Position numbers and translations under genes: made by a program. From Thermoproteota archaeon (lineage in GTDB: Archaea; Thermoproteota; Thermoprotei_A; EX4484-217-1; JAPDJV01), in contig JAPDJV010000001.1 in NCBI GenBank assembly GCA_029258925.1, positions 9,885 through 73,884 on the forward strand: a stretch of 64,000 nucleotides of DNA, in the 5' to 3' direction. How positions within the stretch are numbered: position 1 is the stretch's first letter; each line of letters starts with the position of its first letter. The notes below the pieces were generated by a model. That model saw only the letters and a program-made list of their open reading frames with translations. It did no database searches and was not told where the DNA came from. Positions 1 to 64,000 of this stretch are shown here, in pieces.

Positions 1-93
1 GCAGGGTGAAAGCATTTTCTTGATTAGAAGTCTTGAGAGGGTGTTTCCCAAGGCGATTCTCGTAATCCTCACTATATCCGATTCCAATGACAT
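1..93 (-). CDS. hypothetical protein, N-terminal fragment only (gene continues beyond window start)
   Basis: Reverse strand reads ATG..MSLESDIVRITRIALGNTLSRLLIKKMLSPC open to position 1; not in the ORF track because it is truncated. Confidence 0.15.
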   Translation of the reverse strand, partial: MSLESDIVRITRIALGNTLSRLLIKKMLSPC

Positions 94-198
94 AATCTCT
101 ACCCTCTGTAGCTCGTGCTACATCGAATATTCCTTTTTTGAATATAGAATTTAAACAGCGAATATTTAACTCTTCCCGTAATAGATTGTTTGGAAATG

Positions 199-1374
199 TT
201 AGCTGAAAGTAGACTTGTAGAGAAGCGTTATTGATGCTAGCTGGGTTATAAGAGCGTATAGTGCGGAAATCTCCACAAGCCCGCTGTCCAATAAGAGACC
301 GTAAACGTATCCGCTGACAAGGTATCCGAGACCATAGAGGGAATTGAATATTCCATACGCTGTCCCCCTGACTCCTACTGGAACAGTGTCTGAGACCGCT
401 GCTCTATACGTAGACTCCTGCATTCCAAGTATTATGCCGAAGACTATAGATGCCACTATGATATTCCATAAACCTCCTGTAACAGCTAGTATTGGAGGTA
501 TTATGGACAAGGCGAAGGGGATTACCAGTATTTTCATGCCGAAAACGTCGTACGCATAGCCAGATATGATGGCGGAAACAGCGTCTACAGCTTGAACAAA
601 TAGGTATAGGAGAGGAATAGCCCACGAGGCCATTATTGGGGAAGCCTTATACAATATTAATAGTATGTGGATAAGCCCCAACGTATTGAAGAATACTGCC
701 ATAGTATATATTTTAAATCTTAACGGCAATTTAGCCCCCTTCTCTCCACCCCTAGCAGCGGCACTTGGCACCATTGAAGACGTGTACGTTTTAAGGTTGG
801 AATAGGTGAGTGTTAACACCAGCATTAATATCGCGTAGGGTATTATTAAGACAATGAAGGAGTTACTGTAGTTGCCTGTGACGAGCAATGTTAATGCTAC
901 TATACCCGGTCCTAAAATGGCTCCAATCTGGTCTAGGAGTTCGTGGAGACCGAACGCCTTTCCAGACCCTACACTACTACTTATTACTGAGAGGAGGGTG
1001 TCTCTAGCTGGAGATCTAAGCGCTTTAGCTATTCTCTCCACTAAAATCAATATTATTGCTATTTGCCATAAGTTGGCGAAGGCCAGTAGGGGGATCGACA
1101 CTAGGAGTCCGTAGCCTAGGAAAACTAGGAGCCAATAAGTTCTCTTCACGTCCGCTATGTATCCGCTTACGAGGCGAAGAGCATATCCTAGGAAGTCTCC
1201 TAGACCTCCAACTACTCCTACTACCACAGCAGTTGCCCCAAGGGTTTCGAGGTATGGTGATATTATTCCACGAGCACCCTCATATATGATGTCTCCTAGA
1301 AGGCTTATTAAGCCGAAAGAAATTATCCCCATGTACGCTATTCTCTCCACACTCTTCAAGACAATCCCCTTCAC
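199..1374 (-). CDS. major facilitator superfamily (MFS) transporter
   Basis: 391 aa, highly hydrophobic with about 12 predicted TM segments and a central loop; start overlaps the stop of the upstream PGI/PMI gene (operon). Confidence 0.5.
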   Translation of the reverse strand: MKGIVLKSVERIAYMGIISFGLISLLGDIIYEGARGIISPYLETLGATAVVVGVVGGLGDFLGYALRLVSGYIADVKRTYWLLVFLGYGLLVSIPLLAFANLWQIAIILILVERIAKALRSPARDTLLSVISSSVGSGKAFGLHELLDQIGAILGPGIVALTLLVTGNYSNSFIVLIIPYAILMLVLTLTYSNLKTYTSSMVPSAAARGGEKGAKLPLRFKIYTMAVFFNTLGLIHILLILYKASPIMASWAIPLLYLFVQAVDAVSAIISGYAYDVFGMKILVIPFALSIIPPILAVTGGLWNIIVASIVFGIILGMQESTYRAAVSDTVPVGVRGTAYGIFNSLYGLGYLVSGYVYGLLLDSGLVEISALYALITQLASITLLYKSTFS

Positions 1375-2360
1375 TACAGCACGTTCGAAATAGCCTTCTT
1401 ATACCTCTCTATACTAATCGTTCTTATAGGATCTATCCCCCTCTTCTCAGCTAGCACTATTGATACTAGCCCAGCTATCAGGCTACCATAAACTAATTGG
1501 GATAAAAGATTTTCTCCAATACACTCCAGTACTTCAACTCTAAGTCCAATACTTTTATAGTACTCCGCCGCGTAGTCAAGCATATGGTTAGAGACCTCGT
1601 CTCCCCCTTTTCTAGACCTCAATATTATGGCAGTGTATTCCCTAGAGTAGGGCATCTCCCATCCAACAATATCATTGTGACCCCATTCTGGAACAACTTC
1701 GACTTTCACGGGTATCTTAGAGTTCTCGTTTAGCTCGTTTTTAAATCTTAAAGCAAGAGGATAGTAATCGGTGTAAGATATTATTATCGGCATTTTGCCC
1801 TCAATACTCTCTACAATAGAGTCTACTTTACTCCAGTCAACGGGCCTCCTCAATATATCAATAGAGTCCTTAATGTTCTCTTCCGAAACAATCTCTATAC
1901 TGACTTTGTTTAAAGATCCTAGTACAGAGTACAGCATTGCTGGGAGAGAAGCTCTGGGGACGAGGCCTTTAACTAATGGTATGAATGCCACGTTTTTCTC
2001 GGAAGCCAGCTTCTCTAATGTACCATTTGACGAAAAAGCCAGTATGTTCATTTTCCTCATCAAAGCTTCATTAAAACACTTAATTGTTTCACCAGTATTC
2101 CCAGAATAGCTTATGCAAACTAGCAGGTCTTCCCCAGAAGCCCAGCTTGGAAGTTTATAGTCTTTAACAACTACTACTGGTATATTTAATTGATAGTTTC
2201 CTAGGACTTTGACGTAGTCTCCGATAATACCTGAGCCGCCCATCCCAGCAAAAACGATGCACCTGGGCTTAGGGTATTTAGGGAGATCGATTTCCCTTAC
2301 TATTCTTAAAGCCTCTTCTGCCTGTTTAAACCAGTTCAAATAGATTTCACGCATGCTCAC
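1374..2360 (-). CDS. bifunctional phosphoglucose/phosphomannose isomerase (SIS domain, archaeal PGI/PMI family)
   Basis: 328 aa; N-terminal SIS-fold motif FAGMGGSGIIGD; size and layout typical of crenarchaeal PGI/PMI. Confidence 0.55.
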   Translation of the reverse strand: MSMREIYLNWFKQAEEALRIVREIDLPKYPKPRCIVFAGMGGSGIIGDYVKVLGNYQLNIPVVVVKDYKLPSWASGEDLLVCISYSGNTGETIKCFNEALMRKMNILAFSSNGTLEKLASEKNVAFIPLVKGLVPRASLPAMLYSVLGSLNKVSIEIVSEENIKDSIDILRRPVDWSKVDSIVESIEGKMPIIISYTDYYPLALRFKNELNENSKIPVKVEVVPEWGHNDIVGWEMPYSREYTAIILRSRKGGDEVSNHMLDYAAEYYKSIGLRVEVLECIGENLLSQLVYGSLIAGLVSIVLAEKRGIDPIRTISIERYKKAISNVL

Positions 2361-2452
2361 ACCTTATACTAGAAATAGGAAATGGCCTAGCTATTATATA
2401 TTGTACTACAAAATGATTAATAGAATTACTCCTGAATCGCTACAGATATTTA

Positions 2453-3733
2453 ATGGGATTCAGAGTGTCGTCGTGCTCTCAGCTACTTCCTGGCGAGCTG
2501 GCAATTATAAATATTCTATTTAATATAATGTTATATGGGAATGGTGCTGCTAGAATGCTTGAGGGCATAGCGGAGCTACCATTACATGAAGGCCATGTTC
2601 CACAGTGGTTGATAAGACTTATGAAGAGGCTTTCTAAGGCATTAATAGAGGTTCTTGTAATCGAGTACGGACCTCGTAAAGTTGTTGAGAGGCTCAGTAA
2701 CCCTCTATGGTTTCAGGCGTTCAATAATATCATAGGTATGGACTGGGATAGTAGCGGTTCAACTACTGTGACAACAGGTATTTTAAGAGAGGTTTCATGG
2801 AAGAGTGATCTGGGGATACTTGTTTTGGGAGGTAAGGGTAGGAGAGCTAGGAGGATTCCCGAAGAACTTGAGAGGGCTGTTGAAAAGCTGGGTTTAAGCG
2901 ATGAATATGTTAAACGGTTGAGAGATGTTTCGAGGATAATAGCTAAAGTAGACTCCTCTCTCTTACAAGATGGTTACCAGCTTTACCATCAAGCACTTAT
3001 TTTGTCTGAGGACGGTTCTTGGAGCATAGTACAGCAGGGCATGAACATTGAAGCTAGGATGGCCCGTAGATATCATTGGTTTTCTGAAGGTCTAAGAAGC
3101 CTTGTTGAGGAGCCGCACAGGGGCATTGCATGCAGTAGGAGGGAGAACAGGATTATCAATTTAGTTGCGTCTGAGAGTAGGAGGGTTAGATCAATAATAT
3201 TGGATCTCCTCAAAGAACCCCCACGGAAAACCCTTAATCTCATAGGTGAAGCATACAGGGTGTCCAAAGGATATAGGAGTATTCTTGAGTGGACTACACA
3301 CGCGAGTAAAGTTGTCATATTGAAAAAAGATAGATTAGCCTACTATAAGCCTCTGCCAAACCCCCTCAAACTTAAGGGGATCCTTGAAAGCGCATACGAG
3401 TTGAGACCTAGGAGGCTAGAAGAAGCTCTCCTCATTAAGGGCTTAGGCCCCGAAACTATTAGAGCACTTGCTCTAATATCTGACCTAATATACAGGGAGC
3501 CCCCCTCCTGGAGAGACCCTGCTAACTATCCCTACGACCCATTTAAATACGCATATGCTTTCGGAGGAAAAGACGGGGTACCCTATCCTATTAAAAGGGA
3601 GGAAATGGAGAGGATTCTAGAAATGCTGGAGAAAGCTGTTGATGAGGCCAAGCTTGAGGGAGGAGAGAGATCCATGCTTATTAGGAGGCTTAGGTCCATG
3701 AGAAACAATCTAGAACGTTATGAAAACTGTTGA
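2453..3733 (+). CDS. conserved hypothetical protein (possibly DUF763-like); true start probably internal Met
   Basis: 426 aa soluble ORF, GMDWDSSGSTT motif, Arg/Lys-rich C-terminus; no recognisable catalytic motif. Confidence 0.3.
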   Translation: MGFRVSSCSQLLPGELAIINILFNIMLYGNGAARMLEGIAELPLHEGHVPQWLIRLMKRLSKALIEVLVIEYGPRKVVERLSNPLWFQAFNNIIGMDWDSSGSTTVTTGILREVSWKSDLGILVLGGKGRRARRIPEELERAVEKLGLSDEYVKRLRDVSRIIAKVDSSLLQDGYQLYHQALILSEDGSWSIVQQGMNIEARMARRYHWFSEGLRSLVEEPHRGIACSRRENRIINLVASESRRVRSIILDLLKEPPRKTLNLIGEAYRVSKGYRSILEWTTHASKVVILKKDRLAYYKPLPNPLKLKGILESAYELRPRRLEEALLIKGLGPETIRALALISDLIYREPPSWRDPANYPYDPFKYAYAFGGKDGVPYPIKREEMERILEMLEKAVDEAKLEGGERSMLIRRLRSMRNNLERYENC

Positions 3734-3822
3734 TCCAACATGCAGGCTTTTTGTAGAATTATTATAATTGGATTTCTAGCTTGTGAACAGATTTATATGT
3801 GCTATTGCACGTAATCTAAGCG

Positions 3823-4260
3823 GTGAAACACTTGTATAGAGGTGGACCCGGCAGGGGTATGGGTAGGGGAGGGTGGATCCAACCACCTTCAGGCATGCCC
3901 CAAATACCATTACCCCCAAACACGTATAGGGTAGTTACTACAACAATGGATGATAGGGGAGTGGAGTCACTTATAGCTCAACGCTTTACTAGAGCTCCGT
4001 TCATAATGGTGATCGATATTGTAGATGGTAGAGTGGTCAATGTCCAAGCCTTCTCGAATCAGTTCGCTAATTACCCCAGAGGAGCTGGGATAATGTTTTC
4101 ACAATGGATAGCGTCTATTGGTGCTAGAGCAGTACTAGCTTCAAACGTTGGCCCGAATGCAAGCTACGTTCTCCAGCAGGCTGGCATAGCAGTGCACATA
4201 GTGCCTCCTGGAACAAGAATTATTGATGCTCTAAGAAGTTTAGGCATCGCGAGGATGTAG
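3823..4260 (+). CDS. NifX/NifB-C-terminal-like dinitrogenase FeMo-cofactor-binding domain protein
   Basis: C-terminal ~100 aa (RAPFIMVID..GAGIMFSQWIASIGARAVLASNVGPNASYVLQQAGIAVH) matches the NifX/NafY/NifB-C fold; N-terminal 40 aa Gly/Arg/Pro-rich, so real start may be Met at 3946. Confidence 0.5.
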   Translation: MKHLYRGGPGRGMGRGGWIQPPSGMPQIPLPPNTYRVVTTTMDDRGVESLIAQRFTRAPFIMVIDIVDGRVVNVQAFSNQFANYPRGAGIMFSQWIASIGARAVLASNVGPNASYVLQQAGIAVHIVPPGTRIIDALRSLGIARM

Positions 4261-4264
4261 TTCT

Positions 4265-5149
4265 ATGGAGATCGTTGTAGCAAGCGGTAAAGGTGGAACT
4301 GGTAAAACGTTCGTCTCCTCGAATCTAACTTATTTTTTGAGGTCGCTTGGAGCTAAAGTGGTTGCTGTAGATGCTGATGCAGAAGCCCCGGACCTCCTCC
4401 TAGCCCTGGGAGGAGCTTCCGAGAATGTTTATTCGAGAGAAGTCTATAGGTCGCGTAAAGCTGTAATAGACCACGGGAGATGTGTCTCCTGCATGAAGTG
4501 TTTTGAGACTTGCAGATTCAATGCTATAGAGTTATCCAATGGCAAACCCGTTGTTGTTGAAGAGTACTGTGAGGGATGTGGTGCTTGCAGTATTGTTTGC
4601 CCAAGCAATGCTATAAGCTTTGTAGTTAAACGAACAGGTTTAATCAGCTGCGATGTTTCAAAATATGGAATTAAAGTTGTAACAGCCGATCTGGAAGTTG
4701 GTGGAAGAAATACGGGGGAACTGGTTTACATGGCTAAAGAAGAGGCGCATAGAATTGCTGATAGCGAGGGAGCGAAGTACATTGTTGTGGATGCTGCAGC
4801 GGGCATAGGGTGCCCAGTTATATCCAGCTTAGCTGGAGCAGACATATTGATAGTAGTAGTGGAGCCCTCACCCCAGTCGCTTAAGGGTGCCAGAAGACTC
4901 TTAGAAGTAGCGGAGTCTTTTAGGACAAGAAACCTCCTCATATTAAACAAGTACGATTTAAACCCCAATTTCTCCGAAAAAGTTGCTTCAACACTTGGAA
5001 TAGAGGTTTTAGGTAAAATACCCTACGACTACACTATTGTGAAAGCATATGCTAGCATGACACCATTTTTAGCCTATAGTAGTGGGGGGAGAGCTCTTAA
5101 ACCACTCGTAGAATCCTTTAGAACACTCTATGAAGGTGTTTTAAAGTGA
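4265..5149 (+). CDS. MinD/Mrp-superfamily P-loop ATPase with inserted 2x[4Fe-4S] ferredoxin domain (COG1149-like)
   Basis: Deviant Walker A GKGGTGKT; two CxxCxxCxxxC(P) motifs (CVSCMKCFETC, CEGCGACSIVCP). Confidence 0.7.
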   Translation: MEIVVASGKGGTGKTFVSSNLTYFLRSLGAKVVAVDADAEAPDLLLALGGASENVYSREVYRSRKAVIDHGRCVSCMKCFETCRFNAIELSNGKPVVVEEYCEGCGACSIVCPSNAISFVVKRTGLISCDVSKYGIKVVTADLEVGGRNTGELVYMAKEEAHRIADSEGAKYIVVDAAAGIGCPVISSLAGADILIVVVEPSPQSLKGARRLLEVAESFRTRNLLILNKYDLNPNFSEKVASTLGIEVLGKIPYDYTIVKAYASMTPFLAYSSGGRALKPLVESFRTLYEGVLK

Positions 5150-6021
5150 CAAAGATAATTACTGTTGCCGGGGGGAAGGGTGGGACAGGTAAGACGACGG
5201 TTGCAGTAAACCTGTCTTATCTCCTATCCAAGAGGGGGAAGACGATTTTAGTTGATGCAGATGTGGAGAATCCATGTGTTCCCGCAACTATAGCTGGGAG
5301 GATCGTAGTTAATAGAATTGTTGAAGTTAAAGGCTTTAAACCTGTATTCGATTACGGGAAATGCGTTAAATGCGGTCTATGCGTTGAAAAATGTCCAGAA
5401 CACTCCTTAACTATGCTGCCCAGTGGAAGAATAATTTACTTTGAAACCCTCTGCTCAGGATGTAGTTCATGTATGCTTGTTTGCCCAGCGAACGCTATAT
5501 CTGAAGGTTATAGATTGGAGGGATTGTTTAGGTTTGGAAGAGCCTTAGACACCATGGATGTTATTGTAGGCGAGATCGTTCCGGGCAATAGGAGAAGCGG
5601 AGTTCTCATAGCTAGGTTGATAGAGGAAAACTTGGAAAACTTTCGTAAATACGATTTCGTGGTAATTGATTCCCCTCCTGGAACGTTTGCAGGAGTATAC
5701 TCAACAATAAAACATGCTGAAACAATTCTGGCCGTTACTGAGCCAACACCTTTAGGGGTAAACGATCTGAGGAAATTCATTAAGCTTGCTCGGAAGTACG
5801 GTAAAGAAGACATTAACGTGGTTGTAAATAAGTATGGAATACCGGGAGGTTCATATGAGGAAATAGAGCGCATAGTGGAGGAATTAGGACTCCGATTATT
5901 TAAAATACCTTACAGTAGAATAGTGTTCGATTCTGTAGTGCGGGGAGTACTAGTAGTGGAGGAGTACCCCGAATCCGATGCAGCGAAAAGTATAGAGAGG
6001 CTAGCGCTCGCACTCTCATAA
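5146..6021 (+). CDS. MinD/Mrp-superfamily P-loop ATPase with inserted 2x[4Fe-4S] ferredoxin domain (paralog)
   Basis: GGKGGTGKT Walker A; CVKCGLCVEKCP and CSGCSSCMLVCP; start GTG overlaps upstream stop (GTGA), translational coupling. Confidence 0.7.
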   Translation: MTKIITVAGGKGGTGKTTVAVNLSYLLSKRGKTILVDADVENPCVPATIAGRIVVNRIVEVKGFKPVFDYGKCVKCGLCVEKCPEHSLTMLPSGRIIYFETLCSGCSSCMLVCPANAISEGYRLEGLFRFGRALDTMDVIVGEIVPGNRRSGVLIARLIEENLENFRKYDFVVIDSPPGTFAGVYSTIKHAETILAVTEPTPLGVNDLRKFIKLARKYGKEDINVVVNKYGIPGGSYEEIERIVEELGLRLFKIPYSRIVFDSVVRGVLVVEEYPESDAAKSIERLALALS

Positions 6022-6152
6022 GTAGCTTGAAACATATATTCCAGTAAAACTGCTATTAGCAATGGTTAAAGGAGGTGCTGGACCGAGTAAAATACTCCAT
6101 GGATTACTTGCGGCAAGCTCTCTATAAAGAGAGCAATGTCTAAAATGTCCTC

Positions 6153-6413
6153 TCAAATGTTTTCGCCAACTAGCACCTCAAATACTGGCGGGTTCTCAGC
6201 AACTATTTTAACACTTAAACCCTTTTTCCTAGCTATAACTCTTATAGTTTCCACAGGGATCCTCCTAGAATCCGTGATAACTTTTATGATTTCCCCTTTC
6301 CTGAGAGTCTTAACAGCTTTCTTTAGCCTTACTAGAGGGTGTTCCGTACATCCTGGGGGAGGCCTCCTTAAATCTATTATAATAATTTCCTCTTCCAATG
6401 GAGAAGTTTCCAT
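6153..6413 (-). CDS. TusA-like sulfurtransferase / sulfur-carrier protein (variant Cys motif)
   Basis: 86 aa; IDLRRPPPGCTEHPLVRLKKAVKTL aligns with TusA LDxRGLxCPxP..kk; C-x-x-x-P instead of CPxP. Confidence 0.5.
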   Translation of the reverse strand: METSPLEEEIIIIDLRRPPPGCTEHPLVRLKKAVKTLRKGEIIKVITDSRRIPVETIRVIARKKGLSVKIVAENPPVFEVLVGENI

Positions 6414-6416
6414 CGC

Positions 6417-6914
6417 CTACTCACTCCCCATTCTCTTATACATTAACTCCACGATCCTCTCCTCCCCTAACGCCTGTAATTCTTCTCTTGTAAGTTTCTC
6501 GGGAAGCCATTTAGACTTGACCTCTCTACTCTTATAGTATTCTCTAATAGCTCTTCTAAGCGCTCCAACTGCTAGTATGCCGCAGTGATACTTTATTGAG
6601 GGTAATCCGCCTAGTTCATCGGATACGTTTTTCCATGAAATATTCCATGCTTCTTCAAGGCTTAATCCCTTTATCATCTCGGTTAGAATGCTGGCTGTAG
6701 CTATGTTAGCTGCACAACCATAACTCTCGAAAGACGCTCTAACAACTGTTTCCTTCCCATCATCTATTTTCAAATATATTGCTATCATGTCTCCGCATGC
6801 AGGGCTACCTGCAATAGCTTTCACGGAGGCATCATCCATGTAACCCATGTTCTTGGGGTTCCTGAACAACTCTATTATTTTATGTGAGTGCGGTAAAGGT
6901 ATTCTAGTGGACAT
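6417..6914 (-). CDS. iscU: Fe-S cluster assembly scaffold IscU/NifU-N-terminal-like
   Basis: FRNPKNMG..GSPACGDMI..FESYGCAANIATASILTEMIKGLSLEEA..YHCGILAVGALRRAI follows the IscU consensus including the three ligand Cys; ~35 aa C-terminal extension. Confidence 0.75.
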   Translation of the reverse strand: MSTRIPLPHSHKIIELFRNPKNMGYMDDASVKAIAGSPACGDMIAIYLKIDDGKETVVRASFESYGCAANIATASILTEMIKGLSLEEAWNISWKNVSDELGGLPSIKYHCGILAVGALRRAIREYYKSREVKSKWLPEKLTREELQALGEERIVELMYKRMGSE

Positions 6915-8139
6915 TCTTGGCCCTCCTTGGCTTTATTGAGCTTATCCTCCTTAACCTATTAATTGATTCTTGTAACACCTTCAAAGTATACTCCACGTCC
7001 TCGGGGCTATGATATCTAGAAAGTTTGAACAGTATGCTTCCATGGGCCTCCTCGTGTCTCCTACCTATGGCTAAGAGGGCGTGGCTTGGTTCTAAGACTC
7101 TACTCGTGCAAGCACTCCCGCTCGAAACATATATTCCGTTAAGGCTTAACTCGATTGTTATAGCCTCTCCCTCAACATATAGGAAACTGACGTTGAGATT
7201 ATCTACAACTCTCTTCTCCCCTAATAGTCCGTTTACGAGTACTTCCTGAATTTCATCGAGTATCCCATTCAATAGCCTTTCTCTAAGCTCTTTAACATAA
7301 GTTACCTGCTTATTGAAGTCCCTGTAAACAAGCTCGGCAGCTTTATGGAACCCCACTATAGATGGTACATTCTCTACTCCCAGCCAAAGCGTTTGAGTGC
7401 TCAGTGCTCCATGGATTATTTTCTCGACTTTAACTCCATTTCTCACATATAGTGCACCTGCGCCTTTAGAAGCCAGTATTTTATGGTTGCTTAAAGTTAG
7501 CATGTCGACTCCAAGATCCTCAACGTTTATTGGAATCCTGCAATAGGCGTCAGCTGCATCAGTGTGAATAAGGGTTTGGGGATTAATTTCTTTAACAATT
7601 CTGCTTATCTCTCTCAAAGGCTGAATTGAACCTATTTCGTGGTTTACCAGTTGAATGCTGACTAGTACAGTGTCTTTGTCTATGAGTATTTCAAGAATAT
7701 CTAGGTCCACTATTCCTTCTTCGTCCACAGGTACTTGAACCACTTTAAAGCCCAGTTGTTCCAGACTATTTGCCGGTAAGAGTACACTGAAGTGTTCTAT
7801 GGCTGAGATAATTACCTTTCACTTCTTCCCTCCAATAGTGCTTCCAATTATTGCGAGATTATTCACCTCAGTACCACTATGTGTGAAGAATATTTCATCT
7901 GGTGAAGCATTTATGCTGCTTGCAATGAACTCTCTTGCTTCTAATAGAGCTTCAAGAGCCTCCCATCCCGGTTTATGAGTTATGGATGGATGACCATATC
8001 CTCTCTCATTGAAATACAGTATCATAGCTTCCAATACTTCCCTAGGAACCCATCCACTATTTTCCAGGTCGTAGTATACTTCCCTCGTAGGCTTTCCATG
8101 AACTCTCAATAACTCCCTTATCTTAGCTGACTCACTCAT
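6904..8139 (-). pseudogene. iscS: cysteine desulfurase IscS/NifS family interrupted by a single in-frame TGA (at 7819..7821)
   Basis: ORFs 7819..8139 (N-term, ..TEVNNLAIIGSTIGGKK*) and 6904..7743 (..LSNHKILASKGAGALYVR.., SGSACTS) are in the same frame; the stop-free reading KK*KVIISAIEHFSVL aligns with IscS KKGKHIITSKTEHKAVL, the TGA falling on a conserved Gly. Confidence 0.65.
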
Positions 8140-8211
8140 AAAATTATCTCTACTCGAATATACATATATAACACTGTTACAAATATCTTTCTAAGAGGAG
8201 GTACAGGAATA

Positions 8212-9447
8212 TTGGCTTTAAACCCTCATTTAATTAGAAGAGACTTCCCCATCTTAAATAGGAAAATCTACGGGAAGAAAATAATCTACTTGGATAATGC
8301 TGCAACATCTCAAAAACCATTACAGGTCATCAACGCTATTAAAAAATTCTATGAGACAAATAACGCGAACATACATAGAGGCGTACATAAGTTAAGCGAT
8401 GAAGCAACAGACTTATACGAGAAAGCTCGGGAGACTGTAGCCTCCTTCATAAATGCCGAGAAGTCTGAGAACATTGTCTTCGTTAGAAATACTACTGAGG
8501 CATTGAACTTAGTTGCATATTCCTGGGGCTTATTTAATGTTAATCCAGGCGATGAAATAGTTTTATCTATCATGGAACACCACAGCAACATGCTTCCGTG
8601 GATCAAACTTGCCGAAGTGAGGAACGCAGTAATTAAAATAGTCGATGTTGACGATTATGGAAGGCTCTCCATTGATGATCTAGAGGAAAAAATAACCGAG
8701 AAAACAAAGCTTGTGGCGATAACCCACATGTCAAACGTTACTGGGGTAATAAACGACGTAAAGAAAGTTACTAGAATAGCCAAGAGGCGGGGGGCAGTAG
8801 TGGTCGTCGATGGAGCACAAAGCGTGCCGCACATGCCAGTCGACGTTAGGAATATTGGAGCAGACTTCATGGCTTTCAGCGGCCACAAAATGCTTGGCCC
8901 AACTGGGATAGGAGTACTATATGTGAGTGAGGAGAGACTTAATGAAATGAACTGTTTTCTAACTGGTGGAGGAGTGATAAAGGAGGTGCACTACGTTAAT
9001 GGAGGGATAAGCGTTAAATGGGCTGAGCCACCATGGCTTCTCGAGGCTGGCACACCTAATATAGCGGGAGCAGTTGGCCTAATGGAGGCAGTCAACTACC
9101 TTAGGAGTGTGGGATTGGAGAACATTAGAAGGCATGAAATTGAACTAGTAAAACACTTACTTGACAGGTTTGCAGACGAGTTCAAAAACATACGTTTATG
9201 CGGTCCCCTAGATATTGTGGATAGGGGTGGAATAGTATCTTTCACTATAGGCTTATTCGATCCCCACAGCACAGCTATATTCCTAGACAGTGAGGGAATA
9301 GCTGTTAGAAGCGGCTTCCATTGTGCACAGCCACTGCACGAAAAGCTAGGATTTACTAGGGGAAGTGTTAGGGCAAGCTTCTACATATATAATACTGTGG
9401 AAGAAGTTGATTTTCTAGTTGAAGCATTGAAGAGAATTGTCCAGTGA
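8212..9447 (+). CDS. SufS/CsdA-type (class V aminotransferase fold) cysteine desulfurase
   Basis: 411 aa; N-terminal RRDFPIL..IYLDNAATSQKP, PLP-lysine context FSGHKMLGPTGIGVLYV, C-terminal GFHCAQP..RASFYIYNT typical of SufS group II. Confidence 0.7.
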   Translation: MALNPHLIRRDFPILNRKIYGKKIIYLDNAATSQKPLQVINAIKKFYETNNANIHRGVHKLSDEATDLYEKARETVASFINAEKSENIVFVRNTTEALNLVAYSWGLFNVNPGDEIVLSIMEHHSNMLPWIKLAEVRNAVIKIVDVDDYGRLSIDDLEEKITEKTKLVAITHMSNVTGVINDVKKVTRIAKRRGAVVVVDGAQSVPHMPVDVRNIGADFMAFSGHKMLGPTGIGVLYVSEERLNEMNCFLTGGGVIKEVHYVNGGISVKWAEPPWLLEAGTPNIAGAVGLMEAVNYLRSVGLENIRRHEIELVKHLLDRFADEFKNIRLCGPLDIVDRGGIVSFTIGLFDPHSTAIFLDSEGIAVRSGFHCAQPLHEKLGFTRGSVRASFYIYNTVEEVDFLVEALKRIVQ

Positions 9448-9494
9448 ACTCTAAGCTTTATATTTGAGTATAACACTGTTATATAGGGTTAGAA

Positions 9495-10441
9495 ATGAAA
9501 GCTGTTAAACAGAGAGCTAAGAGTGTTTCCAAACACCCTATCCCTGCTCGTAGATAACTGGCCAACACGCTTGTTAGGCTTGAAACAGAGTCGCATGGAG
9601 GTAAAGAGGTTTGGGCAAAGCTGGAATGCTATAATCCATTTAGTAAGAGCATAAAAGGATAGAGCAGTATGGGGTATGGTATTGAAGATGTTGGAGAAGA
9701 GGAGTCTAACAGAGGTCGTTATGGAGGCTACCTCAGGAAATGTGGGATTATCTCTTTTAAGCATTTGTAACATTCTAGGATTAAAATTCACTGCATTCAT
9801 TTTCTCGACAACTCCTCAAGCAACTGAGACACTCTTGAAGACTTTCGGAGCAAATGTTATCAGAACAAACTATGAAACAATAAACCAGGAGTTCTGGAGA
9901 GAGGTCCAAGAGTATGCCGAGAGTACTGGTGCCATCAATTTAAATCAATTCGAAAACGATGCAAACTTCGAAATCCACTACAATACTACAGCAGTGGAAA
10001 TATTGAAACAGTTGGAATCCATAGGTAGGAAACCGGACTATGTTTTTGCTGGAATAGGAACATCAGGGCATATAGCAGCTATTACTAAGAGAATTAGAGA
10101 GCGCTATGGTGGGAATGTGAGAGTTATAGGTGTTCAACCAGCTAGAGGATGCTCTATTCCTGGAATCAAGAGGGTTGAAACTAAGCCTAAGTGGATAAGG
10201 TGTGTGAGCGTAGATGAAGTGGTTGATGTAAGTAGAGCCGAAGCCATTGAGGGTACCATAGATTTGGCTATTAGGGAGGGTATATGTTGGTTTGAGCTCT
10301 GGAGCAGTCTATTCAGCCTACAAGAAGAAAGCCGGTATTAGGGGAACCTGTGTTCTAGTGTTTCCAGATGATGCTTTCAAATACGTTGAAGTATTCGAGG
10401 AATACTTGGCTCTTTCCAGACACCGCTTAGGTTTCAAGTGA
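9495..10441 (+). pseudogene. cysteine synthase / O-acetylserine (O-phosphoserine) sulfhydrylase family (PALP) pseudogene with three lesions
   Basis: Three frames give LANTLVRLETESHGGKEVWAKLECYNPFSKSIK / DRAVWGMV..TSGNVGLSL.. / IVGLSSGAVYSAYKKKAGIRGTCVLVFPDDAFKYVE, all cysteine-synthase hallmarks; in-frame TAA at 9555, +1 shift near 9655, +1 shift near 10285. Confidence 0.6.
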
Positions 10442-10738
10442 TTTTAATTTGTTAAGACTCTCTTAATGCTGTGAGTGCATGCTGATGTTACATGTTTGCC
10501 TAGTTTTCTACTCTCATAAACACTATTGGTCAGAGGAATATAGCGAGAACCAAGCTTCATCCTTATCTCAGTTTCCTCATTGCTCATCGGCTCAGTTCGA
10601 GGAGAAGTCCGAAGTGTTCAAGGGAGTTTTGGAGAGAAGGGAGAGAACGATCAGAGAGCTAGGGTTCTGAAAGATTATGTGGGAAACGGCATGAGGGTGA
10701 TGAAGGGGAGACGTGGAAACTATCAAAAAACTTGGATC

Positions 10739-11296
10739 CTAACAATGAGTGTTGAAGCACTTGGTATAGTTGAGTATCGTGGAGGCTTTCATCAGCGACT
10801 TGAAGGGAACTCCCATGCTCTCTATTCTACTCCTAGCACCCTGCTCTCTATCAACTACTACAACAGCTAAGATGGGCTCACCACCCTCGCTTCTAATAAC
10901 ATTTATAGCCGATGCAATGGAGCTTCCGGTAGTTGCCACATCGTCTACTATAATAACCCTCAAATTCTTAACGAATCCTTCAACTATCTTCATCTCCCCG
11001 TGCTCCTTTCTCTCCCTCCTAACATACGCCATAGGCTTGTTAGTTAATACAGCCATATAGCATGCTAAAGGTATGCCTCCAGTCGCTATTCCAACAAATC
11101 CATCGCACTCATCGACAGGAGATATCTCCAGCAATCCCTCTACAATTAGCCTAAATAATCTGGGTATACTCGGTACCGGCCTTAAATCTATGTAGTAAGC
11201 GCTTTTGATTCCACTTGTGAGAGTGAATTCTCCGAATTTGACTAGACCGTGTCTAAGCATAGATTCCACGATGTATTTTAGACGGTCGTCATCCAA
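10739..11296 (-). CDS. pyrE: orotate phosphoribosyltransferase
   Basis: 185 aa; PRPP-binding motif VIIVDDVATTGSSI; overall OPRTase pattern. Confidence 0.8.
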   Translation of the reverse strand: MDDDRLKYIVESMLRHGLVKFGEFTLTSGIKSAYYIDLRPVPSIPRLFRLIVEGLLEISPVDECDGFVGIATGGIPLACYMAVLTNKPMAYVRRERKEHGEMKIVEGFVKNLRVIIVDDVATTGSSIASAINVIRSEGGEPILAVVVVDREQGARSRIESMGVPFKSLMKASTILNYTKCFNTHC

Positions 11297-11354
11297 TTTA
11301 ATCGCCTTTAATTGAACTAGTATTTCAAACTATTAATTTAACTGTTGTCATGTT

Positions 11355-12023
11355 CTAGCCGTAGATTTTAGCTATTTTCCGCCTAGGATTATCCGAATAC
11401 GTTATGAGTCTACCTACGATCTCGTAATCAGCACCTGCTTCCAACGCTGTTTTAGGTGCAGCTCCTTGAGGTCCTATTCCAGGGGACAATATTTTCAGTC
11501 TGACTCCAACAATTTTCCTGATTTTACGTATTATTTGGGGTCTAGTTGCAGGGGCAACAACTCCCCATACACGTGCATTCTCGGATATTGCTATTAAGTT
11601 CTCTAGGTGCATGTCTATTAGTTCCATGGAGCCTGGATGACTCATGGAGACCACTGTTATCAGTTTCATGGACATTTCACTACATGTTTTAGAGAGTTCT
11701 CCCAGTCCACCTGCTAAACCTATGAAGGCGTGGGCTATTATTGCATTATATCCTACTTCACTCACTCTCTTCAATACTTCAGACATTATGAATCCTATGT
11801 CGGCAAGCTTGAAGTCCGCGATCTTTAGTTCACAGCTTCCCATAGCGTCTGCAAGCTCCTTCAAACCTCTCAAACCCACGTCTAAGAGTAGGGGGAGACC
11901 GATCTTGTAGCCCGCAACAATGTCTGCTGTAGACTCTATTATCCCCTTGCACCATTTTAATGAATCCGCTCCTCTAGGAGGGTCGAGCGCTATTATTACG
12001 TCTCTAGCTTTGATGGCGTCCAC
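11355..12023 (-). CDS. pyrF: orotidine 5'-phosphate decarboxylase
   Basis: 222 aa; IIALDPP..GYKIGLPLLL..ADFKLADIG motifs of OMP decarboxylase. Confidence 0.8.
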   Translation of the reverse strand: MDAIKARDVIIALDPPRGADSLKWCKGIIESTADIVAGYKIGLPLLLDVGLRGLKELADAMGSCELKIADFKLADIGFIMSEVLKRVSEVGYNAIIAHAFIGLAGGLGELSKTCSEMSMKLITVVSMSHPGSMELIDMHLENLIAISENARVWGVVAPATRPQIIRKIRKIVGVRLKILSPGIGPQGAAPKTALEAGADYEIVGRLITYSDNPRRKIAKIYG

Positions 12024-12030
12024 CCCTACG

Positions 12031-12468
12031 TTACTCGCTCAATATTATCTCGGTAAGGTAGTCTATTAGCTCTCTTATAGCATCCTTATTGATCTCGTAC
12101 ATTCTTATCTTCTTATAGCTCCTACACTTCACTATACCTAGACTCCTCATTAAGGCTAGGTGGTGGGAGATTAGGGTGCAGTCCTTATTCAGTATTCCTG
12201 CTATCACACATACACAGTGCGGTCTCCTCATAACTGCGAGCATTTTCAGTCTCAAGGGATTAGACAAACACTTCATCAGTAAAGCCGCTTTCTCCAACTT
12301 CTTATTTGAGGGCACCACTATTTCTTCCTCTAATCTATCCTCGTACGAGGATATTACATCCTCATGGTTCTTATAGTTTATTAATACGTCTTTCACCTTC
12401 AATATCATACCCTCCCCACCCAGTGTAGCCAATGAAATTCTTTTAAACATTTCACCACATTTACCCAT
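12031..12468 (-). CDS. ArsR/SmtB-family winged-helix transcriptional regulator
   Basis: 145 aa; LSNPLRLKMLAVM..CVCVIAGILNKDCTLISHHLALMRSLGIV matches the ArsR HTH (CVC metal-site-like); only 7 nt upstream of pyrF. Confidence 0.55.
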   Translation of the reverse strand: MGKCGEMFKRISLATLGGEGMILKVKDVLINYKNHEDVISSYEDRLEEEIVVPSNKKLEKAALLMKCLSNPLRLKMLAVMRRPHCVCVIAGILNKDCTLISHHLALMRSLGIVKCRSYKKIRMYEINKDAIRELIDYLTEIILSE

Positions 12469-12550
12469 GGTCGATCACGTAAGTCTTAAAAGGAGAATCC
12501 ATTACTTTGTAATGTTGATCAACAACCATGCTGCTTGCGGTGTATGATTA

Positions 12551-13690
12551 TTGAAGGAGAGAGTGTTGATAGTCGATCCCATTAGGAGCGGTGGTGTAGT
12601 ACCTGAGAGTGTGAAGAGAAGTCTTCTGGAATATTTGAATGGCTACTCTGTTTGCATGTACTGTCCAGGAGATTTACACAAAATAACTAAACCAAATATT
12701 AAGAGACTTATTCAAGTAGATCTCCCGGAGTTCATGGGGGCAGATGTTGTGAGACTAGTGCACGGTGCGAGAGAAGCATTTTTCACAGTATTCTACGCCT
12801 TATTCAAGGAACATGTTTTGACGCGGGGTGATAGGGCCCCAGTTATAGTTGTTGATGGAAATACACATTACTCTCTGGAGCTCGCGGCAGAGAGGTCTCT
12901 TCTGAAAATTATTGAAACGGAGACTTCTGGTTATCCATTGTTCAAAGTTGGTCTAGAACATTATGAGGAGGCTTTAGAGTCTGTTGTGGAGGAACACGGT
13001 AAGCCCCCTCTCGTAACATGCATAACATATCCCGATGGAAAATACGGTAACTTCCCCGATAACATTAAGGGAATAATTAAATTAGCGAGGGAACATGGTA
13101 GCTATACTCTAATCAACGCAGCTTACTCCATTGGAAGAATGCCCGTGAGCTTAAGGGATCTTGAAGCAGACTTCATCGTTGGGTCGGCACACAAGTCTAT
13201 GGCGTGTTCAGGACCCTTGGGAGTACTTGGAATGAGGGAGGAAGCGGCAAGTTTAGTATTGAAGAGAAGTGTTCGCCATCCATCAAAGGAAGTAGAGTTG
13301 CTTGGCTGTACCGTTAGAGGTCTGCCTGCAGTATGCCTCATCATGGTAATGCCTTATCTGAGGAGGAGAGTTAAGGAGTGGGAGAGAGTAGTCGATCTAG
13401 CTAGATACTTCTACGAGAGAGCTGAGAGAGAGCTGGGGTTAATGCTTTTGGGAGAGAAACCACATAGCCATGACCTACTTCACTTCGAAACACCTGCTTT
13501 CTACAAGATTTCCCTAAAACTGAGAGACAGGTTTTTCTTATACAAAGAGTTGAAGAAGAGAGGCATTATTGGAGTTAAGCCTGGAATAACGAAGAGAATT
13601 AAATTGAGTACTTACCTACTTAATAGGGAAGAGGTAGACTACGTTCTAGACAGTCTAAGAGAAATATTGGAGTTAGGTGAAGGTGACTAA
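12551..13690 (+). CDS. O-phospho-L-seryl-tRNA(Cys):Cys-tRNA synthase (SepCysS), PLP-dependent
   Basis: 379 aa fold-type I PLP enzyme; CxxC near residues 35/38 (CMYC), PLP-Lys in SAHKSMAC followed by a Cys, the conserved trio described for SepCysS; immediately upstream of and overlapping a SepRS-like gene; TTG start. Confidence 0.6.
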   Translation: MKERVLIVDPIRSGGVVPESVKRSLLEYLNGYSVCMYCPGDLHKITKPNIKRLIQVDLPEFMGADVVRLVHGAREAFFTVFYALFKEHVLTRGDRAPVIVVDGNTHYSLELAAERSLLKIIETETSGYPLFKVGLEHYEEALESVVEEHGKPPLVTCITYPDGKYGNFPDNIKGIIKLAREHGSYTLINAAYSIGRMPVSLRDLEADFIVGSAHKSMACSGPLGVLGMREEAASLVLKRSVRHPSKEVELLGCTVRGLPAVCLIMVMPYLRRRVKEWERVVDLARYFYERAERELGLMLLGEKPHSHDLLHFETPAFYKISLKLRDRFFLYKELKKRGIIGVKPGITKRIKLSTYLLNREEVDYVLDSLREILELGEGD

Positions 13691-15215
13691 TGTGAAACTT
13701 GATATCCAAAGAATTCTAAGAGACTTGGATAAAGAAGAGTTCACTACGGTTTGGGGAAATTATTCTGAAATAATTCCTAGAAAAGGAGGCAAATTAAAGC
13801 TTCCTGAGACCGAGGGCAAGCCCAGCATACTGTTAGAAGTGCTCTTCAAAGTTAGGAAAGCGCTTCTGAACTTAGGGTTCGAGGAAGTGGTCAATCCAAT
13901 ATTCATAGATTCCTCTGAAGTATATCGCCAATATGGTCCTGAAGCCCCTATAATACTTGACAGAATATACTTTCTAGCAGATCTCCCAAGACCAGACATA
14001 GGGTTAGATAAGAAGACCGTTGAGAAAATTAAAGCGATCTCCCAGAACATAAATTTGAGAGTACTTCAAGCAGTTCTGAGGGAGTACAAGGAGAGGAAAA
14101 TAAGTTCTGATGACCTCGTAGGCGAGTTGAAGAAGAGACTACATATTGAAGACCACGAAGCTCTCAAAATACTCGAACTTTTCGAACCCCTAATAAAGCT
14201 CACCCCAATACCGTCATCTCTAACTCTGAGATCCCATATGACTGGAGCCTGGTTTTCTACAATATCGGAAATCTTGGAGTGGAGAGATCCCCCACTATAC
14301 CTATTCTCAATAGACTGGGTTTTCAGGAGGGAACAAAGAGTTGATGAATCCCACCTAAAGTATTATCATTCAGCCTCCATAGTTGTAGTTGATGAGGATC
14401 TTAGTGATGATATAGCTCACAGCTTGACTAGGATAGTGCTAGAGAAAATAGGTTTCAAGAAGTTCAAGACAGTGTTGAAAGATGATACAGCAAGATATTA
14501 TGCCAAGGGCAGGGAGTGGGAGGTATATTTAGATTTCATGGGTGAAGAATATGAGGTTGGAACTTACGGACTATACTCTCCAATATCCCTAGCAAAATAC
14601 GGCATACCCTACCCAGTCTACAACTTCGGTATAGGCTTAGAGAGGCTGGCTCAGGTCATAGTTGGTGAGAGAGATATTAGGAGAATCCTTTTCCCATACA
14701 AATACTTTAAGCTCAGCGATCAAGAAATAGCGGAGCGCATAAAGCCCTTAAGGAGGCCGGAGACGTCTAAGGGAAAACATATCGAGAGAGTGCTGCTGGA
14801 AAAAATATGGGAGCTAAAGGATAAAATTGGTCCATTCAAGGAAAAAATCTACGAGGATGAAGATGTTACGATATTCCTGTGGGAACCAGATCCTAAGCCG
14901 TATGCTGGTAAAGCAACTTTCAACAAGATCTATGTTAAGGACGGGGGCATTATCAGTAGCATAGAGGATATAAGCGGAGTGTACATTGGCCGCTATGTGG
15001 ACTTTATAGTTAAAATGATAGCGTCAAGTATTGAGAGAGGGTTCAGGGGAGTTATTAGGGTTAAGTGGGCTAATGGTCCCTCGGACATAAACGTGCATAT
15101 TCCAAGTAAGATAGTGAAATACATTAACACTATTGGTGGGAGAATAGATATTAAAGGACCTGTGTTTGTAGATGTGATAGTAGAGGACTCTACTAAAGAA
15201 AAGCTCAAAACATAA
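13677..15215 (+). CDS. O-phosphoseryl-tRNA synthetase (SepRS), class II aaRS related to PheRS alpha
   Basis: 512 aa; class II motif 3 GIGLERLAQVIVGERDIRRILFPY located mid-protein and followed by ~180 aa C-terminal domain, the SepRS layout rather than PheRS; 14-nt overlap with SepCysS. Confidence 0.55.
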   Translation: MKVTNVKLDIQRILRDLDKEEFTTVWGNYSEIIPRKGGKLKLPETEGKPSILLEVLFKVRKALLNLGFEEVVNPIFIDSSEVYRQYGPEAPIILDRIYFLADLPRPDIGLDKKTVEKIKAISQNINLRVLQAVLREYKERKISSDDLVGELKKRLHIEDHEALKILELFEPLIKLTPIPSSLTLRSHMTGAWFSTISEILEWRDPPLYLFSIDWVFRREQRVDESHLKYYHSASIVVVDEDLSDDIAHSLTRIVLEKIGFKKFKTVLKDDTARYYAKGREWEVYLDFMGEEYEVGTYGLYSPISLAKYGIPYPVYNFGIGLERLAQVIVGERDIRRILFPYKYFKLSDQEIAERIKPLRRPETSKGKHIERVLLEKIWELKDKIGPFKEKIYEDEDVTIFLWEPDPKPYAGKATFNKIYVKDGGIISSIEDISGVYIGRYVDFIVKMIASSIERGFRGVIRVKWANGPSDINVHIPSKIVKYINTIGGRIDIKGPVFVDVIVEDSTKEKLKT

Positions 15216-15271
15216 TACTTTTATCGATTTCAGTTAACAAGTAGTTAGCACGATTTCAGATTATTGAGCAG

Positions 15272-15958
15272 ATGGTGTCCATGATAGTAGACCTCCACGT
15301 CCACACAAAATTTTCAGATGGACTAATGTCACCTAGGGAAGTATTGAAGATAGCTAGGAGAATAGGTCTTTCAGGAGTAGCTATAACAGATCATGATACC
15401 GTAGATGGGTGCCTAGAGGCTATTAGAGCTAACGTGAGTGGAGATCTGTTAGTCGTTCCCGGAATAGAAGTTTCAACGCCTAGCGGCCATATTTTAGTGT
15501 ACGGTTTACATGAAGCTCCGAGAAAAAATGTGAGTGTTGAAGAACTCATCGACTACGCTAGATCCCAAGGTGCAGTGACGGCACTAGCCCACCCCTTTGG
15601 AAAAGTGTTCTTCGGAAAATATCCAATAGTTGACTCGGAGATCGTCGAGAGGCTTGACTTGATTGAGGGGATTAATGGGAGAATTCCTATGGTGAGCAAT
15701 AGGAAAGCTATAGCTTTAGCCCTCGCCTACGGGAAACCCGCGATAGGGGGGAGTGATGCTCATATTCCCGAGGAACTGGGAACTGCTGCAACATATCTCT
15801 TAGAGAACTGCGAGAATGTCGACGATTTTCTAGTCACTTTAAGGAAGGGTTTATGTAGACCTATTGGGAACACGAGTTTCACAAATATTTTGGGTGGAGT
15901 AGTTAGGAGATTTTATAGGAGAGTTCTCCTAACACTCAATATTATAACCCTCCGTTGA
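15272..15958 (+). CDS. PHP-domain metal-dependent phosphoesterase
   Basis: 228 aa; N-terminal VDLHVHTKFSDG, ITDHDTVDG, later His/Asp residues of the PHP fold. Confidence 0.6.
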   Translation: MVSMIVDLHVHTKFSDGLMSPREVLKIARRIGLSGVAITDHDTVDGCLEAIRANVSGDLLVVPGIEVSTPSGHILVYGLHEAPRKNVSVEELIDYARSQGAVTALAHPFGKVFFGKYPIVDSEIVERLDLIEGINGRIPMVSNRKAIALALAYGKPAIGGSDAHIPEELGTAATYLLENCENVDDFLVTLRKGLCRPIGNTSFTNILGGVVRRFYRRVLLTLNIITLR

Positions 15959-15986
15959 AATAATTATCCTAGTATAAGTCGAGTAG

Positions 15987-17114
15987 GTGGATGTGATAAC
16001 TTTGACCTGGATTTACCTGAGACCTGATGCAATAAGTGTTTGGGAGAACAGTGAGGTTAGAGATAGACTTTCCTGGTATTACAGGGTTATGAGAGATTTG
16101 GCTCCAGCCAGATTCATAATATGCAAGCATATTCCAGTTGAACAGGATCCCTCCTCCCTCAGCGTAGAAGAATTGTGGAAGCAGCACGATAAGGCTGCAG
16201 AAGAGTTTTGGAAAATATATCGCGAAATAGATTCAGGCGAAATGAAACTGGAGGAGTTGGAGAAGCCTAAGTGGAGTCTCCTAGACGTTAAAGCCGAGCT
16301 AGCTAAGAGGATCATCGAATCTTGTAGGCTATGTGAGCATAGATGCGGAGTTAATAGGCTTAAGGGGGAGAGAGGATTTTGCAGACTCTCTTCCGAGACA
16401 ATAGTTGACTCCTGGTTCCTACATTACGGAGAAGAAGCCCCCCTGGTCCCCAGCGGGACAATATTTTATGGAAGCTGTAATTTTAGATGCGTTTTCTGCC
16501 AAAACTATATGATATCCCAGGTGAAGCCGTTCGATGGTATTGTAGTTGATGAAAAACAGTTGGCCCTAATGCAGGAGGAGTTGAGGAGAAAGGGTGCTAG
16601 GAACATAAACCATGTTGGAGGAGAGCCAACTCCCCACCTTCACACGATAATCTCTTCAATGAAGCACTTAGATGAGAATACTCCTCAACTCTGGAATAGC
16701 AACATGTACTGTAGCGTTGAGGCAATGAAGCTGTTACTGGAGGTCATCGACATATGGCTACCTGACTTAAAGTACGGTAATAACAATTGTGCAAGTAGAC
16801 TTTCAGGCATCAAGGGTTACTGGGAGATTGCATCAAGGAATATTAAGATGGCCCACGACCACGGAGACATAATTATAAGACACCTAGTCTTACCGAATCA
16901 TCTTGAGTGCTGCACTAGACCAATTCTGGAGTGGATTTCAAAGAATTGTCCAAGATCCCTAGTAAACGTTATGGAGCAGTATAGACCAATGTACCTCGTA
17001 CCAAGGTATCCCGACAAATACAAGGACATTGCTAGACCTCTTAAAGCAGATGAGATCAAAGAAGCGTATAAGATCGCCGAGGAATTGGGCATAGTATTCG
17101 AGCCAGTAAGCTAA
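15987..17114 (+). CDS. radical SAM enzyme, PFL-activase-like (AmmeMemoRadiSam-type)
   Basis: 375 aa; N-terminal Cys cluster CRLCEHRCGVN..GFCRL then canonical CNFRCVFCQN (CxxxCxxC) radical SAM motif. Confidence 0.55.
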   Translation: MDVITLTWIYLRPDAISVWENSEVRDRLSWYYRVMRDLAPARFIICKHIPVEQDPSSLSVEELWKQHDKAAEEFWKIYREIDSGEMKLEELEKPKWSLLDVKAELAKRIIESCRLCEHRCGVNRLKGERGFCRLSSETIVDSWFLHYGEEAPLVPSGTIFYGSCNFRCVFCQNYMISQVKPFDGIVVDEKQLALMQEELRRKGARNINHVGGEPTPHLHTIISSMKHLDENTPQLWNSNMYCSVEAMKLLLEVIDIWLPDLKYGNNNCASRLSGIKGYWEIASRNIKMAHDHGDIIIRHLVLPNHLECCTRPILEWISKNCPRSLVNVMEQYRPMYLVPRYPDKYKDIARPLKADEIKEAYKIAEELGIVFEPVS

Positions 17115-17122
17115 GGTGATAT

Positions 17123-17338
17123 TTGGAGATGGGGGAAATAACCATAGTTTTTTCGCCGGGAGGAGAGAAGAGAAGAATAGTGGTAGATGAATCGATGAGA
17201 GTCAGAGAACTCCTAAAAACGCTGCTTTTAGATGAGGAAAGCGTTGTAGTTGTTAGGGGGGATGAGGTATTAACTGAGGACAGAGTAGTTAGACCTGGAG
17301 AAATACTAACAGTTTTCAACGTTATGTCTGGAGGCTGA
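17123..17338 (+). CDS. ThiS/MoaD-family ubiquitin-like sulfur-carrier protein (SAMP/TtuB-like), C-terminal Gly-Gly
   Basis: 71 aa, ends ..VFNVMSGG-stop; beta-grasp size; directly upstream of TtuA/NcsA gene. Confidence 0.6.
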   Translation: MEMGEITIVFSPGGEKRRIVVDESMRVRELLKTLLLDEESVVVVRGDEVLTEDRVVRPGEILTVFNVMSGG

Positions 17339-17341
17339 AAA

Positions 17342-18301
17342 TTGAAATGTAAATATTGTAATGGAAAAGCTGTAATATATGTTAGGAGAACAAGGACACC
17401 GCTCTGCCCCAGCCACCTAGAAGAATACCTCATAAAAAATGTGGTAAAAGTCTTCAAGCACTATAGAATAGACTTGTCAAATAAGAAGATATTGATAGCG
17501 TTATCTGGCGGTAAAGATAGTTCAACTATGGCGAGTTTAATGAAGAAGCTTTCTGAAGTAGAAGACTTTGAGGTTGTCGGATTATACATCGACCTCGGCA
17601 TACCAAAATATTCTGATTACAGCTTGAAAGCTGTAGAAAAACTTTCGAGAAGCCTCGATCTAGAAGTTAGAACAATAAATCTTAGGGAAGCCTTAGGCTT
17701 CAATATTTCCGATACCGGATTTAAGAGGAGGACTATTTGTAGTGCATGTGGAATAATAAAGAGGTATCTAATGAATTATGCTGCATTAGTCGATGGTTGC
17801 CAGATCATAGCGACTGGGCACACTTTAGACGACATAACAGCCTACATTCTCAAATCCTACATAACACAGGATCTGAAAAGTCTCGTAAAGTTAGGCGTCT
17901 ACAATCCGCCTTTAAACAAGCTTATCCCCGGAAAAGTTAAGCCCCTCGGATACGTAAGTGAGAAAGAAAGTTTAGTTTACGTGTTATCATCGAATTACCC
18001 CTTCTACCATGAGGAGTGCCCATACGTCTCCCATGAAACCATAGAATTCCAAGCAAAGAGATTTCTCAACATGGTTGAAGCCAAGCATCCAGGCATAAAA
18101 CTTTACATGCTTAGAGAATACGAGAAAAATAGGCAATTATACGAGAAGCTGGTGGAGTACCCACCACTAAGGAGATGTAAAATATGTGGTATGCCTTCTC
18201 AAAGAGAAGTTTGCTCTTTTTGCAGCATAGTAAAGAGAATTACTGGAAGCTATGATAGCGTTCTAAAAATGTGGGAGAATAATTTTCTCAGAATCATTTA
18301 A
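17342..18301 (+). CDS. tRNA 2-thiolation PP-loop ATPase, TtuA/NcsA (Ncs6/Ctu1) family
   Basis: 319 aa; N-terminal CxxC..C..H zinc finger, PP-loop SGGKDS, C-terminal CKICG..CSFCS zinc finger. Confidence 0.7.
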   Translation: MKCKYCNGKAVIYVRRTRTPLCPSHLEEYLIKNVVKVFKHYRIDLSNKKILIALSGGKDSSTMASLMKKLSEVEDFEVVGLYIDLGIPKYSDYSLKAVEKLSRSLDLEVRTINLREALGFNISDTGFKRRTICSACGIIKRYLMNYAALVDGCQIIATGHTLDDITAYILKSYITQDLKSLVKLGVYNPPLNKLIPGKVKPLGYVSEKESLVYVLSSNYPFYHEECPYVSHETIEFQAKRFLNMVEAKHPGIKLYMLREYEKNRQLYEKLVEYPPLRRCKICGMPSQREVCSFCSIVKRITGSYDSVLKMWENNFLRII

Positions 18302-18346
18302 ATTCTCAAAAACATTACAGAGACCTAAGATTTTAGGTGATCAGAT

Positions 18347-19597
18347 ATGGTCGACTACAAGGTTAAAGATATTAGACTAGCAGACGAGGGAAGGAGGCTT
18401 ATAGAATGGGCTGAAACACTTATGCCGGTCCTCATGAGCATAAGAAGGAGGCTTAAAGAAAAAAAGCCTTTAGAGGGCTTAAAGATAGCGGCATGCCTAC
18501 ACGTAACAAAGGAGACCGCCGTCTTAGTTAGAACACTTAGAAGCGGTGGAGCACAAGTATCGCTTGCGGCAAGCAACCCTCTTTCAACACAGGACGAGGT
18601 TGCAGCAGCACTGGCCGATGAGGGTTTTAGAGTATACGCTTGGAGGGGAGAGAACAAGGAGGAATACTTCTGGTGTATAAGGAAGATACTTGAAGTTGAA
18701 CCCAGCATAGTTCTAGATGATGGCGGAGATCTCCATGTCCTCGTTCACAGGGAATTCCCCGATCTAGCAGAGAGGATCCTAGGTGGCACAGAGGAAACCA
18801 CTACAGGTATTGTAAGACTAAGGTCTATGGAGAGGGAGGGAGTTCTAAAATACCCTGTCATAGCAGTAAACAATGCTCTAACGAAGTTCTTATTTGATAA
18901 TCGCTATGGGACAGGGCAAAGTAGCATAGACGGAATAATAAGGGCAACAAACATTCTCATCGCTGGAAAAAGAGTAGTAGTTGCAGGTTACGGATGGGTT
19001 GGCAGGGGGATAGCTATGAGGGCCAGAGGTATGGGGGCTCACGTAATAGTTACAGAGGTGAACCCCATAAGGGCGCTAGAGGCATTCATGGACGGCTTCG
19101 AAGTAATGAGCATGGAGGAGGCAGCTAGAATTGGAGACGTGTTCATAACAGCAACAGGCAACATTAAAGTCATAGATCGCCAGCACATAGAGTTAATGAA
19201 GGATGGTGCAATATTGGCTAACGCAGGACACTTTAACGTTGAAATAAACATAGATGCGCTCGAATCCCTAGCTTCCAGTAAGAGAATTGTAAGAAGAAAT
19301 GTTGAGGAATACGTGCTTAAAGATGGAAGGAGAATATATCTTTTAGCTGAGGGAAGACTAGTAAACCTGGTTGCAGCCGAGGGACACCCAAGCGAAGTAA
19401 TGGATCTATCCTTCTCAAACCAGGCGTTATCAGTAGAATACTTGAAGAAGAGCAGCGGATTATTAAGTGCAAAACTACACAATGTTCCGAGCGAAATAGA
19501 TGAAATGGTTGCGAAAATAAAGCTGGAGTCTCTAGGGATAAAAATTGATGAGCTCACAGAGGAGCAGAGGAAGTATCTGGAAAGCTGGATTATTTAA
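18347..19597 (+). CDS. ahcY: S-adenosyl-L-homocysteine hydrolase
   Basis: 416 aa; DYKVKDI..LAD, NAD-binding [10 protein letters not shown], archaeal short form. Confidence 0.85.
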
Positions 19598-19645
19598 TGC
19601 AACAACTCTATGTGGCCTCTCTTGCTCCAATGCCCCATGTATCGG

Positions 19646-20143
19646 CTACCGTCTTAATACGTTTAACATATGTAAGTATTTTTCTAAGACGTTAATAACT
19701 TCGCAGAATCCCTTCTTAGACGCTTCCTCGACTATCGAGGCTAAAATGTCGTCCCCAATGACGTTTCTAATCCAAGAACCTAAATACCCTACCTTGATGT
19801 GTTGTAACAAAATCTCTTTGTCAACAAGTTTATACTTTGCAACGGCATATAATTGCTCAAGGTTTCTGACCCTGAGCGGAAGAGCTACTCCACTCTTGGG
19901 ATCAGTGAACACGTAGCTTCTTTCAGTGCTTACCTCTGTTATTTGTGAAACCTTTTTCAAGGACTCCCTCAACATTAACCCTTTCTCCGTCAGCGAGTAT
20001 TTTCCCCTCCCCTCAACCAAGCCCTCTGACATAAGCTTTTTAACGTATCTTCTAACAGTTGACTCGGAAACGCCTAGCCTGCTAGCCATTTCCTTTATTG
20101 ACAACTGCTCTCCCTGATTTAAGACCATCAGAGTCTTGTACAC
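19646..20143 (-). CDS. HTH-type transcriptional regulator (winged helix)
   Basis: 165 aa; N-terminal LSIKEMASRLGVSESTVRRYVKKLMSEGLVEG helix-turn-helix. Confidence 0.45.
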   Translation of the reverse strand: MYKTLMVLNQGEQLSIKEMASRLGVSESTVRRYVKKLMSEGLVEGRGKYSLTEKGLMLRESLKKVSQITEVSTERSYVFTDPKSGVALPLRVRNLEQLYAVAKYKLVDKEILLQHIKVGYLGSWIRNVIGDDILASIVEEASKKGFCEVINVLEKYLHMLNVLRR

Positions 20144-20359
20144 TTCTAGTCAGCCTCCACAATCTGAATAATACAGTCACATATAGACTGCTTATAAGCT
20201 GTTTTCCCCATAATTTAATTATAAATCTTTCAGGAGTTTGCAGAATTCACTGCGATCCGTAAATGAACGTTCATGTTATTTCTCAAGAAAATGACTTTTC
20301 CCGTCAACACGTGGAGGAAGTGATGACACGCACAGCTCTCGCTTTAAATATTATCTTAA

Positions 20360-21202
20360 TTAGCTGGCGCTTTTCGCTTCAACTCCTCCCAACGATATCT
20401 CGATTTCAATCTTATTCACCGTAGATGGAATTCCCTTCAACGTCCTTACGAGAGATCCTATAACTTCTAAGAACACTTTTCTAGGATAGGGGGAGAGCGG
20501 AATCGTCTTATTATTGACTACCAGCTTTACATTCCATAATTCCGTTAGTTCGCTTGGGTTTAAGTTACCTCTTAAAGCAGCTAGTGCTAGCGATCTATTA
20601 TCACCGTACTCAAGCCTTTTAACTAATGATGCTGGTATGAGTCCGGCTATTTGTGAAATCATGTCTTCGACCACGTATTCTATCAGCTCCTCTAATTGGT
20701 TCTCGTAGAAGAATTTGATACCCCGTTTCTCAAGTGCTTCAATCAATCTCTGTTCTCTAGATTTAACGTAGCAAGCAACTACGTCCCTCCTTATAGCATC
20801 GATGATCTCGATGTCGTCCCAGTCCTCAACTATTACAACCTTATGATAGCCTGTAATACCCCTGAATCCCTCAACTACGATGGCCAGGATCTCCCAAGGA
20901 ATAATATTATTTAATACTTTATCTAAACTGGCAGTTTCCCTCATAACAATCTCCATGACCCATGGGGAGACAGCTACAACAATATCAGCCCCGCTTTCAA
21001 AAAGTCTCCTAGAATCCCTATTAGCTAAGTCTATTTTCTTTGAGGCATGTTTTACTGCTGCTACTCTTATCCCCCTACTTCTTAAAGCCTTTATTAGGCT
21101 TGAAGCAAGCGAAGTTTTACCTCTCTTCCTCTTAGACGAGACGATTTGTATTATGCTTCTAAAAGGTGCCTTCATCAACATGCAACAAGCCTCCCACAAC
21201 AT
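20360..21202 (-). CDS. MobB-like P-loop protein (molybdopterin-guanine dinucleotide biosynthesis adapter family) with extra C-terminal domain
   Basis: 280 aa; degenerate Walker A SKRKRGKTSL, then VAAVKHAS..D..RDSRRLFESGADIVVAV pattern of MobB; true start probably downstream Met. Confidence 0.4.
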   Translation of the reverse strand: MLWEACCMLMKAPFRSIIQIVSSKRKRGKTSLASSLIKALRSRGIRVAAVKHASKKIDLANRDSRRLFESGADIVVAVSPWVMEIVMRETASLDKVLNNIIPWEILAIVVEGFRGITGYHKVVIVEDWDDIEIIDAIRRDVVACYVKSREQRLIEALEKRGIKFFYENQLEELIEYVVEDMISQIAGLIPASLVKRLEYGDNRSLALAALRGNLNPSELTELWNVKLVVNNKTIPLSPYPRKVFLEVIGSLVRTLKGIPSTVNKIEIEISLGGVEAKSAS

Positions 21203-21486
21203 TTAGATAAACCGATATTAATTAAGCATTTCCTAAATTATATTAATTAGAATTATATTGATTAGCTGAAGAATCAGTACTGTTAAGTCAAAAGACTAGC
21301 ATTCGAAACCAGAGCTCTGAGCAATTTCAAGCATAAAGAATTTCTTAATTTTAAACATGTCCAATACTACTATTTGCTATCGTGCTTTCTCTCTGCATTA
21401 ACCGTAATTCTTTAATTAACTCCTTCACTATTTCCCTTCGCATACTAAAAGATGAGGCTAGAAGACTTGCTAGATACTTTTCATTA

Positions 21487-21880
21487 TTATAAAGTAATTT
21501 TTACAAATATGTTTAATGATACCCCAACAGCGCTCACTAACTCCAATAGTATTGCATATAGTGCTCGAAGATCTTGTCTCTCTCCTTCAAGAATTTTCCT
21601 GAAAATATTTGACATGATGATTACGTTATCGTATATTAATGGTTCCAAGAGAGTCCCTGCATTCTCTCCAGCTACCCCCACTGCTAACCTCTCCGATGTC
21701 AATTAGAGTTTTAAGGGTTTCAGCTATTTTCAAGTGTTCGCAAGCCAACCACTTCAATAATGTTTTGAGTTTCAAGTCTCCTACTCTATTAGCGAATTCG
21801 ATTTTAGCCTTAACACTAGCATACATAAGCTTGTAGAAACACTTCGCCCAGTTCTCTACTTCAGCAGAATTTAAAGCCAT
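21487..21880 (-). pseudogene. small helical protein gene split across two overlapping frames at a C5/G5 run (ferritin-like? frameshifted)
   Basis: ORFs 21626..21880 and 21487..21702 overlap by 77 nt; frames switch at the GGGGG run (21675..21679 on plus strand); joint product ~135 aa. Confidence 0.2.
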
Positions 21881-21957
21881 ATATTTACATCATACAAGTA
21901 ATTAATTTGGCAGAACCAACTAAAATTAGTTAGGTAGTAATAATAATAAGACTATTA

Positions 21958-22890
21958 CTATAATCTGTGGGCTAAACCTACGCACTGACCTAAATCACTT
22001 ATTTCGAGTTTAACCAGTAGTTCTTCGAATTCGTGTAGGATCTCCCTAAGAACCACAACACCTCTATCAATTATAGCTGAACCAACCTGTATAGCGCTTG
22101 CTCCAGCAAATATCATTTCAAGAGCAGATTCGCCGTTTACTACGCCTCCAGCTCCTATTATTAGTGGTTCTAGTTCGGAGTATACTTCATAAATTAGTCT
22201 CACAGCAACTGGGTGGAGAGGTGGGCCTGATAATCCTCCATAAATATTTGTTAGAACTGGTCTCCCAGTGTAGACATCTATGATCATGGCTTTAATGGTA
22301 TTTGATATGGTCAATGCTTTTGCACCTGCTTCAAGAGCTTTCCCCGCTATCTTGACTATGTTGTCCGATGGGCCAAGCTTCGCTATTACAGGTATCTTAA
22401 GTACCGATGAAACCATACCTGTTATGTACTTGGTTGCCTCAGGGTCTTGGCCGAAGACTAGTCCGTATCCCTCGGTGTGGGGGCAGCTTAGGTTTAACTC
22501 TACTGCTGACGCTTTGGCCTCCTCTGCTTCAATAGATACTTCAAGATATTCGTCGGCTGACGACCCCGCAACGCTAACTATTACTGGTACACCGAGTTCA
22601 AGCCCTACACTAACAATACTCCTAATAATCTCTTTCCCGGGGTTCTCTAGTCCAACAGCATTTATGTACCCACCGCAGGGGAGTTTTACTAGGATAGGCG
22701 GATTGTTACCTAATCTAGGTTTAGGAGTTATGGACTTCGTTACAACAGCTGAACACCCTCCTTCAACAATGAGCCTTCTAATTAGTCCTGGCGAAGAAGA
22801 CACTACTCCAGACGCGTTCATAAATGGGTGTGCGAGTCTTATTCCCGCTAGGTTTATTCTTAAATTAGGGTGCGAATTATTTATTTGCAA
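21958..22890 (-). CDS. pyrD: dihydroorotate dehydrogenase catalytic subunit (class 1B)
   Basis: 310 aa; LAGIRLAHPFMNASGV.., FMN-binding TIM-barrel motifs; follows pyrK. Confidence 0.8.
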   Translation of the reverse strand: MQINNSHPNLRINLAGIRLAHPFMNASGVVSSSPGLIRRLIVEGGCSAVVTKSITPKPRLGNNPPILVKLPCGGYINAVGLENPGKEIIRSIVSVGLELGVPVIVSVAGSSADEYLEVSIEAEEAKASAVELNLSCPHTEGYGLVFGQDPEATKYITGMVSSVLKIPVIAKLGPSDNIVKIAGKALEAGAKALTISNTIKAMIIDVYTGRPVLTNIYGGLSGPPLHPVAVRLIYEVYSELEPLIIGAGGVVNGESALEMIFAGASAIQVGSAIIDRGVVVLREILHEFEELLVKLEISDLGQCVGLAHRL

Positions 22891-24130
22891 TCACCTCTCC
22901 ATCATAGAATACTATTTTGCCTTTAACGATGGTTGCATGTATTCTGCATTTAACCGCGAAGTTTTCGAAAGGCGTGTACTTTGCTTTACTATAGAAGTTC
23001 TCAGGTTTTATTTTATATTCTTCCCCCAATTTAAGTAGTGTCATCGAAGCAACATACCCCCTCTCTATTTCACCCATCCTATGTAGTCCGAGAATTCTGG
23101 AAGGATTCCTACACATCAACTTCACAATATCGCTTACGGATATTACATTTTTTTCTACTAGCGTCCACGTCAGCGGGAGCATTGTTTCCAATCCCGGAAT
23201 CCCGGAGGGGCAGTTCATGAAAGATCGTTGTTTCTCTTCTAGGCTGTGGGGCGCGTGGTCGCTGGAAATACAGTCGATTAAGCCTGTTCTGAGAGCAATC
23301 AGCAATCCCTGAACTATGGTTTTCGGCCTTAAAGGCGGATTGACTTTTCCGTAACACCCATATTCCTTCTCATAAGAATTATTTAGGAGCACGTAGTGGG
23401 GGCATGTATCAACAGTTGCGCCAAGAGCCCTAGCTCTTACGGCGGTCTCAAATGATGTTATGTGCGTGAAGTGTATTCCGGAAATCATGTTACCGAATTT
23501 TTCCTGAAAGTATGCTACTGACTCCAATTCCGCTCTAAGAGGTCTGTATCTCCACCTCATGCCTGGAACAGTAGTCTCCCTTAGACATTCCGGATGCTCC
23601 GGATGTACTACGACTAGTTTCCTCTTTTCCAAGGATTTCGAAACACATTCTCCTAGAATCGGTGAGTGGTAGTCTTCAGGGTACACTTTGAGTCCGGCCA
23701 CCTTCTTCTCAGATAACAGAGAGTCTGCTTCCTCAATTCTACTAGGTACGCCGACATATACCAGGTAGTCTACTATGCACTTCTCTTTTAGAGACTTTAT
23801 TTTCTCCTTTAATACATTAAAGCTTCTTATCTGGGGTCTAGTATTGGGCATGTCGGCTACTAATACTACTCCCCCCGCTGCCGCTGCAGCTGAACCAGAA
23901 GACTCGTCCTCTTTATACGATAATTCTAGTCCTCGGAGATGTACGTGCATGTCGACTACTCCCGGAATCAGAAGAAAACCGTTTTCTACAGAGTAATCTA
24001 GTACTGTTTCGGCTCTCTCCGAGTAAGCTTCTCCGTGAACGCCCTTTATTATCCCGTTTTCAACAGTAACTGTACCTTTAACTATTCTTCCTCTATAGAA
24101 AATGTTCCCCCTATAAACGATGTCTGCCAC
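22877..24130 (-). CDS. pyrC: dihydroorotase
   Basis: 417 aa amidohydrolase; VDMHVHLR metal motif, DHAPH; sits inside the pyrB-I-K-C-D operon. Confidence 0.75.
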   Translation of the reverse strand: MADIVYRGNIFYRGRIVKGTVTVENGIIKGVHGEAYSERAETVLDYSVENGFLLIPGVVDMHVHLRGLELSYKEDESSGSAAAAAGGVVLVADMPNTRPQIRSFNVLKEKIKSLKEKCIVDYLVYVGVPSRIEEADSLLSEKKVAGLKVYPEDYHSPILGECVSKSLEKRKLVVVHPEHPECLRETTVPGMRWRYRPLRAELESVAYFQEKFGNMISGIHFTHITSFETAVRARALGATVDTCPHYVLLNNSYEKEYGCYGKVNPPLRPKTIVQGLLIALRTGLIDCISSDHAPHSLEEKQRSFMNCPSGIPGLETMLPLTWTLVEKNVISVSDIVKLMCRNPSRILGLHRMGEIERGYVASMTLLKLGEEYKIKPENFYSKAKYTPFENFAVKCRIHATIVKGKIVFYDGEVIANK

Positions 24131-24909
24131 TATTTAACCTCCAGCCATTCAACTACTTCCTCTAACAAGAATCCTGGACCATCTCTGCACACTAGCAATC
24201 CGCTTCCATCGATTTCGCAAGACCCACATACACCTAACCCGCATTTAACCATGTTCTCCAATATAACCCATGTTTCAACGTCTCTAAATCTAGCTATACC
24301 CTTAGCTAAATATTTGAGCATCGGTTTCGGGCCGCATGCAACCACTTTAGTATAGGTTTCTGCTTCCAGCAATCTTAGTGCTAACTCTACTGCAGATCCC
24401 TTGAAGCCTATTGACCCGTCATCTGAAGATATGTAAATTCTTGAACAAGTTCCCCTTAAAAGTCCGCTAATATCCCCTATTTCACTTGCGCTTCTTCCTC
24501 CGAAAACAATCGTATGTTCTATCTTTTTCGACTCGAGTTCTTCGTGTAACATTTTGATGGGAGCTAGCCCGCTTCCCCCTGCAACAAGCAAGTATTTCCC
24601 ACTTCCATCCAGCTTTAAGGCTTTACCTAATGGACCCTTAACACCTATGGTTTCTCCCTGTTTAGCATTAACTAGGCTTAACGTTGTTCGACCCACAGGC
24701 TTCACTACTAGTTCAATTAGATTCTCCTTGCAACCCGCGATACTCATTGGTATGGATTCGAGTCCTGGAATCCATATCATTACAAACTGCGGGCTTCTAG
24801 GCTTAAAGGGCAACTCCTTTAATAGCTCGATTTCGACGTGATAGAGCGTTTCAGATATTTTCGTACAATTAATTATTCTAGCTGGCCTCATAGATCCCTT
24901 ATCCAACAT
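24130..24909 (-). CDS. pyrK: dihydroorotate dehydrogenase electron-transfer subunit (FAD/NAD, 2Fe-2S)
   Basis: 259 aa; ferredoxin-reductase-like fold, C-terminal CGLGVCGSCE cluster. Confidence 0.75.
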   Translation of the reverse strand: MLDKGSMRPARIINCTKISETLYHVEIELLKELPFKPRSPQFVMIWIPGLESIPMSIAGCKENLIELVVKPVGRTTLSLVNAKQGETIGVKGPLGKALKLDGSGKYLLVAGGSGLAPIKMLHEELESKKIEHTIVFGGRSASEIGDISGLLRGTCSRIYISSDDGSIGFKGSAVELALRLLEAETYTKVVACGPKPMLKYLAKGIARFRDVETWVILENMVKCGLGVCGSCEIDGSGLLVCRDGPGFLLEEVVEWLEVK

Positions 24910-24922
24910 TTTTTCCCTTCAC

Positions 24923-25402
24923 CTATAATTTGCCTACGAGAACCATGCCTTCTGTACCAATTATGATCTTACAGTATTCACATTGCAGTTTTATCGGATC
25001 CCTTGATATGAGGATGAACGATGTTTTCACAGGCTCGTTTGGAGCGTTTGTTATGCACGTTGGATTAGGACACTTTATTAATCCTTTTATCCTCGACGGT
25101 AGCTGGACTTTTCTCTTCGTTATTACCTCGTAGTTCTCTATTATGTTTATTGTTGCTGTTGGAGCTATCAGTGATATGAGGTTCGTTTCGTCTTCTTCAA
25201 GTCTCACATTTTCTATTTTCACTATATCCTTCTTGCCCAGCTTTCTGCTTTCCACATTCATTATTAAAGCTATCCTCTGACCCCTAATCTTCTCTGCTTT
25301 AAGTATACTTAGAACTCTCAATCCCTTGCCTGCTGGTATGTGGTCTATTACTGTTCCGCTATGGATCTTGGGAACTATTAGTCTATGTGGTTCAACACTC
25401 AA
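24923..25402 (-). CDS. pyrI: aspartate carbamoyltransferase regulatory subunit
   Basis: 159 aa; Zn domain [13 protein letters not shown]. Confidence 0.8.
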
Positions 25403-25406
25403 TAAC

Positions 25407-26345
25407 TTACACCTCCACCCCGAAAATTAGTGTTAGAAGAGCCATTCTAACGGGTACTCCCAGCTTAGCCTGATAGAAATATGCTTGATAAGGGGATTTG
25501 TCTACCTTGGGATGTATTTCGTCTACTTTGGGCAGTGGGTGAAGTATTTTAAGGTTTTTCCTAGCATTTTTCTCAAGAAACTCCAGTGTAATCCTGTATG
25601 CACCCTTCACCCTCTCATACTCCATTGGATCCGGAAACCTCTCTTTCTGTATCCTTACGACGTATAGTACGTCTAAGAGTGAAATCACATCTTCTATGTT
25701 ATCGTATTCCTCATACTTTAAGCCTCTCTTCTCTATTGCTTTCAAAACCTCCTCTCTCAACTTCAATGGAGGGGGCGCTATGTAGTATACTTTGTTTGGT
25801 TTGAACAAGGTTAGAGCATAGGAGAGGCTTGCAACAGTTCTAGCATACTTTAAATCTCCCATGATACCTATGTTTAAGCCGTCTATGTCCCCAAATAGCC
25901 TATAAATAGTGTATAGATCCAGCATTGACTGGGTCGGGTGTTCGCATCTTCCATCTCCAGCGTTCACCACAGGGTTTTCAGCTATTTCGGCAGCATATCT
26001 TGCAGCTCCCTCCAAGTTATGTCTCAATACAATTATGTCAGAGTAAGCATCGAGCATTCTAATAGTGTCTGTAAGGTTCTCTCCCTTCATTACACTAGTT
26101 GCTTCGACGCTCGAGAAACCTATTACATCCCCGCCAAGCCTTTTCATGGCAGTAGTAAAGCTTAGTCTTGTCCTCGTAGACGGCTCGAAGAATGCTAGAG
26201 CCATGATTCTGCCTCTCAGAACATTCAACCCTCTGGTTTTACTACGCTCTATGCTATAAGCTCTCTCGAATAATGTCTCCAAATCGGACTTGGAGAAGTC
26301 CAGGATTGATATAATATCTTTTCCCCTAAACGACACGAAGCCCAT
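25407..26345 (-). CDS. pyrB: aspartate carbamoyltransferase catalytic subunit
   Basis: 312 aa; STRTR carbamoyl-phosphate motif, HPLP motif. Confidence 0.85.
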
Positions 26346-26363
26346 GTGAATTTTACGTTAAGG

Positions 26364-26373
26364 TTTTTTTAAG
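26364..26373 (-). promoter_or_regulatory. putative TATA box (CTTAAAAAAA on minus strand) ~20-28 nt upstream of pyrB ATG; near-leaderless transcript
   Basis: A/T-rich TATA-like element at the canonical archaeal distance; divergent 190-bp region shared with the ORF at 26538. Confidence 0.25.
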
Positions 26374-26537
26374 CTTTACGGATAATCAAGTTTTAGGAAT
26401 TTGACTCGCATTTAGAAGTATTCATGATCAGAAACTTATATTTCATGAAATATGTATAAAATATTTTCCTATTCAAGTAAATAGTTTAACAGAAAAAGAA
26501 TTAAATATAATATAGTTATTAATTACTATAGAGTGAA

Positions 26538-27335
26538 ATGATGGAAAATGATAAACAGATCCCATTTAAATTAGGGCACATAGTGTTTGCTGAAAAGAAT
26601 AAACAATTATGGGGTTTCCACGTAACATGCGACAATGTGCCAGGAGTATTAAAGAAGGTGACGGAGAAGTTTTCGAGAAATAACGTAAACATAGTATCAC
26701 TTGCAGTGCCTGAAGCTTCGAGAGAGGAAGTTGTCGGAATATTTATTGTAGGAGACTTCACGAACATTCAATTAGATCCAAGAGAGATACTCGAAGAAAT
26801 CTTAAGCGTGAAGGAGGTCAGAAACGCAAAACTCATTAAACCCTTAAACAACATCTTACATGACCCCTACTTCTTCCCCATAATCATTGGGAAGAGTAGA
26901 GTAGTATTGTTGGGAGAGGCAAATCTGAAGGGATTCTTCAACGTGTTTAGAGAAAGGTTTGGAGACGAGATAGCTCTCACAGTTTTATACCATCTCGGCT
27001 ACAGCGTGGGATTAAAGGCTTTCGAACTACATTTCGAAGAGTATGCTGGAGATTTAACCAAGTGCCTTAACATATTGTCTGCTTTACTATTAAGTTATGG
27101 CTGGGCTAGAATAGAGACTGTAAGTGCTTCGAAAAATGGAATATGTATAAGGGCATACGATTTATGGGAGTGCAGTATTCTCGATAGAAGGGGAAGTACT
27201 GGAAGCAGCTATTTTAGGGGAACTTTAGCGGGTCTCTTTAGCAGGATTTTGGGCAGTGAGGTAAGCGTTATAGAAACAAAGTGTATTAGTAAGGGAGATC
27301 CCTTCTGCGAGTTCTATATAGTAGTAAATGAGTAA
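26538..27335 (+). CDS. ACT-like plus V4R (4-vinyl reductase) domain protein, putative small-molecule-binding regulator
   Basis: 265 aa; C-terminal GDPFCEF motif of V4R domains; N-terminal ~100 aa ACT-like. Confidence 0.4.
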   Translation: MMENDKQIPFKLGHIVFAEKNKQLWGFHVTCDNVPGVLKKVTEKFSRNNVNIVSLAVPEASREEVVGIFIVGDFTNIQLDPREILEEILSVKEVRNAKLIKPLNNILHDPYFFPIIIGKSRVVLLGEANLKGFFNVFRERFGDEIALTVLYHLGYSVGLKAFELHFEEYAGDLTKCLNILSALLLSYGWARIETVSASKNGICIRAYDLWECSILDRRGSTGSSYFRGTLAGLFSRILGSEVSVIETKCISKGDPFCEFYIVVNE

Positions 27336-27404
27336 ATTCTCTTATAGTAGTAGAGTACTTTATAATAATCTAACCAGCTAACTATGGGTTGAAGAGGGAG
27401 GTGG

Positions 27405-29327
27405 TTGTTGAGTCTATTTGAAGTATTTGACACTTTATATAGAGAGTTCTCTAAGAGAAGAGCATTCGAGTATTTAAAGACTTTGACGTCTAAGCATCGG
27501 ATACAGGGCTCTAAAGGAATAGTTGATGCTTGCGGATATGTTTCAAGAATGTTGGAGGATGGCGGAGTAGACGTGGAACTTAAAACATACGAGCATCCGG
27601 GTACGATAGGGCTTTTCGAGTACCCTGTGGGGTGGAATGTTTACGATGCTGAAGTGTGGCTTGAAAAACCTGAGAAGAAGCTTTTACACAGATTTATCGA
27701 TAACCCAACCTTAGTATCAGCCCACTCTCCGCCCTCAAATGGATGGATTGAAGGCGAAGTAGTGTATGTTGAGAGAGGTGAGGCTTCGGGAGACTATGAG
27801 GGAAAGAACGTTGAGGGAAAGATAATACTAGCTCACGGTGACTCCTATCTAGTTTGGAAGCAGGCTGAGAGACGGGGCGTGAAGTGTGTTTTAGTTTACA
27901 GGGATACGGGTGGACCAGACCATGCGGTACCATATACAGGCCTATTCTTGACGCTGGAGGAAGCTGCGAAAGCCAAATGCCCCGTTCTAAACGTGTCCAG
28001 ATCGACTGCACATAAAATTCTAAGATTACTAAGATCCGGGAAGAAACCCGTTATTAGGGTACGTGTTGATGCAGAATATGATTTCAACCCTGTTTTCCCA
28101 GTAGTAAAAGCAACTATTCGAGGATTTGAGGGAGGGAGAAGCGTAATCTTAATAGCACATATATGTCATCCAATGCCCGGTGCAAACGACAATGCTAGCG
28201 GAAGCGTGGCATTGCTGGAGCTAGCATTGACTTTAAACAAGCTCATAAGGGAAGGCATACTGGAGAGACCAAGATACGACATAGTGTTCCTATGGGTTCC
28301 AGAGTATTCTGGAACACTCCTATATGTTTCACGTGAAAAAGTGACCCCGGACAACGTTATCAGCGTTATAAACTTGGACATGGTTGGTGAGAGACAGGAG
28401 AAAACCGGCTCAACAGCAATATTAATAGAGACTCCACTCTATATGAGGGGGATTGTCGACGCGTTAATGGAGCAAACTTTCAATATGGCCTTTCATGCAT
28501 CCAAGGGTTTCGGCGAAGTCTCGAATCTACCCGATAGAAAAGTAGGTTTCTCGTCATATGATGCTGGGAGCGACCACGATATTTTCATAAGCATTAATAT
28601 ACCAGGCGTGATGTTAAACCAGTGGCCAGACCAATACTATCATACAGATCTAGATGACTTAGATAAAGTGGATGTTGAAAATATTAAAAGAAGTGCTGTA
28701 GCAGCCGGTTCGACGGCATATTACATTGCCCTAGGTTCAAAGGATGCTGCCCTGAAAATACTCGGACTCCTCACACTACACTTCTGCAAACTTATATCAA
28801 ACATGTTTTCCGAGATTCTAGTTAAATCTAAAGATGACCCCCGATGGAAGAGGATAGCTTGTGAAAGATATAATATTGTGAGCGCTGCTATTAAGAGGAA
28901 CTATGAGATTCTGGGAAAAATTTACCCTGAAATAATTGACTTAACTCGAACACATTTAGACAAGGCTCTAGCACAGCTTAAAGTCTACTACGATATCATG
29001 GATATTAAAGTGGAGCCCGTGGAAATGGAGGATTGGGAACTCAAGATTTACACTAAAGATTGGATAGGGCCGATTTCCTTGAGAAGACTCTCTAAAATAC
29101 TTGACGAGGAAACATTGTTAAAAATACAGAGGCTCGTAAGGGAGGAAAGAATTTACCGGCCAATACTATTGTACTATCTACCAAATCTGATAGATGGAAG
29201 AAGAAGCGTTGGAGAGATAATACGTGCTATTGAAGCCGAGTATGGTCTCATTAAGGTTGATGTTCTTAAATGGTTCATTGACATTCTCGAGAAACATAGA
29301 CTGATTACAACAATTAATGGAAGCTGA
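27405..29327 (+). CDS. M28-family zinc metallopeptidase (aminopeptidase-like) with PA-type insert
   Basis: 640 aa; HICHPMPGANDNASGSVALLELA and DMVGE metal ligand motifs of peptidase M28. Confidence 0.55.
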   Translation: MLSLFEVFDTLYREFSKRRAFEYLKTLTSKHRIQGSKGIVDACGYVSRMLEDGGVDVELKTYEHPGTIGLFEYPVGWNVYDAEVWLEKPEKKLLHRFIDNPTLVSAHSPPSNGWIEGEVVYVERGEASGDYEGKNVEGKIILAHGDSYLVWKQAERRGVKCVLVYRDTGGPDHAVPYTGLFLTLEEAAKAKCPVLNVSRSTAHKILRLLRSGKKPVIRVRVDAEYDFNPVFPVVKATIRGFEGGRSVILIAHICHPMPGANDNASGSVALLELALTLNKLIREGILERPRYDIVFLWVPEYSGTLLYVSREKVTPDNVISVINLDMVGERQEKTGSTAILIETPLYMRGIVDALMEQTFNMAFHASKGFGEVSNLPDRKVGFSSYDAGSDHDIFISINIPGVMLNQWPDQYYHTDLDDLDKVDVENIKRSAVAAGSTAYYIALGSKDAALKILGLLTLHFCKLISNMFSEILVKSKDDPRWKRIACERYNIVSAAIKRNYEILGKIYPEIIDLTRTHLDKALAQLKVYYDIMDIKVEPVEMEDWELKIYTKDWIGPISLRRLSKILDEETLLKIQRLVREERIYRPILLYYLPNLIDGRRSVGEIIRAIEAEYGLIKVDVLKWFIDILEKHRLITTINGS

Positions 29328-29490
29328 TAGCTCGATGATTTCAGTAAGTGGAAATAATGTATCGAAAATACTGGAGACTAGGATGGTATAGGGCAGTAAA
29401 ACTTAATTAGTCAAATATGTGATAAATTAGAAACATAATTCAAAAATGGACCGTCCTAGCCGTTGGGTAATGTCATATTAGGGGATTAAT

Positions 29491-29868
29491 GTGAGCTCTA
29501 AGTGCAAGTTAGTAGATGAGTTACTGGAAATATTTAGAAAAATGGGGTTAAGAGTCTTCTTGAATACCAGCATTAAGGGGACTTCAGGTATCAGACACTT
29601 CTTCGACGTGGTAGTTTTTTCAGAGGATGTTAAAAAACCCAAGGTGACGGTGACTATAGTTGAAGCCGGTAATGTAAAGGCCAGTTTACTATTAGAGTTA
29701 ATAGCGAAAGGTGTCGATGTTAAGTGTCCCCACATATTAGTGTTATCGGGTCAAAAAGAGTTTAATGGAATATTTAAACCAATAAACTATACTATTATAG
29801 AGTGCTCAAATGAGAAAGGAAAATTAGAAGTTGATAGGATAAAGAAACTAGTACTTGAAAGAGTGTAA
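29491..29868 (+). CDS. hypothetical protein, possible restriction-endonuclease-like (PD-(D/E)xK / Hjc-like) fold
   Basis: 125 aa; FDVVVF then IVEAGNVK pattern loosely resembling D..E.K. Confidence 0.25.
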   Translation: MSSKCKLVDELLEIFRKMGLRVFLNTSIKGTSGIRHFFDVVVFSEDVKKPKVTVTIVEAGNVKASLLLELIAKGVDVKCPHILVLSGQKEFNGIFKPINYTIIECSNEKGKLEVDRIKKLVLERV

Positions 29869-29940
29869 AATAAAGAATCACATTTAGCTAAAGCTGTGGA
29901 ATAGGGAGTATAGTGCACGTTAGCCTGTTGATTACTGGAG

Positions 29941-30297
29941 GTGAATAGATTGAGAGAAGAAAGAGTTTTCTTAGTATTGTTTGGCTTATTTTTATCTATT
30001 CTCGGCATTCTCATTATAGCATACTCCTATAATATAGTATCCCTATTGTCTCTGGAATTCGTAATACTTTTAATTATAGGCTCTTCGCTAATAGGCTACG
30101 GCTTCACCTATGGCAAAAAGGACTTGGTATCATATTATGCTATTGGAGCTATTTTAGTTATTCTGGCGTTTACTCTAATATTTTCATCATATCTTGGACC
30201 TTTAGCTGGTCTCGGGGTTTTCTTAATAGGTACGGGCGTTACAAGCATTTTATGGCCGCTCGTAGTGTCCAGGAAAAGAGAGAAGGGAAACGCTTAA
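29941..30297 (+). CDS. small integral membrane protein
   Basis: 118 aa, four hydrophobic segments. Confidence 0.3.
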   Translation: MNRLREERVFLVLFGLFLSILGILIIAYSYNIVSLLSLEFVILLIIGSSLIGYGFTYGKKDLVSYYAIGAILVILAFTLIFSSYLGPLAGLGVFLIGTGVTSILWPLVVSRKREKGNA

Positions 30298-31242
30298 CTA
30301 TTGAACTCTAGCTCCACATATGGGGCAATAATTTGCTCCCTCTGGAACGATATGACCGTTAGGACATTTCTTCAGCTTTTTGCCGCAGAATGGACAGAAG
30401 TTTGCTTCTCTCGGTATTTGTTTACCGCAGTAGGGACAAATTACCTGTTGAACTTGTGGTGGCGGAGCTTGTTGGGGTGGGGGTGTGAATAATGGTGGGA
30501 TTATAGCTATTCCCGCTCCCACTCCGGCACCAGGACTCTTGCCAAGTTCCTTTGCTACCTGTTTCACAGTATCCATCTGCATGACGTATGCTGCCTGACC
30601 TGTCTGTCTTAGCCAGAATATTCTCTGCCTCCACTCATCAGTTGTGTCGACCCCCTCAAACTTTAAGTCGATTAGCTCTAACCCTATTCTCCTAAGGTCT
30701 TCCAATAACAATATTTTTACTTCGCTTGAAACCCTGTCCACGTTCTGAAACACGTCGACTATACTGTATTTACTCAAATGTTTCATTAGGTTCTCGTTAA
30801 AGTATCCTCTTAGAAACTTTGTTACGTCGCTACTCTCGTAAAGTCCTTGACCACCTACGACTTCAACTATGAACAGCCTTGGATCGGAGACTTTAAACCA
30901 ATATGTTCCGTGAAACATTAATGGAGCTAGCTCTCTGGTCTGGGTTCTCCCCCCAAACTTTCCTTGAAACTGTTTTAAGCTTACAAATATTACCGTTGCT
31001 CTAAACGGTATTTTATCGAAACCTGAAATCCTGCTTAAAACCTTTGTTAGTAGAGGTAAATTCAACGTTGTTATCGTATGTCTTCCCGGACCGAAAATAT
31101 CGTATAGTTTTCCGTCTCTCATGAAAACTGCTACTTCGTATTCGTGGACGATTAACTGGCTACCCCATTCTATTTCCTCGCTGGGATACTTCCACACTAT
31201 TTCGTCTTCTCTCGGATTAACCCATTCTATTACTTTGGGCAT
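30298..31242 (-). CDS. SPFH/band-7-like protein (COG4260 / YdjI-like) with Pro/Gln-rich linker and two C-terminal zinc ribbons
   Basis: 314 aa; N-terminal ~230 aa resembles COG4260 SPFH-like proteins; PPPQQAPPPQVQQ linker; CPYCG..CPFCG and CPNGH..CPICG. Confidence 0.5.
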   Translation of the reverse strand: MPKVIEWVNPREDEIVWKYPSEEIEWGSQLIVHEYEVAVFMRDGKLYDIFGPGRHTITTLNLPLLTKVLSRISGFDKIPFRATVIFVSLKQFQGKFGGRTQTRELAPLMFHGTYWFKVSDPRLFIVEVVGGQGLYESSDVTKFLRGYFNENLMKHLSKYSIVDVFQNVDRVSSEVKILLLEDLRRIGLELIDLKFEGVDTTDEWRQRIFWLRQTGQAAYVMQMDTVKQVAKELGKSPGAGVGAGIAIIPPLFTPPPQQAPPPQVQQVICPYCGKQIPREANFCPFCGKKLKKCPNGHIVPEGANYCPICGARVQ

Positions 31243-31252
31243 GCTTTTAACC

Positions 31253-31747
31253 TCATTCAGCTACCTTAAATAATCTATCCCTCTCTCGTATAAGACTATC
31301 TATCCTCTCAAGACGCTCCGTGATTGAGGTAAGCTTCCTTTTCAATAAGTCGGTGTCGCTCATAGATCCTCTCAACTCTTCCATCAAGTTCATGATTTCA
31401 CTTGCATCTTTAATCAGATTGTAGTCGTACTCCAGAATCTTCTTTAACTCCTCCTCCCTGATCTTAACCCTATCATAGTATCCGGAGTAACCATGTGGTG
31501 CATGTTTGACCATGCTTATAACCATCATTAGTTTCTTCCTAGTCTTATCCATTAATTCCATTACTTCAAAATTGCCTGTCGCCGCCGGCATAATTCTTTC
31601 TAGAGATCTCTTAGAGTCTTCTAGTATAGATGCTACCTTCTCTCTCACCAATCTATCATCTTCTCTCAACAGCTCTTTTCTCTTGTAGCCTCTGAACCCG
31701 GGTATTATTGTCTCAAGTTTTTCCAGAAAACGAAGTTCTCTACTCAA
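31253..31747 (-). CDS. coiled-coil protein, uncharacterised
   Basis: 164 aa, charged heptad-rich (EELKKILE, LERIDSLIRERDRL); 10-nt gap to downstream gene. Confidence 0.4.
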   Translation of the reverse strand: MSRELRFLEKLETIIPGFRGYKRKELLREDDRLVREKVASILEDSKRSLERIMPAATGNFEVMELMDKTRKKLMMVISMVKHAPHGYSGYYDRVKIREEELKKILEYDYNLIKDASEIMNLMEELRGSMSDTDLLKRKLTSITERLERIDSLIRERDRLFKVAE

Positions 31748-31758
31748 CTTGATACACC

Positions 31759-32748
31759 TTAAATTCCAATTCTAAAGAATATCTTGCTGGTTTTTAAAAT
31801 CTTTGTAAAGCCTGCGGGTACGGTCCCCCCTAACTCTCTTACCTGAGACGCCTTAACCTTCACTTCTACGCTTCTAATAAGTGGTTGAATTGCTCCAGCG
31901 AAGCCTGCTGCAATCCCTCCAACTATCCCCAAGATAGAGTGAAAAATTATTGAAGTAAATCCTCCTACTACCAGACCCGCAGTAATTAGTCCAATACCTA
32001 TCGCGATCTGTGTTGCTCTAATAGCAACCGTTATTGGGTGCTCTACTAAAATTATTCTACCATCAGCACCATCGATCCAGCCCTCATATGTTTCCCCCTT
32101 GTAAGTATATGCTAGCTCCCATACGGGATAGTGGACTAGACCCCTATATTCCACATTCTTCGACTCCTCCTGAAGGTCACTAATACTACTACAAGACTTT
32201 CTGGCTTCATCAAGTAGGGCTGAGGTTAAAAAGAATTCCGCTTTCTTCTTAGCCTCCTCCGCGTCAAATAAGGGTTCGTGGAATACTCCAGCTCTCTTAA
32301 CATCTTCTTCGAAGAATCTTTTACCTCTTATTGGGAAAGGATAGTCCTCTAATAGTAATCCAAGCTTTCCGCCTATGGCTGGTATTCCCAAATACTTCAC
32401 TACCTCGACTCTCGTTCTCCTATTAGATAAAAATGGTTTAACGATTGCCGACCCATGTAAGTAGAAGAAGTATACTGGAACGTAATGCAGTACTCTTTTC
32501 GTAAGGCTTGAAGCCGATGCTATGTCTGCTGGAGACCCGTATTGTCTTGAAACAAATTTGAGTAGAAGCTCGTAAGGGTCTCTTTCGTCGAGGGGGAAAT
32601 AGTAGTGGTCTACTTTAGAAACCTCGTATTTACCTTCCTCCCCAATGTGGAATACTAGGCCGCAATAGGGGCATGTAACCGTCTTAACAGTATCGGGTAC
32701 TGTGAATACTGCGCTACAGTGTGGACATGTCACCTCCACAGCGTTCAC
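31759..32748 (-). CDS. zinc-ribbon membrane protein (YdjG/YdjH-like?), paralog 2
   Basis: 329 aa; N-terminal CPHC..CPYCG double ribbon, C-terminal Gly-rich TM helices. Confidence 0.4.
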   Translation of the reverse strand: MNAVEVTCPHCSAVFTVPDTVKTVTCPYCGLVFHIGEEGKYEVSKVDHYYFPLDERDPYELLLKFVSRQYGSPADIASASSLTKRVLHYVPVYFFYLHGSAIVKPFLSNRRTRVEVVKYLGIPAIGGKLGLLLEDYPFPIRGKRFFEEDVKRAGVFHEPLFDAEEAKKKAEFFLTSALLDEARKSCSSISDLQEESKNVEYRGLVHYPVWELAYTYKGETYEGWIDGADGRIILVEHPITVAIRATQIAIGIGLITAGLVVGGFTSIIFHSILGIVGGIAAGFAGAIQPLIRSVEVKVKASQVRELGGTVPAGFTKILKTSKIFFRIGI

Positions 32749-33680
32749 CTCTCGATTCTAACTCCTGAAACTAGTCTTCCCCCAAAAAACAGTGATATAA
32801 GTGCTCCCATAACTATTAGAGCTATGCCAAAGTCTGTGGGGAAAGCTGAACTAAATGAGGCCAATAATACTCCTCCAAGGGCGCCCATAAGATAACCTGT
32901 TCTTCTCAGGAGAGTGACGGGTTCTGTTGCAACAGTTCTTCTTGCATCCCAGCCCGAGAAAACCATTCTGAAGATAGCTTTCCTACACTTATAGTATACT
33001 GTCCATATGGGTACGAGTATTAACTTGAGGTTTTCAGGGTCACTTGGATCGCAGTAGTAGAAGTCTATTCCATCAGAAATACTCTCATAATGTCTTCTCA
33101 CACTATCACAGGCTTCATCCCTGATCTTGGTTGATGCATCAACTCTATCCATTTCCGTATTTAATATAGGCAGCTTTATCTTCCCCCATTCCTCTTCGCC
33201 TAGATCCACTAGTTTTTCTTGAGGCGGTGTATCTACTCCTATTTTTTCAATAACGTTTCTAACTCCAAACTCCACTACTTGCCTTCTTGCTGGAAGCCTG
33301 ACTAGGACACTCTTATCGAAACGATCTCTATAGGTTCTTTTAACTCTTCTTTTATCCCTAATTTCATACTTATGATATTCGACCATACCCTTAACTCTAA
33401 CATTGCCCACCCATACTGGAACATATTCTCCCTCTACGTCGTAAACCTCTATTTCCCCCTTCATCTTCCTTAGATCAAAATCCCTTTCCACAGCCTTCCA
33501 GAATGAGCTGATTATAGACTCTCTGTCAGTAGATTTAATTAAGTATATGTCATCTATGGACACGACGCCACTAATTACATTGGGATATCCGCAGTAATCA
33601 CATATGGCTATAATAGTTTCCGGAGTGGCTGGTAGTGGTGCACCACACCTACCACACTTGAATTCTTGGCTCGCGGCCAA
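32745..33680 (-). CDS. zinc-ribbon membrane protein, paralog 1
   Basis: 311 aa; CGRCG..CDYCG ribbon, two C-terminal TM helices; 4-nt overlap with downstream paralog. Confidence 0.4.
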   Translation of the reverse strand: MAASQEFKCGRCGAPLPATPETIIAICDYCGYPNVISGVVSIDDIYLIKSTDRESIISSFWKAVERDFDLRKMKGEIEVYDVEGEYVPVWVGNVRVKGMVEYHKYEIRDKRRVKRTYRDRFDKSVLVRLPARRQVVEFGVRNVIEKIGVDTPPQEKLVDLGEEEWGKIKLPILNTEMDRVDASTKIRDEACDSVRRHYESISDGIDFYYCDPSDPENLKLILVPIWTVYYKCRKAIFRMVFSGWDARRTVATEPVTLLRRTGYLMGALGGVLLASFSSAFPTDFGIALIVMGALISLFFGGRLVSGVRIER

Positions 33681-33850
33681 AATGCGACACCGTGCCTTTA
33701 TGTGTGGTTATGTAAATGGTTATCCTAGAATAAAAGCATTTTTTATTCAACTATCTTTGAGAAGGCGTCCTACCTATGGAAGCGATGATTTCGGTTTATA
33801 TACTATATTTTAGTATTTCATTTGAGGAACCTTGTTGCGATGTACTGCTC

Positions 33851-34123
33851 TTAGGATATGGCGGCAAGTATTATCGCCAGCGTTAGGAGACCCCAGCCTA
33901 TTATTAACAGTACCTTCAAAAACTTCTTCAGTCCTTCGAATAGAGTCATTATGATGTATATAGCTGTTATGTTAATTAGAATACTTATGGCCTCCGAGAA
34001 CTCTCTAGCCACACTAGGATTTTCCTTAAATATTGTTGATTCGAGCATGTATCTTAACAGTAATGAGAGCCAGTTATATAACATTAGGAGGGCTTGAGCT
34101 GCAAGCATTAACACGTTTGACAT
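33851..34123 (-). CDS. small membrane protein
   Basis: 90 aa, three hydrophobic helices. Confidence 0.25.
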   Translation of the reverse strand: MSNVLMLAAQALLMLYNWLSLLLRYMLESTIFKENPSVAREFSEAISILINITAIYIIMTLFEGLKKFLKVLLIIGWGLLTLAIILAAIS

Positions 34124-34705
34124 ATAACCATCACCGCCACTCCTCTACTAGTAATGTGCTAAAAATATAAAGCTATAGGAGAATTCCTCCAAGCTATCTA
34201 GCTTCAATGAGTCCGATAATTGTTTGAAGTCAAGAGATAAGTCTCTGATTTTGGGCTTTAGGGTTTCCACATGAATCTCGTTGAATAATACAATCTGATA
34301 GATTATAAATCATGTAAGTCTGAAGTTCATGTTTCATTCCATAAATAGACCTCTAACTATTCAGAATACTATTTAGAAGAGCAACCTCTATATAGTGGCG
34401 GCAGTAGTCTAAATAATGTGGGGCGATGATGAGCCGCTGTCCCCATCCGATATCACAGTGGGGATAGCCTTCCCCTTTCCAGAGCCCTCTCACATATTCT
34501 AGCCGTTTTATAGACCAGCTTTATGGAGAACACCAGTGATCTCACATGAATTGCTTTAATATTATATGTGTTTAAAATAAAAGCCTGTCATAATAAGTAT
34601 GGTTCTAATGCGATCTAAATCACGTTTCCACCAATATTCTTATATCAGTCTTCTATGATTTGATATGTAAAATTTGGTTTAACCATTAGGGTAGTTGATA
34701 ATTAT

Positions 34706-35467
34706 TTGAGAGGGAGAAGTTTGGGGGAAGAGGACAGGATTATCGTATGTAGACCTTCCCATACATTGATGATTATAGTTCTTCTAATAATAGGTTCAAT
34801 AGTTGTATTCTTCGGCTTACTGATGTGGAGCGCTTTTGCCATATTATTATCTACTATTGGATGGGATATTTACACAGGTATAATAGTCGGATTCACCATA
34901 GTATATTTATCCCTTCTCTTGAGTCCTGTAAACATTCCCCTGGTAAAAGTTGAGAGAAGGATTCTGATACCTTCAGTTGACTTCGTTGTAGTCTTCGGAA
35001 TACCCTACCCTATTCCAAGACTCAAGGAGTCTATTAGGAGGATGATAATAGCTGTGAACCTTGGAGGAGCAGTAATCCCAGTAATAATATCTATATATCT
35101 TATTCACAAAATGCTCTTATTCAATATTCCTCTAATAACGATACTCGCAGGAATCACCATAGTTTCCCTAATAACATTTGCTGTTTCAAGAGTTGTACCG
35201 GGAGTTGGAATAGTAACACCTGCACTAATACCTCCGCTAACATCTGCAGTAGTATCCATATTATTATCTGGAGGCGGCTTGCCTTCAATACCGCTATCGT
35301 ACGTCTCAGGGTGTCTGGGAACACTTATTGGAGCTGACGTGTTAAGATTTGCCAAAGAGTGGAGGAAGCTTAACGCTCCAATGGTTAGTATTGGCGGTGC
35401 GGGAACTTTTGACGGAATATACTTGACCGGAATTCTATCAGTTATACTAGTCTTGTTTATACTGTGA
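34706..35467 (+). CDS. polytopic integral membrane protein, uncharacterised
   Basis: 253 aa, about seven hydrophobic segments. Confidence 0.4.
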   Translation: MRGRSLGEEDRIIVCRPSHTLMIIVLLIIGSIVVFFGLLMWSAFAILLSTIGWDIYTGIIVGFTIVYLSLLLSPVNIPLVKVERRILIPSVDFVVVFGIPYPIPRLKESIRRMIIAVNLGGAVIPVIISIYLIHKMLLFNIPLITILAGITIVSLITFAVSRVVPGVGIVTPALIPPLTSAVVSILLSGGGLPSIPLSYVSGCLGTLIGADVLRFAKEWRKLNAPMVSIGGAGTFDGIYLTGILSVILVLFIL

Positions 35468-35718
35468 CTATTTTTAATAGAAAAAGTTAAATAACATACA
35501 TCTTCTACAATTTTGCGAGGGATCGACTTGGCAAAGAACTTGTTTGACGGAGAATCCCTAATAAACAACTATTGTTCTTGTTTCAGCATAGAAGTGTTTA
35601 TTCCATTGAATAGCTTTTCGCGCTCGTAAAAAAGTTCTCTCGAATTCTAGTTTAAGTAGACAGCCCAATGTAGGAGTCTGCATAGAGGACTCTCCAAGCT
35701 ACTCAGAGGTGTTCTTCG

Positions 35719-36654
35719 GTGAACAATAGAGTAAAACACTGTATTTTATGCCTAATTTATTGTAGGATCATGGATTTGATAAGGCTTGGACTAAATAGCG
35801 CTGAGAATGCTTCAGCTATAATGGAGAAAATATCCGAGTTGATGACTGATTCAGATAGAACAGAGTGCTTTGTCGAGACTTTCGAAGAAATAAAGAGGAT
35901 TGCAGGTAAAAGTGATCCCTACGAGGAATTGAAGGAGAAGTTTAATGAGGCAGCTTTCAGATCCTTAGAGCTCATTCGTGAAATAAGGCCGGAGCTGCTT
36001 GCAAAGCCTTCTAGCATACTTAAATTATCTGCGGTTGCAAATATGGCTGATACCCAGGTGCTGGGGTTCAATGGCAGACCTGAACATATGGCTTGCTTGC
36101 TTGAGAACCTTAACGTTGTGGTGGATGAGAGCAGGATTATCGATATGCTTGAGAACAGGAATGTGATGATCATTCTAGATAATGCTGGGGAAGCAGTATT
36201 TGATATAGAATTGGCTAAACGGCTGAGTATTATGGGAAACGATGTTACGATAGTTGCTAGACACTATTCATATGAAATAGACGTAACATTTGATGAAGTA
36301 TCTCGCTTACTCAGCGGCTACGGATTAAAGGTTCTATCAACAATGTCTTCCTACCCATTCTTCTACCCGAAAAACATACCTGAAAAACTTCTAAGTGAAG
36401 CCAGGAGATCCGATATTGTAATATCTAAAGGCATCGCAAACCTGGAGGCATACATAGACTACCACGAATATTATAGTGATATTAACGTGGTCTTCGCATT
36501 CAATGTAAAGTGCGATGTACTATCAGACCTCGTGGGGGTGAGGAAAGGTAGTTCTCTAGTAATAACTGGGGACAGACTTCTCGAAAGAGTCAGGAAAAAT
36601 ATTAGAGAGAATCCGAGACTTAGAGGATTTATAAGGGTAAAACAATCTATGTGA
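35719..36654 (+). CDS. DUF89/ARMT1-like damage-control phosphatase family protein
   Basis: DNAGEAVFD and KGIANLE motifs match the DUF89 metal site; real start probably Met at MDLIRLG. Confidence 0.5.
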   Translation: MNNRVKHCILCLIYCRIMDLIRLGLNSAENASAIMEKISELMTDSDRTECFVETFEEIKRIAGKSDPYEELKEKFNEAAFRSLELIREIRPELLAKPSSILKLSAVANMADTQVLGFNGRPEHMACLLENLNVVVDESRIIDMLENRNVMIILDNAGEAVFDIELAKRLSIMGNDVTIVARHYSYEIDVTFDEVSRLLSGYGLKVLSTMSSYPFFYPKNIPEKLLSEARRSDIVISKGIANLEAYIDYHEYYSDINVVFAFNVKCDVLSDLVGVRKGSSLVITGDRLLERVRKNIRENPRLRGFIRVKQSM

Positions 36655-36820
36655 GATCTGAGAGTGCTGATCGGTTAGCTCGGTTAACGCGTTTTGATTT
36701 TCCGCTAAGTATGATACTTTGCAATAGGGGATGTTAAATGGAGACTACAACGTGAAGCACGTCCAAATTGTTTCCCGGGATCAAAGGAGTTTGAGGCTTT
36801 TAGAATAGACTATGGTTTCC

Positions 36821-37432
36821 TCAAGTCGCACCCAAGGAATTTATGTATTCCAAGCTAGTCCATGTGGCTTCCTCTTCCCTCTTAGACCATAGCTCCTCCA
36901 AAACTGATGTTAATCCCTCTAGGGGAGTGCGTCCTTCTTCGAGTATTTTCCTCAAAAGCATTGAATAATGTTCTTTTAATTCCCAGAAGAAGTGTTTGAC
37001 CAATTTGATGGGAACCTTAATTCTTTCCCCTTTACCGACACCTGGACACTTTAAATCTAAATGGAGGGAATTAACTGAGGGAGAGATTACTTCGAGAGGG
37101 TATAGGCGACATCTTAGTGGTCTAGCTGGATAAATGCTACACTCTATAATTCCATCTCCTTCATTAATAAATATGCATGAGTCTCCGCGGCTTTTAAGGG
37201 ATAAAAATGGTATTACGTCTGCTATTATTGGTTTAACATAGTCATATAGGAAGCCAAGCCAGTGGATGTTCAAGTACTTGGACATCCTTATGACATCAAA
37301 TACTGTTAACACTACATTTGGGCCTGTGGTGCAGCACAAGCCACATCTCAGACACTTGAATTCGAATCCTCCATGTAAATCCACCGTTAAGTGACTACAC
37401 AATTCACACACCTTTTCGTAAATAGCCAACAC
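36821..37432 (-). CDS. YkgJ-family CxxCxxCC cysteine-cluster protein (putative Zn/Fe-S)
   Basis: 203 aa; CLRCGLCC motif plus an additional downstream Cys. Confidence 0.5.
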   Translation of the reverse strand: MLAIYEKVCELCSHLTVDLHGGFEFKCLRCGLCCTTGPNVVLTVFDVIRMSKYLNIHWLGFLYDYVKPIIADVIPFLSLKSRGDSCIFINEGDGIIECSIYPARPLRCRLYPLEVISPSVNSLHLDLKCPGVGKGERIKVPIKLVKHFFWELKEHYSMLLRKILEEGRTPLEGLTSVLEELWSKREEEATWTSLEYINSLGAT

Positions 37433-37682
37433 TGTTGGGAATGCTTTAGGTTATCACCCCTCAATTCCCAAACTAAAACTACTCTTATAAATGTTCCAAT
37501 AAGTAGCCTACAAGACCCAATGTTCTAGAATTTTAATTAGAGATAGCAGCCTACACAGTGGGTCCAATACATTGCCATAAATTTCATAGTGCTCCCGTCT
37601 AAGAGGTTGCTCCAAATTTTATAATTGTAGAAGGTGCCTTCACGAAATTGTGGAAATTTTGTAAATGGTGCTGGAAGTATTT

Positions 37683-38216
37683 TTATATAAAAAAGCTTGT
37701 CAGTTTATGCTTTCTTTTCTGATAAGATGATAAGCGTCCTCCTGTTTCAATAGGCTTTATTATCTCATCGTCATGGTCGTAGGTGAAGATGTTCGTGTAT
37801 AGACCCCATTGAATAAAGTTCATGAAAGCCTCGTCTAGGTCGTCTGGATTACTTTTCTTTACAATAATGTCCACAACCTCCTCTCTATCTATTTCCCCTT
37901 TCTCCTCTAACATTTTGAGAATTGTTTTAAAGGGTTCAACGCTAACAAGCTGTTTTCTAAGAATCTTCTTTACAACCTTGGGGTTCTCCATAGCTATTTT
38001 CTCGCCGATACTTGTCAAACTAATGTTTCCCTCCTTAAACTCGAGGAGACCGAGAGCTTCTGCATCGTCGATTACGTGAGACAATATGTCTAAATCAACA
38101 TCTGTTACATTATTGACCTCCGACGCGTCCAGCATGCCTCCACTACTATATGCAACCTCTATAAGGCCAAGCACCTGGCTTATAGAAGATCGGAGAGTAA
38201 GTTTTCTACCCGTCAT
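37683..38216 (-). CDS. hypothetical protein upstream of ABC transporter
   Basis: 177 aa soluble, acidic; no motif recognised. Confidence 0.3.
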   Translation of the reverse strand: MTGRKLTLRSSISQVLGLIEVAYSSGGMLDASEVNNVTDVDLDILSHVIDDAEALGLLEFKEGNISLTSIGEKIAMENPKVVKKILRKQLVSVEPFKTILKMLEEKGEIDREEVVDIIVKKSNPDDLDEAFMNFIQWGLYTNIFTYDHDDEIIKPIETGGRLSSYQKRKHKLTSFFI

Positions 38217-38276
38217 CTCCTATTTATGCACCAATTATAGAGGTTACATAAAACTAGTATTTAAGCTTGAATATTT

Positions 38277-39068
38277 TCAGCTAATGTACTCGTATACTTC
38301 GTCCAGTATTTCCAGGAATCTCTTAGACCTCCTATTTCTCGGCCTAGGTAGGTCTATGACTACCTCTTTTACAACAGTCGTCGGCCTACTGGACAATACT
38401 ATTATCCTATCGGTCATGAATACTGCCTCGTCGACAGCGTGGGTCACCAGTATTATCCCCCTTATTCCCGCAACTCCCATCCTCCATAAATCGAGTATTT
38501 CCGATCTAAGGCTTTCGGCAGTTAGAGGGTCTAGTTGAGAGAAGGCTTCATCTAATAGCAGTAATTGGGGGGAAACTGCTAGTGCCCTAGCTATACTTAC
38601 CCTCTGCTTCATTCCCCCGCTTAACTCTCTAGGATAAGAGTTTTCGAATCCTGCTAAGCCGACTAGAGAAAGGTATCTTCTAGCAATCTCCATAGAAGTT
38701 TTCTTATCCATGCCCCTAGCTTCTAGAACTAAAGACACGTTTTCCAATGCTGTTAACCATGGTAGGAGAGCTGGGGATTGAAAAACCATAGCTATTCTCG
38801 GGGAAATACCCTCTATAGGCTTATTCATGAATAGAATTTGACCTGAGGTGGGCTTTTCGAGGCCAGCAATAATTCTCAACAAAGTTGATTTACCGCAACC
38901 TGATGGACCTAGAATGGCGATGAATTCTCCGTCGTACATTTTGAACGAAACATCTCTAATAACTTCTAGCTTCCTCTTACCGATAACATAGGTTTTCTTA
39001 ACTTTAATTAATTCCAGTAAAACCGGTAGCTCATCCAATTCTTCCACATCCCACCATTCTGTTCCCAC
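38277..39068 (-). CDS. ABC transporter ATP-binding protein (NitT/TauT nitrate/sulfonate/bicarbonate-type)
   Basis: Walker A GPSGCGKST, LSGGMKQR signature, Walker B LLLDEAFS. Confidence 0.75.
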   Translation of the reverse strand: MGTEWWDVEELDELPVLLELIKVKKTYVIGKRKLEVIRDVSFKMYDGEFIAILGPSGCGKSTLLRIIAGLEKPTSGQILFMNKPIEGISPRIAMVFQSPALLPWLTALENVSLVLEARGMDKKTSMEIARRYLSLVGLAGFENSYPRELSGGMKQRVSIARALAVSPQLLLLDEAFSQLDPLTAESLRSEILDLWRMGVAGIRGIILVTHAVDEAVFMTDRIIVLSSRPTTVVKEVVIDLPRPRNRRSKRFLEILDEVYEYIS

Positions 39069-40670
39069 TTAGAGTTCAGCTAGGTATTTCTCACTTATCA
39101 CCTTGTAAAGTCTGCTCCAAATCAGTTTGTTAAATAATACTATGAATATGCTCATCCACATAATATAAAAGAATAATCCGCCTACATCTCCTAAATTAGC
39201 CGCCCTGCTGATCAACCCTCCAATTCCATGAATATAAATAACGTCTTTTCCAGTAGTTATGTATTCAGCTAATATCGTAGTGTTCCATGCACCTCCCCAA
39301 CCACTTATGCTTCCAGTCACTAGGAACGGTAAAATCCCCGGCAATATTATTTTAGATACGTAGAGCCTACCCCTTATATTATATAATCTAGCTACTTGCC
39401 TGAAGTGTAATGGTATCCCCTTTACGCCTCCCATCACGTTGAAGAATATGTACCATTGCATTCCAGTTAAGATGATGAGTATGGATGCTATATTTGGATC
39501 CACACCGTATTTTTCTATTAATATTATGAAGGCTGGATACCATATTGTTGCAGGTATCGAGGCAAGTACCTCTCCTATAATGATCGAGTATGCGAAGAGT
39601 TTACTGCGGTTCTCCACTAAAATGCAGACTGCTAATATCCATCCTACGCTTATGATATATGCTACTATTATTCTGAAAAGCGTTAGAGCTGTTCCAGTTA
39701 AAGCATTATAGAGATATAGTGTGAAATTCATTGAGAAAAAGAATTCAATAATCGTTGGAAACGCTTTACTGATGCAGAATACCCCCAGAAATACTACTGC
39801 AATTATTACACCCACCATAATCATTTTCAGGATCAACATCGCTTTACTGAGAATCCTGTTCCACGTCTCTCTTGGAATTTTACTAATTAGCTGGTGCAAT
39901 CTATCATCGATCTTACTGTAGATTGCGGAGAGAAAGTCTATTAGGAAACTCGTGCTTACCACAGTGATCGTGGGCGAAGTAATAGATCTAGCCACCTCTC
40001 TATATTCCTCAGCTTTCTCAAGAAGAGGATTCCATATTAACAGGTTGACTAGTATTATGGAAGTAAGCATCATTACTAATCCTATGGCTAGCTTATAGAA
40101 ATCTCCCTTATAGGCTGACATCAATATGAATGATCCGAGACCCGGCAATACTATATTAAACTCTCCCATGGAAATCATTTCACACGCTGTTACAAAAAAC
40201 CATCCGCCCGCCCAAGCCATCATGCTATTGTATATTAAACTGTGGAACGTTGACGGTATAACTATTCTGGTAACATACTTTAAACCTTTAATGCCATATG
40301 CTTTAGCGAGATCCTTAAATTCGCTCGGAATAGTTAGAGCACTCTGGTAAACTCCGAAGGTTATGTTCCATGCTTGGCTTGTGAAAATCAAGAAGATTGA
40401 TGCCAATTCAACTCCTATTCTATCAGGGAAGACAGCTACTAGCAAGTATATTGCTACTGGGAAAAATCCTAGTATTGGAACAGACTGCAATATGTCCAAT
40501 ATCGGTATGATGATTTTCCCTAATCTCTCGTTTAAAGCAGCAGCTATGCCCACGGTTAAGCTGAAGACCAGAGATATCATGTAGGCTAGGAAGAGCCTGA
40601 TGTTAGTGAAGATTGTAGCTTCGATGGCGTAGATCCATATCTCTATTGAGACCATGATTACCATCTGCAT
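39069..40670 (-). CDS. ABC transporter permease, tandem-duplicated (two BPD-transport TM domains)
   Basis: 533 aa, ~12 TM segments, two copies of the permease loop. Confidence 0.6.
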   Translation of the reverse strand: MQMVIMVSIEIWIYAIEATIFTNIRLFLAYMISLVFSLTVGIAAALNERLGKIIIPILDILQSVPILGFFPVAIYLLVAVFPDRIGVELASIFLIFTSQAWNITFGVYQSALTIPSEFKDLAKAYGIKGLKYVTRIVIPSTFHSLIYNSMMAWAGGWFFVTACEMISMGEFNIVLPGLGSFILMSAYKGDFYKLAIGLVMMLTSIILVNLLIWNPLLEKAEEYREVARSITSPTITVVSTSFLIDFLSAIYSKIDDRLHQLISKIPRETWNRILSKAMLILKMIMVGVIIAVVFLGVFCISKAFPTIIEFFFSMNFTLYLYNALTGTALTLFRIIVAYIISVGWILAVCILVENRSKLFAYSIIIGEVLASIPATIWYPAFIILIEKYGVDPNIASILIILTGMQWYIFFNVMGGVKGIPLHFRQVARLYNIRGRLYVSKIILPGILPFLVTGSISGWGGAWNTTILAEYITTGKDVIYIHGIGGLISRAANLGDVGGLFFYIMWMSIFIVLFNKLIWSRLYKVISEKYLAEL

Positions 40671-40783
40671 GCCATTGACTATTGGTTAAAATATTGTGTC
40701 GAATATTAATCTTTTAATACTTCTTAATGAATTAGCTAAGTTGAAGTGGGATGTACAAATCCTATAGAACTGTTTTAATACTT

Positions 40784-40823
40784 GTAATAGGAGAACTATT
40801 CCAATAATAGGAGAACTATTCCA
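40784..40823 (+). repeat. perfect tandem duplication of 20 bp (ATAATAGGAGAACTATTCCA) abutting the GTG start at 40826
   Basis: Copy 1 40784..40803 and copy 2 40804..40823 differ only at the first base; contains GGAG (SD-like). Confidence 0.7.
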
Positions 40824-40825
40824 AG

Positions 40826-41695
40826 GTGAAGACGTTGTTCGACATCGTCAGCTTCCTGTTCTGGATATTATTCTTAATCATTATAGTGACGCCGCAATTA
40901 CAGTATAGGAGTCTCAGGACTGCTAGAATGAGGATTATCAGGGATATCGAGAGAAAATATGGATTAAGAGTTATAACAATGATACATAGACAGGAGAGAA
41001 TAGGGTTCTTCGGTATACCTATATACAGATTCATTGACATAGAGGATTCGGAAGCCGTTGTTAGAGCCATCAGGTCTACTCCACCAGACAAACCTATAGG
41101 TTTAATCTTACATACTCCTGGAGGACTAGTATTAGCAGCATCTCAAATAGCATATGCTCTGAAAAGACATCCCGGGAAGAAGATAGTAATAGTCCCCCAC
41201 TACGCTATGTCTGGAGGGACATTAATAGTCCTAGTAGCAGATGAAATATGGATGGATCCAAATGCCGTCCTAGGACCGCTGGATCCCCAGCTCAACACTG
41301 GTAGGGGAATGTCGCTTCCAGCACCATCGATAATTAAGGTAGCTAAAATGAAGGGCATGAAGGCGTCCGATACAACTCTAATGATAGCTGATATTGCTGA
41401 GAAGGCTCTTGAAGAGGTCCAGGAAATAATAATTGATTTACTTAAAGAAAAAATGGGGGAGGAGAAAGCAAGGAATATAGCTATTGCCCTCACAGAGGGA
41501 AGATGGACCCACGATTACCCGATTACCGTGGAGAAAGCCAAAGAGCTAGGGTTACCTGTAATAGAGAAGGTGCCCCTAGAAGTATATGAGCTAATGTCGC
41601 TGTATCCACAGGCCCATCAGCAGAGACCTGGAATAGAGTACATACCATACCCAATACCGCAACCAGCTAAACCTTTGAGGAGAGAGGGCGGGTAA
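40826..41695 (+). CDS. membrane-anchored Clp-fold serine protease, SDH (S49-like) family
   Basis: 289 aa; N-terminal TM helix, LHTPGG motif and surrounding pattern of SDH proteases. Confidence 0.5.
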   Translation: MKTLFDIVSFLFWILFLIIIVTPQLQYRSLRTARMRIIRDIERKYGLRVITMIHRQERIGFFGIPIYRFIDIEDSEAVVRAIRSTPPDKPIGLILHTPGGLVLAASQIAYALKRHPGKKIVIVPHYAMSGGTLIVLVADEIWMDPNAVLGPLDPQLNTGRGMSLPAPSIIKVAKMKGMKASDTTLMIADIAEKALEEVQEIIIDLLKEKMGEEKARNIAIALTEGRWTHDYPITVEKAKELGLPVIEKVPLEVYELMSLYPQAHQQRPGIEYIPYPIPQPAKPLRREGG

Positions 41696-41759
41696 ACGCG
41701 CTCCACTTAAATCGGGAAACTGTTACAAAATATTTTTACACACCCTAATACCACTCATA

Positions 41760-42605
41760 TTGGGGATTGATATGAGAGCTTTTATATCAGTTGACCTAGA
41801 GGGTATGCCTTACATCGTTACCGTTGAACACCTACTATTGAAGAGAGCTTTATACGATGAAGCTAGAAACATAGCAACTGAAATAACATCAATTGTTTGT
41901 GAAGCACTCCACGAGGAAGGCGTCGATGAAATAGTAGTAGCAGATAGCCACGGACCAATGGTTAACATACGTCCCGAAAAAATCCCCGACTACGTTCATC
42001 TAATAAGAGGCTACCCGCGTCCCCTAAGCATGGTTACAGGAGGCTTCGAGTGCGATATGGCAATATTCTTAGGTTATCATGCTAAACCGGGCACGATGAA
42101 ATCAACATTCGACCACACATATAGTGGCAGATCTTTTCATAAAGTAAAAATTAATGGTGTTGAGGTGAGCGAGTACCTTCTGAACGCCTACGTGCTCGGA
42201 TATAGAGGAGTACCCGTAGTAATGGTGGCTGGAGACGATAAGCTCATAGAGGAAGTCATGGAGACGGCTCCATGGATAGAAACCGTAGTATTGAAGAAGT
42301 CTTACGGCAGATATTCTGCTCAAAGTCCAAGCATGAGGAAGCTGAGGGAAATGCTCACGTATGCAGCTAAGAGGTCTATAAGAAAGTTCAATGAAAAAAG
42401 AGTTAAACCCTTAATCCCTTCCACTCCAGTAAATGTGGAGATTTCATTTACTTCAACAGGATATGCTGATGTAGCTGAACTCCTCCCTAAAGCTAGGCGC
42501 ATAAACGGTTTAACAGTTAGCTTCCAGAGTGAAAACATTGAAGAAGCATATAAAACCATAGAGTTGATTGCATTGGCCTGTGCTGGCGTGAGATCAGAGC
42601 TATAG
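41760..42605 (+). CDS. D-aminopeptidase DppA-like (peptidase M55)
   Basis: 281 aa; N-terminal ISVDLEGMP and SHG metal motifs typical of M55 DppA. Confidence 0.5.
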   Translation: MGIDMRAFISVDLEGMPYIVTVEHLLLKRALYDEARNIATEITSIVCEALHEEGVDEIVVADSHGPMVNIRPEKIPDYVHLIRGYPRPLSMVTGGFECDMAIFLGYHAKPGTMKSTFDHTYSGRSFHKVKINGVEVSEYLLNAYVLGYRGVPVVMVAGDDKLIEEVMETAPWIETVVLKKSYGRYSAQSPSMRKLREMLTYAAKRSIRKFNEKRVKPLIPSTPVNVEISFTSTGYADVAELLPKARRINGLTVSFQSENIEEAYKTIELIALACAGVRSEL

Positions 42606-42615
42606 CAGCGTGCTT

Positions 42616-43970
42616 CTAAGCAATTCTCCCATACTCTTTTATAAATGATATAGTATACATTATGCTTCTCTTAAAGCCGTCAACAGTTATGTACTCGTTA
42701 GGTGTGTGAGCCCTCGCACCATAGCCTAAACCAGCTCCTACTACTGGAAGTTTTAGGAGTTTATTGAATAGGTAGAATGGTGCTGATCCGGGCATCATTG
42801 GAACTATGCATGGCTCAAATCCTAAATTGCGATAGGCCTGTATCGACGTGCTAACTAGAGGATGTTCGATATCGGTTTTGCTCCAATCATACATATCATG
42901 AACTATTACGTCGACGTCTTGGAATCCACGCTTATTTAAGTAATTAATTATTTTCTCTAGAGTTCTAGCAGGATTCATGTTGGGTACGAGTCTCACATCT
43001 ATCCTAGCCCTAGCCTCCGAGGGTGTGATAGTTTTAGTGCCTGAGCCCATGTATCCTGCCTCGATTCCGTCGACGTTTATGGAGGGCTCGAAGAATACTT
43101 TCCTGTAAAACTCCTCGCCAGAACACCTCAACTCTTTAACCCCATGCTCTTCTACGAGTTCTTCGAGTCTAAAGTATTCCATTAAATCTTTCAAAAACTC
43201 CAAGTCTCTACTAGGTATCTCCACGTCATCGTATAATTCTTCAACCAGTACTTCTCCTCTGGGACCTATCAAACTAGAAATAGCATGTATTATTCTGGCA
43301 ACAGAGCTTACTATGCCCTGAGCTAGCGATGAGTGTACGTCTGAAGAGGCCTTCACGCATTTTAATTCCAGGAATATTATGCCCTTGTTCCCTAAAATTA
43401 CTGCAGGCTTCCCTGCTTATTCTCGGTCATTTCCTGGAAATATACTCCCCCTGCACCCATGAGTTCCTGCTTATGGTCTTCAACGAACCTGGGCATGCTT
43501 ATACTCCCTAACTCCTCTTCTCCCTCAACCACGAATACTACGTCAAACGGCAGTTTTCCTTCAACTTCTAAAACCGTTTCTAATCCACACATGAAAGCCA
43601 TTAAAGGCCCTTTACTGTTTACTGCTCCTCTTGCAATAATCTTATTTCCGATGATTTCCGCTTCAAATGGGGGAGAAATCCACTTGTCTACTGGATCAGG
43701 GGGTTGGACATCGTACATGCCGTATGATATTAGGGGTTTTGATTCTCCAGATCCCTTAATCACTCCATATACTATTGGGTGGCCCTCGTATCTAATGGGT
43801 CTGGCCTCCCCGCCCATCTCCTCTATGTATTGTTTGACTAGTGCTGCACAGTCCTCTATGCCCTCTCCCGTCCCAGATATGCTGGGTTGCATTAGTAGTG
43901 ATCTGAGTTTTTCCAGGTATTCGTCGAATCTCTCATTTAGTATTTTGAAGTATGAATCCAGATTCGCCAT
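42616..43970 (-). pseudogene. M20-family metallopeptidase (dipeptidase/deacylase) split by a frameshift near 43395
   Basis: ORF 43398..43970 has the M20 catalytic domain (YDVQP, EGEEELG); ORF 42616..43356 has the dimerisation/C-terminal domain (GNKGIIFLEL reading upstream, HSS, HTPNE); frames differ by 1. Confidence 0.55.
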
Positions 43971-43994
43971 TTACCCACCCGCATTCAAGGTTAT

Positions 43995-45155
43995 CTACTT
44001 GTATACTTCAAAGAGTTGCCTGTTCAAGTATTTTTCAACAATATCCTTTCTCAGCTCTACACCTAACCCGGGCTTCTCGGGGACCTTAATGTGAAGAACT
44101 CCATTAATCATTGTCTCCTCTAGTCCCACTCCAGGATCCTCCAATATACCCCAATCCGCTCCCGGAATTCTGATGTCCCCGAAAACCATGTTTCCCAATG
44201 CTGCGAATATGTGGATGGCTGCGGCGTGGCCTATGCTTGTCTCACCCATTCCACCCATGTAAGTCGGTATCCCGGCTACTTCTGCAATAGCATTTATTCT
44301 GAGAGCATTATATATTCCGCCTGATTTCATCAGCTTTATATTTATTATATCGCAAGCCCTCTTCTCAATGGCTCTTAGCGCGTCTCTGGAACTGTGGACG
44401 CTTTCGTCGAGCATTATGGGCGTGTCTACTGCTCTCCTTATCTCCGATAAGCCGTCTAGATCCCACCAGACTATTGGTTGCTCAACTAGTTCAAGCTCGT
44501 ATTTTTCCATCAACCTTATTGCTTTTATTGCTCTTTTAGGTTTAATCCACCCCTGATTAGCGTCAGCCCTTATCTTCACACCCCACCCAACAGCTTCTCT
44601 TATCAACTTTATTTTCTCTGCATCCTTATAGGGGTCTTCTCCCACCTTTATTTTCAATATCTTAAGACCTCTATCAACGTCTCTTTTAACCTTCTCTAAA
44701 ACCTCTCTTACATCTGCTATTACTGCACCACCTACTTCAGGTATAACATTCCTCGTCATACCGCCTATAATTTTGCAGACTGGTTCACCTGTAGCCTTAC
44801 CCACAATATCGTATAACGCCATTTCGATTGCTGCTTTAGCGCTCGGATTCCCCACTGTCGCGCGATCCATTAATCTAACCGCTTCATCGATATTGAAGGG
44901 ATCTAGTCCTATCAAGCATTTTTCGAGTCTCTCCTTAATTATTGCAGTTACTGTTCCCATAGTTTCGCCTGTAAACTCGTATGCAGGGCAGGCCTCTCCG
45001 AAACCTGTTATTCCACTATCTGTTTTCACTTCGACGTAAATAAAGGGCTGACTAAGATAAGTCGCTGTTGCTATTTTAAAAGGCTTCTTATAGGGTATTT
45101 CAACGGGGTAAACCCTTATTTCAGTTATCTTCACGTCTATGCTCACCCGAGTCAT
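43995..45155 (-). CDS. enolase-superfamily dipeptide epimerase (L-Ala-D/L-Glu epimerase-like, MR/MLE family)
   Basis: 386 aa; KIKVG motif, metal-ligand Asp/Glu pattern of the MR/MLE barrel. Confidence 0.6.
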   Translation of the reverse strand: MTRVSIDVKITEIRVYPVEIPYKKPFKIATATYLSQPFIYVEVKTDSGITGFGEACPAYEFTGETMGTVTAIIKERLEKCLIGLDPFNIDEAVRLMDRATVGNPSAKAAIEMALYDIVGKATGEPVCKIIGGMTRNVIPEVGGAVIADVREVLEKVKRDVDRGLKILKIKVGEDPYKDAEKIKLIREAVGWGVKIRADANQGWIKPKRAIKAIRLMEKYELELVEQPIVWWDLDGLSEIRRAVDTPIMLDESVHSSRDALRAIEKRACDIINIKLMKSGGIYNALRINAIAEVAGIPTYMGGMGETSIGHAAAIHIFAALGNMVFGDIRIPGADWGILEDPGVGLEETMINGVLHIKVPEKPGLGVELRKDIVEKYLNRQLFEVYK

Positions 45156-45230
45156 ACATTTTATAAAAGGTTTGAAAACTAAATGACTTTAAAAAACTTA
45201 AATATATTGCATATGGAAATACAATATTTT

Positions 45231-46997
45231 TCACGAACATTTAACACCTCTTCCCTTTCTTAGAGCCATCCCACACTTTTCGCCAGTATATTCTCCATTG
45301 ACAACCACTGGAACACCATTAACCACTACATGTACTATTCCGCTGGAATACCTTCGCGGTTCGATAAAGTCTCCATTATCCTTGATCTTGTTCTCGTCAA
45401 AAACTACTATATCAGCCCAAGCACCAACTTTCAAGACGCCTCTATTCTCCAGTTTAAACCTTTCAGCAGGATAGGGAGTTACTTTTCTTATGGCTTCCTC
45501 TAATGCTAAAACCCTCTTCTCGTAAACATATCTTCTTATAAGCCTAGTGAATGCCCCGTAGGTGTTCATGTGTGGTAGAAAGTATGGTGGATAGTTAACT
45601 TTCCACTTAACGTCTAGTGCAAATGTGTCTGAACCAATCATACATCTAGGGTCTTCGAGGAATTCCTCTACCTCTCCCTCACTCACATAATCTCTCTTAA
45701 TTCTCGTCTCCGTGTCGAGTTCTAGAAGTCTGAAGACGGTTTCGTACTCGTTTAAGCCCATGATTTTCGAAACTTCTGAAATACTTTTACCAACATAATC
45801 CTCTACAGCATGTTCTATTACTACTATCGTATGCATCCAGTACGGGTTCTTCCCTCCCCTAATATCCCTTAAAATCTCTTCCTTAACTTCAGGTATTTTC
45901 AATGCTCTTAACACTCTCTCTATGGATCCCATCTCTATTATCCATGGCGATAATAGAGATTTTAAATAAGGTATTACGAATAGTCCTCCGCTAGTATTAG
46001 GTATTATATCATACGTTACGTTTATTCCTTTACCAAGTGCATCATCTATAATCTTTATTGTCTGCCTTGCAGCACACCTGTGCATATAATCGTTTATCAG
46101 CGGAGGATACACATCGTAGACTGAGAACAAGTGGGATATGTGGACAGGGACTCCTGTTCTCCTACCTATCTCTATAGCCTCCACTACGCCATAGTATTTT
46201 TCCCCGAGAAAACCTTTAACCCTAGACCTCACATGGCTAACGTAGATGCCGCCATGATCTCTCAACGTCTCCACTAACTCCACTATCTCACCCGTTGTAG
46301 CATAACGGCCTGGCTCGTAGTCTAGTCCGGTTGAGAAACCAATTGCCCCCTCATCTAGAGACTCTTCTAACAACTCTTTCATCTCTCTTAGCTCACTTTT
46401 ACTGGCTTCACGCTTGTAATCTAAGCCCATTACAGCTGCTCTGATAGTGTTGTGGCCCGCCATCGGCACGTAATTTATTGACACTCCTCTTTCCTCGAGT
46501 CTATCTAAGAATTCTCCAATAGTTTTCCAATCGATGATCCAACCATACTTCTCCCTCATTTTCTCGTTAACCTTTTCAAGAGAGAGCATAACCAGCCTAT
46601 ACCACTTGTATGGCGATATCTCATGCCACCAATCATACTCCCAGTCGTCCATCAACCACATTTCTCTCAGAGGCCTTGGAGAATACCCGCAATTTCCCCC
46701 TATTACCGTGGTGACTCCTTGGTAAACATAGTTTAAGGCTTCAGGGTAGTGGAGGAGTATTGTGTCGGCGTGAGTGTGAACATCTATGAAGCCAGGGGAG
46801 ACTATTAGGCCTTCAGCGTTTAAAGTGATTTCACCAGTTTCTCCCCCAAGGTCTCCTATGAAAGATATTTTTCCACGTGAAATCCCTATGTCTCCCTTAA
46901 ATCTCTCCCTACCAGTACCGTCCACTATTGTCCCGTTCTTGATTACAACATCGTAGACCATTATTTCACCTGTCTTGAACCTATGAGTATCGACCAT
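45231..46997 (-). CDS. N-acyl-D-amino-acid deacylase (D-aminoacylase) family amidohydrolase
   Basis: 588 aa; N-terminal YDVVIKNGTIVDGTG..GDIGI..GKI and FIDVHTHAD metal motif of the D-aminoacylase family; true start maybe Met at MVYDV. Confidence 0.55.
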   Translation of the reverse strand: MVDTHRFKTGEIMVYDVVIKNGTIVDGTGRERFKGDIGISRGKISFIGDLGGETGEITLNAEGLIVSPGFIDVHTHADTILLHYPEALNYVYQGVTTVIGGNCGYSPRPLREMWLMDDWEYDWWHEISPYKWYRLVMLSLEKVNEKMREKYGWIIDWKTIGEFLDRLEERGVSINYVPMAGHNTIRAAVMGLDYKREASKSELREMKELLEESLDEGAIGFSTGLDYEPGRYATTGEIVELVETLRDHGGIYVSHVRSRVKGFLGEKYYGVVEAIEIGRRTGVPVHISHLFSVYDVYPPLINDYMHRCAARQTIKIIDDALGKGINVTYDIIPNTSGGLFVIPYLKSLLSPWIIEMGSIERVLRALKIPEVKEEILRDIRGGKNPYWMHTIVVIEHAVEDYVGKSISEVSKIMGLNEYETVFRLLELDTETRIKRDYVSEGEVEEFLEDPRCMIGSDTFALDVKWKVNYPPYFLPHMNTYGAFTRLIRRYVYEKRVLALEEAIRKVTPYPAERFKLENRGVLKVGAWADIVVFDENKIKDNGDFIEPRRYSSGIVHVVVNGVPVVVNGEYTGEKCGMALRKGRGVKCS

Positions 46998-48004
46998 ACA
47001 GCTCTTGCTTCACTCGATACGTCTATTTCCCCGATTCTATGGCATGCAACAACGTGTCCTCCTCCTATATCCACCAAGCTGGGCTCTTTCCTAGAACATT
47101 TTTCGATGGCATAAGGACATCTTGGATGAAACCTGCATCCTTTCGGAATATTTATTGGACTTGAGGGCTCTCCTCTAATAATCATTTTCTTGAGAGACTT
47201 TCTCCTGGGATCCGGTATGGGGGCAGCGGATAAGAGTGTAGCTGTATAAGGATGCTTCATATTCTTGAACAACTCGTCTGTTTCAGCTATTTCAACTATT
47301 TTACCTAAGTACATTACTCCAATTTTATCACTCATGTGCCTTATTGTAAGTAGGTCGTGGCTTATAAAGAGGTAGGTTAAACCCATATCTTTTTGCAAAT
47401 CTAGTAGGAGGTTCAGTATTTGAGCTCTTACGGAAACATCTAGAGAAGACGTGGGCTCGTCTAGAATTATTAGGTCGGGCCTCAATATTATAGCTCTAGC
47501 TATTGCAACTCTCTGCTGCTGTCCCCCGCTAAGCTGGTGAGGATATCTGTGGACGTGTTCTACTCCTAGCCCCACTTTTCTTAATGTTTCTATAATCAAT
47601 TCGTCTGCCTTTTCTCCTGAAGCTATTTTATGTATTTTAAGCGGTCTAAGCAAGTGTTGTCTGACAGTCATTCTAGGATTTAGAGAAGAGTAGGGGTCTT
47701 GAAAAACCACGCTGACTCTGCGCCTGAACTCCTTCATTTTTCTTCTGGGAATTTCAGTGATATCCATACCGTCGAAGAAGACTTTGCCTGATGTAGGCTT
47801 GTATAGCATAAGTATTGTTAGACCTACTGTGGTTTTGCCGGAACCGGATTCGCCAACTAGACCAAAAGTTTCCCCTCTATTGATACTGAATGAAACCCCG
47901 TCGACAGCTTTCACAACGATCTTCTTCCTGAATAAAATGCCCCTGCTGTGGACAAAGTACTTCTTTAAATTTACTACCTCAAGTAACGGGTTCAAAGGAT
48001 TCAC
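46961..48004 (-). CDS. peptide ABC transporter ATP-binding protein (OppF/DppF-like)
   Basis: [24 protein letters not shown]-terminal oligopeptide-transporter extension with Cys residues. Confidence 0.8.
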
Positions 48005-48972
48005 CTACTATACATGTGGCATGCAACAATATGTCCTCCCAAATCTATAGTCTCAGGAGGCTTCTCTCTACAAATGTCCATGGCGTACTTGCATCTTGGA
48101 TGGAATTTGCAACCCCTGGGAGGGTTTATGGGGCTTGGAAGTACCCCCGGTATGTGCTCCAACTTTTTCTTCCTCTCAGGCTTCAAAGGCAGACAAGCTA
48201 TCAACCCCTTAGTGTACGGATGGAGAGGGTTCTCGAAAACCTCCTCTACCTCACCCATTTCGACAATGTTGCCGAGGTACATTACTCCAACTCTATCGCT
48301 CATCTCAGCTACAACGCCGAAATCATGGGTTATCATGAGCATCGATGTTTTATAGTCCTTCTTCAACTCCATTAGTAAGTCGAGTATTTGGGCCTGAATT
48401 GTGACATCTAATGCTGTAGTCGGCTCATCGGCTATCAGCAGCTTTGGTCTACACGAGATCATCATTGCTATGAGTGCTCTCTGCCTCATGCCACCGCTGA
48501 ACTGATGAGGATAATATCTTGCCCTAATATCGGGGTCAGGAATCTTGACTCTTCTAATCAATTTGATAGCCTTCGATATAGCACTCTTCTTATCTTCTCC
48601 GAAATGAGCCATTAAGGGTTCTCCTATCTGAAATCCCACTGTTAAAATGGGGTTGAGAGACGTCATTGGGTTTTGAAATATCATTGCAATTTCTTTACCC
48701 CTAATCTTCCTCATATCGGCTTCATTAAGTTCCAATAGATTTCTTCCCTCAAACATCACTTTACCAGACACTATTTTCCCTGGAGGCCCAATCAGCCTTA
48801 GAATGCTTAGAGCAGTAACGCTCTTGCCACACCCGGTTTCTCCAACTAGGGAGAATACTTCGTCTCTCATAATGTTAAAGCTGACTCCATCTACGGCCTT
48901 AACAACTCCTCTGCTAAGGTAAAAGTATGTTCTAAGATTTTCCACAGATAGCAGAGGCTCCATTTTCGACAC
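48001..48972 (-). CDS. peptide ABC transporter ATP-binding protein (OppD/DppD-like)
   Basis: [25 protein letters not shown]; overlaps neighbours by 4 nt. Confidence 0.8.
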
Positions 48973-49875
48973 CTAGATCTTCAGTTTAGGATCAAGCATG
49001 TCTCTGAGGCCGTCTCCAAGCAGGTTGAATCCTAGGGCTGTTATGACAATGAATATTCCTGGGAAAGTCGTTATCCAAGGTGCATAAATCATTTTGTCTC
49101 TTCCCTCAGCAAGCATTGCACCCCAATCCGGCGTTGGAGGCTGAGCCCCAAATCCTAGGAAGCTCAGAGCAGTTGTCGACAGTATGGCGCTTGGAATAGT
49201 TAGAGTCGCTAAAACAATTATTGGAGACAGCACGTTCGGCAGTATGTACCTAACTATAATATTGAAGTTGTTTTCGCCTATTGCCCTAGCAGCTAGTATG
49301 AACTCTCTGTTAACGAGGGATTGAACCTTCGCTCTAGTGATTCTGGTGAAAGGAGGCCAGCTTACTATAGCAATTGCGGCTACAACGTTTAGTAGACCGG
49401 GGCCAATAATTATCACTATCCCCAAAGCTAATACTAATGGTGGAAGTGCCCAGATGATGTCTGTTATAGCTGAGATCACTTTATCAGCTATTCCACCGTA
49501 GTAACCGGCTATCAGCCCCAATACAACACCTATCGATGCCTCGATTAACATCACTATTAGGCCGACCATTAAAGCTATTCTCGATCCATAAATCACTCTA
49601 CTAAAAATACATCTTCCGAGGTCGTCGGTTCCAAAAGGATACTCTGAGCTAGGTGGCTTCAACCTATCTGCCACATTGGTTTCATCATATCTCCTTAAAG
49701 CTATGAGCGGAGCCGCGATTGCTATAATAGTCACTGCGCACACTATGAAGAAGCCTATTAGCGCCATTTTATAATAGAACATCATTCTTAGACCTTCTAT
49801 AATTCTTCTAGCATTCAACAAAACGTTATCCATAATACCAATCTTAGACTTATACATCTCACCCGGCCTCCTCAA
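48973..49875 (-). CDS. peptide ABC transporter permease (OppC/DppC-like)
   Basis: 300 aa, six TM, EAA-like loop. Confidence 0.75.
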   Translation of the reverse strand: MRRPGEMYKSKIGIMDNVLLNARRIIEGLRMMFYYKMALIGFFIVCAVTIIAIAAPLIALRRYDETNVADRLKPPSSEYPFGTDDLGRCIFSRVIYGSRIALMVGLIVMLIEASIGVVLGLIAGYYGGIADKVISAITDIIWALPPLVLALGIVIIIGPGLLNVVAAIAIVSWPPFTRITRAKVQSLVNREFILAARAIGENNFNIIVRYILPNVLSPIIVLATLTIPSAILSTTALSFLGFGAQPPTPDWGAMLAEGRDKMIYAPWITTFPGIFIVITALGFNLLGDGLRDMLDPKLKI

Positions 49876-50797
49876 GCCTTATTCTAGGGTCGAGTATGGC
49901 TGAGACTATATCGCCTAGAATGTTCGATATGACTGTTAGTATAGCTATGATTAATATGATTGCTTGAACCACGGGATAGTCTTGTCTAACAATGCTCTTG
50001 TAGAGCAGCCTACCCATTCCAGGCCAGGCGAAAACCGTTTCTATCACAACAGCTCCACCTATAAGCCAGGGTAGTTGTAGGAAAAACATTACTATTACGG
50101 GTATCAAGGCATTTTTGAATGCATGTCTAAATATGACTGTTCTAGAAGGAAGACCTTTAGCCCAAGCAGTTCTAACGTAGTCCTCAGTTAACACCTCAAG
50201 CATTTCAGATCTTATCAACCTAGCAATCATGGCTATTGAGGGTAAAGCTAGAGTCAGTGCGGGTAATATCAGGGATTCTGGCCCACTATAACCTGATAAT
50301 GGAAGCCACTTCAAGTACAATCCGAATAGGAGCATTAGCATTAATCCAAGCCAGAAACCTGGCATGGAGTAGAAGAATATTGCAAAACCCATTGCAAGGT
50401 AATCAATCCAACTTCCCCTCTTTAAAGCTGCAACCACGCCTATCGGTATTCCAATAATGTAAGCTATGATCAAAGATGTTAAAGTTAACTCTATTGTAAA
50501 TGGAAGTCTAGAGAATATTAGATCGCTAACAGGCTGTCTATGAATAATTGATGTCCCGAAGTCTCCTTGAATAAAGTGGCTTAACCAATAAAAATATTGA
50601 ATGTAGATGGGTTTATTTAGACCCCATGCCTCCCTCAGCTCCTCTATCCTGGACGGATCAACTCTTTCTCCGACAATAAGTACTATTGGGTCTCCTGGGA
50701 TCATGTGCATTATTGAAAAAAGGATTATTGATACTCCTAGTATCGCTGGTATTCCCAAGAATATCTTCTTAACAGCATATTTCAGCATTCCAGCCAA
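49859..50797 (-). CDS. peptide ABC transporter permease (OppB/DppB-like)
   Basis: 312 aa, six TM, conserved permease loop. Confidence 0.75.
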   Translation of the reverse strand: MAGMLKYAVKKIFLGIPAILGVSIILFSIMHMIPGDPIVLIVGERVDPSRIEELREAWGLNKPIYIQYFYWLSHFIQGDFGTSIIHRQPVSDLIFSRLPFTIELTLTSLIIAYIIGIPIGVVAALKRGSWIDYLAMGFAIFFYSMPGFWLGLMLMLLFGLYLKWLPLSGYSGPESLILPALTLALPSIAMIARLIRSEMLEVLTEDYVRTAWAKGLPSRTVIFRHAFKNALIPVIVMFFLQLPWLIGGAVVIETVFAWPGMGRLLYKSIVRQDYPVVQAIILIIAILTVISNILGDIVSAILDPRIRLEEAG

Positions 50798-50826
50798 AGC
50801 CGCTTAATCCCTCCCACGCTAGTGGC

Positions 50827-52458
50827 CTATGACTCTCCTATAATTATTTTGACATCATTTATCACGATACTCCCGTAGGGTGGGAGAACTATCAATCCCA
50901 CCACGTTCTTTCTTACAGCAGTGTACTCCTTGTTCACGAAGAGGGGTATCATCGGTAGATCTTCTAGTAGTATGCTTTGAATCCTGCTATACACTTTCGT
51001 CCTCTCAACAGGATCCATAACAGTCCTACCTTCTTCGAGCAACTGGTCGACTGTTGGATTGGCATACGTGTAGTTCGCTATAGTGCCGTGGACCAAGTAA
51101 ATCAGTATATCTGGGTCTGCCCAAGACCATGCTCTCAAAGCTAAGTCGAAATCCCACTCCCTAGTCTTCTGTCTAACATAGGAGTACTCAAACTCCCTAA
51201 CATTAACCTTAATACCTATTTGCTTAAGTTGGTCTTGTATTAGTGGGCCAACTCTCTTGAGCTGTGGCCTGTCTACTGGGACAAGCAATGTTAACTCTAG
51301 TGGTGCACCGTCCTTATCTACATATCCATCGCCATCGGTGTCCGTCCACCCTGCACTGGCCAGTAGGGACTTGGCTTCATCGATGTTCGTGCTGTAAGTG
51401 TTTTTCGCTATCTCCTCGATAGTCTCGTTATAGCACATCATGGATGGAGATATGAAGCAGTACCATGGTATTGAAGTGTTCTCCAATACTTGAACAAGGC
51501 TGTCCCTATCAACAGCTAAAGCTATAGCCTTCCTAACTCTCACATCGTCTAGAGGGGGCTTCCTCACGTTCACCATGATGTAGTCTATTCCTGGTTGAAG
51601 AGTGTAGTAGAGCTTTATGTCTGGGTTCTGCATTAGCCTGCTGACAGCGTCTACAGGCACTCCCCTCACGATATCAACATTCCCAGCCTCTAACTCGCTT
51701 ATTCTCGTTAAGTCTTCAGGTATGAACCTTATTATGACCTCGTCGATGTACGGGTTGGGCCCCTTATTCTCCACGAATGGCAGATTTGTCTTGTACTTGT
51801 CGTTCCTCACTAACACTATGTGTGAGCCGTGGACCCACTCCTTCAGCTTGTAAGGCCCACTCCCAATAGCCTCCACGTTAAACTGCTCGTTACCCATAGA
51901 CCTAGCTGAGACAACGTCGACAGGAGCTCCGTAAACAGTTATTAGAACAGCCCATAAATATGCTGGTGGCTCCTCGCACACTAGTTTGACAGTGTAGTCG
52001 TCTATTATTTCTATTGATGATACTACTGCGAAGTCCTCGGCGTAGGGACTTATCTGCCTATATCTTTCAATAGAGTCCTTTATTACTTGGGCTGTTATGG
52101 GGTTTCCGCTGGAGAATTGAGCGTCTTGTGGCAAGTGGAATATTATCGATTTACCGTTATCCGTTACTTCCCATGAAACAGCCAGGTCGCATACCATGTT
52201 CATGTTTTCGTCGAATACTACTAGGGGCTGATATATTAGGTCGTGGATTTCGTTTGCCCATGAAACTTGTTGGATGTCTAGTCCTTCAGGTTCTTCTGGG
52301 ATAGCTATTACTAGAGTCTTCTTATATTGTATTTGTGGGGTTGGAGATGGCATTAGATGTGGATATATGAAGAATATTATTGGAACAGCTATGGCAACTA
52401 TAATAACTACTGCAATTAATGCATGAATTTTACTAATTGCCCTCCTCGAATAACTCAA
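50827..52458 (-). CDS. extracellular solute-binding protein, family 5 (peptide/nickel SBP) with N-terminal membrane anchor
   Basis: 543 aa; N-terminal TM helix, size and layout of OppA/DppA SBPs. Confidence 0.7.
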   Translation of the reverse strand: MSYSRRAISKIHALIAVVIIVAIAVPIIFFIYPHLMPSPTPQIQYKKTLVIAIPEEPEGLDIQQVSWANEIHDLIYQPLVVFDENMNMVCDLAVSWEVTDNGKSIIFHLPQDAQFSSGNPITAQVIKDSIERYRQISPYAEDFAVVSSIEIIDDYTVKLVCEEPPAYLWAVLITVYGAPVDVVSARSMGNEQFNVEAIGSGPYKLKEWVHGSHIVLVRNDKYKTNLPFVENKGPNPYIDEVIIRFIPEDLTRISELEAGNVDIVRGVPVDAVSRLMQNPDIKLYYTLQPGIDYIMVNVRKPPLDDVRVRKAIALAVDRDSLVQVLENTSIPWYCFISPSMMCYNETIEEIAKNTYSTNIDEAKSLLASAGWTDTDGDGYVDKDGAPLELTLLVPVDRPQLKRVGPLIQDQLKQIGIKVNVREFEYSYVRQKTREWDFDLALRAWSWADPDILIYLVHGTIANYTYANPTVDQLLEEGRTVMDPVERTKVYSRIQSILLEDLPMIPLFVNKEYTAVRKNVVGLIVLPPYGSIVINDVKIIIGES

Positions 52459-52609
52459 TATTCCTCTACCTTCCCACCAAATTCTTTACTTTGGTTTAGC
52501 CTTAAGGGTCATATTTAAGTTTTAATGAGGAGAGAAGTCTTTTAATTAAATAATTCTAAATATTAGTATTTGGCTCTGCTCGCATTCTCGATAATTTTTA
52601 TTTAGTTGA

Positions 52610-53863
52610 TTAAATACAGTTCAATTCGTCCTCTGAGAATACTATGTTTCCTTTAACGATAGTTAAACTAGGCTTACCCTTAAGTCTTAATCCTTTAAAT
52701 GGAGAGTACTTCGCTTTGGATTTGAATTCAGCCGGGTTTATCGTGAACTCCTCTCCAATGTTGATTATTGTGAGAGATGCAGGTGAACCTGGAGTAATAC
52801 TACCATACCCTTTAAGTCCTAGGATTTCGGCTGGTCCCCTACTAGTTAAGTTAACGAATTCTTTAATCGATATAACCCCGTATTCGACAAATGTCCACAT
52901 TAACGGTATTAAAGTTTCTAGACCCGGAATACCCGGCGGACACTTATTAAATTCTAACGATTTCTCATCTACGCTGTGGGGAGTGTGGTTGCTTGTTATT
53001 GCATCAATCCATCCCTCAATTAAGGCTTCAACCAGTCCTTCAACTATATCCTCGGGTCTTAGGGGTGGATCTACTTTAGCTAAACACTTCATAGATTTCT
53101 CGTGGTCACAGTCGAGGAGTAAGTAGTGGGGTGAAGTATCTACGGTTGCACCACCTATTTTAGCTAACAGTACTCCGCTTCTACAAGTCATGTGAGTAAA
53201 GTGGACTCTTACTCCAGTGTCCTCAGTTATCTCTAAAACTCTCTTAATGTACTCTCTTTCAACCTTAATACTTCTATCAATCCACCTAAATCCTGCCTCG
53301 CAGCGTTCCTCAGAACTTCTCATTTGAGCACTGTTGAAGACTATGATCTTCCCCGTTGAAGCAACTATTTTAGCGATGTTTGAAATCATGTCGATGTTCT
53401 CTAGGTCCTCTGGGATTACCTCGAATCCCAGTACTCTGCAGTGTTTTGCAAGCATCCATGCCTCCTCGACGCTGTCAGGTACTCCAGCGTAACAATAATA
53501 TTCCGGAGCGTTTTCCCTAACATAAGACTTCAATTTCTCCTCTAACACTGAAACAGATTTTACTTGGGGAAGAGTATTCGGGGAATCCACTACTACAACG
53601 ATCCCCCCAGACCCCGCTGCGCTTAGACCCGATTCCCCATCCTCCTTATACGAATATTTCAACCCCATTAAATGAGCGTGTATGTCGATTACTCCAGGTA
53701 TCAGAACATACTTGTTCTCCTCGGTGAAATCTAGTTCAACTTGTCCTTGAACGCTGTGAAGAGGACCATAAACACCAGTTATAATACCGTTGCTGATAGT
53801 GACTGTTGCTAAAACAGTCGTATTACCATGCACTATTTTACCTTTATAAACAATATCTTCCAT
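52610..53863 (-). CDS. dihydroorotase-like cyclic amidohydrolase, paralog of pyrC
   Basis: 417 aa; co-linear with pyrC at 22877..24130 (same length, shared IDIHAHL..SYKED..DSPNT blocks), ~40% identical by eye. Confidence 0.6.
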   Translation of the reverse strand: MEDIVYKGKIVHGNTTVLATVTISNGIITGVYGPLHSVQGQVELDFTEENKYVLIPGVIDIHAHLMGLKYSYKEDGESGLSAAGSGGIVVVVDSPNTLPQVKSVSVLEEKLKSYVRENAPEYYCYAGVPDSVEEAWMLAKHCRVLGFEVIPEDLENIDMISNIAKIVASTGKIIVFNSAQMRSSEERCEAGFRWIDRSIKVEREYIKRVLEITEDTGVRVHFTHMTCRSGVLLAKIGGATVDTSPHYLLLDCDHEKSMKCLAKVDPPLRPEDIVEGLVEALIEGWIDAITSNHTPHSVDEKSLEFNKCPPGIPGLETLIPLMWTFVEYGVISIKEFVNLTSRGPAEILGLKGYGSITPGSPASLTIINIGEEFTINPAEFKSKAKYSPFKGLRLKGKPSLTIVKGNIVFSEDELNCI

Positions 53864-54080
53864 AAGCTAACCCACACTACTGGAGTCGTTCCCTACTAAA
53901 ATGTTTACCTACACGACACTATTTTATGGTTGCTTAATTCCATGCCTACATCTAAATTCTCCCATCAAATACGTAACTGTTCGAAGCCATTCTACAGGGA
54001 TTAGAGCTTCCATCGGTCCTTAAACCTATATATCGTGGAGGAGGATACTGTTCACACGAGTCCACGGGGAGGGGGAAGGA

Positions 54081-54953
54081 GTGGATGTAGAGTTCTTGGC
54101 CTTCGATAGCATGGGTGTTAGATCGCAGTCAACCATTATTAGAACAAAAGACTTGACAATACATATTGATCCAGCAGCCGCACTTGCACCTAGAAGATAC
54201 GGTTATCCTCCACACGAGTTAGAGCTGAGAAGACTGGTAGAGCTTTGTGAAATTATCGCTGATAGAGCTAGGGAGGCAGACGTAATAATTATAACACACT
54301 ACCACTACGACCACCACGACCCAGGCCGCCTAGTACCGATAGAGATCTATAAGGGGAAAACGGTTTACATTAAGGACCCCGAGAGAAAAATCAATCTAAG
54401 TCAGAAAATTAGGGCTAGAAGGTTCATTAACCTCATCAAGCCCATAGCTAGGAAAATAGAGATCGCTGACTCCAGGACTCTAAGCATAGGCGACACTGCC
54501 ATAAAATTCTCTAAACCTGTTCCACACGGCTCTAACAATAAATTGGGGTATGTCGTAGAGGTATCGATATCTGACGGAGAGCAGAAATTAGTGTTTTCAT
54601 CGGATGTCGAGGGGCCTGTCCTCGGAGAACAAGTTGAATTCATATTAGCAGAGAAGCCAGACATGGCGATAATAGACGGGCCAATGACATACATGCTCGG
54701 ATATAGGTATAGTTTTGAAAGCTTGAAGCAAAGCATTGAAAACTTAAGGAAGATAATTATGAACGGAACTAAAACCATTGTTCTAGACCACCATCTGCTT
54801 AGGGATCTGGAATATAAGAATAGGATTAGTGAAGTACTCGACACTGCCTCGATTATGGGAGCCAGAATACTATCCGCAGCAGAATACATGGGGCAGCCTT
54901 TGAACATGTTGGAGGCAAATAGAAGAAAACTTTACCAGGAAAATAAATGTTAA
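54081..54953 (+). CDS. metallo-beta-lactamase-fold hydrolase
   Basis: 290 aa; HYHYDHHDP (HxHxDH) motif. Confidence 0.5.
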   Translation: MDVEFLAFDSMGVRSQSTIIRTKDLTIHIDPAAALAPRRYGYPPHELELRRLVELCEIIADRAREADVIIITHYHYDHHDPGRLVPIEIYKGKTVYIKDPERKINLSQKIRARRFINLIKPIARKIEIADSRTLSIGDTAIKFSKPVPHGSNNKLGYVVEVSISDGEQKLVFSSDVEGPVLGEQVEFILAEKPDMAIIDGPMTYMLGYRYSFESLKQSIENLRKIIMNGTKTIVLDHHLLRDLEYKNRISEVLDTASIMGARILSAAEYMGQPLNMLEANRRKLYQENKC

Positions 54954-55032
54954 GAGAAGCCTTCGGGAGGCTGTACTCGAGGACTTCAAATATTAATGAG
55001 GACCCATTAAAGCCTTCTTAAATGTTCTTGAA

Positions 55033-56889
55033 TTAGCGAGATTGATGGATACGTCTTGGTTTAAATAAGAGTAAGAGTACTGGTACTGCCAGTAATAGAA
55101 ACCCTATTATCATTCTAACTACGTCTTCATTCAAACCCATTTTAGGCGATGTTGTTATCTCCACTTTCATGCTGCCTTTAGGCTCTACATGTACTATTCT
55201 CTCAGGGTATTCAGATAGGTAGGCTAGTACTATAATGCTTGTAGTTTCAACATTACATGTAGACCACGAAGTCCCCGCTGTCCAAGGACTTGGACTATAT
55301 TGTGTTCTAAAGCCTCCTGTAGCTGGATCCTGCATGAACGCTATCATCAGGCTAATGTTTTCTATTAGCTGGGAGTACTTTGATGAATATGCGTTGTCTA
55401 CTACACAGAGAGACCTCCATGAATAATATAGTAAAGCCAGCTTAAACGTATCATATGCTTGGTTAACGTAGAATGCTTTGTCTCTGAATCCCCGTCCATC
55501 GTATAAGCAGAGAAGTTTCTCCCATAATGTCTTCGCACTATCAACAGAGGAATCCATAAATTCCCTAAGAATTCTTAGGGCAACAAGGTCCGCGTAAGCA
55601 ACATAGTCTTTGAAGGGTTTCGAGAGATCACTATGATTTTCGAAGATAATGGTGTACCCGTCTATGGTCTCTAATATCTCATTTTCACCCATTAAAGGAG
55701 TATTCCCCCGCCAATGAGGCTTCACTCCTAGAAGTACCTCGTGGTGATTGTTATATCCGTTAGCATATTTAGCGGAGAGCAAACCAGTGATTCTGTCCCC
55801 TAGCTCCGAGCCTAATACTTCAAGTGCTCTAGAAGCAAGCAGGTTGTCTGCTGCAATATATATCCTCGACCTTCCCGATTTGTCATCGGACTCGTAGAGT
55901 AAACCAATATTGTCAACATAGTGTGATTCAAGATATTTCCTAGCCATATCCCAGTCGGCCACCCAACTCGACAATACTGCTCCTCCCTTCAGCCTCCTGA
56001 TGAAAGCCCACGTGACTCTTAGAAGATAATATGGGTCACACTTATTGTAGTAATCGTAGTGCGGCTCGATCATAGTCCTCTCATGGTATTCGTTCCACGA
56101 AGTTATTGCAACAATTTTAATATTGTTCACCATATGAACAACGTTCATCCACTCTCTAACATACACTCCGAGAGTTAAGTCGGGGTCGACCCTCCTAGAA
56201 GCATTCCTCCCACTAGCCCCCGCCAAAGCCAGGAAGTATTCGTCGTATCTGGGTGCAACACTGACATAGCCGTCGACACATATCTTATTGGAGAAATCCA
56301 CGTAACTCCATTCTCTCCCAACAACTCTAATATTAAATCTTGCATCAACTACTCTGCCGATAATATTTGAAGCTTCAACCCATATTAGTAAGAGAGGTTT
56401 GCCTTCGAATATGTAGTAGGAGTGATTATAGTTTTCGACATAATTATTCCAAATATAATTAAGCACATAGCTAACATTAAATTTCTCTACCGCTCCCCTC
56501 TCTACCATCAATGCCGCCTTCAATCCATATTCTTCTAATAGGTTGAATAGTGTCCTACTGGCATTATCCTCATAGCTCCAAGGACCCCACCAGCTGACAA
56601 AGAGTACATCTATACCTATTCTCTTCATGATCTCCAGTTGCCACCTGACTACAGTTTCATTCATTGAAGAATAATATCCCTTGAGAGGTTTGTCTACAAC
56701 AACTGTATCATTATCCCCATTCCAATGGCGGTTACCTAGCCCTCCACCATACCACGGATAATAGTATACTGCAACTACGGGCTTTGAGAAACTTTTCATG
56801 TCTGGAACTATGTTAAATTCTACAGCTTTAAGCACCACTGGAACTATTAAGAGTGCGAGCAATATTATTGCGCAAGTAAATGCTCTCAT
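55033..56889 (-). CDS. secreted, C-terminally anchored glycoside-hydrolase-like protein, N-terminal GH99 (endo-alpha-mannosidase)-like domain
   Basis: 618 aa; signal peptide, VYYYPWYGG..RHWNG and VLFVSWWGPW blocks parallel GH99 YYSWYGN..HWNH and LALSWY; many N-x-S/T sequons; C-terminal TM plus basic tail. Confidence 0.45.
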   Translation of the reverse strand: MRAFTCAIILLALLIVPVVLKAVEFNIVPDMKSFSKPVVAVYYYPWYGGGLGNRHWNGDNDTVVVDKPLKGYYSSMNETVVRWQLEIMKRIGIDVLFVSWWGPWSYEDNASRTLFNLLEEYGLKAALMVERGAVEKFNVSYVLNYIWNNYVENYNHSYYIFEGKPLLLIWVEASNIIGRVVDARFNIRVVGREWSYVDFSNKICVDGYVSVAPRYDEYFLALAGASGRNASRRVDPDLTLGVYVREWMNVVHMVNNIKIVAITSWNEYHERTMIEPHYDYYNKCDPYYLLRVTWAFIRRLKGGAVLSSWVADWDMARKYLESHYVDNIGLLYESDDKSGRSRIYIAADNLLASRALEVLGSELGDRITGLLSAKYANGYNNHHEVLLGVKPHWRGNTPLMGENEILETIDGYTIIFENHSDLSKPFKDYVAYADLVALRILREFMDSSVDSAKTLWEKLLCLYDGRGFRDKAFYVNQAYDTFKLALLYYSWRSLCVVDNAYSSKYSQLIENISLMIAFMQDPATGGFRTQYSPSPWTAGTSWSTCNVETTSIIVLAYLSEYPERIVHVEPKGSMKVEITTSPKMGLNEDVVRMIIGFLLLAVPVLLLLFKPRRIHQSR

Positions 56890-57137
56890 AGAGGTCGGAT
56901 ACTAGATATAAATCTATAAGTATATAGTTTTACCTTAGTTGGCTTCTAAGAGTTGTTCACAGAAAGCTGCATAAACAGCTTTGTTAAGTAATTTAGAAAG
57001 TTTAGATCACATGAAACTCGTGAGATTTCCTAATCCACGTTTCAGATTTGAAAAGCACGATAATGATAATATTTCATATTAAGTCAAGTATTTTGAGATT
57101 TATAAGTATCTTAGTTCAATATTATATAAGTGGTGAT

Positions 57138-57368
57138 AACATGCGTAGAGTTGCAGGTATATTGATAGCAGATAACATTATGGTGGAAGATACGGACACC
57201 ATTATAGTTATTCCAGGAGGAGTCAGGATCAGGGTTGAGGGATTGAAAATAGATGTCCCAGAGGAATGCAAGCCGCCTCTTCTAGTATCCATATTCGAAG
57301 ATGAAATTCAAATATCTAGAATTGCAGGTTCGTGTACCATTTATATTCCAATGGAGAAAACCGGATGA
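57138..57368 (+). CDS. small hypothetical protein
   Basis: Internal Met of ORF 57048..57368; no motif. Confidence 0.15.
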   Translation, partial: NMRRVAGILIADNIMVEDTDTIIVIPGGVRIRVEGLKIDVPEECKPPLLVSIFEDEIQISRIAGSCTIYIPMEKTG

Positions 57369-57411
57369 CTTTGTTCGATGGAAATGGGAATAATTGTTTT
57401 AGCAACGTGGT

Positions 57412-59859
57412 TCAAGGCAATATGCTGAACGTTATCTCCGGATGGTCTACAACCTCGTGTTCTCCCCTACCTTCATCCTCTACTATCAATTCTTTGATTC
57501 TTAAAGTTCCCTTAATATCCTCCAATCCCCTCTCAACAATCTCCTTTAGTGGACCAGCATATATCGTTACGCTGCTTATTGGAGCGCTGAGCGCGATCTT
57601 CATGTCATGCTTTACTCTCCTAATAGAGGCTATCACATCTATTATTAGTTCACCTGCTTTAGCCCTGTCTTTATTAGCTATTCTCATGGGTTCAGGCCAT
57701 TCAGCTATCGTTATGCTTTTCCATGGCTCATGTTTGGAGTAGAGTATGTGGTATATCTCCTCTGTTATGAAGGGTGCGAAAACCGAGAGCATTCTCAAGG
57801 TGTTTAGCAGGACATGGTATAACGTGAACTGTGCTCCTTCCCTGTACTCCCCGTCTTTCCCTGCAATCCTGTATTTCACTGCTTCCAAGTAGTGGTCGCA
57901 TAGTTTGTGCCAGAAGAAGTCTATTATTGTTGAGCCTGCTCTTTGGAAATCGAATTTTTCGAATGCATCCGTAATTGCTTCAATTGTCTCGTCTAGGAGG
58001 GATAGAATCCAATGGTCTACATCCCTTAACTCCACCTTAACGCTCTTTGAGGGAGTATAGTCTTCTAGAGCTATTGAAATTAGTCTTGCAGCATTCCACA
58101 CTTTCACCAGAAATCTCCAACAATAATCGACTAGTTGCCAGTTGAATCTAACGTCCTGGCCTGTTGCGGCAGATGTGGCAGCCCACAGTCTGAACGCGTC
58201 TGCGCCGTACTTGTCTAAAACCTCTGTTAGACTCACGTAGTTTCCATAACTCTTATGCATCATTCTGCCATCAGTTCCCCTGACCATGCCGTTTATCAAA
58301 GCGACTTTAAACTGTGGTTTCCCGAATAATGCTACACCTCTAACTATGAGATAGTAGTCCCAAGACCTTATTATGTCGTAACCGTTTGGCTGGAGGTCTG
58401 CTGGGAACAGCCTTTCATCGACGTTGTCTGGCCATCCAGCATGTACCGCTGCTGTAATACTGGAATCCATCCAAGTGTCCATTACGTCTGTTTCAGGATA
58501 TATTTCTCCGCCGCACTGAGGACATTTGTCTATTGGAGGCTTGTCTCTTCTAGGGTCTATTGGAAGCCAGCTTGGATCAGCAACTATGATGTGCCCGTTT
58601 TTACAGTACCATACTGGGAAGGGTGTGGCGAAGATTCTTTGCCTACTTATAGGCCAATCCCAGTCAACGCTTTCAACCCAGTCGAGTAATCTTTTCTTAG
58701 CGTACTCGGGCACCCATTTTATTTGGTCTGCTGCCTTCCTTATCTCCTCTCTTAGTTCAATAGTCTTCACGAACCATTGCTCCTTGGGTATTATTTCTAC
58801 AGGAGTGTGGCATCTCCAGCACGTACCAATATTACTCACTATGCCCTCCTCTTTCACGTATAGACCTTCTTCTCTTAACTTAAGGATTGTTTTCTCCCTA
58901 GCCTCCACTATAGTTAGACCCCTTAGATCCTCCAACGCGTTATCAGTCATTCTACCCTTCTCGTCTACACCCTTTATTATTGGGAGACCGTGTTTTTTCT
59001 GCCATCTTACGTCAGTTTTGTCGCCATAGGTGCAGACCATTACGACTCCTGTGCCAAACTCCGGATCAACGTCTCTATCACCAATTATCGGTATCACTCT
59101 ATTATATAATGGTACAATGGCTTTCTTCCCTATCAGGTTCTTATACCGGTTGTCCTCTGGATGCACGAGAAGTGAGACACATGATACTAGAAGTTCCGGT
59201 CTAGTTGAAGCAACAGTGATCTCCCCTCCCTCCTCAAGTTTAAACTTGAAATAAACTAGGTGTCTTCTCTCAGCTCTATACTCGACTTCTGCTTCGGCTA
59301 AAGCTGTTTCACATCTTGGACACCAGTGTACTGGGTGAACTCCCCTATAAGCCAGACCCTTTCTGTACATTTCTATGAAGCTTAGCTGTGTTCTCCTCCA
59401 GTAATCTGGGTTCATCGTCTCGTATTCCGAGGTCCAGTCAATACTACATCCAAGCCTCCTAATAGCCTCCTTCATCGGCTTAATCCAGTTCTTGGTGAAT
59501 TCAACACATAGCTTGTAGAAGTATTCCTTAGGTACTTCGCTCTTCGATTTTCCAATAGCTCTCTCCACCCTAACCTCCGTTGGAAGACCGTGGCAATCCC
59601 ATCCTTGGGGGAAGAGAACGTTGTATCCTCTCATTCTCTTATATCTTGCAACGAAGTCTATGTAAGAGTGGTTTAAGGCGTTTCCTACATGAAATTCTCC
59701 GCTAGGGTAGGGGGGTGGCGTGTTTATGCAATATGTTGGTTTATCTCTGTCTTCTCTGTCAAATCTATAAACTCCCCACTCCTCCCATTTTTTTAACCAC
59801 TTTTCCTCTATTGCTCTAAAATCAAATCTTTTAGGCATTTTCATGGACAATTCGACCAC
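57412..59859 (-). CDS. class Ia aminoacyl-tRNA synthetase of the Val/Ile/Leu family, most likely valyl-tRNA synthetase; atypical HVGN and MMHKS signature motifs
   Basis: 815 aa; TPPPYPSGEFHVGN (HIGH region), ARYKRMRGYNVLFPQGWDCHGLPTE, CP1 GTGVVMV, Zn knuckle CPQCG, DVMDTWMDSS..GWP, GRMMHKSYGN..YGADAFRLW (KMSKS region). Confidence 0.6.
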   Translation of the reverse strand: MVELSMKMPKRFDFRAIEEKWLKKWEEWGVYRFDREDRDKPTYCINTPPPYPSGEFHVGNALNHSYIDFVARYKRMRGYNVLFPQGWDCHGLPTEVRVERAIGKSKSEVPKEYFYKLCVEFTKNWIKPMKEAIRRLGCSIDWTSEYETMNPDYWRRTQLSFIEMYRKGLAYRGVHPVHWCPRCETALAEAEVEYRAERRHLVYFKFKLEEGGEITVASTRPELLVSCVSLLVHPEDNRYKNLIGKKAIVPLYNRVIPIIGDRDVDPEFGTGVVMVCTYGDKTDVRWQKKHGLPIIKGVDEKGRMTDNALEDLRGLTIVEAREKTILKLREEGLYVKEEGIVSNIGTCWRCHTPVEIIPKEQWFVKTIELREEIRKAADQIKWVPEYAKKRLLDWVESVDWDWPISRQRIFATPFPVWYCKNGHIIVADPSWLPIDPRRDKPPIDKCPQCGGEIYPETDVMDTWMDSSITAAVHAGWPDNVDERLFPADLQPNGYDIIRSWDYYLIVRGVALFGKPQFKVALINGMVRGTDGRMMHKSYGNYVSLTEVLDKYGADAFRLWAATSAATGQDVRFNWQLVDYCWRFLVKVWNAARLISIALEDYTPSKSVKVELRDVDHWILSLLDETIEAITDAFEKFDFQRAGSTIIDFFWHKLCDHYLEAVKYRIAGKDGEYREGAQFTLYHVLLNTLRMLSVFAPFITEEIYHILYSKHEPWKSITIAEWPEPMRIANKDRAKAGELIIDVIASIRRVKHDMKIALSAPISSVTIYAGPLKEIVERGLEDIKGTLRIKELIVEDEGRGEHEVVDHPEITFSILP

Positions 59860-60010
59860 TCTTCTTAGCAGTACTTAAGGTCTTTGATTGAATCTGGCCT
59901 ATAGAAATATTTCTCTGAAACATTAATAAATGTAAGTTGCTCATTACTACTTTAAAGCAAAAGGTTACGAATTCAAGTCCTGCATAGTATTTGAAGAGGG
60001 GCCTGGAAAA

Positions 60011-60826
60011 TTGGAGTTTACTGGACTAATTATCGGTATTGTAATGTTGACTATAGGTGTGATGTGCTTAGGGGGATTTCCGAGGAGCCCCAGGTTCTGG
60101 ATTAAAATGAGGGTGGGGAAAGGGATACTAGTGGATGATGCATGGAAAAAAGCGAACACTATAATTGGAGCACACATCTTCTTTACTGGAATTCTTCTCG
60201 CCACATTATCCATTTACATTGAGGATCCCATGATGTCGTTAATAACCTCCTTTTTCTGCGTACCAGTATCATTAATAGCCTCGATCATCCACGCCTCAAG
60301 GATATCCGAGGAGAAAGCATTAAAGAAAAAGAAGGTGACTGGGCCCAGAATCCCTAGGCCGTCGAGAGAATTGTCAAGAAAGTTCTTCACCGTCTTCACA
60401 GTCTTAAGTATAGTTTTTGTTATCCTCTCAGCTTACTTATCATCGTACAGTAGCGTAGGAGTCCCAATGTCTTTTGACGTAGAGGGTAGGCCGATACAGC
60501 TATTAGATAACTGGGACTATTTTACTAGAAGCGTATTGGTAGGGTTTGTACTATACTTCACGGGCCTCATCTTACTGATATTCTTGAGTAAACCTGTTAG
60601 GATTACGGGAGATGAGAGAACTAGATTGGGGAGGAGAATAATATTAAATTTCGTAGTACTCATGGATTCTTCAGTTCTCGCTTCCATAATGGTTTCCCAA
60701 GTAAATACGATATGCTACTACCATTATGGTAGTCCGCTACTTACGGGAACATTATTTGATGTAGCGAGGTTTTCTGTAATATTGCTTCCAACCATATGGT
60801 TCTTGAAGAACCTATTATTCTCCTAA
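60011..60826 (+). CDS. integral membrane protein, uncharacterised
   Basis: 271 aa, 6-7 hydrophobic segments. Confidence 0.35.
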   Translation: MEFTGLIIGIVMLTIGVMCLGGFPRSPRFWIKMRVGKGILVDDAWKKANTIIGAHIFFTGILLATLSIYIEDPMMSLITSFFCVPVSLIASIIHASRISEEKALKKKKVTGPRIPRPSRELSRKFFTVFTVLSIVFVILSAYLSSYSSVGVPMSFDVEGRPIQLLDNWDYFTRSVLVGFVLYFTGLILLIFLSKPVRITGDERTRLGRRIILNFVVLMDSSVLASIMVSQVNTICYYHYGSPLLTGTLFDVARFSVILLPTIWFLKNLLFS

Positions 60827-60913
60827 CAAACATTCGAGAATCGTAATACCGCCGTGTTTATACTAGAAGTTTTTCTTAAAAAATAAATTAAATTTAGGTT
60901 ATTGTCTGTTTAT

Positions 60914-63900
60914 CTATTTCCTCCTCATAATAAACGTCAATACTGCTGCTCCAACCACTAGGCCTATTACAGCTCCTACTGCTCCACCCATCGTGGTACC
61001 TGATTGCCTTGCCTGATCTGCCTGGTGGGAGTTGTAAGCGTTGATTATGCTCACTGGACTGCTTTCACCAGTGTTCCCTGCAGCATCTGTAACTACGAGC
61101 TTGAAGGTGTATGTGCCGTCACCCATTTTAGTGAAGTCTACCGTCATGTGATCTACATTCGATACATCTATTTCCGTGACGTCTCCTGAGGGCAGCGTCA
61201 TTATGAGGCGTGCTTTAACTACGTCAGTAGACCAGGTGAAGTTTAGTGTAGCTGGAGCAGTAACTTCCTGTCCAGCTACAGCACACTCTATTGAAGCTGT
61301 TGGAGCAGTATTGTCTGAAGTAAACGATAATTCTCTTCTAACAACGTTCCCTGCTTCATCGATGACCCTAATAGCCAGCGTGTGGTTTCCATCGCTCAAA
61401 CCTGTAGTATCTATTGTGAGCACCTTCTCATCGTAGAGTCCTGTGAGATTCCAAGTGGCAAGCAAGCTTCCATCTATGTATGCTTCCATAGATTTCAGTT
61501 CTATGTTGTCACTTGCCTGGAGCGTGAAGGTTATTGAGCCTGCAATGGGTTTATCCAGCCTGGCTGGAACTATGGTGATTGAAGGCCTTGACTTGTCGGT
61601 TACGAACGTGGCCGATGATATGGTCCTTAAACCTACCAAATCTGATGCTTCTACTTCAACTACGTGGCTTCCATCATCTAGGTCTGCTACAACAACAGTT
61701 ATAGTAGTACTGTATACAGTTACGTTCTCCTCGAAGGCGACGTTTAATACTTCTCTACCGTCCACTCTAACCACAACATGAGCTAGTCCAACGTTGTCTG
61801 ATGCAACAATTTCCATGTTAAACGTGTTGTTTTGTACTCCAGATGGCACTATTGCTGTCGCGGAGGGCGCGGTTCTGTCCACTATTACTTGAACAACAGC
61901 ATCCGAGCTGTGTCCAACCACGTCGAATACCATAGCCCTTATTTCGTAAGCTCCTTCACCTAGAGCTGTAACGTTGACATTTAAGTCTGCTACAAAACTT
62001 GCCTGCTCAGATATCTCCCATTCTCCTATAATCTCTCCGTTCAGGAGGACTGTGACATGTAATATTCCAATGCTATCCGATGCCTCGATCCTAACAGGTA
62101 TGTTGTTTAATGCATACTCTGTGGCAGCCTCTAAGTCCACTGTTGGAGGCGTGTTATCTGACACAAAGCTCACACTAGCGTTTTCAACGTTCCCAGCTAA
62201 ATCGAATACTTTGAATATGACAACGTGGTCTCCGTCTGGAATACTGGATGTATCAACTATTAAAAAGTCCTCGTACTCCGTTAGATCGGTGATGTTGAAC
62301 ACTGCTATAAGATAGTCTTCGCTATCTAAGTAGGCTTCTACCCTCATTAATCCAATGCTATCGTATACGTTGAACGATATGTTTATGCTATTTGAAACGT
62401 AGTACTCACCTAGCCATGGAAGCACTGTTGGACTAGAGTAGTCAACTATGAACGTTCCAGTCCAAGTATTAACGAGGCCTGCTGCATCCCATGCTATAAT
62501 AGTTATGTTGTGCTGTCCCTCCCATAGATCTGTTACATTAATTACTATGGTGTCTGCGACCTCCGTAGCAGCGGGTATGTAGTACTTTACTAGTATGCCA
62601 TCTAGATAAACATCGACCTCAGACAACATCGCGTCTGACGTGTATATTGATATGTTGAAGTTGCTGTTATAGTAGCCCTCAGTTACCGGAGCCTCCTCCA
62701 TTTCGATGTTGAGGCATGGAGGTGTTCTGTCGAGCGTAAACGTTGTATTGTACCAGGTATATCTTCCAACCTGGTCGAATCCCTTAATCGAGATTTCATG
62801 TTTGCCCTCGTCCAGTCCAGTAGTATTGACGTAGAAGACGAATGCTCCATATTTCATAGCATTGGCTACAAGGTAATATTCTGTGGTTGCATCTCCACTA
62901 TAATAGTCCACTACTATATAATATGTTCCAGTGTAGGTGGCAACGAAGTCAACTTCCTCGTATGTTGTCGTGCCTACGGAATATCCTATGACGTTGAAGT
63001 CTTCATCTAAAACGTATAGGTCTAGGTCTACTGTTGGATCATCCCATTCCAGGACGACTGAAGTGGTCTCGCCTATCATTAAGCTCATAGAATACATCTT
63101 GTACACATCCTTTGGGCTGATAGTATCGTAAACTTCTACGGGAGTCCTGATCGAAACCGGCATCGTGGTGTTCACTAGCTGATTGTCTATGTAGAGCTCT
63201 ACTTCCCATGGCTGCGCATCGATTATTTCACCTGTGATCTCGAAGTCTCCTGAAGTGACCTCAGGTATTCCATAGACCTCTATTTCTGGAGGCTTCGTGT
63301 CCAGTATTATAGTGTCGGAAATGCTTTCCACGTAATTACCAATGTAGTCGTTGCACTGAGATGATACAACCAGTTTTCCATCTGGAATGATGTCCCAGGC
63401 CCCGTCGAGCACTACCACATTGAATACAATTCTGAGCAATCCGTCTCCCACAATACTGTATGTTGCCTCTACCTCCACTTGCTCTTCGATTCCAGGTACG
63501 TTAGGCGTTATCTGGCTTTCAACGTTCACCACTGTGCCTCCAGACTCTATGTAAGAATCTAAGTCTAATTCCCAGGATATGGTGAAGATGTCGCGTGATT
63601 CGCCGTATATGTCTTCGAGTTCGGATAACACTATCGTCCCACTAATTGGCGTGTAGTCTTCTACTACAACGGCGAAAGTTGCATTTCCTCCTGTCCAAAT
63701 GTTGCTGTCGATTGTACATTGTGTTTTAGGCGGAGACCTGTCGACTATGAAGTATACTTCACGAGAGGTTTCTGCGAATGCTGTTTCAACGTCCAGTTTA
63801 ATTGATCTGAAGCCCTCGGCTAATGATAGCGTGTTCATCTCTGCTATTATGTACCCTATTACATTGTTTATTGGAATTATGAAGACCTCTGCTTCGACTC

Positions 63901-64000
63901 CTACATCAGTTACTGCCTTAATACTCGAAATTCCTTCAGGCGCAATGTATATCCAGGTAAACGACGCCTCGTAGCTGTCGGCTGAAGCTATCTTAGTTGC
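60914..64000 (-). CDS. large cell-surface (glyco)protein with more than 8 tandem Ig-like/Big-like repeat domains and C-terminal TM anchor; 5' end lies beyond window
   Basis: Reading frame stays open from 63838 to the window edge (I translated it); recurring ~95-aa units marked by ASD(N/S)(I/V)G-type motifs; dense N-x-S/T sequons; C-terminal GGAVGAVIGLVVGAAVLTFIMRRK anchor. Confidence 0.5.
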   Translation of the reverse strand, partial: ATKIASADSYEASFTWIYIAPEGISSIKAVTDVGVEAEVFIIPINNVIGYIIAEMNTLSLAEGFRSIKLDVETAFAETSREVYFIVDRSPPKTQCTIDSNIWTGGNATFAVVVEDYTPISGTIVLSELEDIYGESRDIFTISWELDLDSYIESGGTVVNVESQITPNVPGIEEQVEVEATYSIVGDGLLRIVFNVVVLDGAWDIIPDGKLVVSSQCNDYIGNYVESISDTIILDTKPPEIEVYGIPEVTSGDFEITGEIIDAQPWEVELYIDNQLVNTTMPVSIRTPVEVYDTISPKDVYKMYSMSLMIGETTSVVLEWDDPTVDLDLYVLDEDFNVIGYSVGTTTYEEVDFVATYTGTYYIVVDYYSGDATTEYYLVANAMKYGAFVFYVNTTGLDEGKHEISIKGFDQVGRYTWYNTTFTLDRTPPCLNIEMEEAPVTEGYYNSNFNISIYTSDAMLSEVDVYLDGILVKYYIPAATEVADTIVINVTDLWEGQHNITIIAWDAAGLVNTWTGTFIVDYSSPTVLPWLGEYYVSNSINISFNVYDSIGLMRVEAYLDSEDYLIAVFNITDLTEYEDFLIVDTSSIPDGDHVVIFKVFDLAGNVENASVSFVSDNTPPTVDLEAATEYALNNIPVRIEASDSIGILHVTVLLNGEIIGEWEISEQASFVADLNVNVTALGEGAYEIRAMVFDVVGHSSDAVVQVIVDRTAPSATAIVPSGVQNNTFNMEIVASDNVGLAHVVVRVDGREVLNVAFEENVTVYSTTITVVVADLDDGSHVVEVEASDLVGLRTISSATFVTDKSRPSITIVPARLDKPIAGSITFTLQASDNIELKSMEAYIDGSLLATWNLTGLYDEKVLTIDTTGLSDGNHTLAIRVIDEAGNVVRRELSFTSDNTAPTASIECAVAGQEVTAPATLNFTWSTDVVKARLIMTLPSGDVTEIDVSNVDHMTVDFTKMGDGTYTFKLVVTDAAGNTGESSPVSIINAYNSHQADQARQSGTTMGGAVGAVIGLVVGAAVLTFIMRRK

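Follow-up and report, generated by a model that had tools for sequence, protein, structure and literature searches.

SPFH proteins are found in every domain of life, and what they do is largely set by their partners. To our knowledge, the YdjI/SamI subfamily of these proteins has been studied only in Bacillus subtilis. In this bacterium, the soluble YdjI protein is anchored to the membrane by YdjG and YdjH and itself recruits PspA (PMC8581546; bioRxiv 10.64898/2026.02.06.704340). YdjI has no membrane anchor of its own and carries a low-complexity linker as well as a C-terminal zinc finger (PMC8581546). For the central domain of YdjG, a YpeB-related NTF2-like fold has been proposed (Ravi et al. 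2024). Our literature searches retrieved no description of an archaeal counterpart, in agreement with an earlier note on the DNA studied here, and searches on COG4260, PF13421 and LIMLP_15305 retrieved no functional information.

The window analysed here is a stretch of 64,000 nucleotides from a Thermoproteota archaeon. Sequence comparisons indicate that a gene cluster in this window is real, widely conserved in archaea and related to the SamG/SamI (YdjG/YdjI) module of B. subtilis. The constant partner of its SPFH scaffold protein, A, is a previously unnamed small helical protein, B. The features of the locus are the following.

33681..33850, minus strand: putative operon promoter region, a 170-nt AT-rich intergenic stretch 5' of D (sequence inspection only)
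32745..33680, minus strand: gene D, 311 aa, YdjG/SamG family, distal paralog (ORF, profile comparison)
33591-33656, minus strand: N-terminal zinc ribbon of D, aa 9-30 (CxxC motifs)
32769-32903, minus strand: C-terminal hydrophobic hairpin of D, about aa 260-304 (hydropathy)
31759..32748, minus strand: gene C, 329 aa (326 aa in the public gene calls), YdjG/SamG family, paralog adjoining B
32662-32727, minus strand: zinc ribbon of C, aa 8-29
aa 48-238 of C, minus strand: two alpha/beta domains (AF2 model)
31867-32028, minus strand: TM hairpin of C, aa 241-294 (AF2 model, hydropathy)
aa 312-328 of C, minus strand: C-terminal helix (AF2 model)
31253..31747, minus strand: gene B, 164 aa, predicted soluble four-helix-bundle protein (AF2 model, alignments)
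31643-31702, minus strand: invariant loop motif PGFxGYKxKExxRExDxLxR of B, aa 16-35 (alignments)
31454-31492, minus strand: invariant loop motif GYxGxFDxxKxxE of B, aa 86-98 (alignments)
30298..31242, minus strand: gene A, 314 aa, soluble SPFH protein, YdjI/SamI type (Pfam, BLASTP)
30619-31197, minus strand: SPFH domain of A, aa 16-208 (Pfam Band_7_1)
30448-30534, minus strand: Gly/Pro/Gln-rich linker of A, aa 237-265
30304-30447, minus strand: double zinc ribbon of A, aa 266-313 (Pfam DZR, Zn_Ribbon_1)
29941..30297, plus strand: gene E, 118 aa, about four TM helices, directly adjoining the stop codon of A in convergent orientation

The ORFs of A, B, C and D all lie on the minus strand at these coordinates, and the tight co-directional packing described earlier is evident from gaps of 10 nt between A and B and 11 nt between B and C, and from a 4-nt overlap of C and D. 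In the public gene calls, proteins A, B and D are identical to ours and the start of C is placed three codons later. These four genes are not chance ORFs, since each has numerous homologs (E-values down to 1e-90) and their order recurs in unrelated genomic contexts. Inspection of the region upstream of D revealed putative TATA-like elements at -122 (TATATAAA) and close to -50 (TTTTATT). A 90-aa TM ORF (33851-34123), a 125-aa ORF and a nearby gene for an M28 peptidase were considered as further members and rejected, as none of them is conserved alongside the module. tRNA and Rfam scans of the window gave no matches.

Protein A had been called SPFH-like, and this was confirmed by matches to Band_7_1 (PF13421; 101.4 bits against a cutoff of 24, E 7e-29) and Band_7 (PF01145; 78.2 bits, E 1e-21). 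In BLASTP it aligned over its full length, including the zinc ribbon, with a B. subtilis-type YdjI taken as reference from a metagenome locus (L092; E 2e-22, 25% identity). Hydropathy analysis revealed no hydrophobic segment in A, and hence no intrinsic membrane anchor. The linker and the double zinc ribbon that the earlier note placed in the tail of A are both present, and the C-terminal CxxC cluster is retained in 71 of 73 homologs; the second pair of zinc knuckles, however, has to be corrected to CxxxH...CxxC.

C and D are paralogs, as had been proposed, with the profiles of their two lineages matching at 99.7% (hhalign, E 1e-25). The joint C/D family profile matched B. subtilis-type YdjG at 99.6% (E 2e-23, 264 columns), and the single lineages did so at 98.1% (D, E 7.6e-14) and 97.8% (C). 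Instead of the double N-terminal zinc ribbon attributed to them earlier, C and D have one each (CxxC-x14-CxxC), a motif that 89 of 91 family members carry; in C, its cysteines C8, C11, C26 and C29 are invariant across 32 homologs. The AF2 model of C (pLDDT 91, pTM 0.82) shows the zinc ribbon followed by the alpha/beta domains and the TM hairpin, and gave no significant match to PDB folds. The C-terminal membrane anchor claimed for both proteins thus takes the form of a TM hairpin, as judged from hydropathy for C and D and from the model for C. The likeness to the YdjG/YdjH/YdjI module that had been pointed out therefore reflects real homology for YdjG (C and D) and YdjI (A), but does not extend to YdjH. 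A phmmer search of the window with YdjH returned no match, Pfam searches detected no TPM_phosphatase domain in A to D, and the B profile matched YdjH with a probability of 0.45%. Bacillus-type YdjH carries PF04536.

Protein B had been described as a charged coiled-coil protein. The AF2 model (pLDDT 83.7, pTM 0.81) predicts a compact bundle of four helices of 23-33 aa rather than an extended coiled coil. The B family comprises 1821 cluster representatives at E≤1e-3, and no Pfam entry for it was found when 44 members were screened at E≤1. Searches of solved structures by sequence and by profile yielded nothing meaningful, and the model had no specific match among known folds. The role of B can therefore only be guessed from its context. 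The NCBIfam family NF047596 (LIMLP_15305_fam) matches 38 of the 44 members (best E 7e-19); the B protein of the window matches it over aa 27-160 with an E-value of 4.7e-10, its 39.6 bits lying far below the equivalog cutoff of 210.

Conservation of the neighbourhood, which had been suggested as a check, was most pronounced for the B-A pair. In 76 of 79 non-redundant loci, B is followed immediately downstream by a Band_7_1 SPFH gene (-50 to +80 nt), although it should be noted that the 80 loci examined were those most similar to the archaeal query and hence form a biased sample. These loci span Thermoproteota, Thermococci, Bathyarchaeia, Nitrososphaera, Methanoperedenaceae, Brockarchaeota and some bacteria, and four more B-family genes that we sampled are all located one or two genes 5' of a Band_7_1 gene. 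The presence of C/D-type genes and of E varies between lineages. C/D-type genes join the pair in arrangements such as DDBA, BADD, EBADD and DBAE, with differing flanking genes, and about a quarter of the loci consist of B-A alone, with neither C/D nor E nearby. C/D can therefore not be a universal anchor. The Anaerolineae contexts, which include genes for an EF-G-like GTPase, an SRPBCC protein and a NACHT-HEAT protein, revealed no consistent extra partner.

Gene E lies outside the span reported earlier and had not been tied to the module. In phmmer searches, E of the window matched small TM ORFs located directly 5' of B in loci of Ignisphaera and Desulfurococcales (E 1.6e-5 to 1e-4). An iterated E profile retrieved 35 matches among 3450 ORFs, all of which directly flank the B-A pair, except for one that lies about 1.1 kb upstream of B (L057). 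A profile search of 5.8 billion proteins returned 465 homologs, all of them unnamed. On this sequence evidence, E probably belongs to the module as its fifth component, one that varies between lineages. The four-TM domain of LiaI and LiaI-LiaF-TM proteins is the membrane anchor of LiaH, a PspA homolog, and E is likewise small, has about four TM helices and is linked to a module of the Psp-network type. The Pfam LiaF-TM domain gave weak, near full-length and sub-threshold matches in 6 of 31 E-family members, the best of which scored 19.9 bits against the cutoff of 27 for LiaI-LiaF-TM (PF22570). The E protein of the window did not match PF22570, and the LiaF-TM domain was found in none of the best 120 of the 465 homologs. 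A kinship of E with LiaF-TM is therefore no more than a lead.

By analogy with Bacillus, we consider it somewhat probable (roughly 0.55) that the locus encodes an SPFH complex of the SamG/SamI type at the cytoplasmic side of the archaeal membrane, with B as a dedicated scaffold partner. Beyond the homologies, domain architectures, predicted topology and conserved gene linkage observed here, we infer the physical interactions and the role of B as follows. C and D would be held in the membrane by their C-terminal TM hairpins, with their zinc ribbons and alpha/beta domains facing the cytoplasm. Together they, and possibly E, would draw the soluble protein A to the membrane's inner face, as SamG and SamH do in Bacillus, and the SPFH domains of A would oligomerise there. 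B and A are probably made together, since their stop and start codons overlap or nearly abut in most loci, and B would be the dedicated binding partner of A, serving as an adaptor, cap or regulator of assembly. It may act via the Gly/Tyr loop surface that is conserved at one end of its bundle. The physiological function is carried over from experiments in B. subtilis: under envelope stress, the complex would most likely serve to sense the condition of the membrane or to maintain it. It should be noted that PspA and YdjH, two of the four components in Bacillus, are missing from the locus, so that this function may not transfer.

The module could instead serve mainly in membrane-stress signalling, with C and D (together with E) sensing and signalling, and with A and B restraining or localising the signal. 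We regard this as rather unlikely, but it draws on the B. subtilis system itself, where the loss of SamI causes constitutive stress signalling that depends on SamG and SamH and in which PspA is dispensable; the authors suggest that SamGH signal themselves and that SamI restrains them (bioRxiv 10.64898/2026.02.06.704340). This would reverse the direction of action assumed in our model. The homology of C and D to SamG favours signalling, as do the zinc ribbons that recur in A, in C/D and in some homologs of B. However, almost nothing of C and D would be exposed outside the cell, the loop between the TM helices in the C model being about 3 residues long. Furthermore, no transcription factor or kinase is conserved beside the module, and many loci carry B-A without C/D. 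Less probable again, and in our view doubtful, is the proposal that B is a highly divergent PspA/ESCRT-III-type remodelling effector that is recruited by the SPFH protein, which would make the module a complete Psp-like system. Like pspA in the Bacillus operon, B has an operon position beside the YdjI-type SPFH gene, and it is all-helical and soluble. Four helices likewise form the bundle of a closed ESCRT-III core. Moreover, phmmer searches with two PspA sequences (E≤10) detected no PspA gene among all ORFs of the window and in 91 loci. Yet none of the sequence, profile or fold comparisons linked B to PspA or ESCRT-III proteins, contrary to what the earlier note had considered for this protein. 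The B profile matched Bacillus-type PspA with a probability of 0.13% (hhalign), and a search of all PDB sequences with it (E≤10) returned no PspA, Vipp1, Snf7 or CHMP. Pfam searches detected no PspA_IM30 (PF04012) in A to D and neither PspA_IM30 nor Snf7 in the 44 B-family members at E≤1, and the predicted helices of B are short compared with the long hairpin of PspA. Lastly, one operon of the bacterial type (L095) encodes a B-DUF4178 fusion, a bona fide PspA and a Band_7_1+DZR protein. Its gene order connects the B domain with the Psp/SPFH network, and, as both are encoded side by side by neighbouring genes, B and PspA are separate components.

A role in antiviral defence or abortive infection, or an origin from a virus or mobile element, is very improbable. 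The membrane proteins with zinc ribbons, the genomic contexts that differ among phyla and a reported connection of PspA with CBASS regulation (PMC11153139) would fit such a role. However, matches to PADLOC-DB 2.0 did not exceed chance level (E of at least 0.01), matches to PHROG were confined to zinc-ribbon segments, and B was found neither in 2.9 million IMG/VR contigs nor in 50,697 phage records or 72,556 plasmids. In addition, the flanking genes are of the housekeeping type (M28 peptidase, ACT/V4R, pyrB/pyrI, purine biosynthesis and lysyl-tRNA-synthetase-like genes), and many Thermococcus genomes have flanks in common. The virus-related module envisaged earlier thus found no support. SPFH proteins are often paired with proteases; HflK/C regulates FtsH, and stomatin goes with the NfeD protease. 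A might accordingly regulate a membrane protease, with the M28 peptidase encoded about 1 kb from it (27405-29327) as its client. This is the least probable reading, as the peptidase gene is on the opposite strand with two genes between it and A, is not found beside the module in the other lineages examined, and no NfeD or FtsH gene is linked.

For the SPFH complex that we favour, a more far-reaching version can be envisaged, which is speculative and rather improbable. B would found a new class of SPFH co-factors, spanning at least 1800 sequence clusters with no Pfam entry, and would form a previously unseen membrane-associated assembly with the YdjI-type SPFH protein; the B-SPFH pair, and not PspA, would be the ancient core common to archaea and bacteria. 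If so, the helical wall or cap that is missing from the short SPFH subfamily might be provided in trans by B, or B might be a PspA-independent, membrane-stabilising effector. The pairing of SamG with SamI is conserved between Firmicutes and many archaeal phyla, and in archaea and some bacteria the constant companion of the YdjI-type SPFH protein is an uncharacterised, predicted four-helix-bundle protein and not PspA. The module offers a defined system of two to five genes for studying how soluble SPFH proteins reach membranes and act there, and it is present in cultured Thermococcus species; T. guaymasensis and T. gammatolerans are examples of Thermococcus with the module. It also gives a named context to large families that are now annotated as 'hypothetical' or 'zinc ribbon domain-containing protein'.

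Several described systems resemble the cluster in part. The LIMLP_15305 family, named by the locus tag of a Leptospira hypothetical protein, is homologous to B, which scores below its equivalog cutoff, and is likewise uncharacterised. The 'Meth_adaptin' ESCRT loci of methanogens also encode, in a conserved membrane-associated cluster, an archaeal SPFH protein with a zinc ribbon, which in those loci has a coiled coil as well (Makarova et al. 2024, PMC10936438). However, they carry Vps4, ESCRT-III and adaptin-appendage proteins, all three of which are absent from the module in the window, and neither B nor YdjG-type genes were described there (PMC10936438). The closest system is the pspA-ydjGHI (pspA-samGHI) operon. 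Bacillus YdjG has two zinc ribbons (PMC11237479), whereas C and D have one each, and it is the product of a single gene with a single TM helix, whereas the window encodes two paralogs with a TM hairpin and, in the model of C, a terminal helix. The Bacillus-type operon used for comparison (pspA, ydjG, ydjH, ydjI) is without B, and the small four-TM protein E is often added in the archaeal module. Nevertheless, both clusters are compact and co-directional, with the SPFH gene last. C and D resemble YdjG/SamG in their N-terminal zinc ribbon, homologous central domain and C-terminal anchor, and A resembles YdjI/SamI in that both are soluble SPFH proteins of the Band_7_1 type in which a low-complexity linker is combined with a C-terminal zinc ribbon.

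Sequence comparison identifies this locus as an archaeal relative of the SamG/SamI module of Bacillus (SamG, SamH and SamI being the YdjG, YdjH and YdjI proteins of B. subtilis). The four minus-strand ORFs described in the earlier note are present with exactly the coordinates it gave, and a fifth ORF, here termed gene E, lies beside them:

32745-33680, minus strand: gene D, ORF of 311 aa
31759-32748, minus strand: gene C, ORF of 329 aa
31253-31747, minus strand: gene B, ORF of 164 aa
30298-31242, minus strand: gene A, ORF of 314 aa
29941-30297, plus strand: gene E, ORF of 118 aa with about four transmembrane (TM) helices

Genes D and C overlap by 4 nt, and gaps of 11 nt and 10 nt separate C from B and B from A. 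The proteins A, B and D are identical in public gene calls, while the start of C is placed there three codons later. A 170-nt AT-rich stretch with TATA-like elements is located 5' of D. No tRNA or Rfam features were detected in the sequence by the respective scans, and base composition showed no shift at the module. The flanks consist of ordinary housekeeping genes (M28 peptidase, ACT/V4R, pyrB/pyrI, DUF1614, ARMT1-like phosphatase), and A, B, C and D have their nearest relatives in uncultured Thermoproteota, Bathyarchaeia and Thermococcus, which supports an archaeal origin of the sequence. The region 5' of the module (34706-37432) encodes a DUF1614 membrane protein, an ARMT1-like damage-control phosphatase and a protein with a CxxCxxCC zinc/iron-chelating domain, none of which is conserved with the module. 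The module is flanked by a 125-aa ORF (29491-29868, plus strand) and a 90-aa multi-TM ORF (33851-34123, minus strand), both without a Pfam match; neither has a homolog in other loci, save for identical copies of the 125-aa ORF in contigs of the same organism (L001, L002).

The view that A is an SPFH protein is borne out by its match to Pfam Band_7_1 (PF13421; 101 bits, E 7e-29), with Band_7 reaching 78 bits (aa 16-208). Residues 266-313 match double-zinc-ribbon models, and no hydrophobic segment was found in A. For comparison, a reference pspA-ydjGHI locus of the B. subtilis type was taken from a metagenome by means of a degenerate pattern derived from a published ydjG cloning primer (PMC8581546). 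A aligned over its full length with the YdjI encoded there, including the C-terminal zinc ribbon (E 2e-22). A has the architecture published for YdjI/SamI, in which a low-complexity linker separates a soluble SPFH domain from a zinc finger (PMC8581546; bioRxiv 10.64898/2026.02.06.704340).

Proteins C and D match each other weakly in a pairwise comparison (E 2e-6). The profiles of the C and D lineages match far more strongly (99.7%, E 1e-25, 238 columns), and the paralogy proposed for the two proteins is therefore real. Instead of the double zinc ribbon attributed to them, each carries a single CxxC-x14-CxxC. The two proteins are YdjG/SamG homologs, since both the C-family profile (99.6%, E 2e-23, 264 columns) and the separate lineage profiles (D 98.1%, C 97.8%) match Bacillus-type YdjG. 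According to Ravi et al. (PMC11237479), YdjG combines two zinc ribbons with a YpeB-related domain and a TM segment. As modelled by AF2 (pLDDT 91, pTM 0.82), C has a zinc ribbon and two helix-plus-sheet domains, which are followed by a TM hairpin (aa 241-294) and a terminal helix; searches with the central domains of C and D returned no similar solved structure. As the two TM helices are connected by a loop of 3 residues, nearly all of the protein would be on one side of the membrane, and this bulk would be cytoplasmic, to judge from the zinc ribbon and from basic residues next to the TM helices. In an uncultured archaeon (isolate B48_G17; L040, 42-6599), the membrane-anchor gene is markedly expanded, with six tandem YdjG-like paralogs of the C/D type ahead of B-A.

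Conservation of the neighbourhood was assessed in 91 fetched loci and the window. Of 79 non-redundant loci, 76 have B directly upstream of a Band_7_1 gene (-50 to +80 nt), and stop and start codons overlap in many of these pairs. When D in the arrangement codes denotes either C or D, the order seen in the window, DDBA, recurs in Thermococci and some Thermoproteota. EBADD and EBA are found in Ignisphaera and Desulfurococcales, DBAE and DBA in Bathyarchaeia, and BADD in Nitrososphaera, Brockarchaeota and Methanoperedenaceae, while BAE occurs in two loci and BA alone in about ten. Neither result that the earlier note named as refuting its reading, lack of a predicted SPFH fold in the 314-aa protein or lack of joint conservation of the four genes, was obtained. 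The flanks of the module vary between phyla and are common to Thermococcus genomes. For four further B-family genes picked at random from a large profile search, the first or second gene downstream is in every case a Band_7_1 gene (4/4), and their SPFH partners include variants with a SHOCT tail or without a zinc ribbon. One locus of an Armatimonadota MAG (L096, 2801-4855) encodes B, an unannotated 139-aa protein and a Band_7_1 protein in which a SHOCT tail replaces the zinc ribbons. In Anaerolineae (L043, L053, L063, L075), a gene for an EF-G-like GTPase always precedes B, and the Band_7_1 gene is either set apart from B or absent nearby; in L053, the intervening genes encode an SRPBCC protein and a 396-aa protein. 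Three MAGs labelled Sulfotelmatobacter, Acidoferrum (both Acidobacteriota) and Nanoarchaeia (L062, L076, L071) show the Bathyarchaeia-type arrangement DBA(E), and in L062 and L076 the flanking genes are of this type as well. These contigs may be mis-binned.

Gene E is convergent with A and abuts its stop codon. Its relatives are weak but position-specific: phmmer searches of 3450 ORFs gave E-values of 1.6e-5 to 1e-4, and profile iteration gave 35 matches among the same ORFs, all directly flanking B-A with the exception of one that lies about 1.1 kb 5' of B. E homologs are present in 35 of 92 loci (EBA, EBADD, DBAE, BAE), where they are co-directional with the operon. E, which had previously been left unlinked to the module, is probably its fifth component. 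The family comprises 465 homologs, all unnamed. Of 31 members, 6 show a weak, sub-threshold match to Pfam LiaF-TM; this is no more than a lead, and the large profile search did not reinforce it.

B is not rare, as its profile retrieved 1821 relatives at E≤1e-3 from 1.84 billion cluster representatives, nearly all of 155-190 aa, and one B peptide pattern occurs in 553 GTDB species genomes. B belongs to no Pfam family, and no Pfam match was consistent across 44 family members; 38 of these match NCBIfam LIMLP_15305_fam, an uncharacterised Leptospira family, with scores well under its cutoff. In the AF2 model (pLDDT 83.7, pTM 0.81), four helices of 23-33 aa come after a short N-terminal one. From the helix order, the two invariant loops (PGFxGYKxKExxRExDxLxR and GYxGxFD; aa 16-35 and 86-98) should share one end of the bundle. 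Some family members carry an N-terminal zinc ribbon, such as P0060 (258 aa; Zn_Ribbon_1, E 1.4e-6) and P0148 (233 aa). Zinc ribbons therefore recur on A, C/D and some B homologs, which hints at a role in assembly.

The suggestion that B is of the PspA/ESCRT-III type was supported by no sequence or profile test: hhalign against PspA gave 0.13%, and the B profile found no such protein among PDB sequences at E≤10. Comparison with YdjH likewise showed no relationship (0.45%), and B is unlike the PspAA domain, which is alpha/beta. Neither the window nor the 91 fetched loci yielded a PspA or a TPM-domain protein, the class to which YdjH belongs. The sole context seen with a B domain beside a true PspA is L095 (702-4039), an operon among the four randomly picked loci, with the gene order B-DUF4178 fusion, PspA_IM30, Band_7_1 plus DZR. 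This locus connects the B domain with the Psp network and shows B and PspA to be separate components. Searches for defence systems gave no matches, B is absent from IMG/VR, phage records and plasmids, and no protease is conserved beside the module.

The membrane proteins YdjG and YdjH of Bacillus carry the soluble YdjI to the membrane, where YdjI recruits PspA (PMC8581546), and loss of SamI deregulates SamG/SamH-dependent signalling (bioRxiv 10.64898/2026.02.06.704340). By homology, C and D, perhaps together with E, would tether A at the cytoplasmic face of the membrane. B, whose gene directly precedes that of A in nearly all loci, might bind A and serve as its adaptor, cap or regulator. The weakest step is the function of the whole, which by analogy may be membrane-stress sensing or maintenance. 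We regard the finding as a solid comparative-genomics lead, its function being drawn from sequence comparison and the Bacillus analogy. Literature searches turned up neither the B family nor this module in archaea; the nearest published systems are the Firmicute ydj operon described by Ravi et al. (PMC11237479) and the SPFH protein with a zinc ribbon in the ESCRT loci of methanogens (Makarova et al., PMC10936438).

Follow-up and report, generated by a model that had tools for sequence, protein, structure and literature searches.

Which compounds does a compact group of peptidase, amidohydrolase and transporter genes in a Thermoproteota archaeon serve, and do these compounds contain D-amino acids? 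The group lies in a window of 64,000 nucleotides, which is the whole stretch of DNA that was analysed. A sequence-only reading had proposed the uptake and processing of D-amino-acid-containing peptides. The reading that we prefer, with a probability of about 0.5, is a lineage-specific cluster of a hyperthermophilic archaeon that imports short peptides or peptide-like amides for breakdown in the cytoplasm and is likely to have a role in the use of D-residue dipeptides. These would likely originate from bacterial cell walls or from racemisation by heat.

Gene arrangement and host

Genes were placed by ORF calls together with Pfam domains, and subfamilies were assigned with NCBIfam cut-offs. All eleven genes that had been named are real and were found at their positions by both calls, and ten of them are located on the minus strand, in agreement with the description as mostly same-strand. 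A signal peptide is absent from all cytoplasmic enzymes of the cluster. The best matches are proteins of archaeal MAGs, labelled Thermoprotei, Desulfurococcaceae, Zestosphaera or Bathyarchaeia, and with the IVYWREL fraction (0.464) as a proxy the growth optimum is estimated at about 100 C. The host, which had been called a thermophilic archaeon, is predicted to be hyperthermophilic, and both observations support this indirectly, not directly. With predicted hyperthermophily, racemised peptides become plausible as a substrate pool.

The peptide-type transporter

The five-gene Opp/Dpp-type ABC transporter is complete as claimed and runs from 52458 to 46961 on the minus strand, with two ATPases, two permeases and one SBP_bac_5 protein. 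The extracellular Opp/Dpp-family substrate-binding protein (50827..52458, 543 aa; PF00496 SBP_bac_5, 288.5 bits) is followed by a permease of the OppB/DppB type (49859..50797, 312 aa; BPD_transp_1_N and BPD_transp_1), a permease of the OppC/DppC type (48973..49875, 300 aa; OppC_N and BPD_transp_1) and the ATPases of the OppD type (48001..48972, 323 aa) and the OppF type (46961..48004, 347 aa), both with ABC_tran and oligo_HPY domains. The internal spacing is operon-like, with gaps of 0-29 nt or overlaps. The binding protein has a hydrophobic N-terminus, read as a membrane anchor, and its TTG start is preceded by the SD-like GGTGGGAAGGTAGAGG. Among solved structures, 5u4o and AppA of B. subtilis (1xoc) match it best, together with binders of opines, nickel and peptides. 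Archaeal Opp/Dpp-type systems are also able to carry sugars; the characterised sugar binder 4pfu scored much lower against this protein. Upstream of the binding-protein gene, an AT-rich spacer of 151 nt separates the transporter from a dihydroorotase-like gene. At the other end, the OppF-type gene ends with a TAA stop (46963-46961) that overlaps, as TAATG, with the amidohydrolase gene's probable ATG, by which importer and amidohydrolase are translationally coupled. Gaps of 75 nt to the epimerase-like gene and of a further 24 nt to the M20 gene follow.

The M55 aminopeptidase and its upstream protease

The M55 aminopeptidase (41760..42605, plus strand, 281 aa) matches the full PF04951 profile with 298.4 bits. 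Its only solved relative is DppA of B. subtilis (1hi9, 122 bits), with whose D8, E10, H60, H104 and E133 the residues D12, E14, H64, H107 and E138 align. All five active-site residues are kept, which supports the designation as DppA-type; the score for the NCBIfam equivalog is 181.6 at a cut-off of 430. The gene is convergent with the M20 gene, the stop codons being 10 nt apart. An SDH-type ClpP-like serine protease gene (40826..41695, plus strand, 289 aa; PF01972, 409 bits) is located 64 nt upstream on the same strand. This membrane-anchored protease, which has an N-terminal hydrophobic segment, reaches 395 bits for NF047768 (cut-off 250). M55 is more likely co-transcribed with the protease than with the cluster, and a functional link between both proteins can only be inferred.

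A D-aminoacylase-family amidohydrolase with an altered carboxylate site

The amidohydrolase (45231..46997, minus strand; Amidohydro_3) has 588 aa when read from ATG 46997, but the likelier start is Met13 (ATG 46961), which leads to 576 aa. Its best solved relatives are the N-acyl-D-Glu deacylase 3gip (211 bits) and the D-aminoacylase 1m7j (203 bits, or 315 bits when searched with the clade profile). It shares with the D-aminoacylases the fold, the HxH/Cys/His/His set of metal ligands, an Asp as general base and the Tyr of the n-site: the metal and catalytic residues H74, H76, C103, H255, H289 and D457 as well as Tyr227 are invariant in 32 relatives. However, two c-site residues are different. 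Asn334 (DIIPNT) stands at the position of the PYP-motif Tyr and Asn478 (PHMNTYG) at that of the Arg in the whole 588-aa clade, whereas this Tyr and Arg, which bind the D-amino-acid carboxylate, show high conservation in every D-acylase studied (PMC12149444). Moreover, compared with D-aminoacylases the protein is ~100 residues longer and has two clade-specific insertions (~45 and ~60 residues), and its score of 178 for NCBIfam PRK09061 stays under the subfamily cut-off of 340. Family, metal site and general base therefore bear out the original assignment, but the D-amino-acid carboxylate site does not. Since both carboxylate-binding residues are Asn, a classical N-acyl-D-amino-acid deacylase was rejected, and the substrate probably has no free alpha-carboxylate. 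The carbohydrate de-N-acetylase 9kb1 is a member of the same family. In the loci examined, the neighbours of the amidohydrolase relatives are unrelated to the genes of this cluster.

The dipeptide-epimerase-like protein

The enolase-superfamily protein of the MLE subgroup (43995..45155, minus strand, 386 aa; MR_MLE_N and MR_MLE_C) has as best solved relatives the dipeptide epimerase 3jva of E. faecalis (239 bits), the MR/MLE-family protein 2p88 of B. cereus (238 bits), which we take to be an N-succinyl-Arg/Lys racemase, and YkfB (1jpm, 217 bits). The pair of acid/base lysines and the Mg site are complete, with K168, K170, D198, E225, D250, K274 and D327 kept in the alignment. Asp327 corresponds to Asp321 of YkfB, a residue that binds the ammonium group of the dipeptide and that yields OSBS activity when exchanged to Gly. 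The second ammonium-binding Asp (Asp323 in YkfB) is replaced by Arg329, so that the motif is D-I-R instead of D-x-D; within the clade this position varies and is mostly Glu. The assignment as dipeptide epimerase thus stands for the catalytic residues and for the first of the two Asp that bind the ammonium group, but not for the second. As Ala31 is present in place of YkfB Arg24 in addition to Arg329, the protein is not an L-Ala-D/L-Glu epimerase. An ordinary o-succinylbenzoate synthase, which had been named as an outcome against the D-peptide proposal, was rejected as well, since TIGR01928 gives 160.8 at a cut-off of 200.65 and Asp327 stands where OSBS has Gly. Among 58 metagenome loci with epimerase-like relatives at >=43% identity, 19 from two subclades have Opp/Dpp transporter parts at a distance of <=3 kb. 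One relative adjoins an S12 (penicillin-recognising-type) and an M28 peptidase, and one member of the clade is surrounded by genes for MttB, a corrinoid protein, RACo, MtrH and BKACE, a neighbourhood that points to betaine-type substrates. An M20, M55 or amidohydrolase gene as neighbour was not found in the other loci examined.

The M20 exopeptidase

The Sso-CP2-like M20A exopeptidase gene (42616..43970, minus strand) is split in the window into two halves (43970-43398 and 43356-42616), each with Peptidase_M20 and M20_dimer matches. The frameshift is due to one G missing in a G-run at window positions 43411-43413 (GGG instead of GGGG). It is shared by one further assembly (L002/L009), but two near-identical assemblies (L001/L007 and L008) have an intact gene of 451 aa, and the gene is therefore frameshifted, as had been reported, in the window but not throughout. 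The repaired protein, also of 451 aa, scores 260 bits against the S. solfataricus carboxypeptidase 4mmo, and the solved structures nearest to it are the Sulfolobus carboxypeptidase and dipeptidases of the CNDP type. Of the five metal ligands, two or three are missing: Met85 replaces a His ligand and Asn118 the bridging Asp, whereas E151, E152 and H422 are kept. Since Met and Asn co-vary and occur as a pair in 29 of 94 representatives (His and Asp in 59 of 94), they are a maintained variant, and the ligand changes mark a conserved His-to-Met and Asp-to-Asn subgroup rather than decay.

The dihydroorotase-like protein

The dihydroorotase-like gene (52610..53863, minus strand, 417 aa) is of uncertain cluster membership. 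The genome's own pyrC is located 28 kb away in the same window, in a pyrBI-pyrK-pyrC-pyrD operon. This PyrC (P0246) is the nearest relative outside the protein's own 90%-identity cluster (45% identity) and its sister in a neighbour-joining tree. The ORF is intact with many fold motifs kept, and the NCBIfam dihydroorotase scores are just under the cut-offs (295.7 vs 310 and 272.1 vs 279.05). However, where all 16 homologues aligned keep Arg, Lys, His and Asp, this protein has M66, E148, N177 and N292, so that the substrate Arg, the carboxylated Lys, the beta5 His and the beta8 Asp are lost. Hence it should not be listed among the functional enzymes of the hydantoinase or dihydroorotase type. 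Of the "second cyclic amidohydrolase" claimed before, the gene remains, but with four catalytic or substrate residues lost and a 151-nt spacer from the transporter. The protein is a catalytically degenerate paralogue of PyrC, possibly with a binding or regulatory role. Catalytically inactive dihydroorotase-like proteins are known, such as Pseudomonas PyrC' and the dihydropyrimidinase-related proteins, which likewise have the dihydroorotase/hydantoinase fold with several metal or catalytic residues replaced. Unlike these, the gene here is beside a transporter cluster and not with pyrB, and a working pyr operon is present elsewhere in the window.

Proposed function and alternative explanations

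Active-site changes are present in four enzymes (amidohydrolase, epimerase-like, M20 and dihydroorotase-like protein), whereas M55 is unaltered. With four of the five enzymes changed, substrates cannot be read from family names. The suggested profile-HMM classification confirmed the families, but every enzyme stays below the NCBIfam equivalog cut-offs, and therefore no substrate is established. What stands of the D-peptide proposal is the compact uptake-and-hydrolysis locus and three enzyme families with D-handling characterised members (M55 DppA, dipeptide epimerases and D-aminoacylases); it is weakened by the c-site of the amidohydrolase and by the altered D-x-D motif. In the mechanism we propose, the importer would take up di- or oligopeptides, M55 would remove N-terminal residues (of the D-Ala type, by analogy with DppA), the epimerase would invert the C-terminal residue of L-Xaa-D-Yaa dipeptides and the M20 exopeptidase would cleave the resulting L-L dipeptide, while the amidohydrolase would act on an amide bond of an imported compound.

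It is rather unlikely that the locus serves ordinary L-peptide utilisation, with import of normal oligopeptides, with M55, M20 and amidohydrolase as exopeptidases or amidases of a general kind, and with a D label that comes only from the names of distant characterised relatives. All enzyme scores below the equivalog cut-offs would fit it, as would the amidohydrolase without a D-amino-acid carboxylate site and the L-specific carboxypeptidases and dipeptidases nearest to M20; moreover, M55 was solved just once, and one enzyme cannot fix the specificity of a whole family. However, an enolase-superfamily enzyme for 1,1-proton transfer has no role in such a locus, yet it is intact and M20-adjacent, and its relatives are linked to Opp/Dpp transporters. 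M55 also retains each DppA active-site residue, and a D-stereospecific peptide system has a precedent in a hyperthermophilic archaeon (PMC2651629).

We judge it improbable that the pathway is not a peptide pathway at all, but that an N-acylated or N-alkylated amino-acid derivative is imported and racemised by the enolase-superfamily enzyme, with amidohydrolase and M20 deacylating the D and L forms; N-succinyl or N-acetyl amino acids, opines, betaines or amino-sugar acids would be examples of such a derivative. N-succinyl-amino-acid racemase genes are known to be arranged beside an M20 deacylase gene, which the adjacency here fits. The tie of 2p88 with the best solved relative, Arg329, which could hold an anionic acyl group, the clade member among MttB and BKACE genes, the de-N-acetylase 9kb1 and the opine binder 6hlx as one of the binding protein's top relatives point the same way. 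Asp327 is kept, though, which is Gly or absent in OSBS/NSAR-type enzymes, the Pfam calls gave no acyltransferase gene in the cluster, M55 is an aminopeptidase family, and the amidohydrolase is without the carboxylate site that N-acyl-amino-acid substrates need. Very unlikely is a decaying or partly functional locus whose adjacency has no present physiological meaning. The M20 frameshift in two assemblies, the metal-ligand losses in M20 and the dihydroorotase-like protein and an arrangement seen in the source organism only could be taken for decay, but the M20 gene is intact in two assemblies and its Met/Asn pair co-varies, the dihydroorotase-like ORF is unbroken at 45% identity to its paralogue, and M55, epimerase-like protein, amidohydrolase and transporter are unbroken and have their full catalytic sets.

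Comparison with known systems

The concept of such a cluster is already known from the B. subtilis dpp–ykf genes and the Pyrococcus abyssi Pab87 neighbourhood. The locus had been called uncommon and poorly described in Thermoprotei. This rarity is softened by the 2009 work on P. abyssi, which described a D-aminoacylase gene next to genes for a dipeptide ABC transporter and a D-stereospecific peptidase and proposed that they serve the use of environmental D-peptides (PMC2651629); the four-enzyme arrangement, however, was absent from every relative examined and seen in the source organism only. Like the predicted host here, P. abyssi is a hyperthermophilic archaeon, and its D-aminoacylase-annotated amidohydrolase is likewise a neighbour of a peptide-type ABC transporter and of a peptidase, which there is self-compartmentalising and of a D-stereospecific family. 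The phylum differs, the peptidase is S12 instead of M55, and no enolase-superfamily or M20 partner was reported there.

In the murein-tripeptide pathway of E. coli, MpaA-YcjG-PepD, the logic is the same: a C-terminal D-residue is epimerised before an M20-family dipeptidase acts (PMC2954226). These two steps of YcjG and PepD match the epimerase-M20 pair, 24 nt apart. A difference is that the M20 protein here resembles Sso-CP2 and CNDP, two or three of its five metal ligands being absent. To our knowledge, the E. coli genes are not arranged as in the archaeal cluster. B. subtilis dppABCDE-ykfABCD shares the M55 DppA-type peptidase, the five-component Dpp/Opp-type importer and an MLE-subgroup epimerase or epimerase-like enzyme, but the archaeal host makes no murein, and its cluster contains the D-aminoacylase-family amidohydrolase and the M20 exopeptidase instead of the LD-carboxypeptidase YkfA and the NlpC/P60 endopeptidase YkfC. 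In B. subtilis, ykfA-D lies next to dppB-E, and the YcjG-then-PepD pathway is described in the same work (PMC2954226). The L-Ala-D/L-Glu epimerase YkfB and the epimerase-like protein have the KxK/K/D-E-D residues in common, as well as the first Asp for ammonium binding (PMC2954226).

Organization of the Gene Cluster

ORF mapping and profile scans recovered every gene that had been named for this locus from the sequence alone, each in its described position, and this gene content is a direct observation. The minus strand carries, in this order, genes for a dihydroorotase-like amidohydrolase (53863-52610), a family-5 substrate-binding protein (52458-50827), permease 1 (50797-49859), permease 2 (49875-48973), ATPase 1 (48972-48001) and ATPase 2 (48004-46961), followed by those for a 588-aa Amidohydro_3 protein, here called the amidohydrolase (46997-45231), an MR_MLE enolase-superfamily protein, here called epimerase-like (45155-43995), and an M20 peptidase that is divided between two ORFs (43970-43398 and 43356-42616). 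The plus strand bears the gene of a membrane-anchored SDH-type ClpP-like protease (40826-41695) and, 64 nt after it, that of an M55 peptidase (41760-42605), which is convergent with the M20 gene, the two stop codons being 10 nt apart. Chance can be excluded for so many peptide- and amide-related genes standing side by side. The binding protein, the two permeases and the two ATPases, both with an oligopeptide-type (oligo_HPY) C-terminal domain, represent all parts of an importer of the Opp/Dpp (peptide/nickel) type. The binding protein has an N-terminal membrane anchor, and in the ranking of its relatives the characterised sugar binder comes below those for peptides, opines and nickel.

The transporter genes overlap or are separated by 0-29 nt. 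The TAA stop codon of the ATPase gene (46963-46961) and the ATG of amidohydrolase Met13 (46961-46959) overlap as TAATG, with a GGTGA motif 5 nt upstream of this ATG, and therefore the amidohydrolase gene belongs to the transporter operon. Met13 is probably its start; with the longer reading of 588 aa it would share 37 nt with the ATPase gene. After the amidohydrolase gene, 75 nt lead to the epimerase-like gene and a further gap of 24 nt to the M20 gene. Between the dihydroorotase-like gene and the binding-protein gene lies an AT-rich spacer of 151 nt that contains TATA-like elements. The intergenic sequences suggest separate, as yet unproven, AT-rich promoter regions 5' of the binding-protein gene and of the epimerase-like gene, and a T6 run stands 3' of the amidohydrolase gene. 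Scans with bacterial-type models, which are uninformative for archaeal DNA, gave 30 promoter-like sites (28 expected) and nine terminator-like sites (9.6 expected). No Rfam family matched in the window at the gathering threshold and none in the cluster at E ≤1. The repeat scan of the cluster yielded nothing relevant except a perfect tandem duplication of 2 x 20 nt (TAATAGGAGAACTATTCCAA; 40785-40824, plus strand). It ends one base before the GTG start of the SDH-type protease gene and may serve as a site for a regulator or have arisen recently by duplication.

The M55 and M20 Peptidases

The M55 protein matches PF04951 with 298.4 bits (cut-off 25) over profile positions 1-263 of 264, and its sole solved relative is B. 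subtilis DppA. Residues D12, E14, H64, H107 and E138 are identical to the aligned D8, E10, H60, H104 and E133 of DppA, which Remaut and colleagues are said to have described in 2001 as zinc or catalytic residues. With 181.6 bits the protein stays below the cut-off of 430 of the DppA equivalog NF058634. It is a sound member of the family, with a predicted D-stereospecificity.

The M20 gene had been described as frameshifted, and this applies to the window, but not to all copies of the gene. When the window was aligned with three independently assembled, near-identical contigs, the M20 gene differed at a single point, a run of G at 43411-43413. The window and one Logan assembly (L002/L009) read GGG with a broken frame, whereas the ENA/NCBI assembly and a second Logan assembly (L001/L007, L008) read GGGG with an uninterrupted gene of 451 codons. 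The frameshift is thus either a sequencing error or a homopolymer polymorphism and not an old pseudogene. The catalytic and dimerisation domains are present (PF01546 and PF07687 on both fragments), and the repaired protein scores best with the carboxypeptidase Sso-CP2 of Sulfolobus solfataricus (4mmo, 260 bits), followed by CNDP-type dipeptidases. We assigned the ligand positions from CPG2, PepV and CNDP2, in which the set consists of His, a bridging Asp, Glu, Asp/Glu and His plus the catalytic Glu. The five-ligand set is incomplete in the protein of the cluster, as the His of the H-x-D motif is replaced by Met85, the bridging Asp by Asn118 and the fourth ligand Asp by Gly174, while the catalytic Glu151 as well as Glu152 and His422 are kept. 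Representatives were searched exhaustively with the N-terminal fragment, and in the 94 full-length relatives that were then aligned the first two positions co-vary tightly: 59 of the 94 have His and Asp, 29 have Met and Asn, and only a few are mixed. Since Met and Asn change together across a large subgroup, this can be taken as a maintained M20 subgroup, and pseudogenisation was rejected as the main reading of the ligand losses. In this Met/Asn subgroup of M20A peptidases, listed for the protein of the cluster, P0366-P0396 and others, one metal site of the two is probably missing, which suggests a one-metal variant family; to our knowledge none of its members has been characterised.

The Epimerase-Like Protein

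The best solved relatives of the epimerase-like protein are a dipeptide epimerase of Enterococcus faecalis (239 bits), the MR/MLE-family protein 2p88 of B. cereus (238 bits), which we take to be an N-succinyl-Arg/Lys racemase, and YkfB (217 bits). In an alignment of 120 sequences the catalytic set of the MLE subgroup is complete, with K168, K170, K274, D198, E225 and D250 corresponding to K160, K162, K268, D191, E219 and D244 of YkfB. Asp327 corresponds to Asp321 of YkfB, which together with D323 binds the α-ammonium group of the dipeptide (D-x-D) and whose exchange for Gly confers OSBS activity (bioRxiv 10.1101/2022.05.01.490185). The D-x-D motif as a whole is not preserved, as the protein reads D327-I-R329 with Arg at the position of the second ammonium-binding Asp (D323 of YkfB). 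Its nearest clade (53-59% identity) mostly reads D-V-E, with Asn, Gly, Ala or Val sometimes at the position of Glu, the canonical D-L-D occurs in a more distant group of Bathyarchaeia that bears the annotation dipeptide epimerase, and 2p88 reads V-E-L. Ala31 occupies the position at which YkfB binds the Glu side chain through Arg24, and therefore the protein is not an L-Ala-D/L-Glu epimerase. The epimerase equivalogs were missed as well (NF041118, 213.7 vs. 500; NF011708, 87.2 vs. 343). An ordinary o-succinylbenzoate synthase, which would have spoken against D-peptide processing, was also considered and rejected, because TIGR01928 remains below its cut-off (160.8 vs. 200.65) and Asp327 is present. 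On the same two points the protein is not assigned to the joint class of o-succinylbenzoate synthases and N-succinylamino-acid racemases. We regard the epimerase-like protein as part of a sister clade of the dipeptide epimerases that has yet to be characterised.

When metagenomes were scanned with the alignment of this clade, 80 loci were returned, 58 of them at an identity of at least 43%. In 19 of these 58 loci, from two subclades, Opp/Dpp ATPase, permease or binding-protein genes lie within 3 kb, usually at 0.5-1 kb, and among loci with at least 5 kb of flanking sequence they are found in 8 of 25. This linkage, a direct observation, is far above the rate for random genes and is the only linkage of the cluster that is conserved. 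Relatives of the M20, M55 or amidohydrolase proteins of the window were not found in these loci. Other neighbours differ from locus to locus. A relative with 56% identity (L003, 10001-14204, and L004) faces, in convergent orientation, a 550-aa protein of the S12 beta-lactamase family (PF00144 and DUF3471); an M28 peptidase lies near the same relative, and the locus is on one 375-kb contig. Another relative is adjoined by gatCAB. In L100 (1-12465) a 55%-identical relative sits between Opp-type ATPase genes and a block that encodes two MttB-family methyltransferases, RACo, a corrinoid protein, MtrH, saccharopine dehydrogenase and BKACE, a context that points to quaternary-amine or modified-amino-acid metabolism.

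The Amidohydrolase of the D-Aminoacylase Family

The amidohydrolase is most similar to the N-acyl-D-Glu deacylase Bb3285 (3gip) and the Alcaligenes D-aminoacylase (1m7j) among solved structures, the profile of its clade scoring 315 bits against 1m7j. The metal and catalytic residues H74, H76, C103, H255, H289 and D457 and Tyr227 of the acyl site (n-site) are invariant in 32 relatives and line up with both structures. According to a recent structural review (PMC12149444), the carboxylate site (c-site) of D-acylases consists of a Tyr in a PYP motif and an Arg (Y279 and R373 of KleDacyl). In the amidohydrolase as well as in the consensus of its 588-aa clade both are replaced by Asn, the Tyr by Asn334 (DIIPNT vs. 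DIYPYP or DAYPYV) and the Arg by Asn478 (PHMNTYG vs. PHPRLWG). The clade is also marked by two insertions, one of approximately 45 residues and one of approximately 60, the latter immediately following the hinge with the side-chain pocket. An intact metal and catalytic set next to an Asn/Asn c-site suggests that amide hydrolysis is kept and the family-defining recognition of a free D-amino-acid carboxylate is not, and on this pattern the name D-aminoacylase is unjustified. An approximately 590-aa Asn/Asn clade spans MAGs of Thermoprotei, Bathyarchaeia, Chloroflexota and Bacillota (alignment A1 of the amidohydrolase clade); the public names D-aminoacylase and N-acyl-D-amino-acid deacylase are probably wrong for it.

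The neighbours of the 41-53%-identical relatives are unrelated to the cluster and comprise a sugar-type ABC system, a second amidohydrolase together with an M20 and creatininase, and 2-hydroxyacid dehydrogenase and CoA-transferase; a Zestosphaera relative has an Opp-type operon at a distance of 5 kb. In a contig scan with the clade alignment, the matches listed were all bacterial with at most 36% identity, and a Dpp-type transporter adjoined 2 of 80. The coupling of the amidohydrolase to the importer is specific to the lineage of this window.

A Dihydroorotase-Like Copy of the Resident pyrC

Among 5.8 billion clustered proteins, with copies of at least 90% identity excluded, the nearest relative of the dihydroorotase-like protein is a 417-aa protein with 45% identity, which is the pyrC product of the same window (24130-22877, minus strand); an orthologue beyond these copies was not found in this set. 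The pyrC gene, in which all catalytic residues are present, is part of a canonical pyrimidine operon (21958-26345, minus strand) together with pyrB (26345-25407), pyrI (25402-24923), a pyrK-like gene for an Fe-S subunit (24909-24130) and pyrD (22890-21958). As the canonical pyrC resides there, a housekeeping pyrC identity was rejected for the gene in the cluster.

By the residue roles established for the amidohydrolase superfamily, the binuclear site of dihydroorotase consists of the HxH motif, a carboxylated Lys, the β5 His, the β6 His and the β8 Asp, with a substrate-binding Arg after HxH. In an alignment with 16 homologues, including the pyrC product of the window, the dihydroorotase-like protein retains H62, H64, H221 and H224. 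Four positions are replaced in the cluster copies alone, namely the Arg after HxH (M66), the carboxylated Lys (E148), the β5 His (N177) and the β8 Asp (N292). Dihydroorotase models are just missed (NF001541, 295.7 vs. 310; TIGR00857, 272.1 vs. 279.05), the ORF is intact and the fold motifs are conserved. In a neighbor-joining tree the protein is sister to its own pyrC with a longer branch. The replacements and the sister position argue for a lineage-specific diverged duplicate that would be unable to work as a normal binuclear cyclic amidohydrolase. The second cyclic amidohydrolase of the sequence-only reading is thus not to be counted as a working enzyme of this kind, and the protein is a candidate pseudoenzyme derived from the resident pyrC. 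Its tie to the cluster is only positional.

Proposed Function and Alternative Explanations

We propose, with a probability of about 0.5, that the cluster serves the import of peptides and the processing of their D-residues in four steps. The Opp/Dpp importer, whose binding protein is anchored in the membrane and most resembles those for peptides, opines and nickel, would bring in short peptides, from which the M55 enzyme would remove N-terminal residues. The epimerase-like enzyme would flip dipeptides at their C-terminal residue, after which the L-L product would be cut by the M20 exopeptidase encoded next to it. The transporter-coupled amidohydrolase would hydrolyse an amide in a substrate without a free α-carboxylate. 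The identities of the substrates and the D-specific role are what we infer; the completeness of the catalytic sets is directly observed. Uptake and processing of D-amino-acid peptides or N-acyl-D-amino acids, as originally suggested, is partly supported: it agrees with the M55 residues, the catalytic set of the epimerase-like protein and the transporter linkage, but the amidohydrolase lacks the c-site and equivalogs are missed. In the profile-HMM classification the M55 family profile was passed; the DppA, epimerase and dihydroorotase models remained below cut-off.

Ordinary use of L-peptides would agree with the missed equivalogs and the absent c-site, and the complete epimerase catalytic set together with the transporter linkage speaks against it, so that we consider it somewhat unlikely. 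The neighbours in L100 leave room for a betaine or modified-amino-acid substrate of the epimerase-like clade, and opine binders are among the closest to the binding protein. A non-peptide pathway for N-acyl compounds, opines or betaines is nevertheless clearly improbable next to a protein of the M55 family of aminopeptidases. That the locus is decaying could be argued from the broken M20 frame and the replaced residues of the dihydroorotase-like protein; with the M20 gene intact in other assemblies and its Met/Asn pair maintained in a subgroup, we regard decay as highly improbable. Beyond the four-step processing of D-residues that we favor, a more specific version can be drawn, in which heat-racemised or cell-wall D-peptides would be salvaged in a hyperthermophile by a dedicated route of three variant enzymes that are uncharacterised: an Asn/Asn amidohydrolase for substrates without a free α-carboxylate (e.g., internal or amidated D-residues), a D-x-R epimerase relative and a one-metal Met/Asn M20, with the recently duplicated, dead dihydroorotase copy recruited as ligand-binding or regulatory subunit. 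This version is speculative and in our view very unlikely.

Comparison with Known Systems

The closest bacterial system is dpp-ykf of B. subtilis, where DppA, the Dpp transporter and YkfB occur together, and the epimerase YcjG followed by the dipeptidase PepD in E. coli has the same two-step logic as the epimerase-like and M20 pair (PMC2954226). The closest archaeal precedent is the neighbourhood of Pab87 in Pyrococcus abyssi, a D-stereospecific S12 peptidase beside an annotated D-aminoacylase gene and a dipeptide ABC transporter, which was proposed to exploit D-peptides from the environment (PMC2651629). As a concept, then, this is already known from B. subtilis and P. abyssi. New is the combination of M55, epimerase-like, M20 and variant amidohydrolase proteins in a Thermoprotei-like hyperthermophile and, by our alignments, the departure of four of the five enzymes from family-defining residues. 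For several proteins the best relatives come from MAGs and carry the labels Thermoprotei, Desulfurococcaceae, Zestosphaera or Bathyarchaeia, with at most 60% identity, and the IVYWREL fraction of 0.464 (53 ORFs), used as a proxy, puts the growth optimum near 100°C.

Should the D-peptide role be confirmed, D-peptide scavenging, proposed in 2009 for Pyrococcus and little studied since, would be widened beyond Thermococcales to include a Thermoprotei-like lineage that has another set of enzymes, and the cluster would offer a concrete test system for the handling of heat-racemised peptides by hyperthermophiles. The value of the locus lies chiefly in annotation quality and enzyme discovery and less in the pathway idea, and current understanding is not overturned. 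Three sizeable uncharacterised subgroups with probably misleading database names are flagged, i.e., "D-aminoacylases" that lack the carboxylate site, M20 "peptidases" in which Met/Asn replaces His/Asp, and "o-succinylbenzoate synthase" or "dipeptide epimerase" relatives tied to Opp/Dpp transporters. Added to these is a clear example of a putative pseudo-dihydroorotase from a resident pyrC.

Genes Flanking the Cluster

A second, different ABC system (37683-40670, minus strand) with a 533-aa double permease, an ATPase and a protein with an AAA-associated C-terminal domain adjoins the SDH-type protease gene. Just past the pyr operon and approximately 13 kb from the cluster, on the plus strand, lie the genes of an ACT and V4R-domain protein (26538-27335) and of a 640-aa M28-family peptidase (27405-29327). 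On the other side follow an MBL-fold protein (54081-54953, plus strand), which passes the archaeal equivalog PRK04286 (361 bits vs. 286), and a 618-aa protein (55033-56889, minus strand) that has a membrane anchor at either end and gives a weak GH99-like match; both look unrelated to peptides.

Follow-up and report, generated by a model that had tools for sequence, protein, structure and literature searches.

A stretch of 64,000 nucleotides from a Thermoproteota archaeon (the window) encodes a 618-aa protein in which a divergent domain of glycoside hydrolase family 99 (GH99) is joined to a second, (alpha/alpha)6-like module between a predicted signal segment and a predicted membrane anchor. 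That this protein is a surface-anchored two-module ecto-enzyme acting on the glycans of its own envelope is a reading whose chances we put at about even. The large protein encoded nearby, taken for a possible S-layer-associated adhesin in a first-pass annotation, is instead, by its sequence, a cell-anchored pyrolysin-like S8 protease. Features are listed in Table 1; the extent first given for the 618-aa reading frame was borne out by the ORF list.

Table 1. Features of the GH99-like gene, the neighbouring subtilase gene and the region between them (window positions).
Feature	Position	Strand	Basis
Bimodular membrane-anchored GH99-like protein (predicted), 618 aa, whole ORF	55033..56889	(-)	ORF list
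Signal-peptide-like hydrophobic segment, N-terminal, aa 1-29	56803..56889	(-)	Kyte-Doolittle scan
GH99-family (beta/alpha)8 domain, aa 36-302	55984..56784	(-)	PF16317, family profile, AF2, Foldseek
S99-W100-W101; W101 aligns with BxGH99 W126	56587..56595	(-)	Alignments
E267-Y-H-E270, counterpart of GH99 catalytic EW[H/G]E (BxGH99 E333/E336, MANEA E404/E407)	56080..56091	(-)	Alignments
(alpha/alpha)6-barrel-like domain, aa ~307-567, archaeal family without Pfam model	55189..55971	(-)	
Predicted C-terminal transmembrane anchor, aa 586-612, then basic tail	55054..55134	(-)	Hydrophobicity scan and sequence
Valyl-tRNA synthetase (valS), intervening, outside the feature	57412..59859	(-)	NCBIfam PRK13208, 986 bits
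271-aa multi-pass membrane ORF of no known family, intervening	60011..60826	(+)	Called as gene in L060, L061
C-terminal 1028 aa of 2235-aa membrane-anchored pyrolysin-like subtilase; S8 domain past window end	60914..64000	(-)	L060
Six complete and one partial Ig-like repeat, ~93-96 aa each (full-length aa 1570-2184)	61070..62914	(-)	Iterated HMM
C-terminal transmembrane anchor of subtilase, GGAVGAVIGLVVGAAVLTFIM-RRK	60929..60991	(-)	Sequence

Module 1 had been proposed to be a GH99 domain, and profile and structure comparisons upheld this. Pfam PF16317 matched the 618-aa protein at 39.7 bits (gathering cut-off 33), the single sequence aligning only to profile positions 51-161, and matched 27 of 28 family members (best E 1.4e-25); the domain boundaries were taken from the domain HMM. 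Comparison with BtGH99 by phmmer gave E 2.3e-8, and the family profile covered the whole barrel of BtGH99, BxGH99 and MANEA (E 2.5e-27, 1e-21 and 1.7e-17, respectively). When the PDB was searched with this profile, GH99 chains were the only matches, again over the full barrel (E 2.5e-27 to 9e-17). The GH99 domain of the AF2 model had pLDDT mostly >90, and in a Foldseek search of the PDB GH99 structures took ranks 1-36 (E ~1e-12, target-normalised TM 0.52-0.61), ahead of GH71. Only 17-20% identity is shared with characterised GH99 enzymes, and by profile and model module 1 is a compact, divergent member of the family. The view of GH99 as a eukaryote/Bacteroides-type family did not hold: the GH99-like clade is carried by 55 archaeal species genomes (motif scan of species-representative genomes), and archaeal GH99 genes have been surveyed by Sobala 2023 (PMC11025385). 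At E<=1e-10 the GH99-like family comprises 293 clusters at 50% identity.

The sequence blocks on which the family had first been recognised were located at residues 42-48 (YYYPWYG), 54-57 (RHWN) and 99-101 (SWW), together with SWNEYHERTMIEP at 264-276; the blocks EYHE, SWW, YYxWYG, RHW, GYYSS and GKPL align with BxGH99. E267-Y-H-E270 was aligned to NEWHE by both phmmer and the family profile, the catalytic motif EW[H/G]E being defined as in PMC11025385. The 28 family members all share E270, H269, N266 and W265, and >=90% of them have E267 and E130; in the homologue P0015 the first catalytic Glu is replaced by Q. The -2 subsite aromatic is W101, which aligns with the W126 of BxGH99 that favours mannose (PMC7703563), as opposed to the glucose-associated Y189 of MANEA, and the subfamily fused to PIG-V has F or T at this position. 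The H[I/L]EPY motif (MANEA 222-226; BxGH99 154-158) reads M128-V-E130-R-G in the 618-aa protein, with Glu alone kept; the clade consensus is (I/M)VEP, His being missing throughout, and the motif has also been lost in some eukaryotic clades (Sobala 2023, PMC11025385). BxGH99 Y252 (MANEA Y323) lies in a segment that the archaeal profile scores as inserted, with a conserved W194 nearby, and because this segment is unaligned the +1 and -1 subsites may differ from those of characterised GH99 enzymes.

The first-pass description of the protein was incomplete, in that half of it is a second, different domain. In the AF2 model of the whole protein the C-terminal half had pLDDT <50, and the same module modelled alone with a deeper alignment reached pLDDT 92, with a predicted (alpha/alpha)-barrel fold as in the 'six-hairpin' glycosidase superfamily (e.g. 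MmpH, GH15, GH125, GH76). No Pfam or NCBIfam match was found for module 2, and 107 of its 108 homologues likewise have no Pfam domain; a profile search of the PDB gave no match and Foldseek no significant one (E all >=0.037). Four carboxylates are invariant (D348, E417, D470 and E548) and fit a second glycosidase or a glycan-binding site. Stand-alone module 2 occurs in Thermococcales, where the GH99 motif scan of species-representative genomes gave no locus; module 2 therefore has a function of its own, and its gene context in Pyrococcus abyssi was uninformative. GH99 precedes module 2 in the fusions at loci L001, L030, L036 and L040 and follows it at L005, L026, L032, L055 and L018 (partial), and the two are encoded by adjacent genes at L003, L008, L016, L028 and L050.

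The signal peptide and C-terminal anchor reported earlier were both recovered as predicted hydrophobic segments. The AF2 model has a helix at aa 2-26, within the signal-like segment, and most members of both module families carry hydrophobic segments at both ends. The 618-aa protein has 1.29 sequons per 100 aa (window median 0.26). The intact ORF is present at 99% identity in two further assemblies, L056 and L057. In one Logan assembly the ORF is broken into 59 + 562 aa; a pseudogene reading was rejected because the break is due to a single 1-bp indel and the gene is intact in three other sequences, including the window.

The neighbouring product had been described as longer than 1000 aa with a C-terminal transmembrane segment, and at least 1028 aa and that segment are indeed visible before the ORF leaves the window. 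Its full-length sequence was read from assembly L060, whose 9.1-kb overlap with the window shows 99.98% identity. The S8 domain was detected by PF00082 (E 2.2e-23) and by a PDB match to KP-43 protease (1wmd, E 8.7e-20), and the triad and oxyanion motifs are DTGVD (from 217), HGTGCAG (from 453), GNGGP (from 617) and GGTSQATP (from 711), placing the catalytic positions at D217, H453, N617 and S714. The adhesin label had missed this subtilase identity and is corrected here to pyrolysin-like protease. Repeat detection by iterated HMM (per-repeat E 1e-28 to 1e-35; Pfam Big_13, Big_7, Big_3_3) lowered the count of Ig-like repeats from the more than eight of ~95 aa claimed to the number in Table 1. 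The dozens of N-x-S/T sequons claimed are reached over the full length only (38; expectation 14.8, z 6.7), the window part holding 16 (shuffle expectation 8.5, z 2.85). Sequon density in the 618-aa protein and the subtilase is ~5-6 times the window median, and from this richness both are probably extracellular N-glycoproteins. When the 2235-aa sequence was searched against 5.8 billion proteins, three weak matches and no close homologue were returned, making the protein in effect an orphan apart from its S8 and Ig parts.

Gene neighbourhoods were compared at 55 genome loci by ORF calling, all-against-all BLASTP and clustering. No conserved partner gene was found in these GH99-like loci; recurring neighbours were confined to ABC ATPases, GT4 glycosyltransferases (the commonest specific neighbour, 7/55 loci), transketolase (5 loci) and a pilin-like ORF (4 loci). 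A PIG-V-type GT-C mannosyltransferase (PF04188) is fused to 4 of 28 homologues, and at the Bathyarchaeia locus L062 such a fusion lies among GT4, GT2, GT87, DUF2079 and GT2+GtrA_DPMS genes, the last resembling polyprenol-P-mannose synthase. No glycosylation genes were found among the 47 window ORFs scanned.

From the fold, motifs, topology signals and module coupling described above, we infer an activity, a substrate and a biological role as follows. An N-terminal signal sequence would export the 618-aa protein, and the C-terminal anchor would tether it to the outer face of the membrane. By homology, module 1 would be endo-acting on alpha-mannosides and recognise a Man-alpha-1,3-Man-type unit, using the GH99 neighbouring-group mechanism, in which E267 would serve as base, E270 would serve as acid and a 1,2-anhydro-sugar would be formed; W101 suggests mannose rather than glucose in the -2 subsite. 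Module 2 would supply a second glycosidase or a glycan-binding site. Since many archaea have the two modules either fused, in one order or the other, or encoded adjacently, both would act on one mannose-containing substrate. The likeliest candidates are the cell's own envelope glycans beneath the S-layer, whether the N-glycans of exported proteins or mannans in lipid-linked or polymeric form. An own-glycan substrate is favoured by the PIG-V fusions, the L062 cluster, the GT4 neighbours and the lack of a conserved catabolic or transporter context.

A different use of the same chemistry would be nutrient scavenging, in which the enzyme strips or fragments mannans from outside the cell or the glycans on detrital glycoproteins, together with the giant extracellular protease and the adjacent oligopeptide ABC transporter. 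Characterised bacterial GH99s degrade mannan (PMC11025385). The W126-type Trp is kept here, and genes for peptide use abound in the window, which encodes, besides the S8 protease, peptidases of the M28, M55 and M20 types and, at 46961-52458, an Opp-type substrate-binding protein with permeases and ATPases. Mannan degradation in Bacteroides reportedly (Cuskin 2015) involves GH99 and (alpha/alpha)6 mannanases that parallel the module pair, which counts for scavenging as well. Against this, no conserved sugar transporter, mannose-catabolism gene or other catabolic GH was found at the 55 loci, and both the C-terminal transmembrane anchoring and the fusion of homologues to biosynthetic GT-C enzymes speak for the organism's own envelope, so that we regard scavenging as somewhat unlikely. 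The PIG-V fusions and the L062 cluster, with its Dol-P-Man-synthase-like GT2, GT87, DUF2079 and GT4 genes, could also be taken to indicate a biosynthetic accessory, analogous to the glycosidases in bacterial exopolysaccharide operons: a hydrolase or transglycosylase setting the chain length or release of a surface mannan or lipoglycan built from polyprenol-P-mannose, not acting on N-glycans. That context, however, was seen in Bathyarchaeia and Nitrososphaerales subfamilies without module 2 and W101, and such genes are absent from the window and from the vicinity of the closest bimodular homologues (L063 and L064), which leaves an accessory role unlikely. Least probable of all is a non-catalytic lectin-like or pseudo-enzyme scaffold; the degenerate HxEPY motif (MVERG) and the Q of P0015 would suit it, whereas the invariant E270, H269, N266 and W265 and the near-constant E267 and E130 form a pattern typical of active enzymes.

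The first-pass annotation had viewed the GH99-like gene and its large neighbour as a functional pair, with an N-glycan trimming enzyme dedicated to the adjacent giant surface glycoprotein as its specific client. The ~4 kb separation that it gave was measured as 4,024 bp (56889 to 60914), both products are predicted to be exported, membrane-anchored and sequon-rich, and at locus L063 a 4851-aa surface protein lies 4.4 kb from a GH99-like homologue. The two genes do not form one operon, however, because valS and an opposite-strand gene intervene. The valyl-tRNA synthetase on record is an 810-aa form with its start at 59844; the window enzyme is only 35% identical to that of L055. Across the 55 loci neither an Ig-repeat nor a subtilase giant recurred as a conserved neighbour, and co-occurrence was absent: the repeat HMM gave one weak match and no comparable neighbour, and Pfam scans of the eight largest neighbouring ORFs returned mostly helicases, restriction enzymes and a P-type ATPase. 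The giant protein is moreover without close homologues, whereas the GH99-like family is widespread. A dedicated pair is thus very unlikely, and the subtilase may be one of many glycoproteins met by the 618-aa enzyme.

Within the preferred reading of an ecto-enzyme acting on envelope glycans, N-glycan trimming may be what the 618-aa protein does. The fullest form of this idea, in which the GH99-like and (alpha/alpha)6 pair is a post-transfer processing system that trims mannose-rich, eukaryote-like (chitobiose-core) N-glycans of freshly exported proteins under the S-layer, is unlikely; if true, Golgi endomannosidase processing would have a prokaryotic equivalent that might also be related to it by descent. 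The words trimming, glycosidase and mannosidase are absent from a 2024 review of archaeal N-glycosylation. In the literature, archaeal N-glycosylation is described as assembly and transfer; no report of archaeal glycan trimming after transfer and no biochemical characterisation of an archaeal GH99 was found. The GH99-like family is a candidate for such glycan processing or for envelope-mannan remodelling, being widespread and apparently surface-anchored, with the GH99 catalytic residues kept and repeated coupling to a second glycosidase-like module; its coupling in other lineages to polyprenol-phosphate-mannose-type mannosyltransferases adds to this candidacy. Module 2 represents an (alpha/alpha)6 domain family that lacks annotation and has members in cultured hyperthermophiles (Staphylothermus, Pyrococcus, Thermococcus), which makes it testable.

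Several known systems bear comparison. Pyrolysin (Pyrococcus furiosus) and the STABLE protease (Staphylothermus marinus) are cell-envelope subtilases of hyperthermophilic archaea, and the 2235-aa protein resembles them in an S8 domain whose catalytic Asp and His are set far apart by a long insert (D217 to H453), and in a big C-terminal extension, envelope association and heavy glycosylation potential. Unlike them it contains a PPC-like domain and 6.5 Ig-like repeats and is held by a C-terminal transmembrane anchor of its own, and it is much longer. Module 2 has no detectable sequence similarity to MmpH (mycobacterial endo-alpha-1,4-(methyl)mannosidase, 7QSJ) or to clan GH-L-type (alpha/alpha)6 glycosidases and is shorter than MmpH (~260 aa versus 345 aa), and beyond these glycosidases the fold is also common to epimerases and terpene cyclases. 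The GH99-like::PIG-V fusions of Bathyarchaeia likewise belong to the GH99-like clade (27-38% identity) but carry a multi-pass GT-C mannosyltransferase where the 618-aa protein has module 2, and unlike it they are sited in glycosyltransferase clusters and have replaced W101; since this subfamily is without W101 and module 2, its context may not transfer to the 618-aa protein.

The Bacteroides GH99 endo-alpha-1,2-mannanases (BtGH99 4ACY, BxGH99 4AD1/5M03) share with the 618-aa protein the (beta/alpha)8 fold, the N-E-x-H-E motif with two catalytic Glu, the WW block with its mannose-type Trp and the YYxWYG, RHW, GxYSS and GKPL blocks. The archaeal barrel is shorter (~270 aa versus ~340 aa) through deletions that include the Y252 segment, it has MVERG in place of HLEPY, and, unlike the Bacteroides enzymes, the archaeal protein is predicted to be membrane-anchored, is fused to a second domain and is encoded outside a polysaccharide-utilisation locus. 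MANEA is like the 618-aa protein a GH99 member with the same catalytic motif, and it is membrane-tethered and faces a non-cytoplasmic compartment where N-glycoproteins mature, as predicted for the 618-aa protein. For glucose recognition MANEA has Tyr189 and a '-2 loop' (D[E/D]NGE), whereas the 618-aa protein has Trp and no such loop; MANEA is a single domain with an N-terminal anchor, and the archaeal protein has two modules and its predicted anchor at the C-terminus.

The 618-aa ORF read in the first-pass annotation as a GH99-like enzyme was confirmed, with the claimed signal peptide and C-terminal anchor represented by a signal-like hydrophobic segment (aa 1-29) and a TM segment (aa 586-612) followed by a basic tail. 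All of the GH99 blocks ascribed to it were found (YYYPWYG 42-48, RHWN 54-57, SWW 99-101), together with a further block, SWNEYHERTMIEP, at 264-276. The protein matched Pfam PF16317 at 39.7 bits (gathering score 33) in an alignment spanning only one third of the model, and BtGH99 was found by phmmer (E 2.3e-8). A family profile of the GH99 domain (module 1, aa 36-302) was built from the 28 archaeal proteins returned by the homologue search; against the PDB it matched GH99 chains only, with the whole barrel aligned (BtGH99, E 2.5e-27; BxGH99, 1e-21; MANEA, 1.7e-17). PF16317 matched 27 of the 28 homologues, the related WbsX model 11 and GH71 two. The AF2 model was confident over aa 35-300 and its Foldseek ranks 1-36 were GH99 structures (E ~1e-12), followed by GH71.

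The protein was also checked against the five GH99 motifs of Sobala 2023 (PMC11025385). The catalytic EW[H/G]E motif is kept as E267-Y-H-E270, and the -2 subsite residue is a Trp, W101, counterpart of BxGH99 W126, a position at which Trp marks the mannose-preferring state (PMC7703563). The H[I/L]EPY motif is shrunk to MVERG with the Glu alone kept, the Y323/Y252 segment lies where the archaeal clade has either a deletion or no alignment, and the eukaryote-specific -2 loop, likewise missing from bacteria, was not found in the protein. Based on the motif comparison and the GH99 matches, module 1 was therefore filed as a divergent, compact GH99-family member. It is probably competent for catalysis, with an uncertain specificity at the +1 subsite. 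A 1-bp indel in Logan contig SRR21024894_4857 breaks the gene into 59 + 562 aa, which could reflect misassembly or strain variation; the gene is unbroken in the window and in two JGI/ENA contigs (L056, L057).

Residues ~307-570, which the first-pass annotation did not describe, form a separate second domain (module 2) with no Pfam or NCBIfam match. The first homologue alignment showed this domain on either side of the GH99 domain, preceding it in some proteins and following it in others. A profile of the segment found 108 proteins, nearly all devoid of any Pfam domain and the majority stand-alone (~290-340 aa, carrying a signal and an anchor of their own); cultured carriers include Staphylothermus hellenicus, Pyrococcus abyssi, Pyrococcus sp. 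NA2 and Thermococcus profundus. Modelling with a deeper alignment (pLDDT 92, pTM 0.91) predicts an unannotated (alpha/alpha)6 family, for which no sequence-level link to solved structures was found. Invariant residues include D348, N349, E417, D470, Y479, K483, Y531, N546 and E548. Module 2 occurs alone in Thermococcales, and no Thermococcales locus was returned by the GH99 motif scan of species-representative genomes; it must therefore have a function of its own.

HMMs of both modules were run against the ORFs of related loci. Fusions in the order GH99-module 2 were found in the window and in L001, L030, L036 and L040, fusions in the reverse order in L005, L026, L032 and L055 (partial in L018), and separate adjacent genes in L003, L008, L016, L028 and L050, the fused or adjacent cases being distributed over several archaeal orders. 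Because independent fusions in both orders and adjacency of genes are classic evidence of shared function, modules 1 and 2 are taken to act in one process. The compact clade is widespread: exhaustive HMMER scanning gave 293 clusters at 50% identity (E<=1e-10), and the motif scan placed it in 55 species genomes, mainly of Desulfurococcales, Acidilobaceae, Pyrodictiaceae, Bathyarchaeia and Nitrososphaerales. The sole bacterial locus from that scan, in a Dehalococcoidia bacterium, carries GH99-like domains in five consecutive ORFs, including 808-aa and 754-aa proteins with two such domains apiece.

Coordinates of features in the window and in related loci
Feature	Sequence	Positions	Strand
SepCysS and SepRS-like genes, side by side	window	12551-15215	+
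Pyrimidine cluster	window	21958-26345	-
SPFH/band-7 protein	window	30298-31242	
Overlapping ORFs, 329 + 311 aa	window	31759-33680	-
Divided M20 peptidase	window	42616-43970	-
Second dihydroorotase-like gene	window	52610-53863	-
GH99-like protein	window	55033-56889	-
Multi-pass membrane ORF, 271 aa, between valS and protease gene	window	60011-60826	+
Giant neighbour (C-terminal part)	window	60914-64000	-
GH99-like ORF array	L044 (CBDBGS010000007.1)	6457-13663	
PIG-V fusion cluster	L062 (JAVZIM010000001.1)	2587-17526	
4851-aa surface protein	L063 (JBMXDY010000010.1)	15459-20055	

The window (G+C ~42%) is an archaeal chromosome segment with housekeeping genes for pyrimidine biosynthesis, Fe-S and tRNA-modification functions, a SepRS/SepCysS pair, peptidases and an oligopeptide ABC transporter; no glycosyltransferase or oligosaccharyltransferase was found among the 47 window ORFs scanned. 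The minus-strand order is protease, opposite-strand membrane ORF, valS, a 523-bp gap holding a small opposite-strand ORF, and the GH99-like gene. The membrane ORF has no Pfam or NCBIfam family and is conserved in same-species contigs only. The SepCysS gene (TIGR02539, 425 bits, cut-off 365) and SepRS-like gene (TIGR00470, 371 bits, slightly below the cut-off of 380.65) represent the tRNA-dependent cysteine pathway, and the host's GH99-like relatives are mostly Thermoproteota. An M20 peptidase seemingly divided over two consecutive ORFs (190 aa N-terminal, 246 aa C-terminal) may be a frameshift or pseudogene, and the overlapping ORF pair, without Pfam match, adjoins an SPFH/band-7 protein with a C-terminal zinc ribbon. 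The pyrimidine cluster comprises ATCase, a dihydroorotase-type amidohydrolase, a DHOD electron-transfer subunit and DHODH; a further dihydroorotase-like gene, which does not reach the cut-off (PRK00369, 296 bits against 310), lies 30 kb away, next to the Opp transporter.

The neighbour of more than 1000 aa noted ~4 kb from the enzyme is indeed present, 4,024 bp away, with 1028 aa visible before it runs off the window. Its complete gene (2235 aa) was read from Logan contig SRR21024894_4857, which differs from the window by one mismatch and one 1-bp indel in 9.1 kb (99.98% identity). The encoded protein combines a signal peptide with an S8 subtilase domain (PF00082, E 2e-23; KP-43 protease, E 9e-20) with motif residues D217, H453, N617 and S714. 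Its Asp-to-His insert is 236 residues; a long insert here is typical of pyrolysin-type enzymes. More beta-rich regions follow, then a PPC-like domain, the 6.5 Ig-like repeats and finally a TM anchor; outside these generic domains the protein is effectively an orphan. Where more than eight repeats had been claimed, an iterated HMM gave six complete and one partial, each of ~93-96 aa (per-repeat E 1e-28 to 1e-35). The dozens of sequons claimed hold for the full-length protein (38, against 14.8 +/- 3.5 expected; z 6.7) but not for its visible part (16, against a shuffle expectation of 8.5; z 2.85). Sequon density is 1.6-1.7 per 100 aa in the protease and 1.29 in the GH99-like protein, against a window-ORF median of 0.26, and by this measure both are plausibly N-glycoproteins.

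A functional pairing of enzyme and giant protein had been proposed. No comparable giant protein is conserved as neighbour in other loci, the sole other case being L063, where a 4851-aa surface protein lies 4.4 kb from a family member, so coincidence is the best reading of the pairing. The L063 protein, near bimodular homologue P0003, carries CARDB, Big_7 and faint alpha-2-macroglobulin MG domains.

As to substrate, which we infer throughout, the enzyme would act on the cell's own envelope glycans: a C-terminal TM tether is typical of both module families, the GH99-like domain is fused to a PIG-V-type GT-C mannosyltransferase in 4 of the 28 homologues, GT4 genes are the commonest specific neighbour across related loci, and no conserved catabolic context was found across them. 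One PIG-V fusion, in the Bathyarchaeia locus L062, lies amid GT4, GT2, GT2+GtrA_DPMS (polyprenol-phosphate-mannose-synthase type), GT87 and DUF2079 genes. These PIG-V/GT contexts, however, come from subfamilies without module 2 and without W101, and the window and the closest bimodular homologues (L063, L064) have housekeeping-gene surroundings. Scavenging, with the enzyme working alongside the window's protease, peptidases and Opp transporter, is a reasonable alternative. The dense L062 cluster, with three GT4 genes and one each of the other types, may be a locus for the extracytoplasmic assembly of mannan or glycan.

Archaeal GH99 genes were surveyed previously, 85% with the Trp state (PMC11025385), and the presence of one in an archaeon is therefore not new. 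We found no earlier description of the compact, membrane-anchored archaeal GH99-like clade, of its repeated association with an unannotated (alpha/alpha)6 family and elsewhere with GT-C mannosyltransferases, or of any tie between it and archaeal glycan processing; trimming, glycosidases and mannosidases all go unmentioned in a 2024 review of archaeal N-glycosylation. In module 2, an early and a late carboxylate may correspond to D47 and E262 of MmpH (PMC9883506), a positional analogy. Module 1, at ~270 aa against ~340 aa, shares 17-20% identity with the characterised GH99 enzymes.
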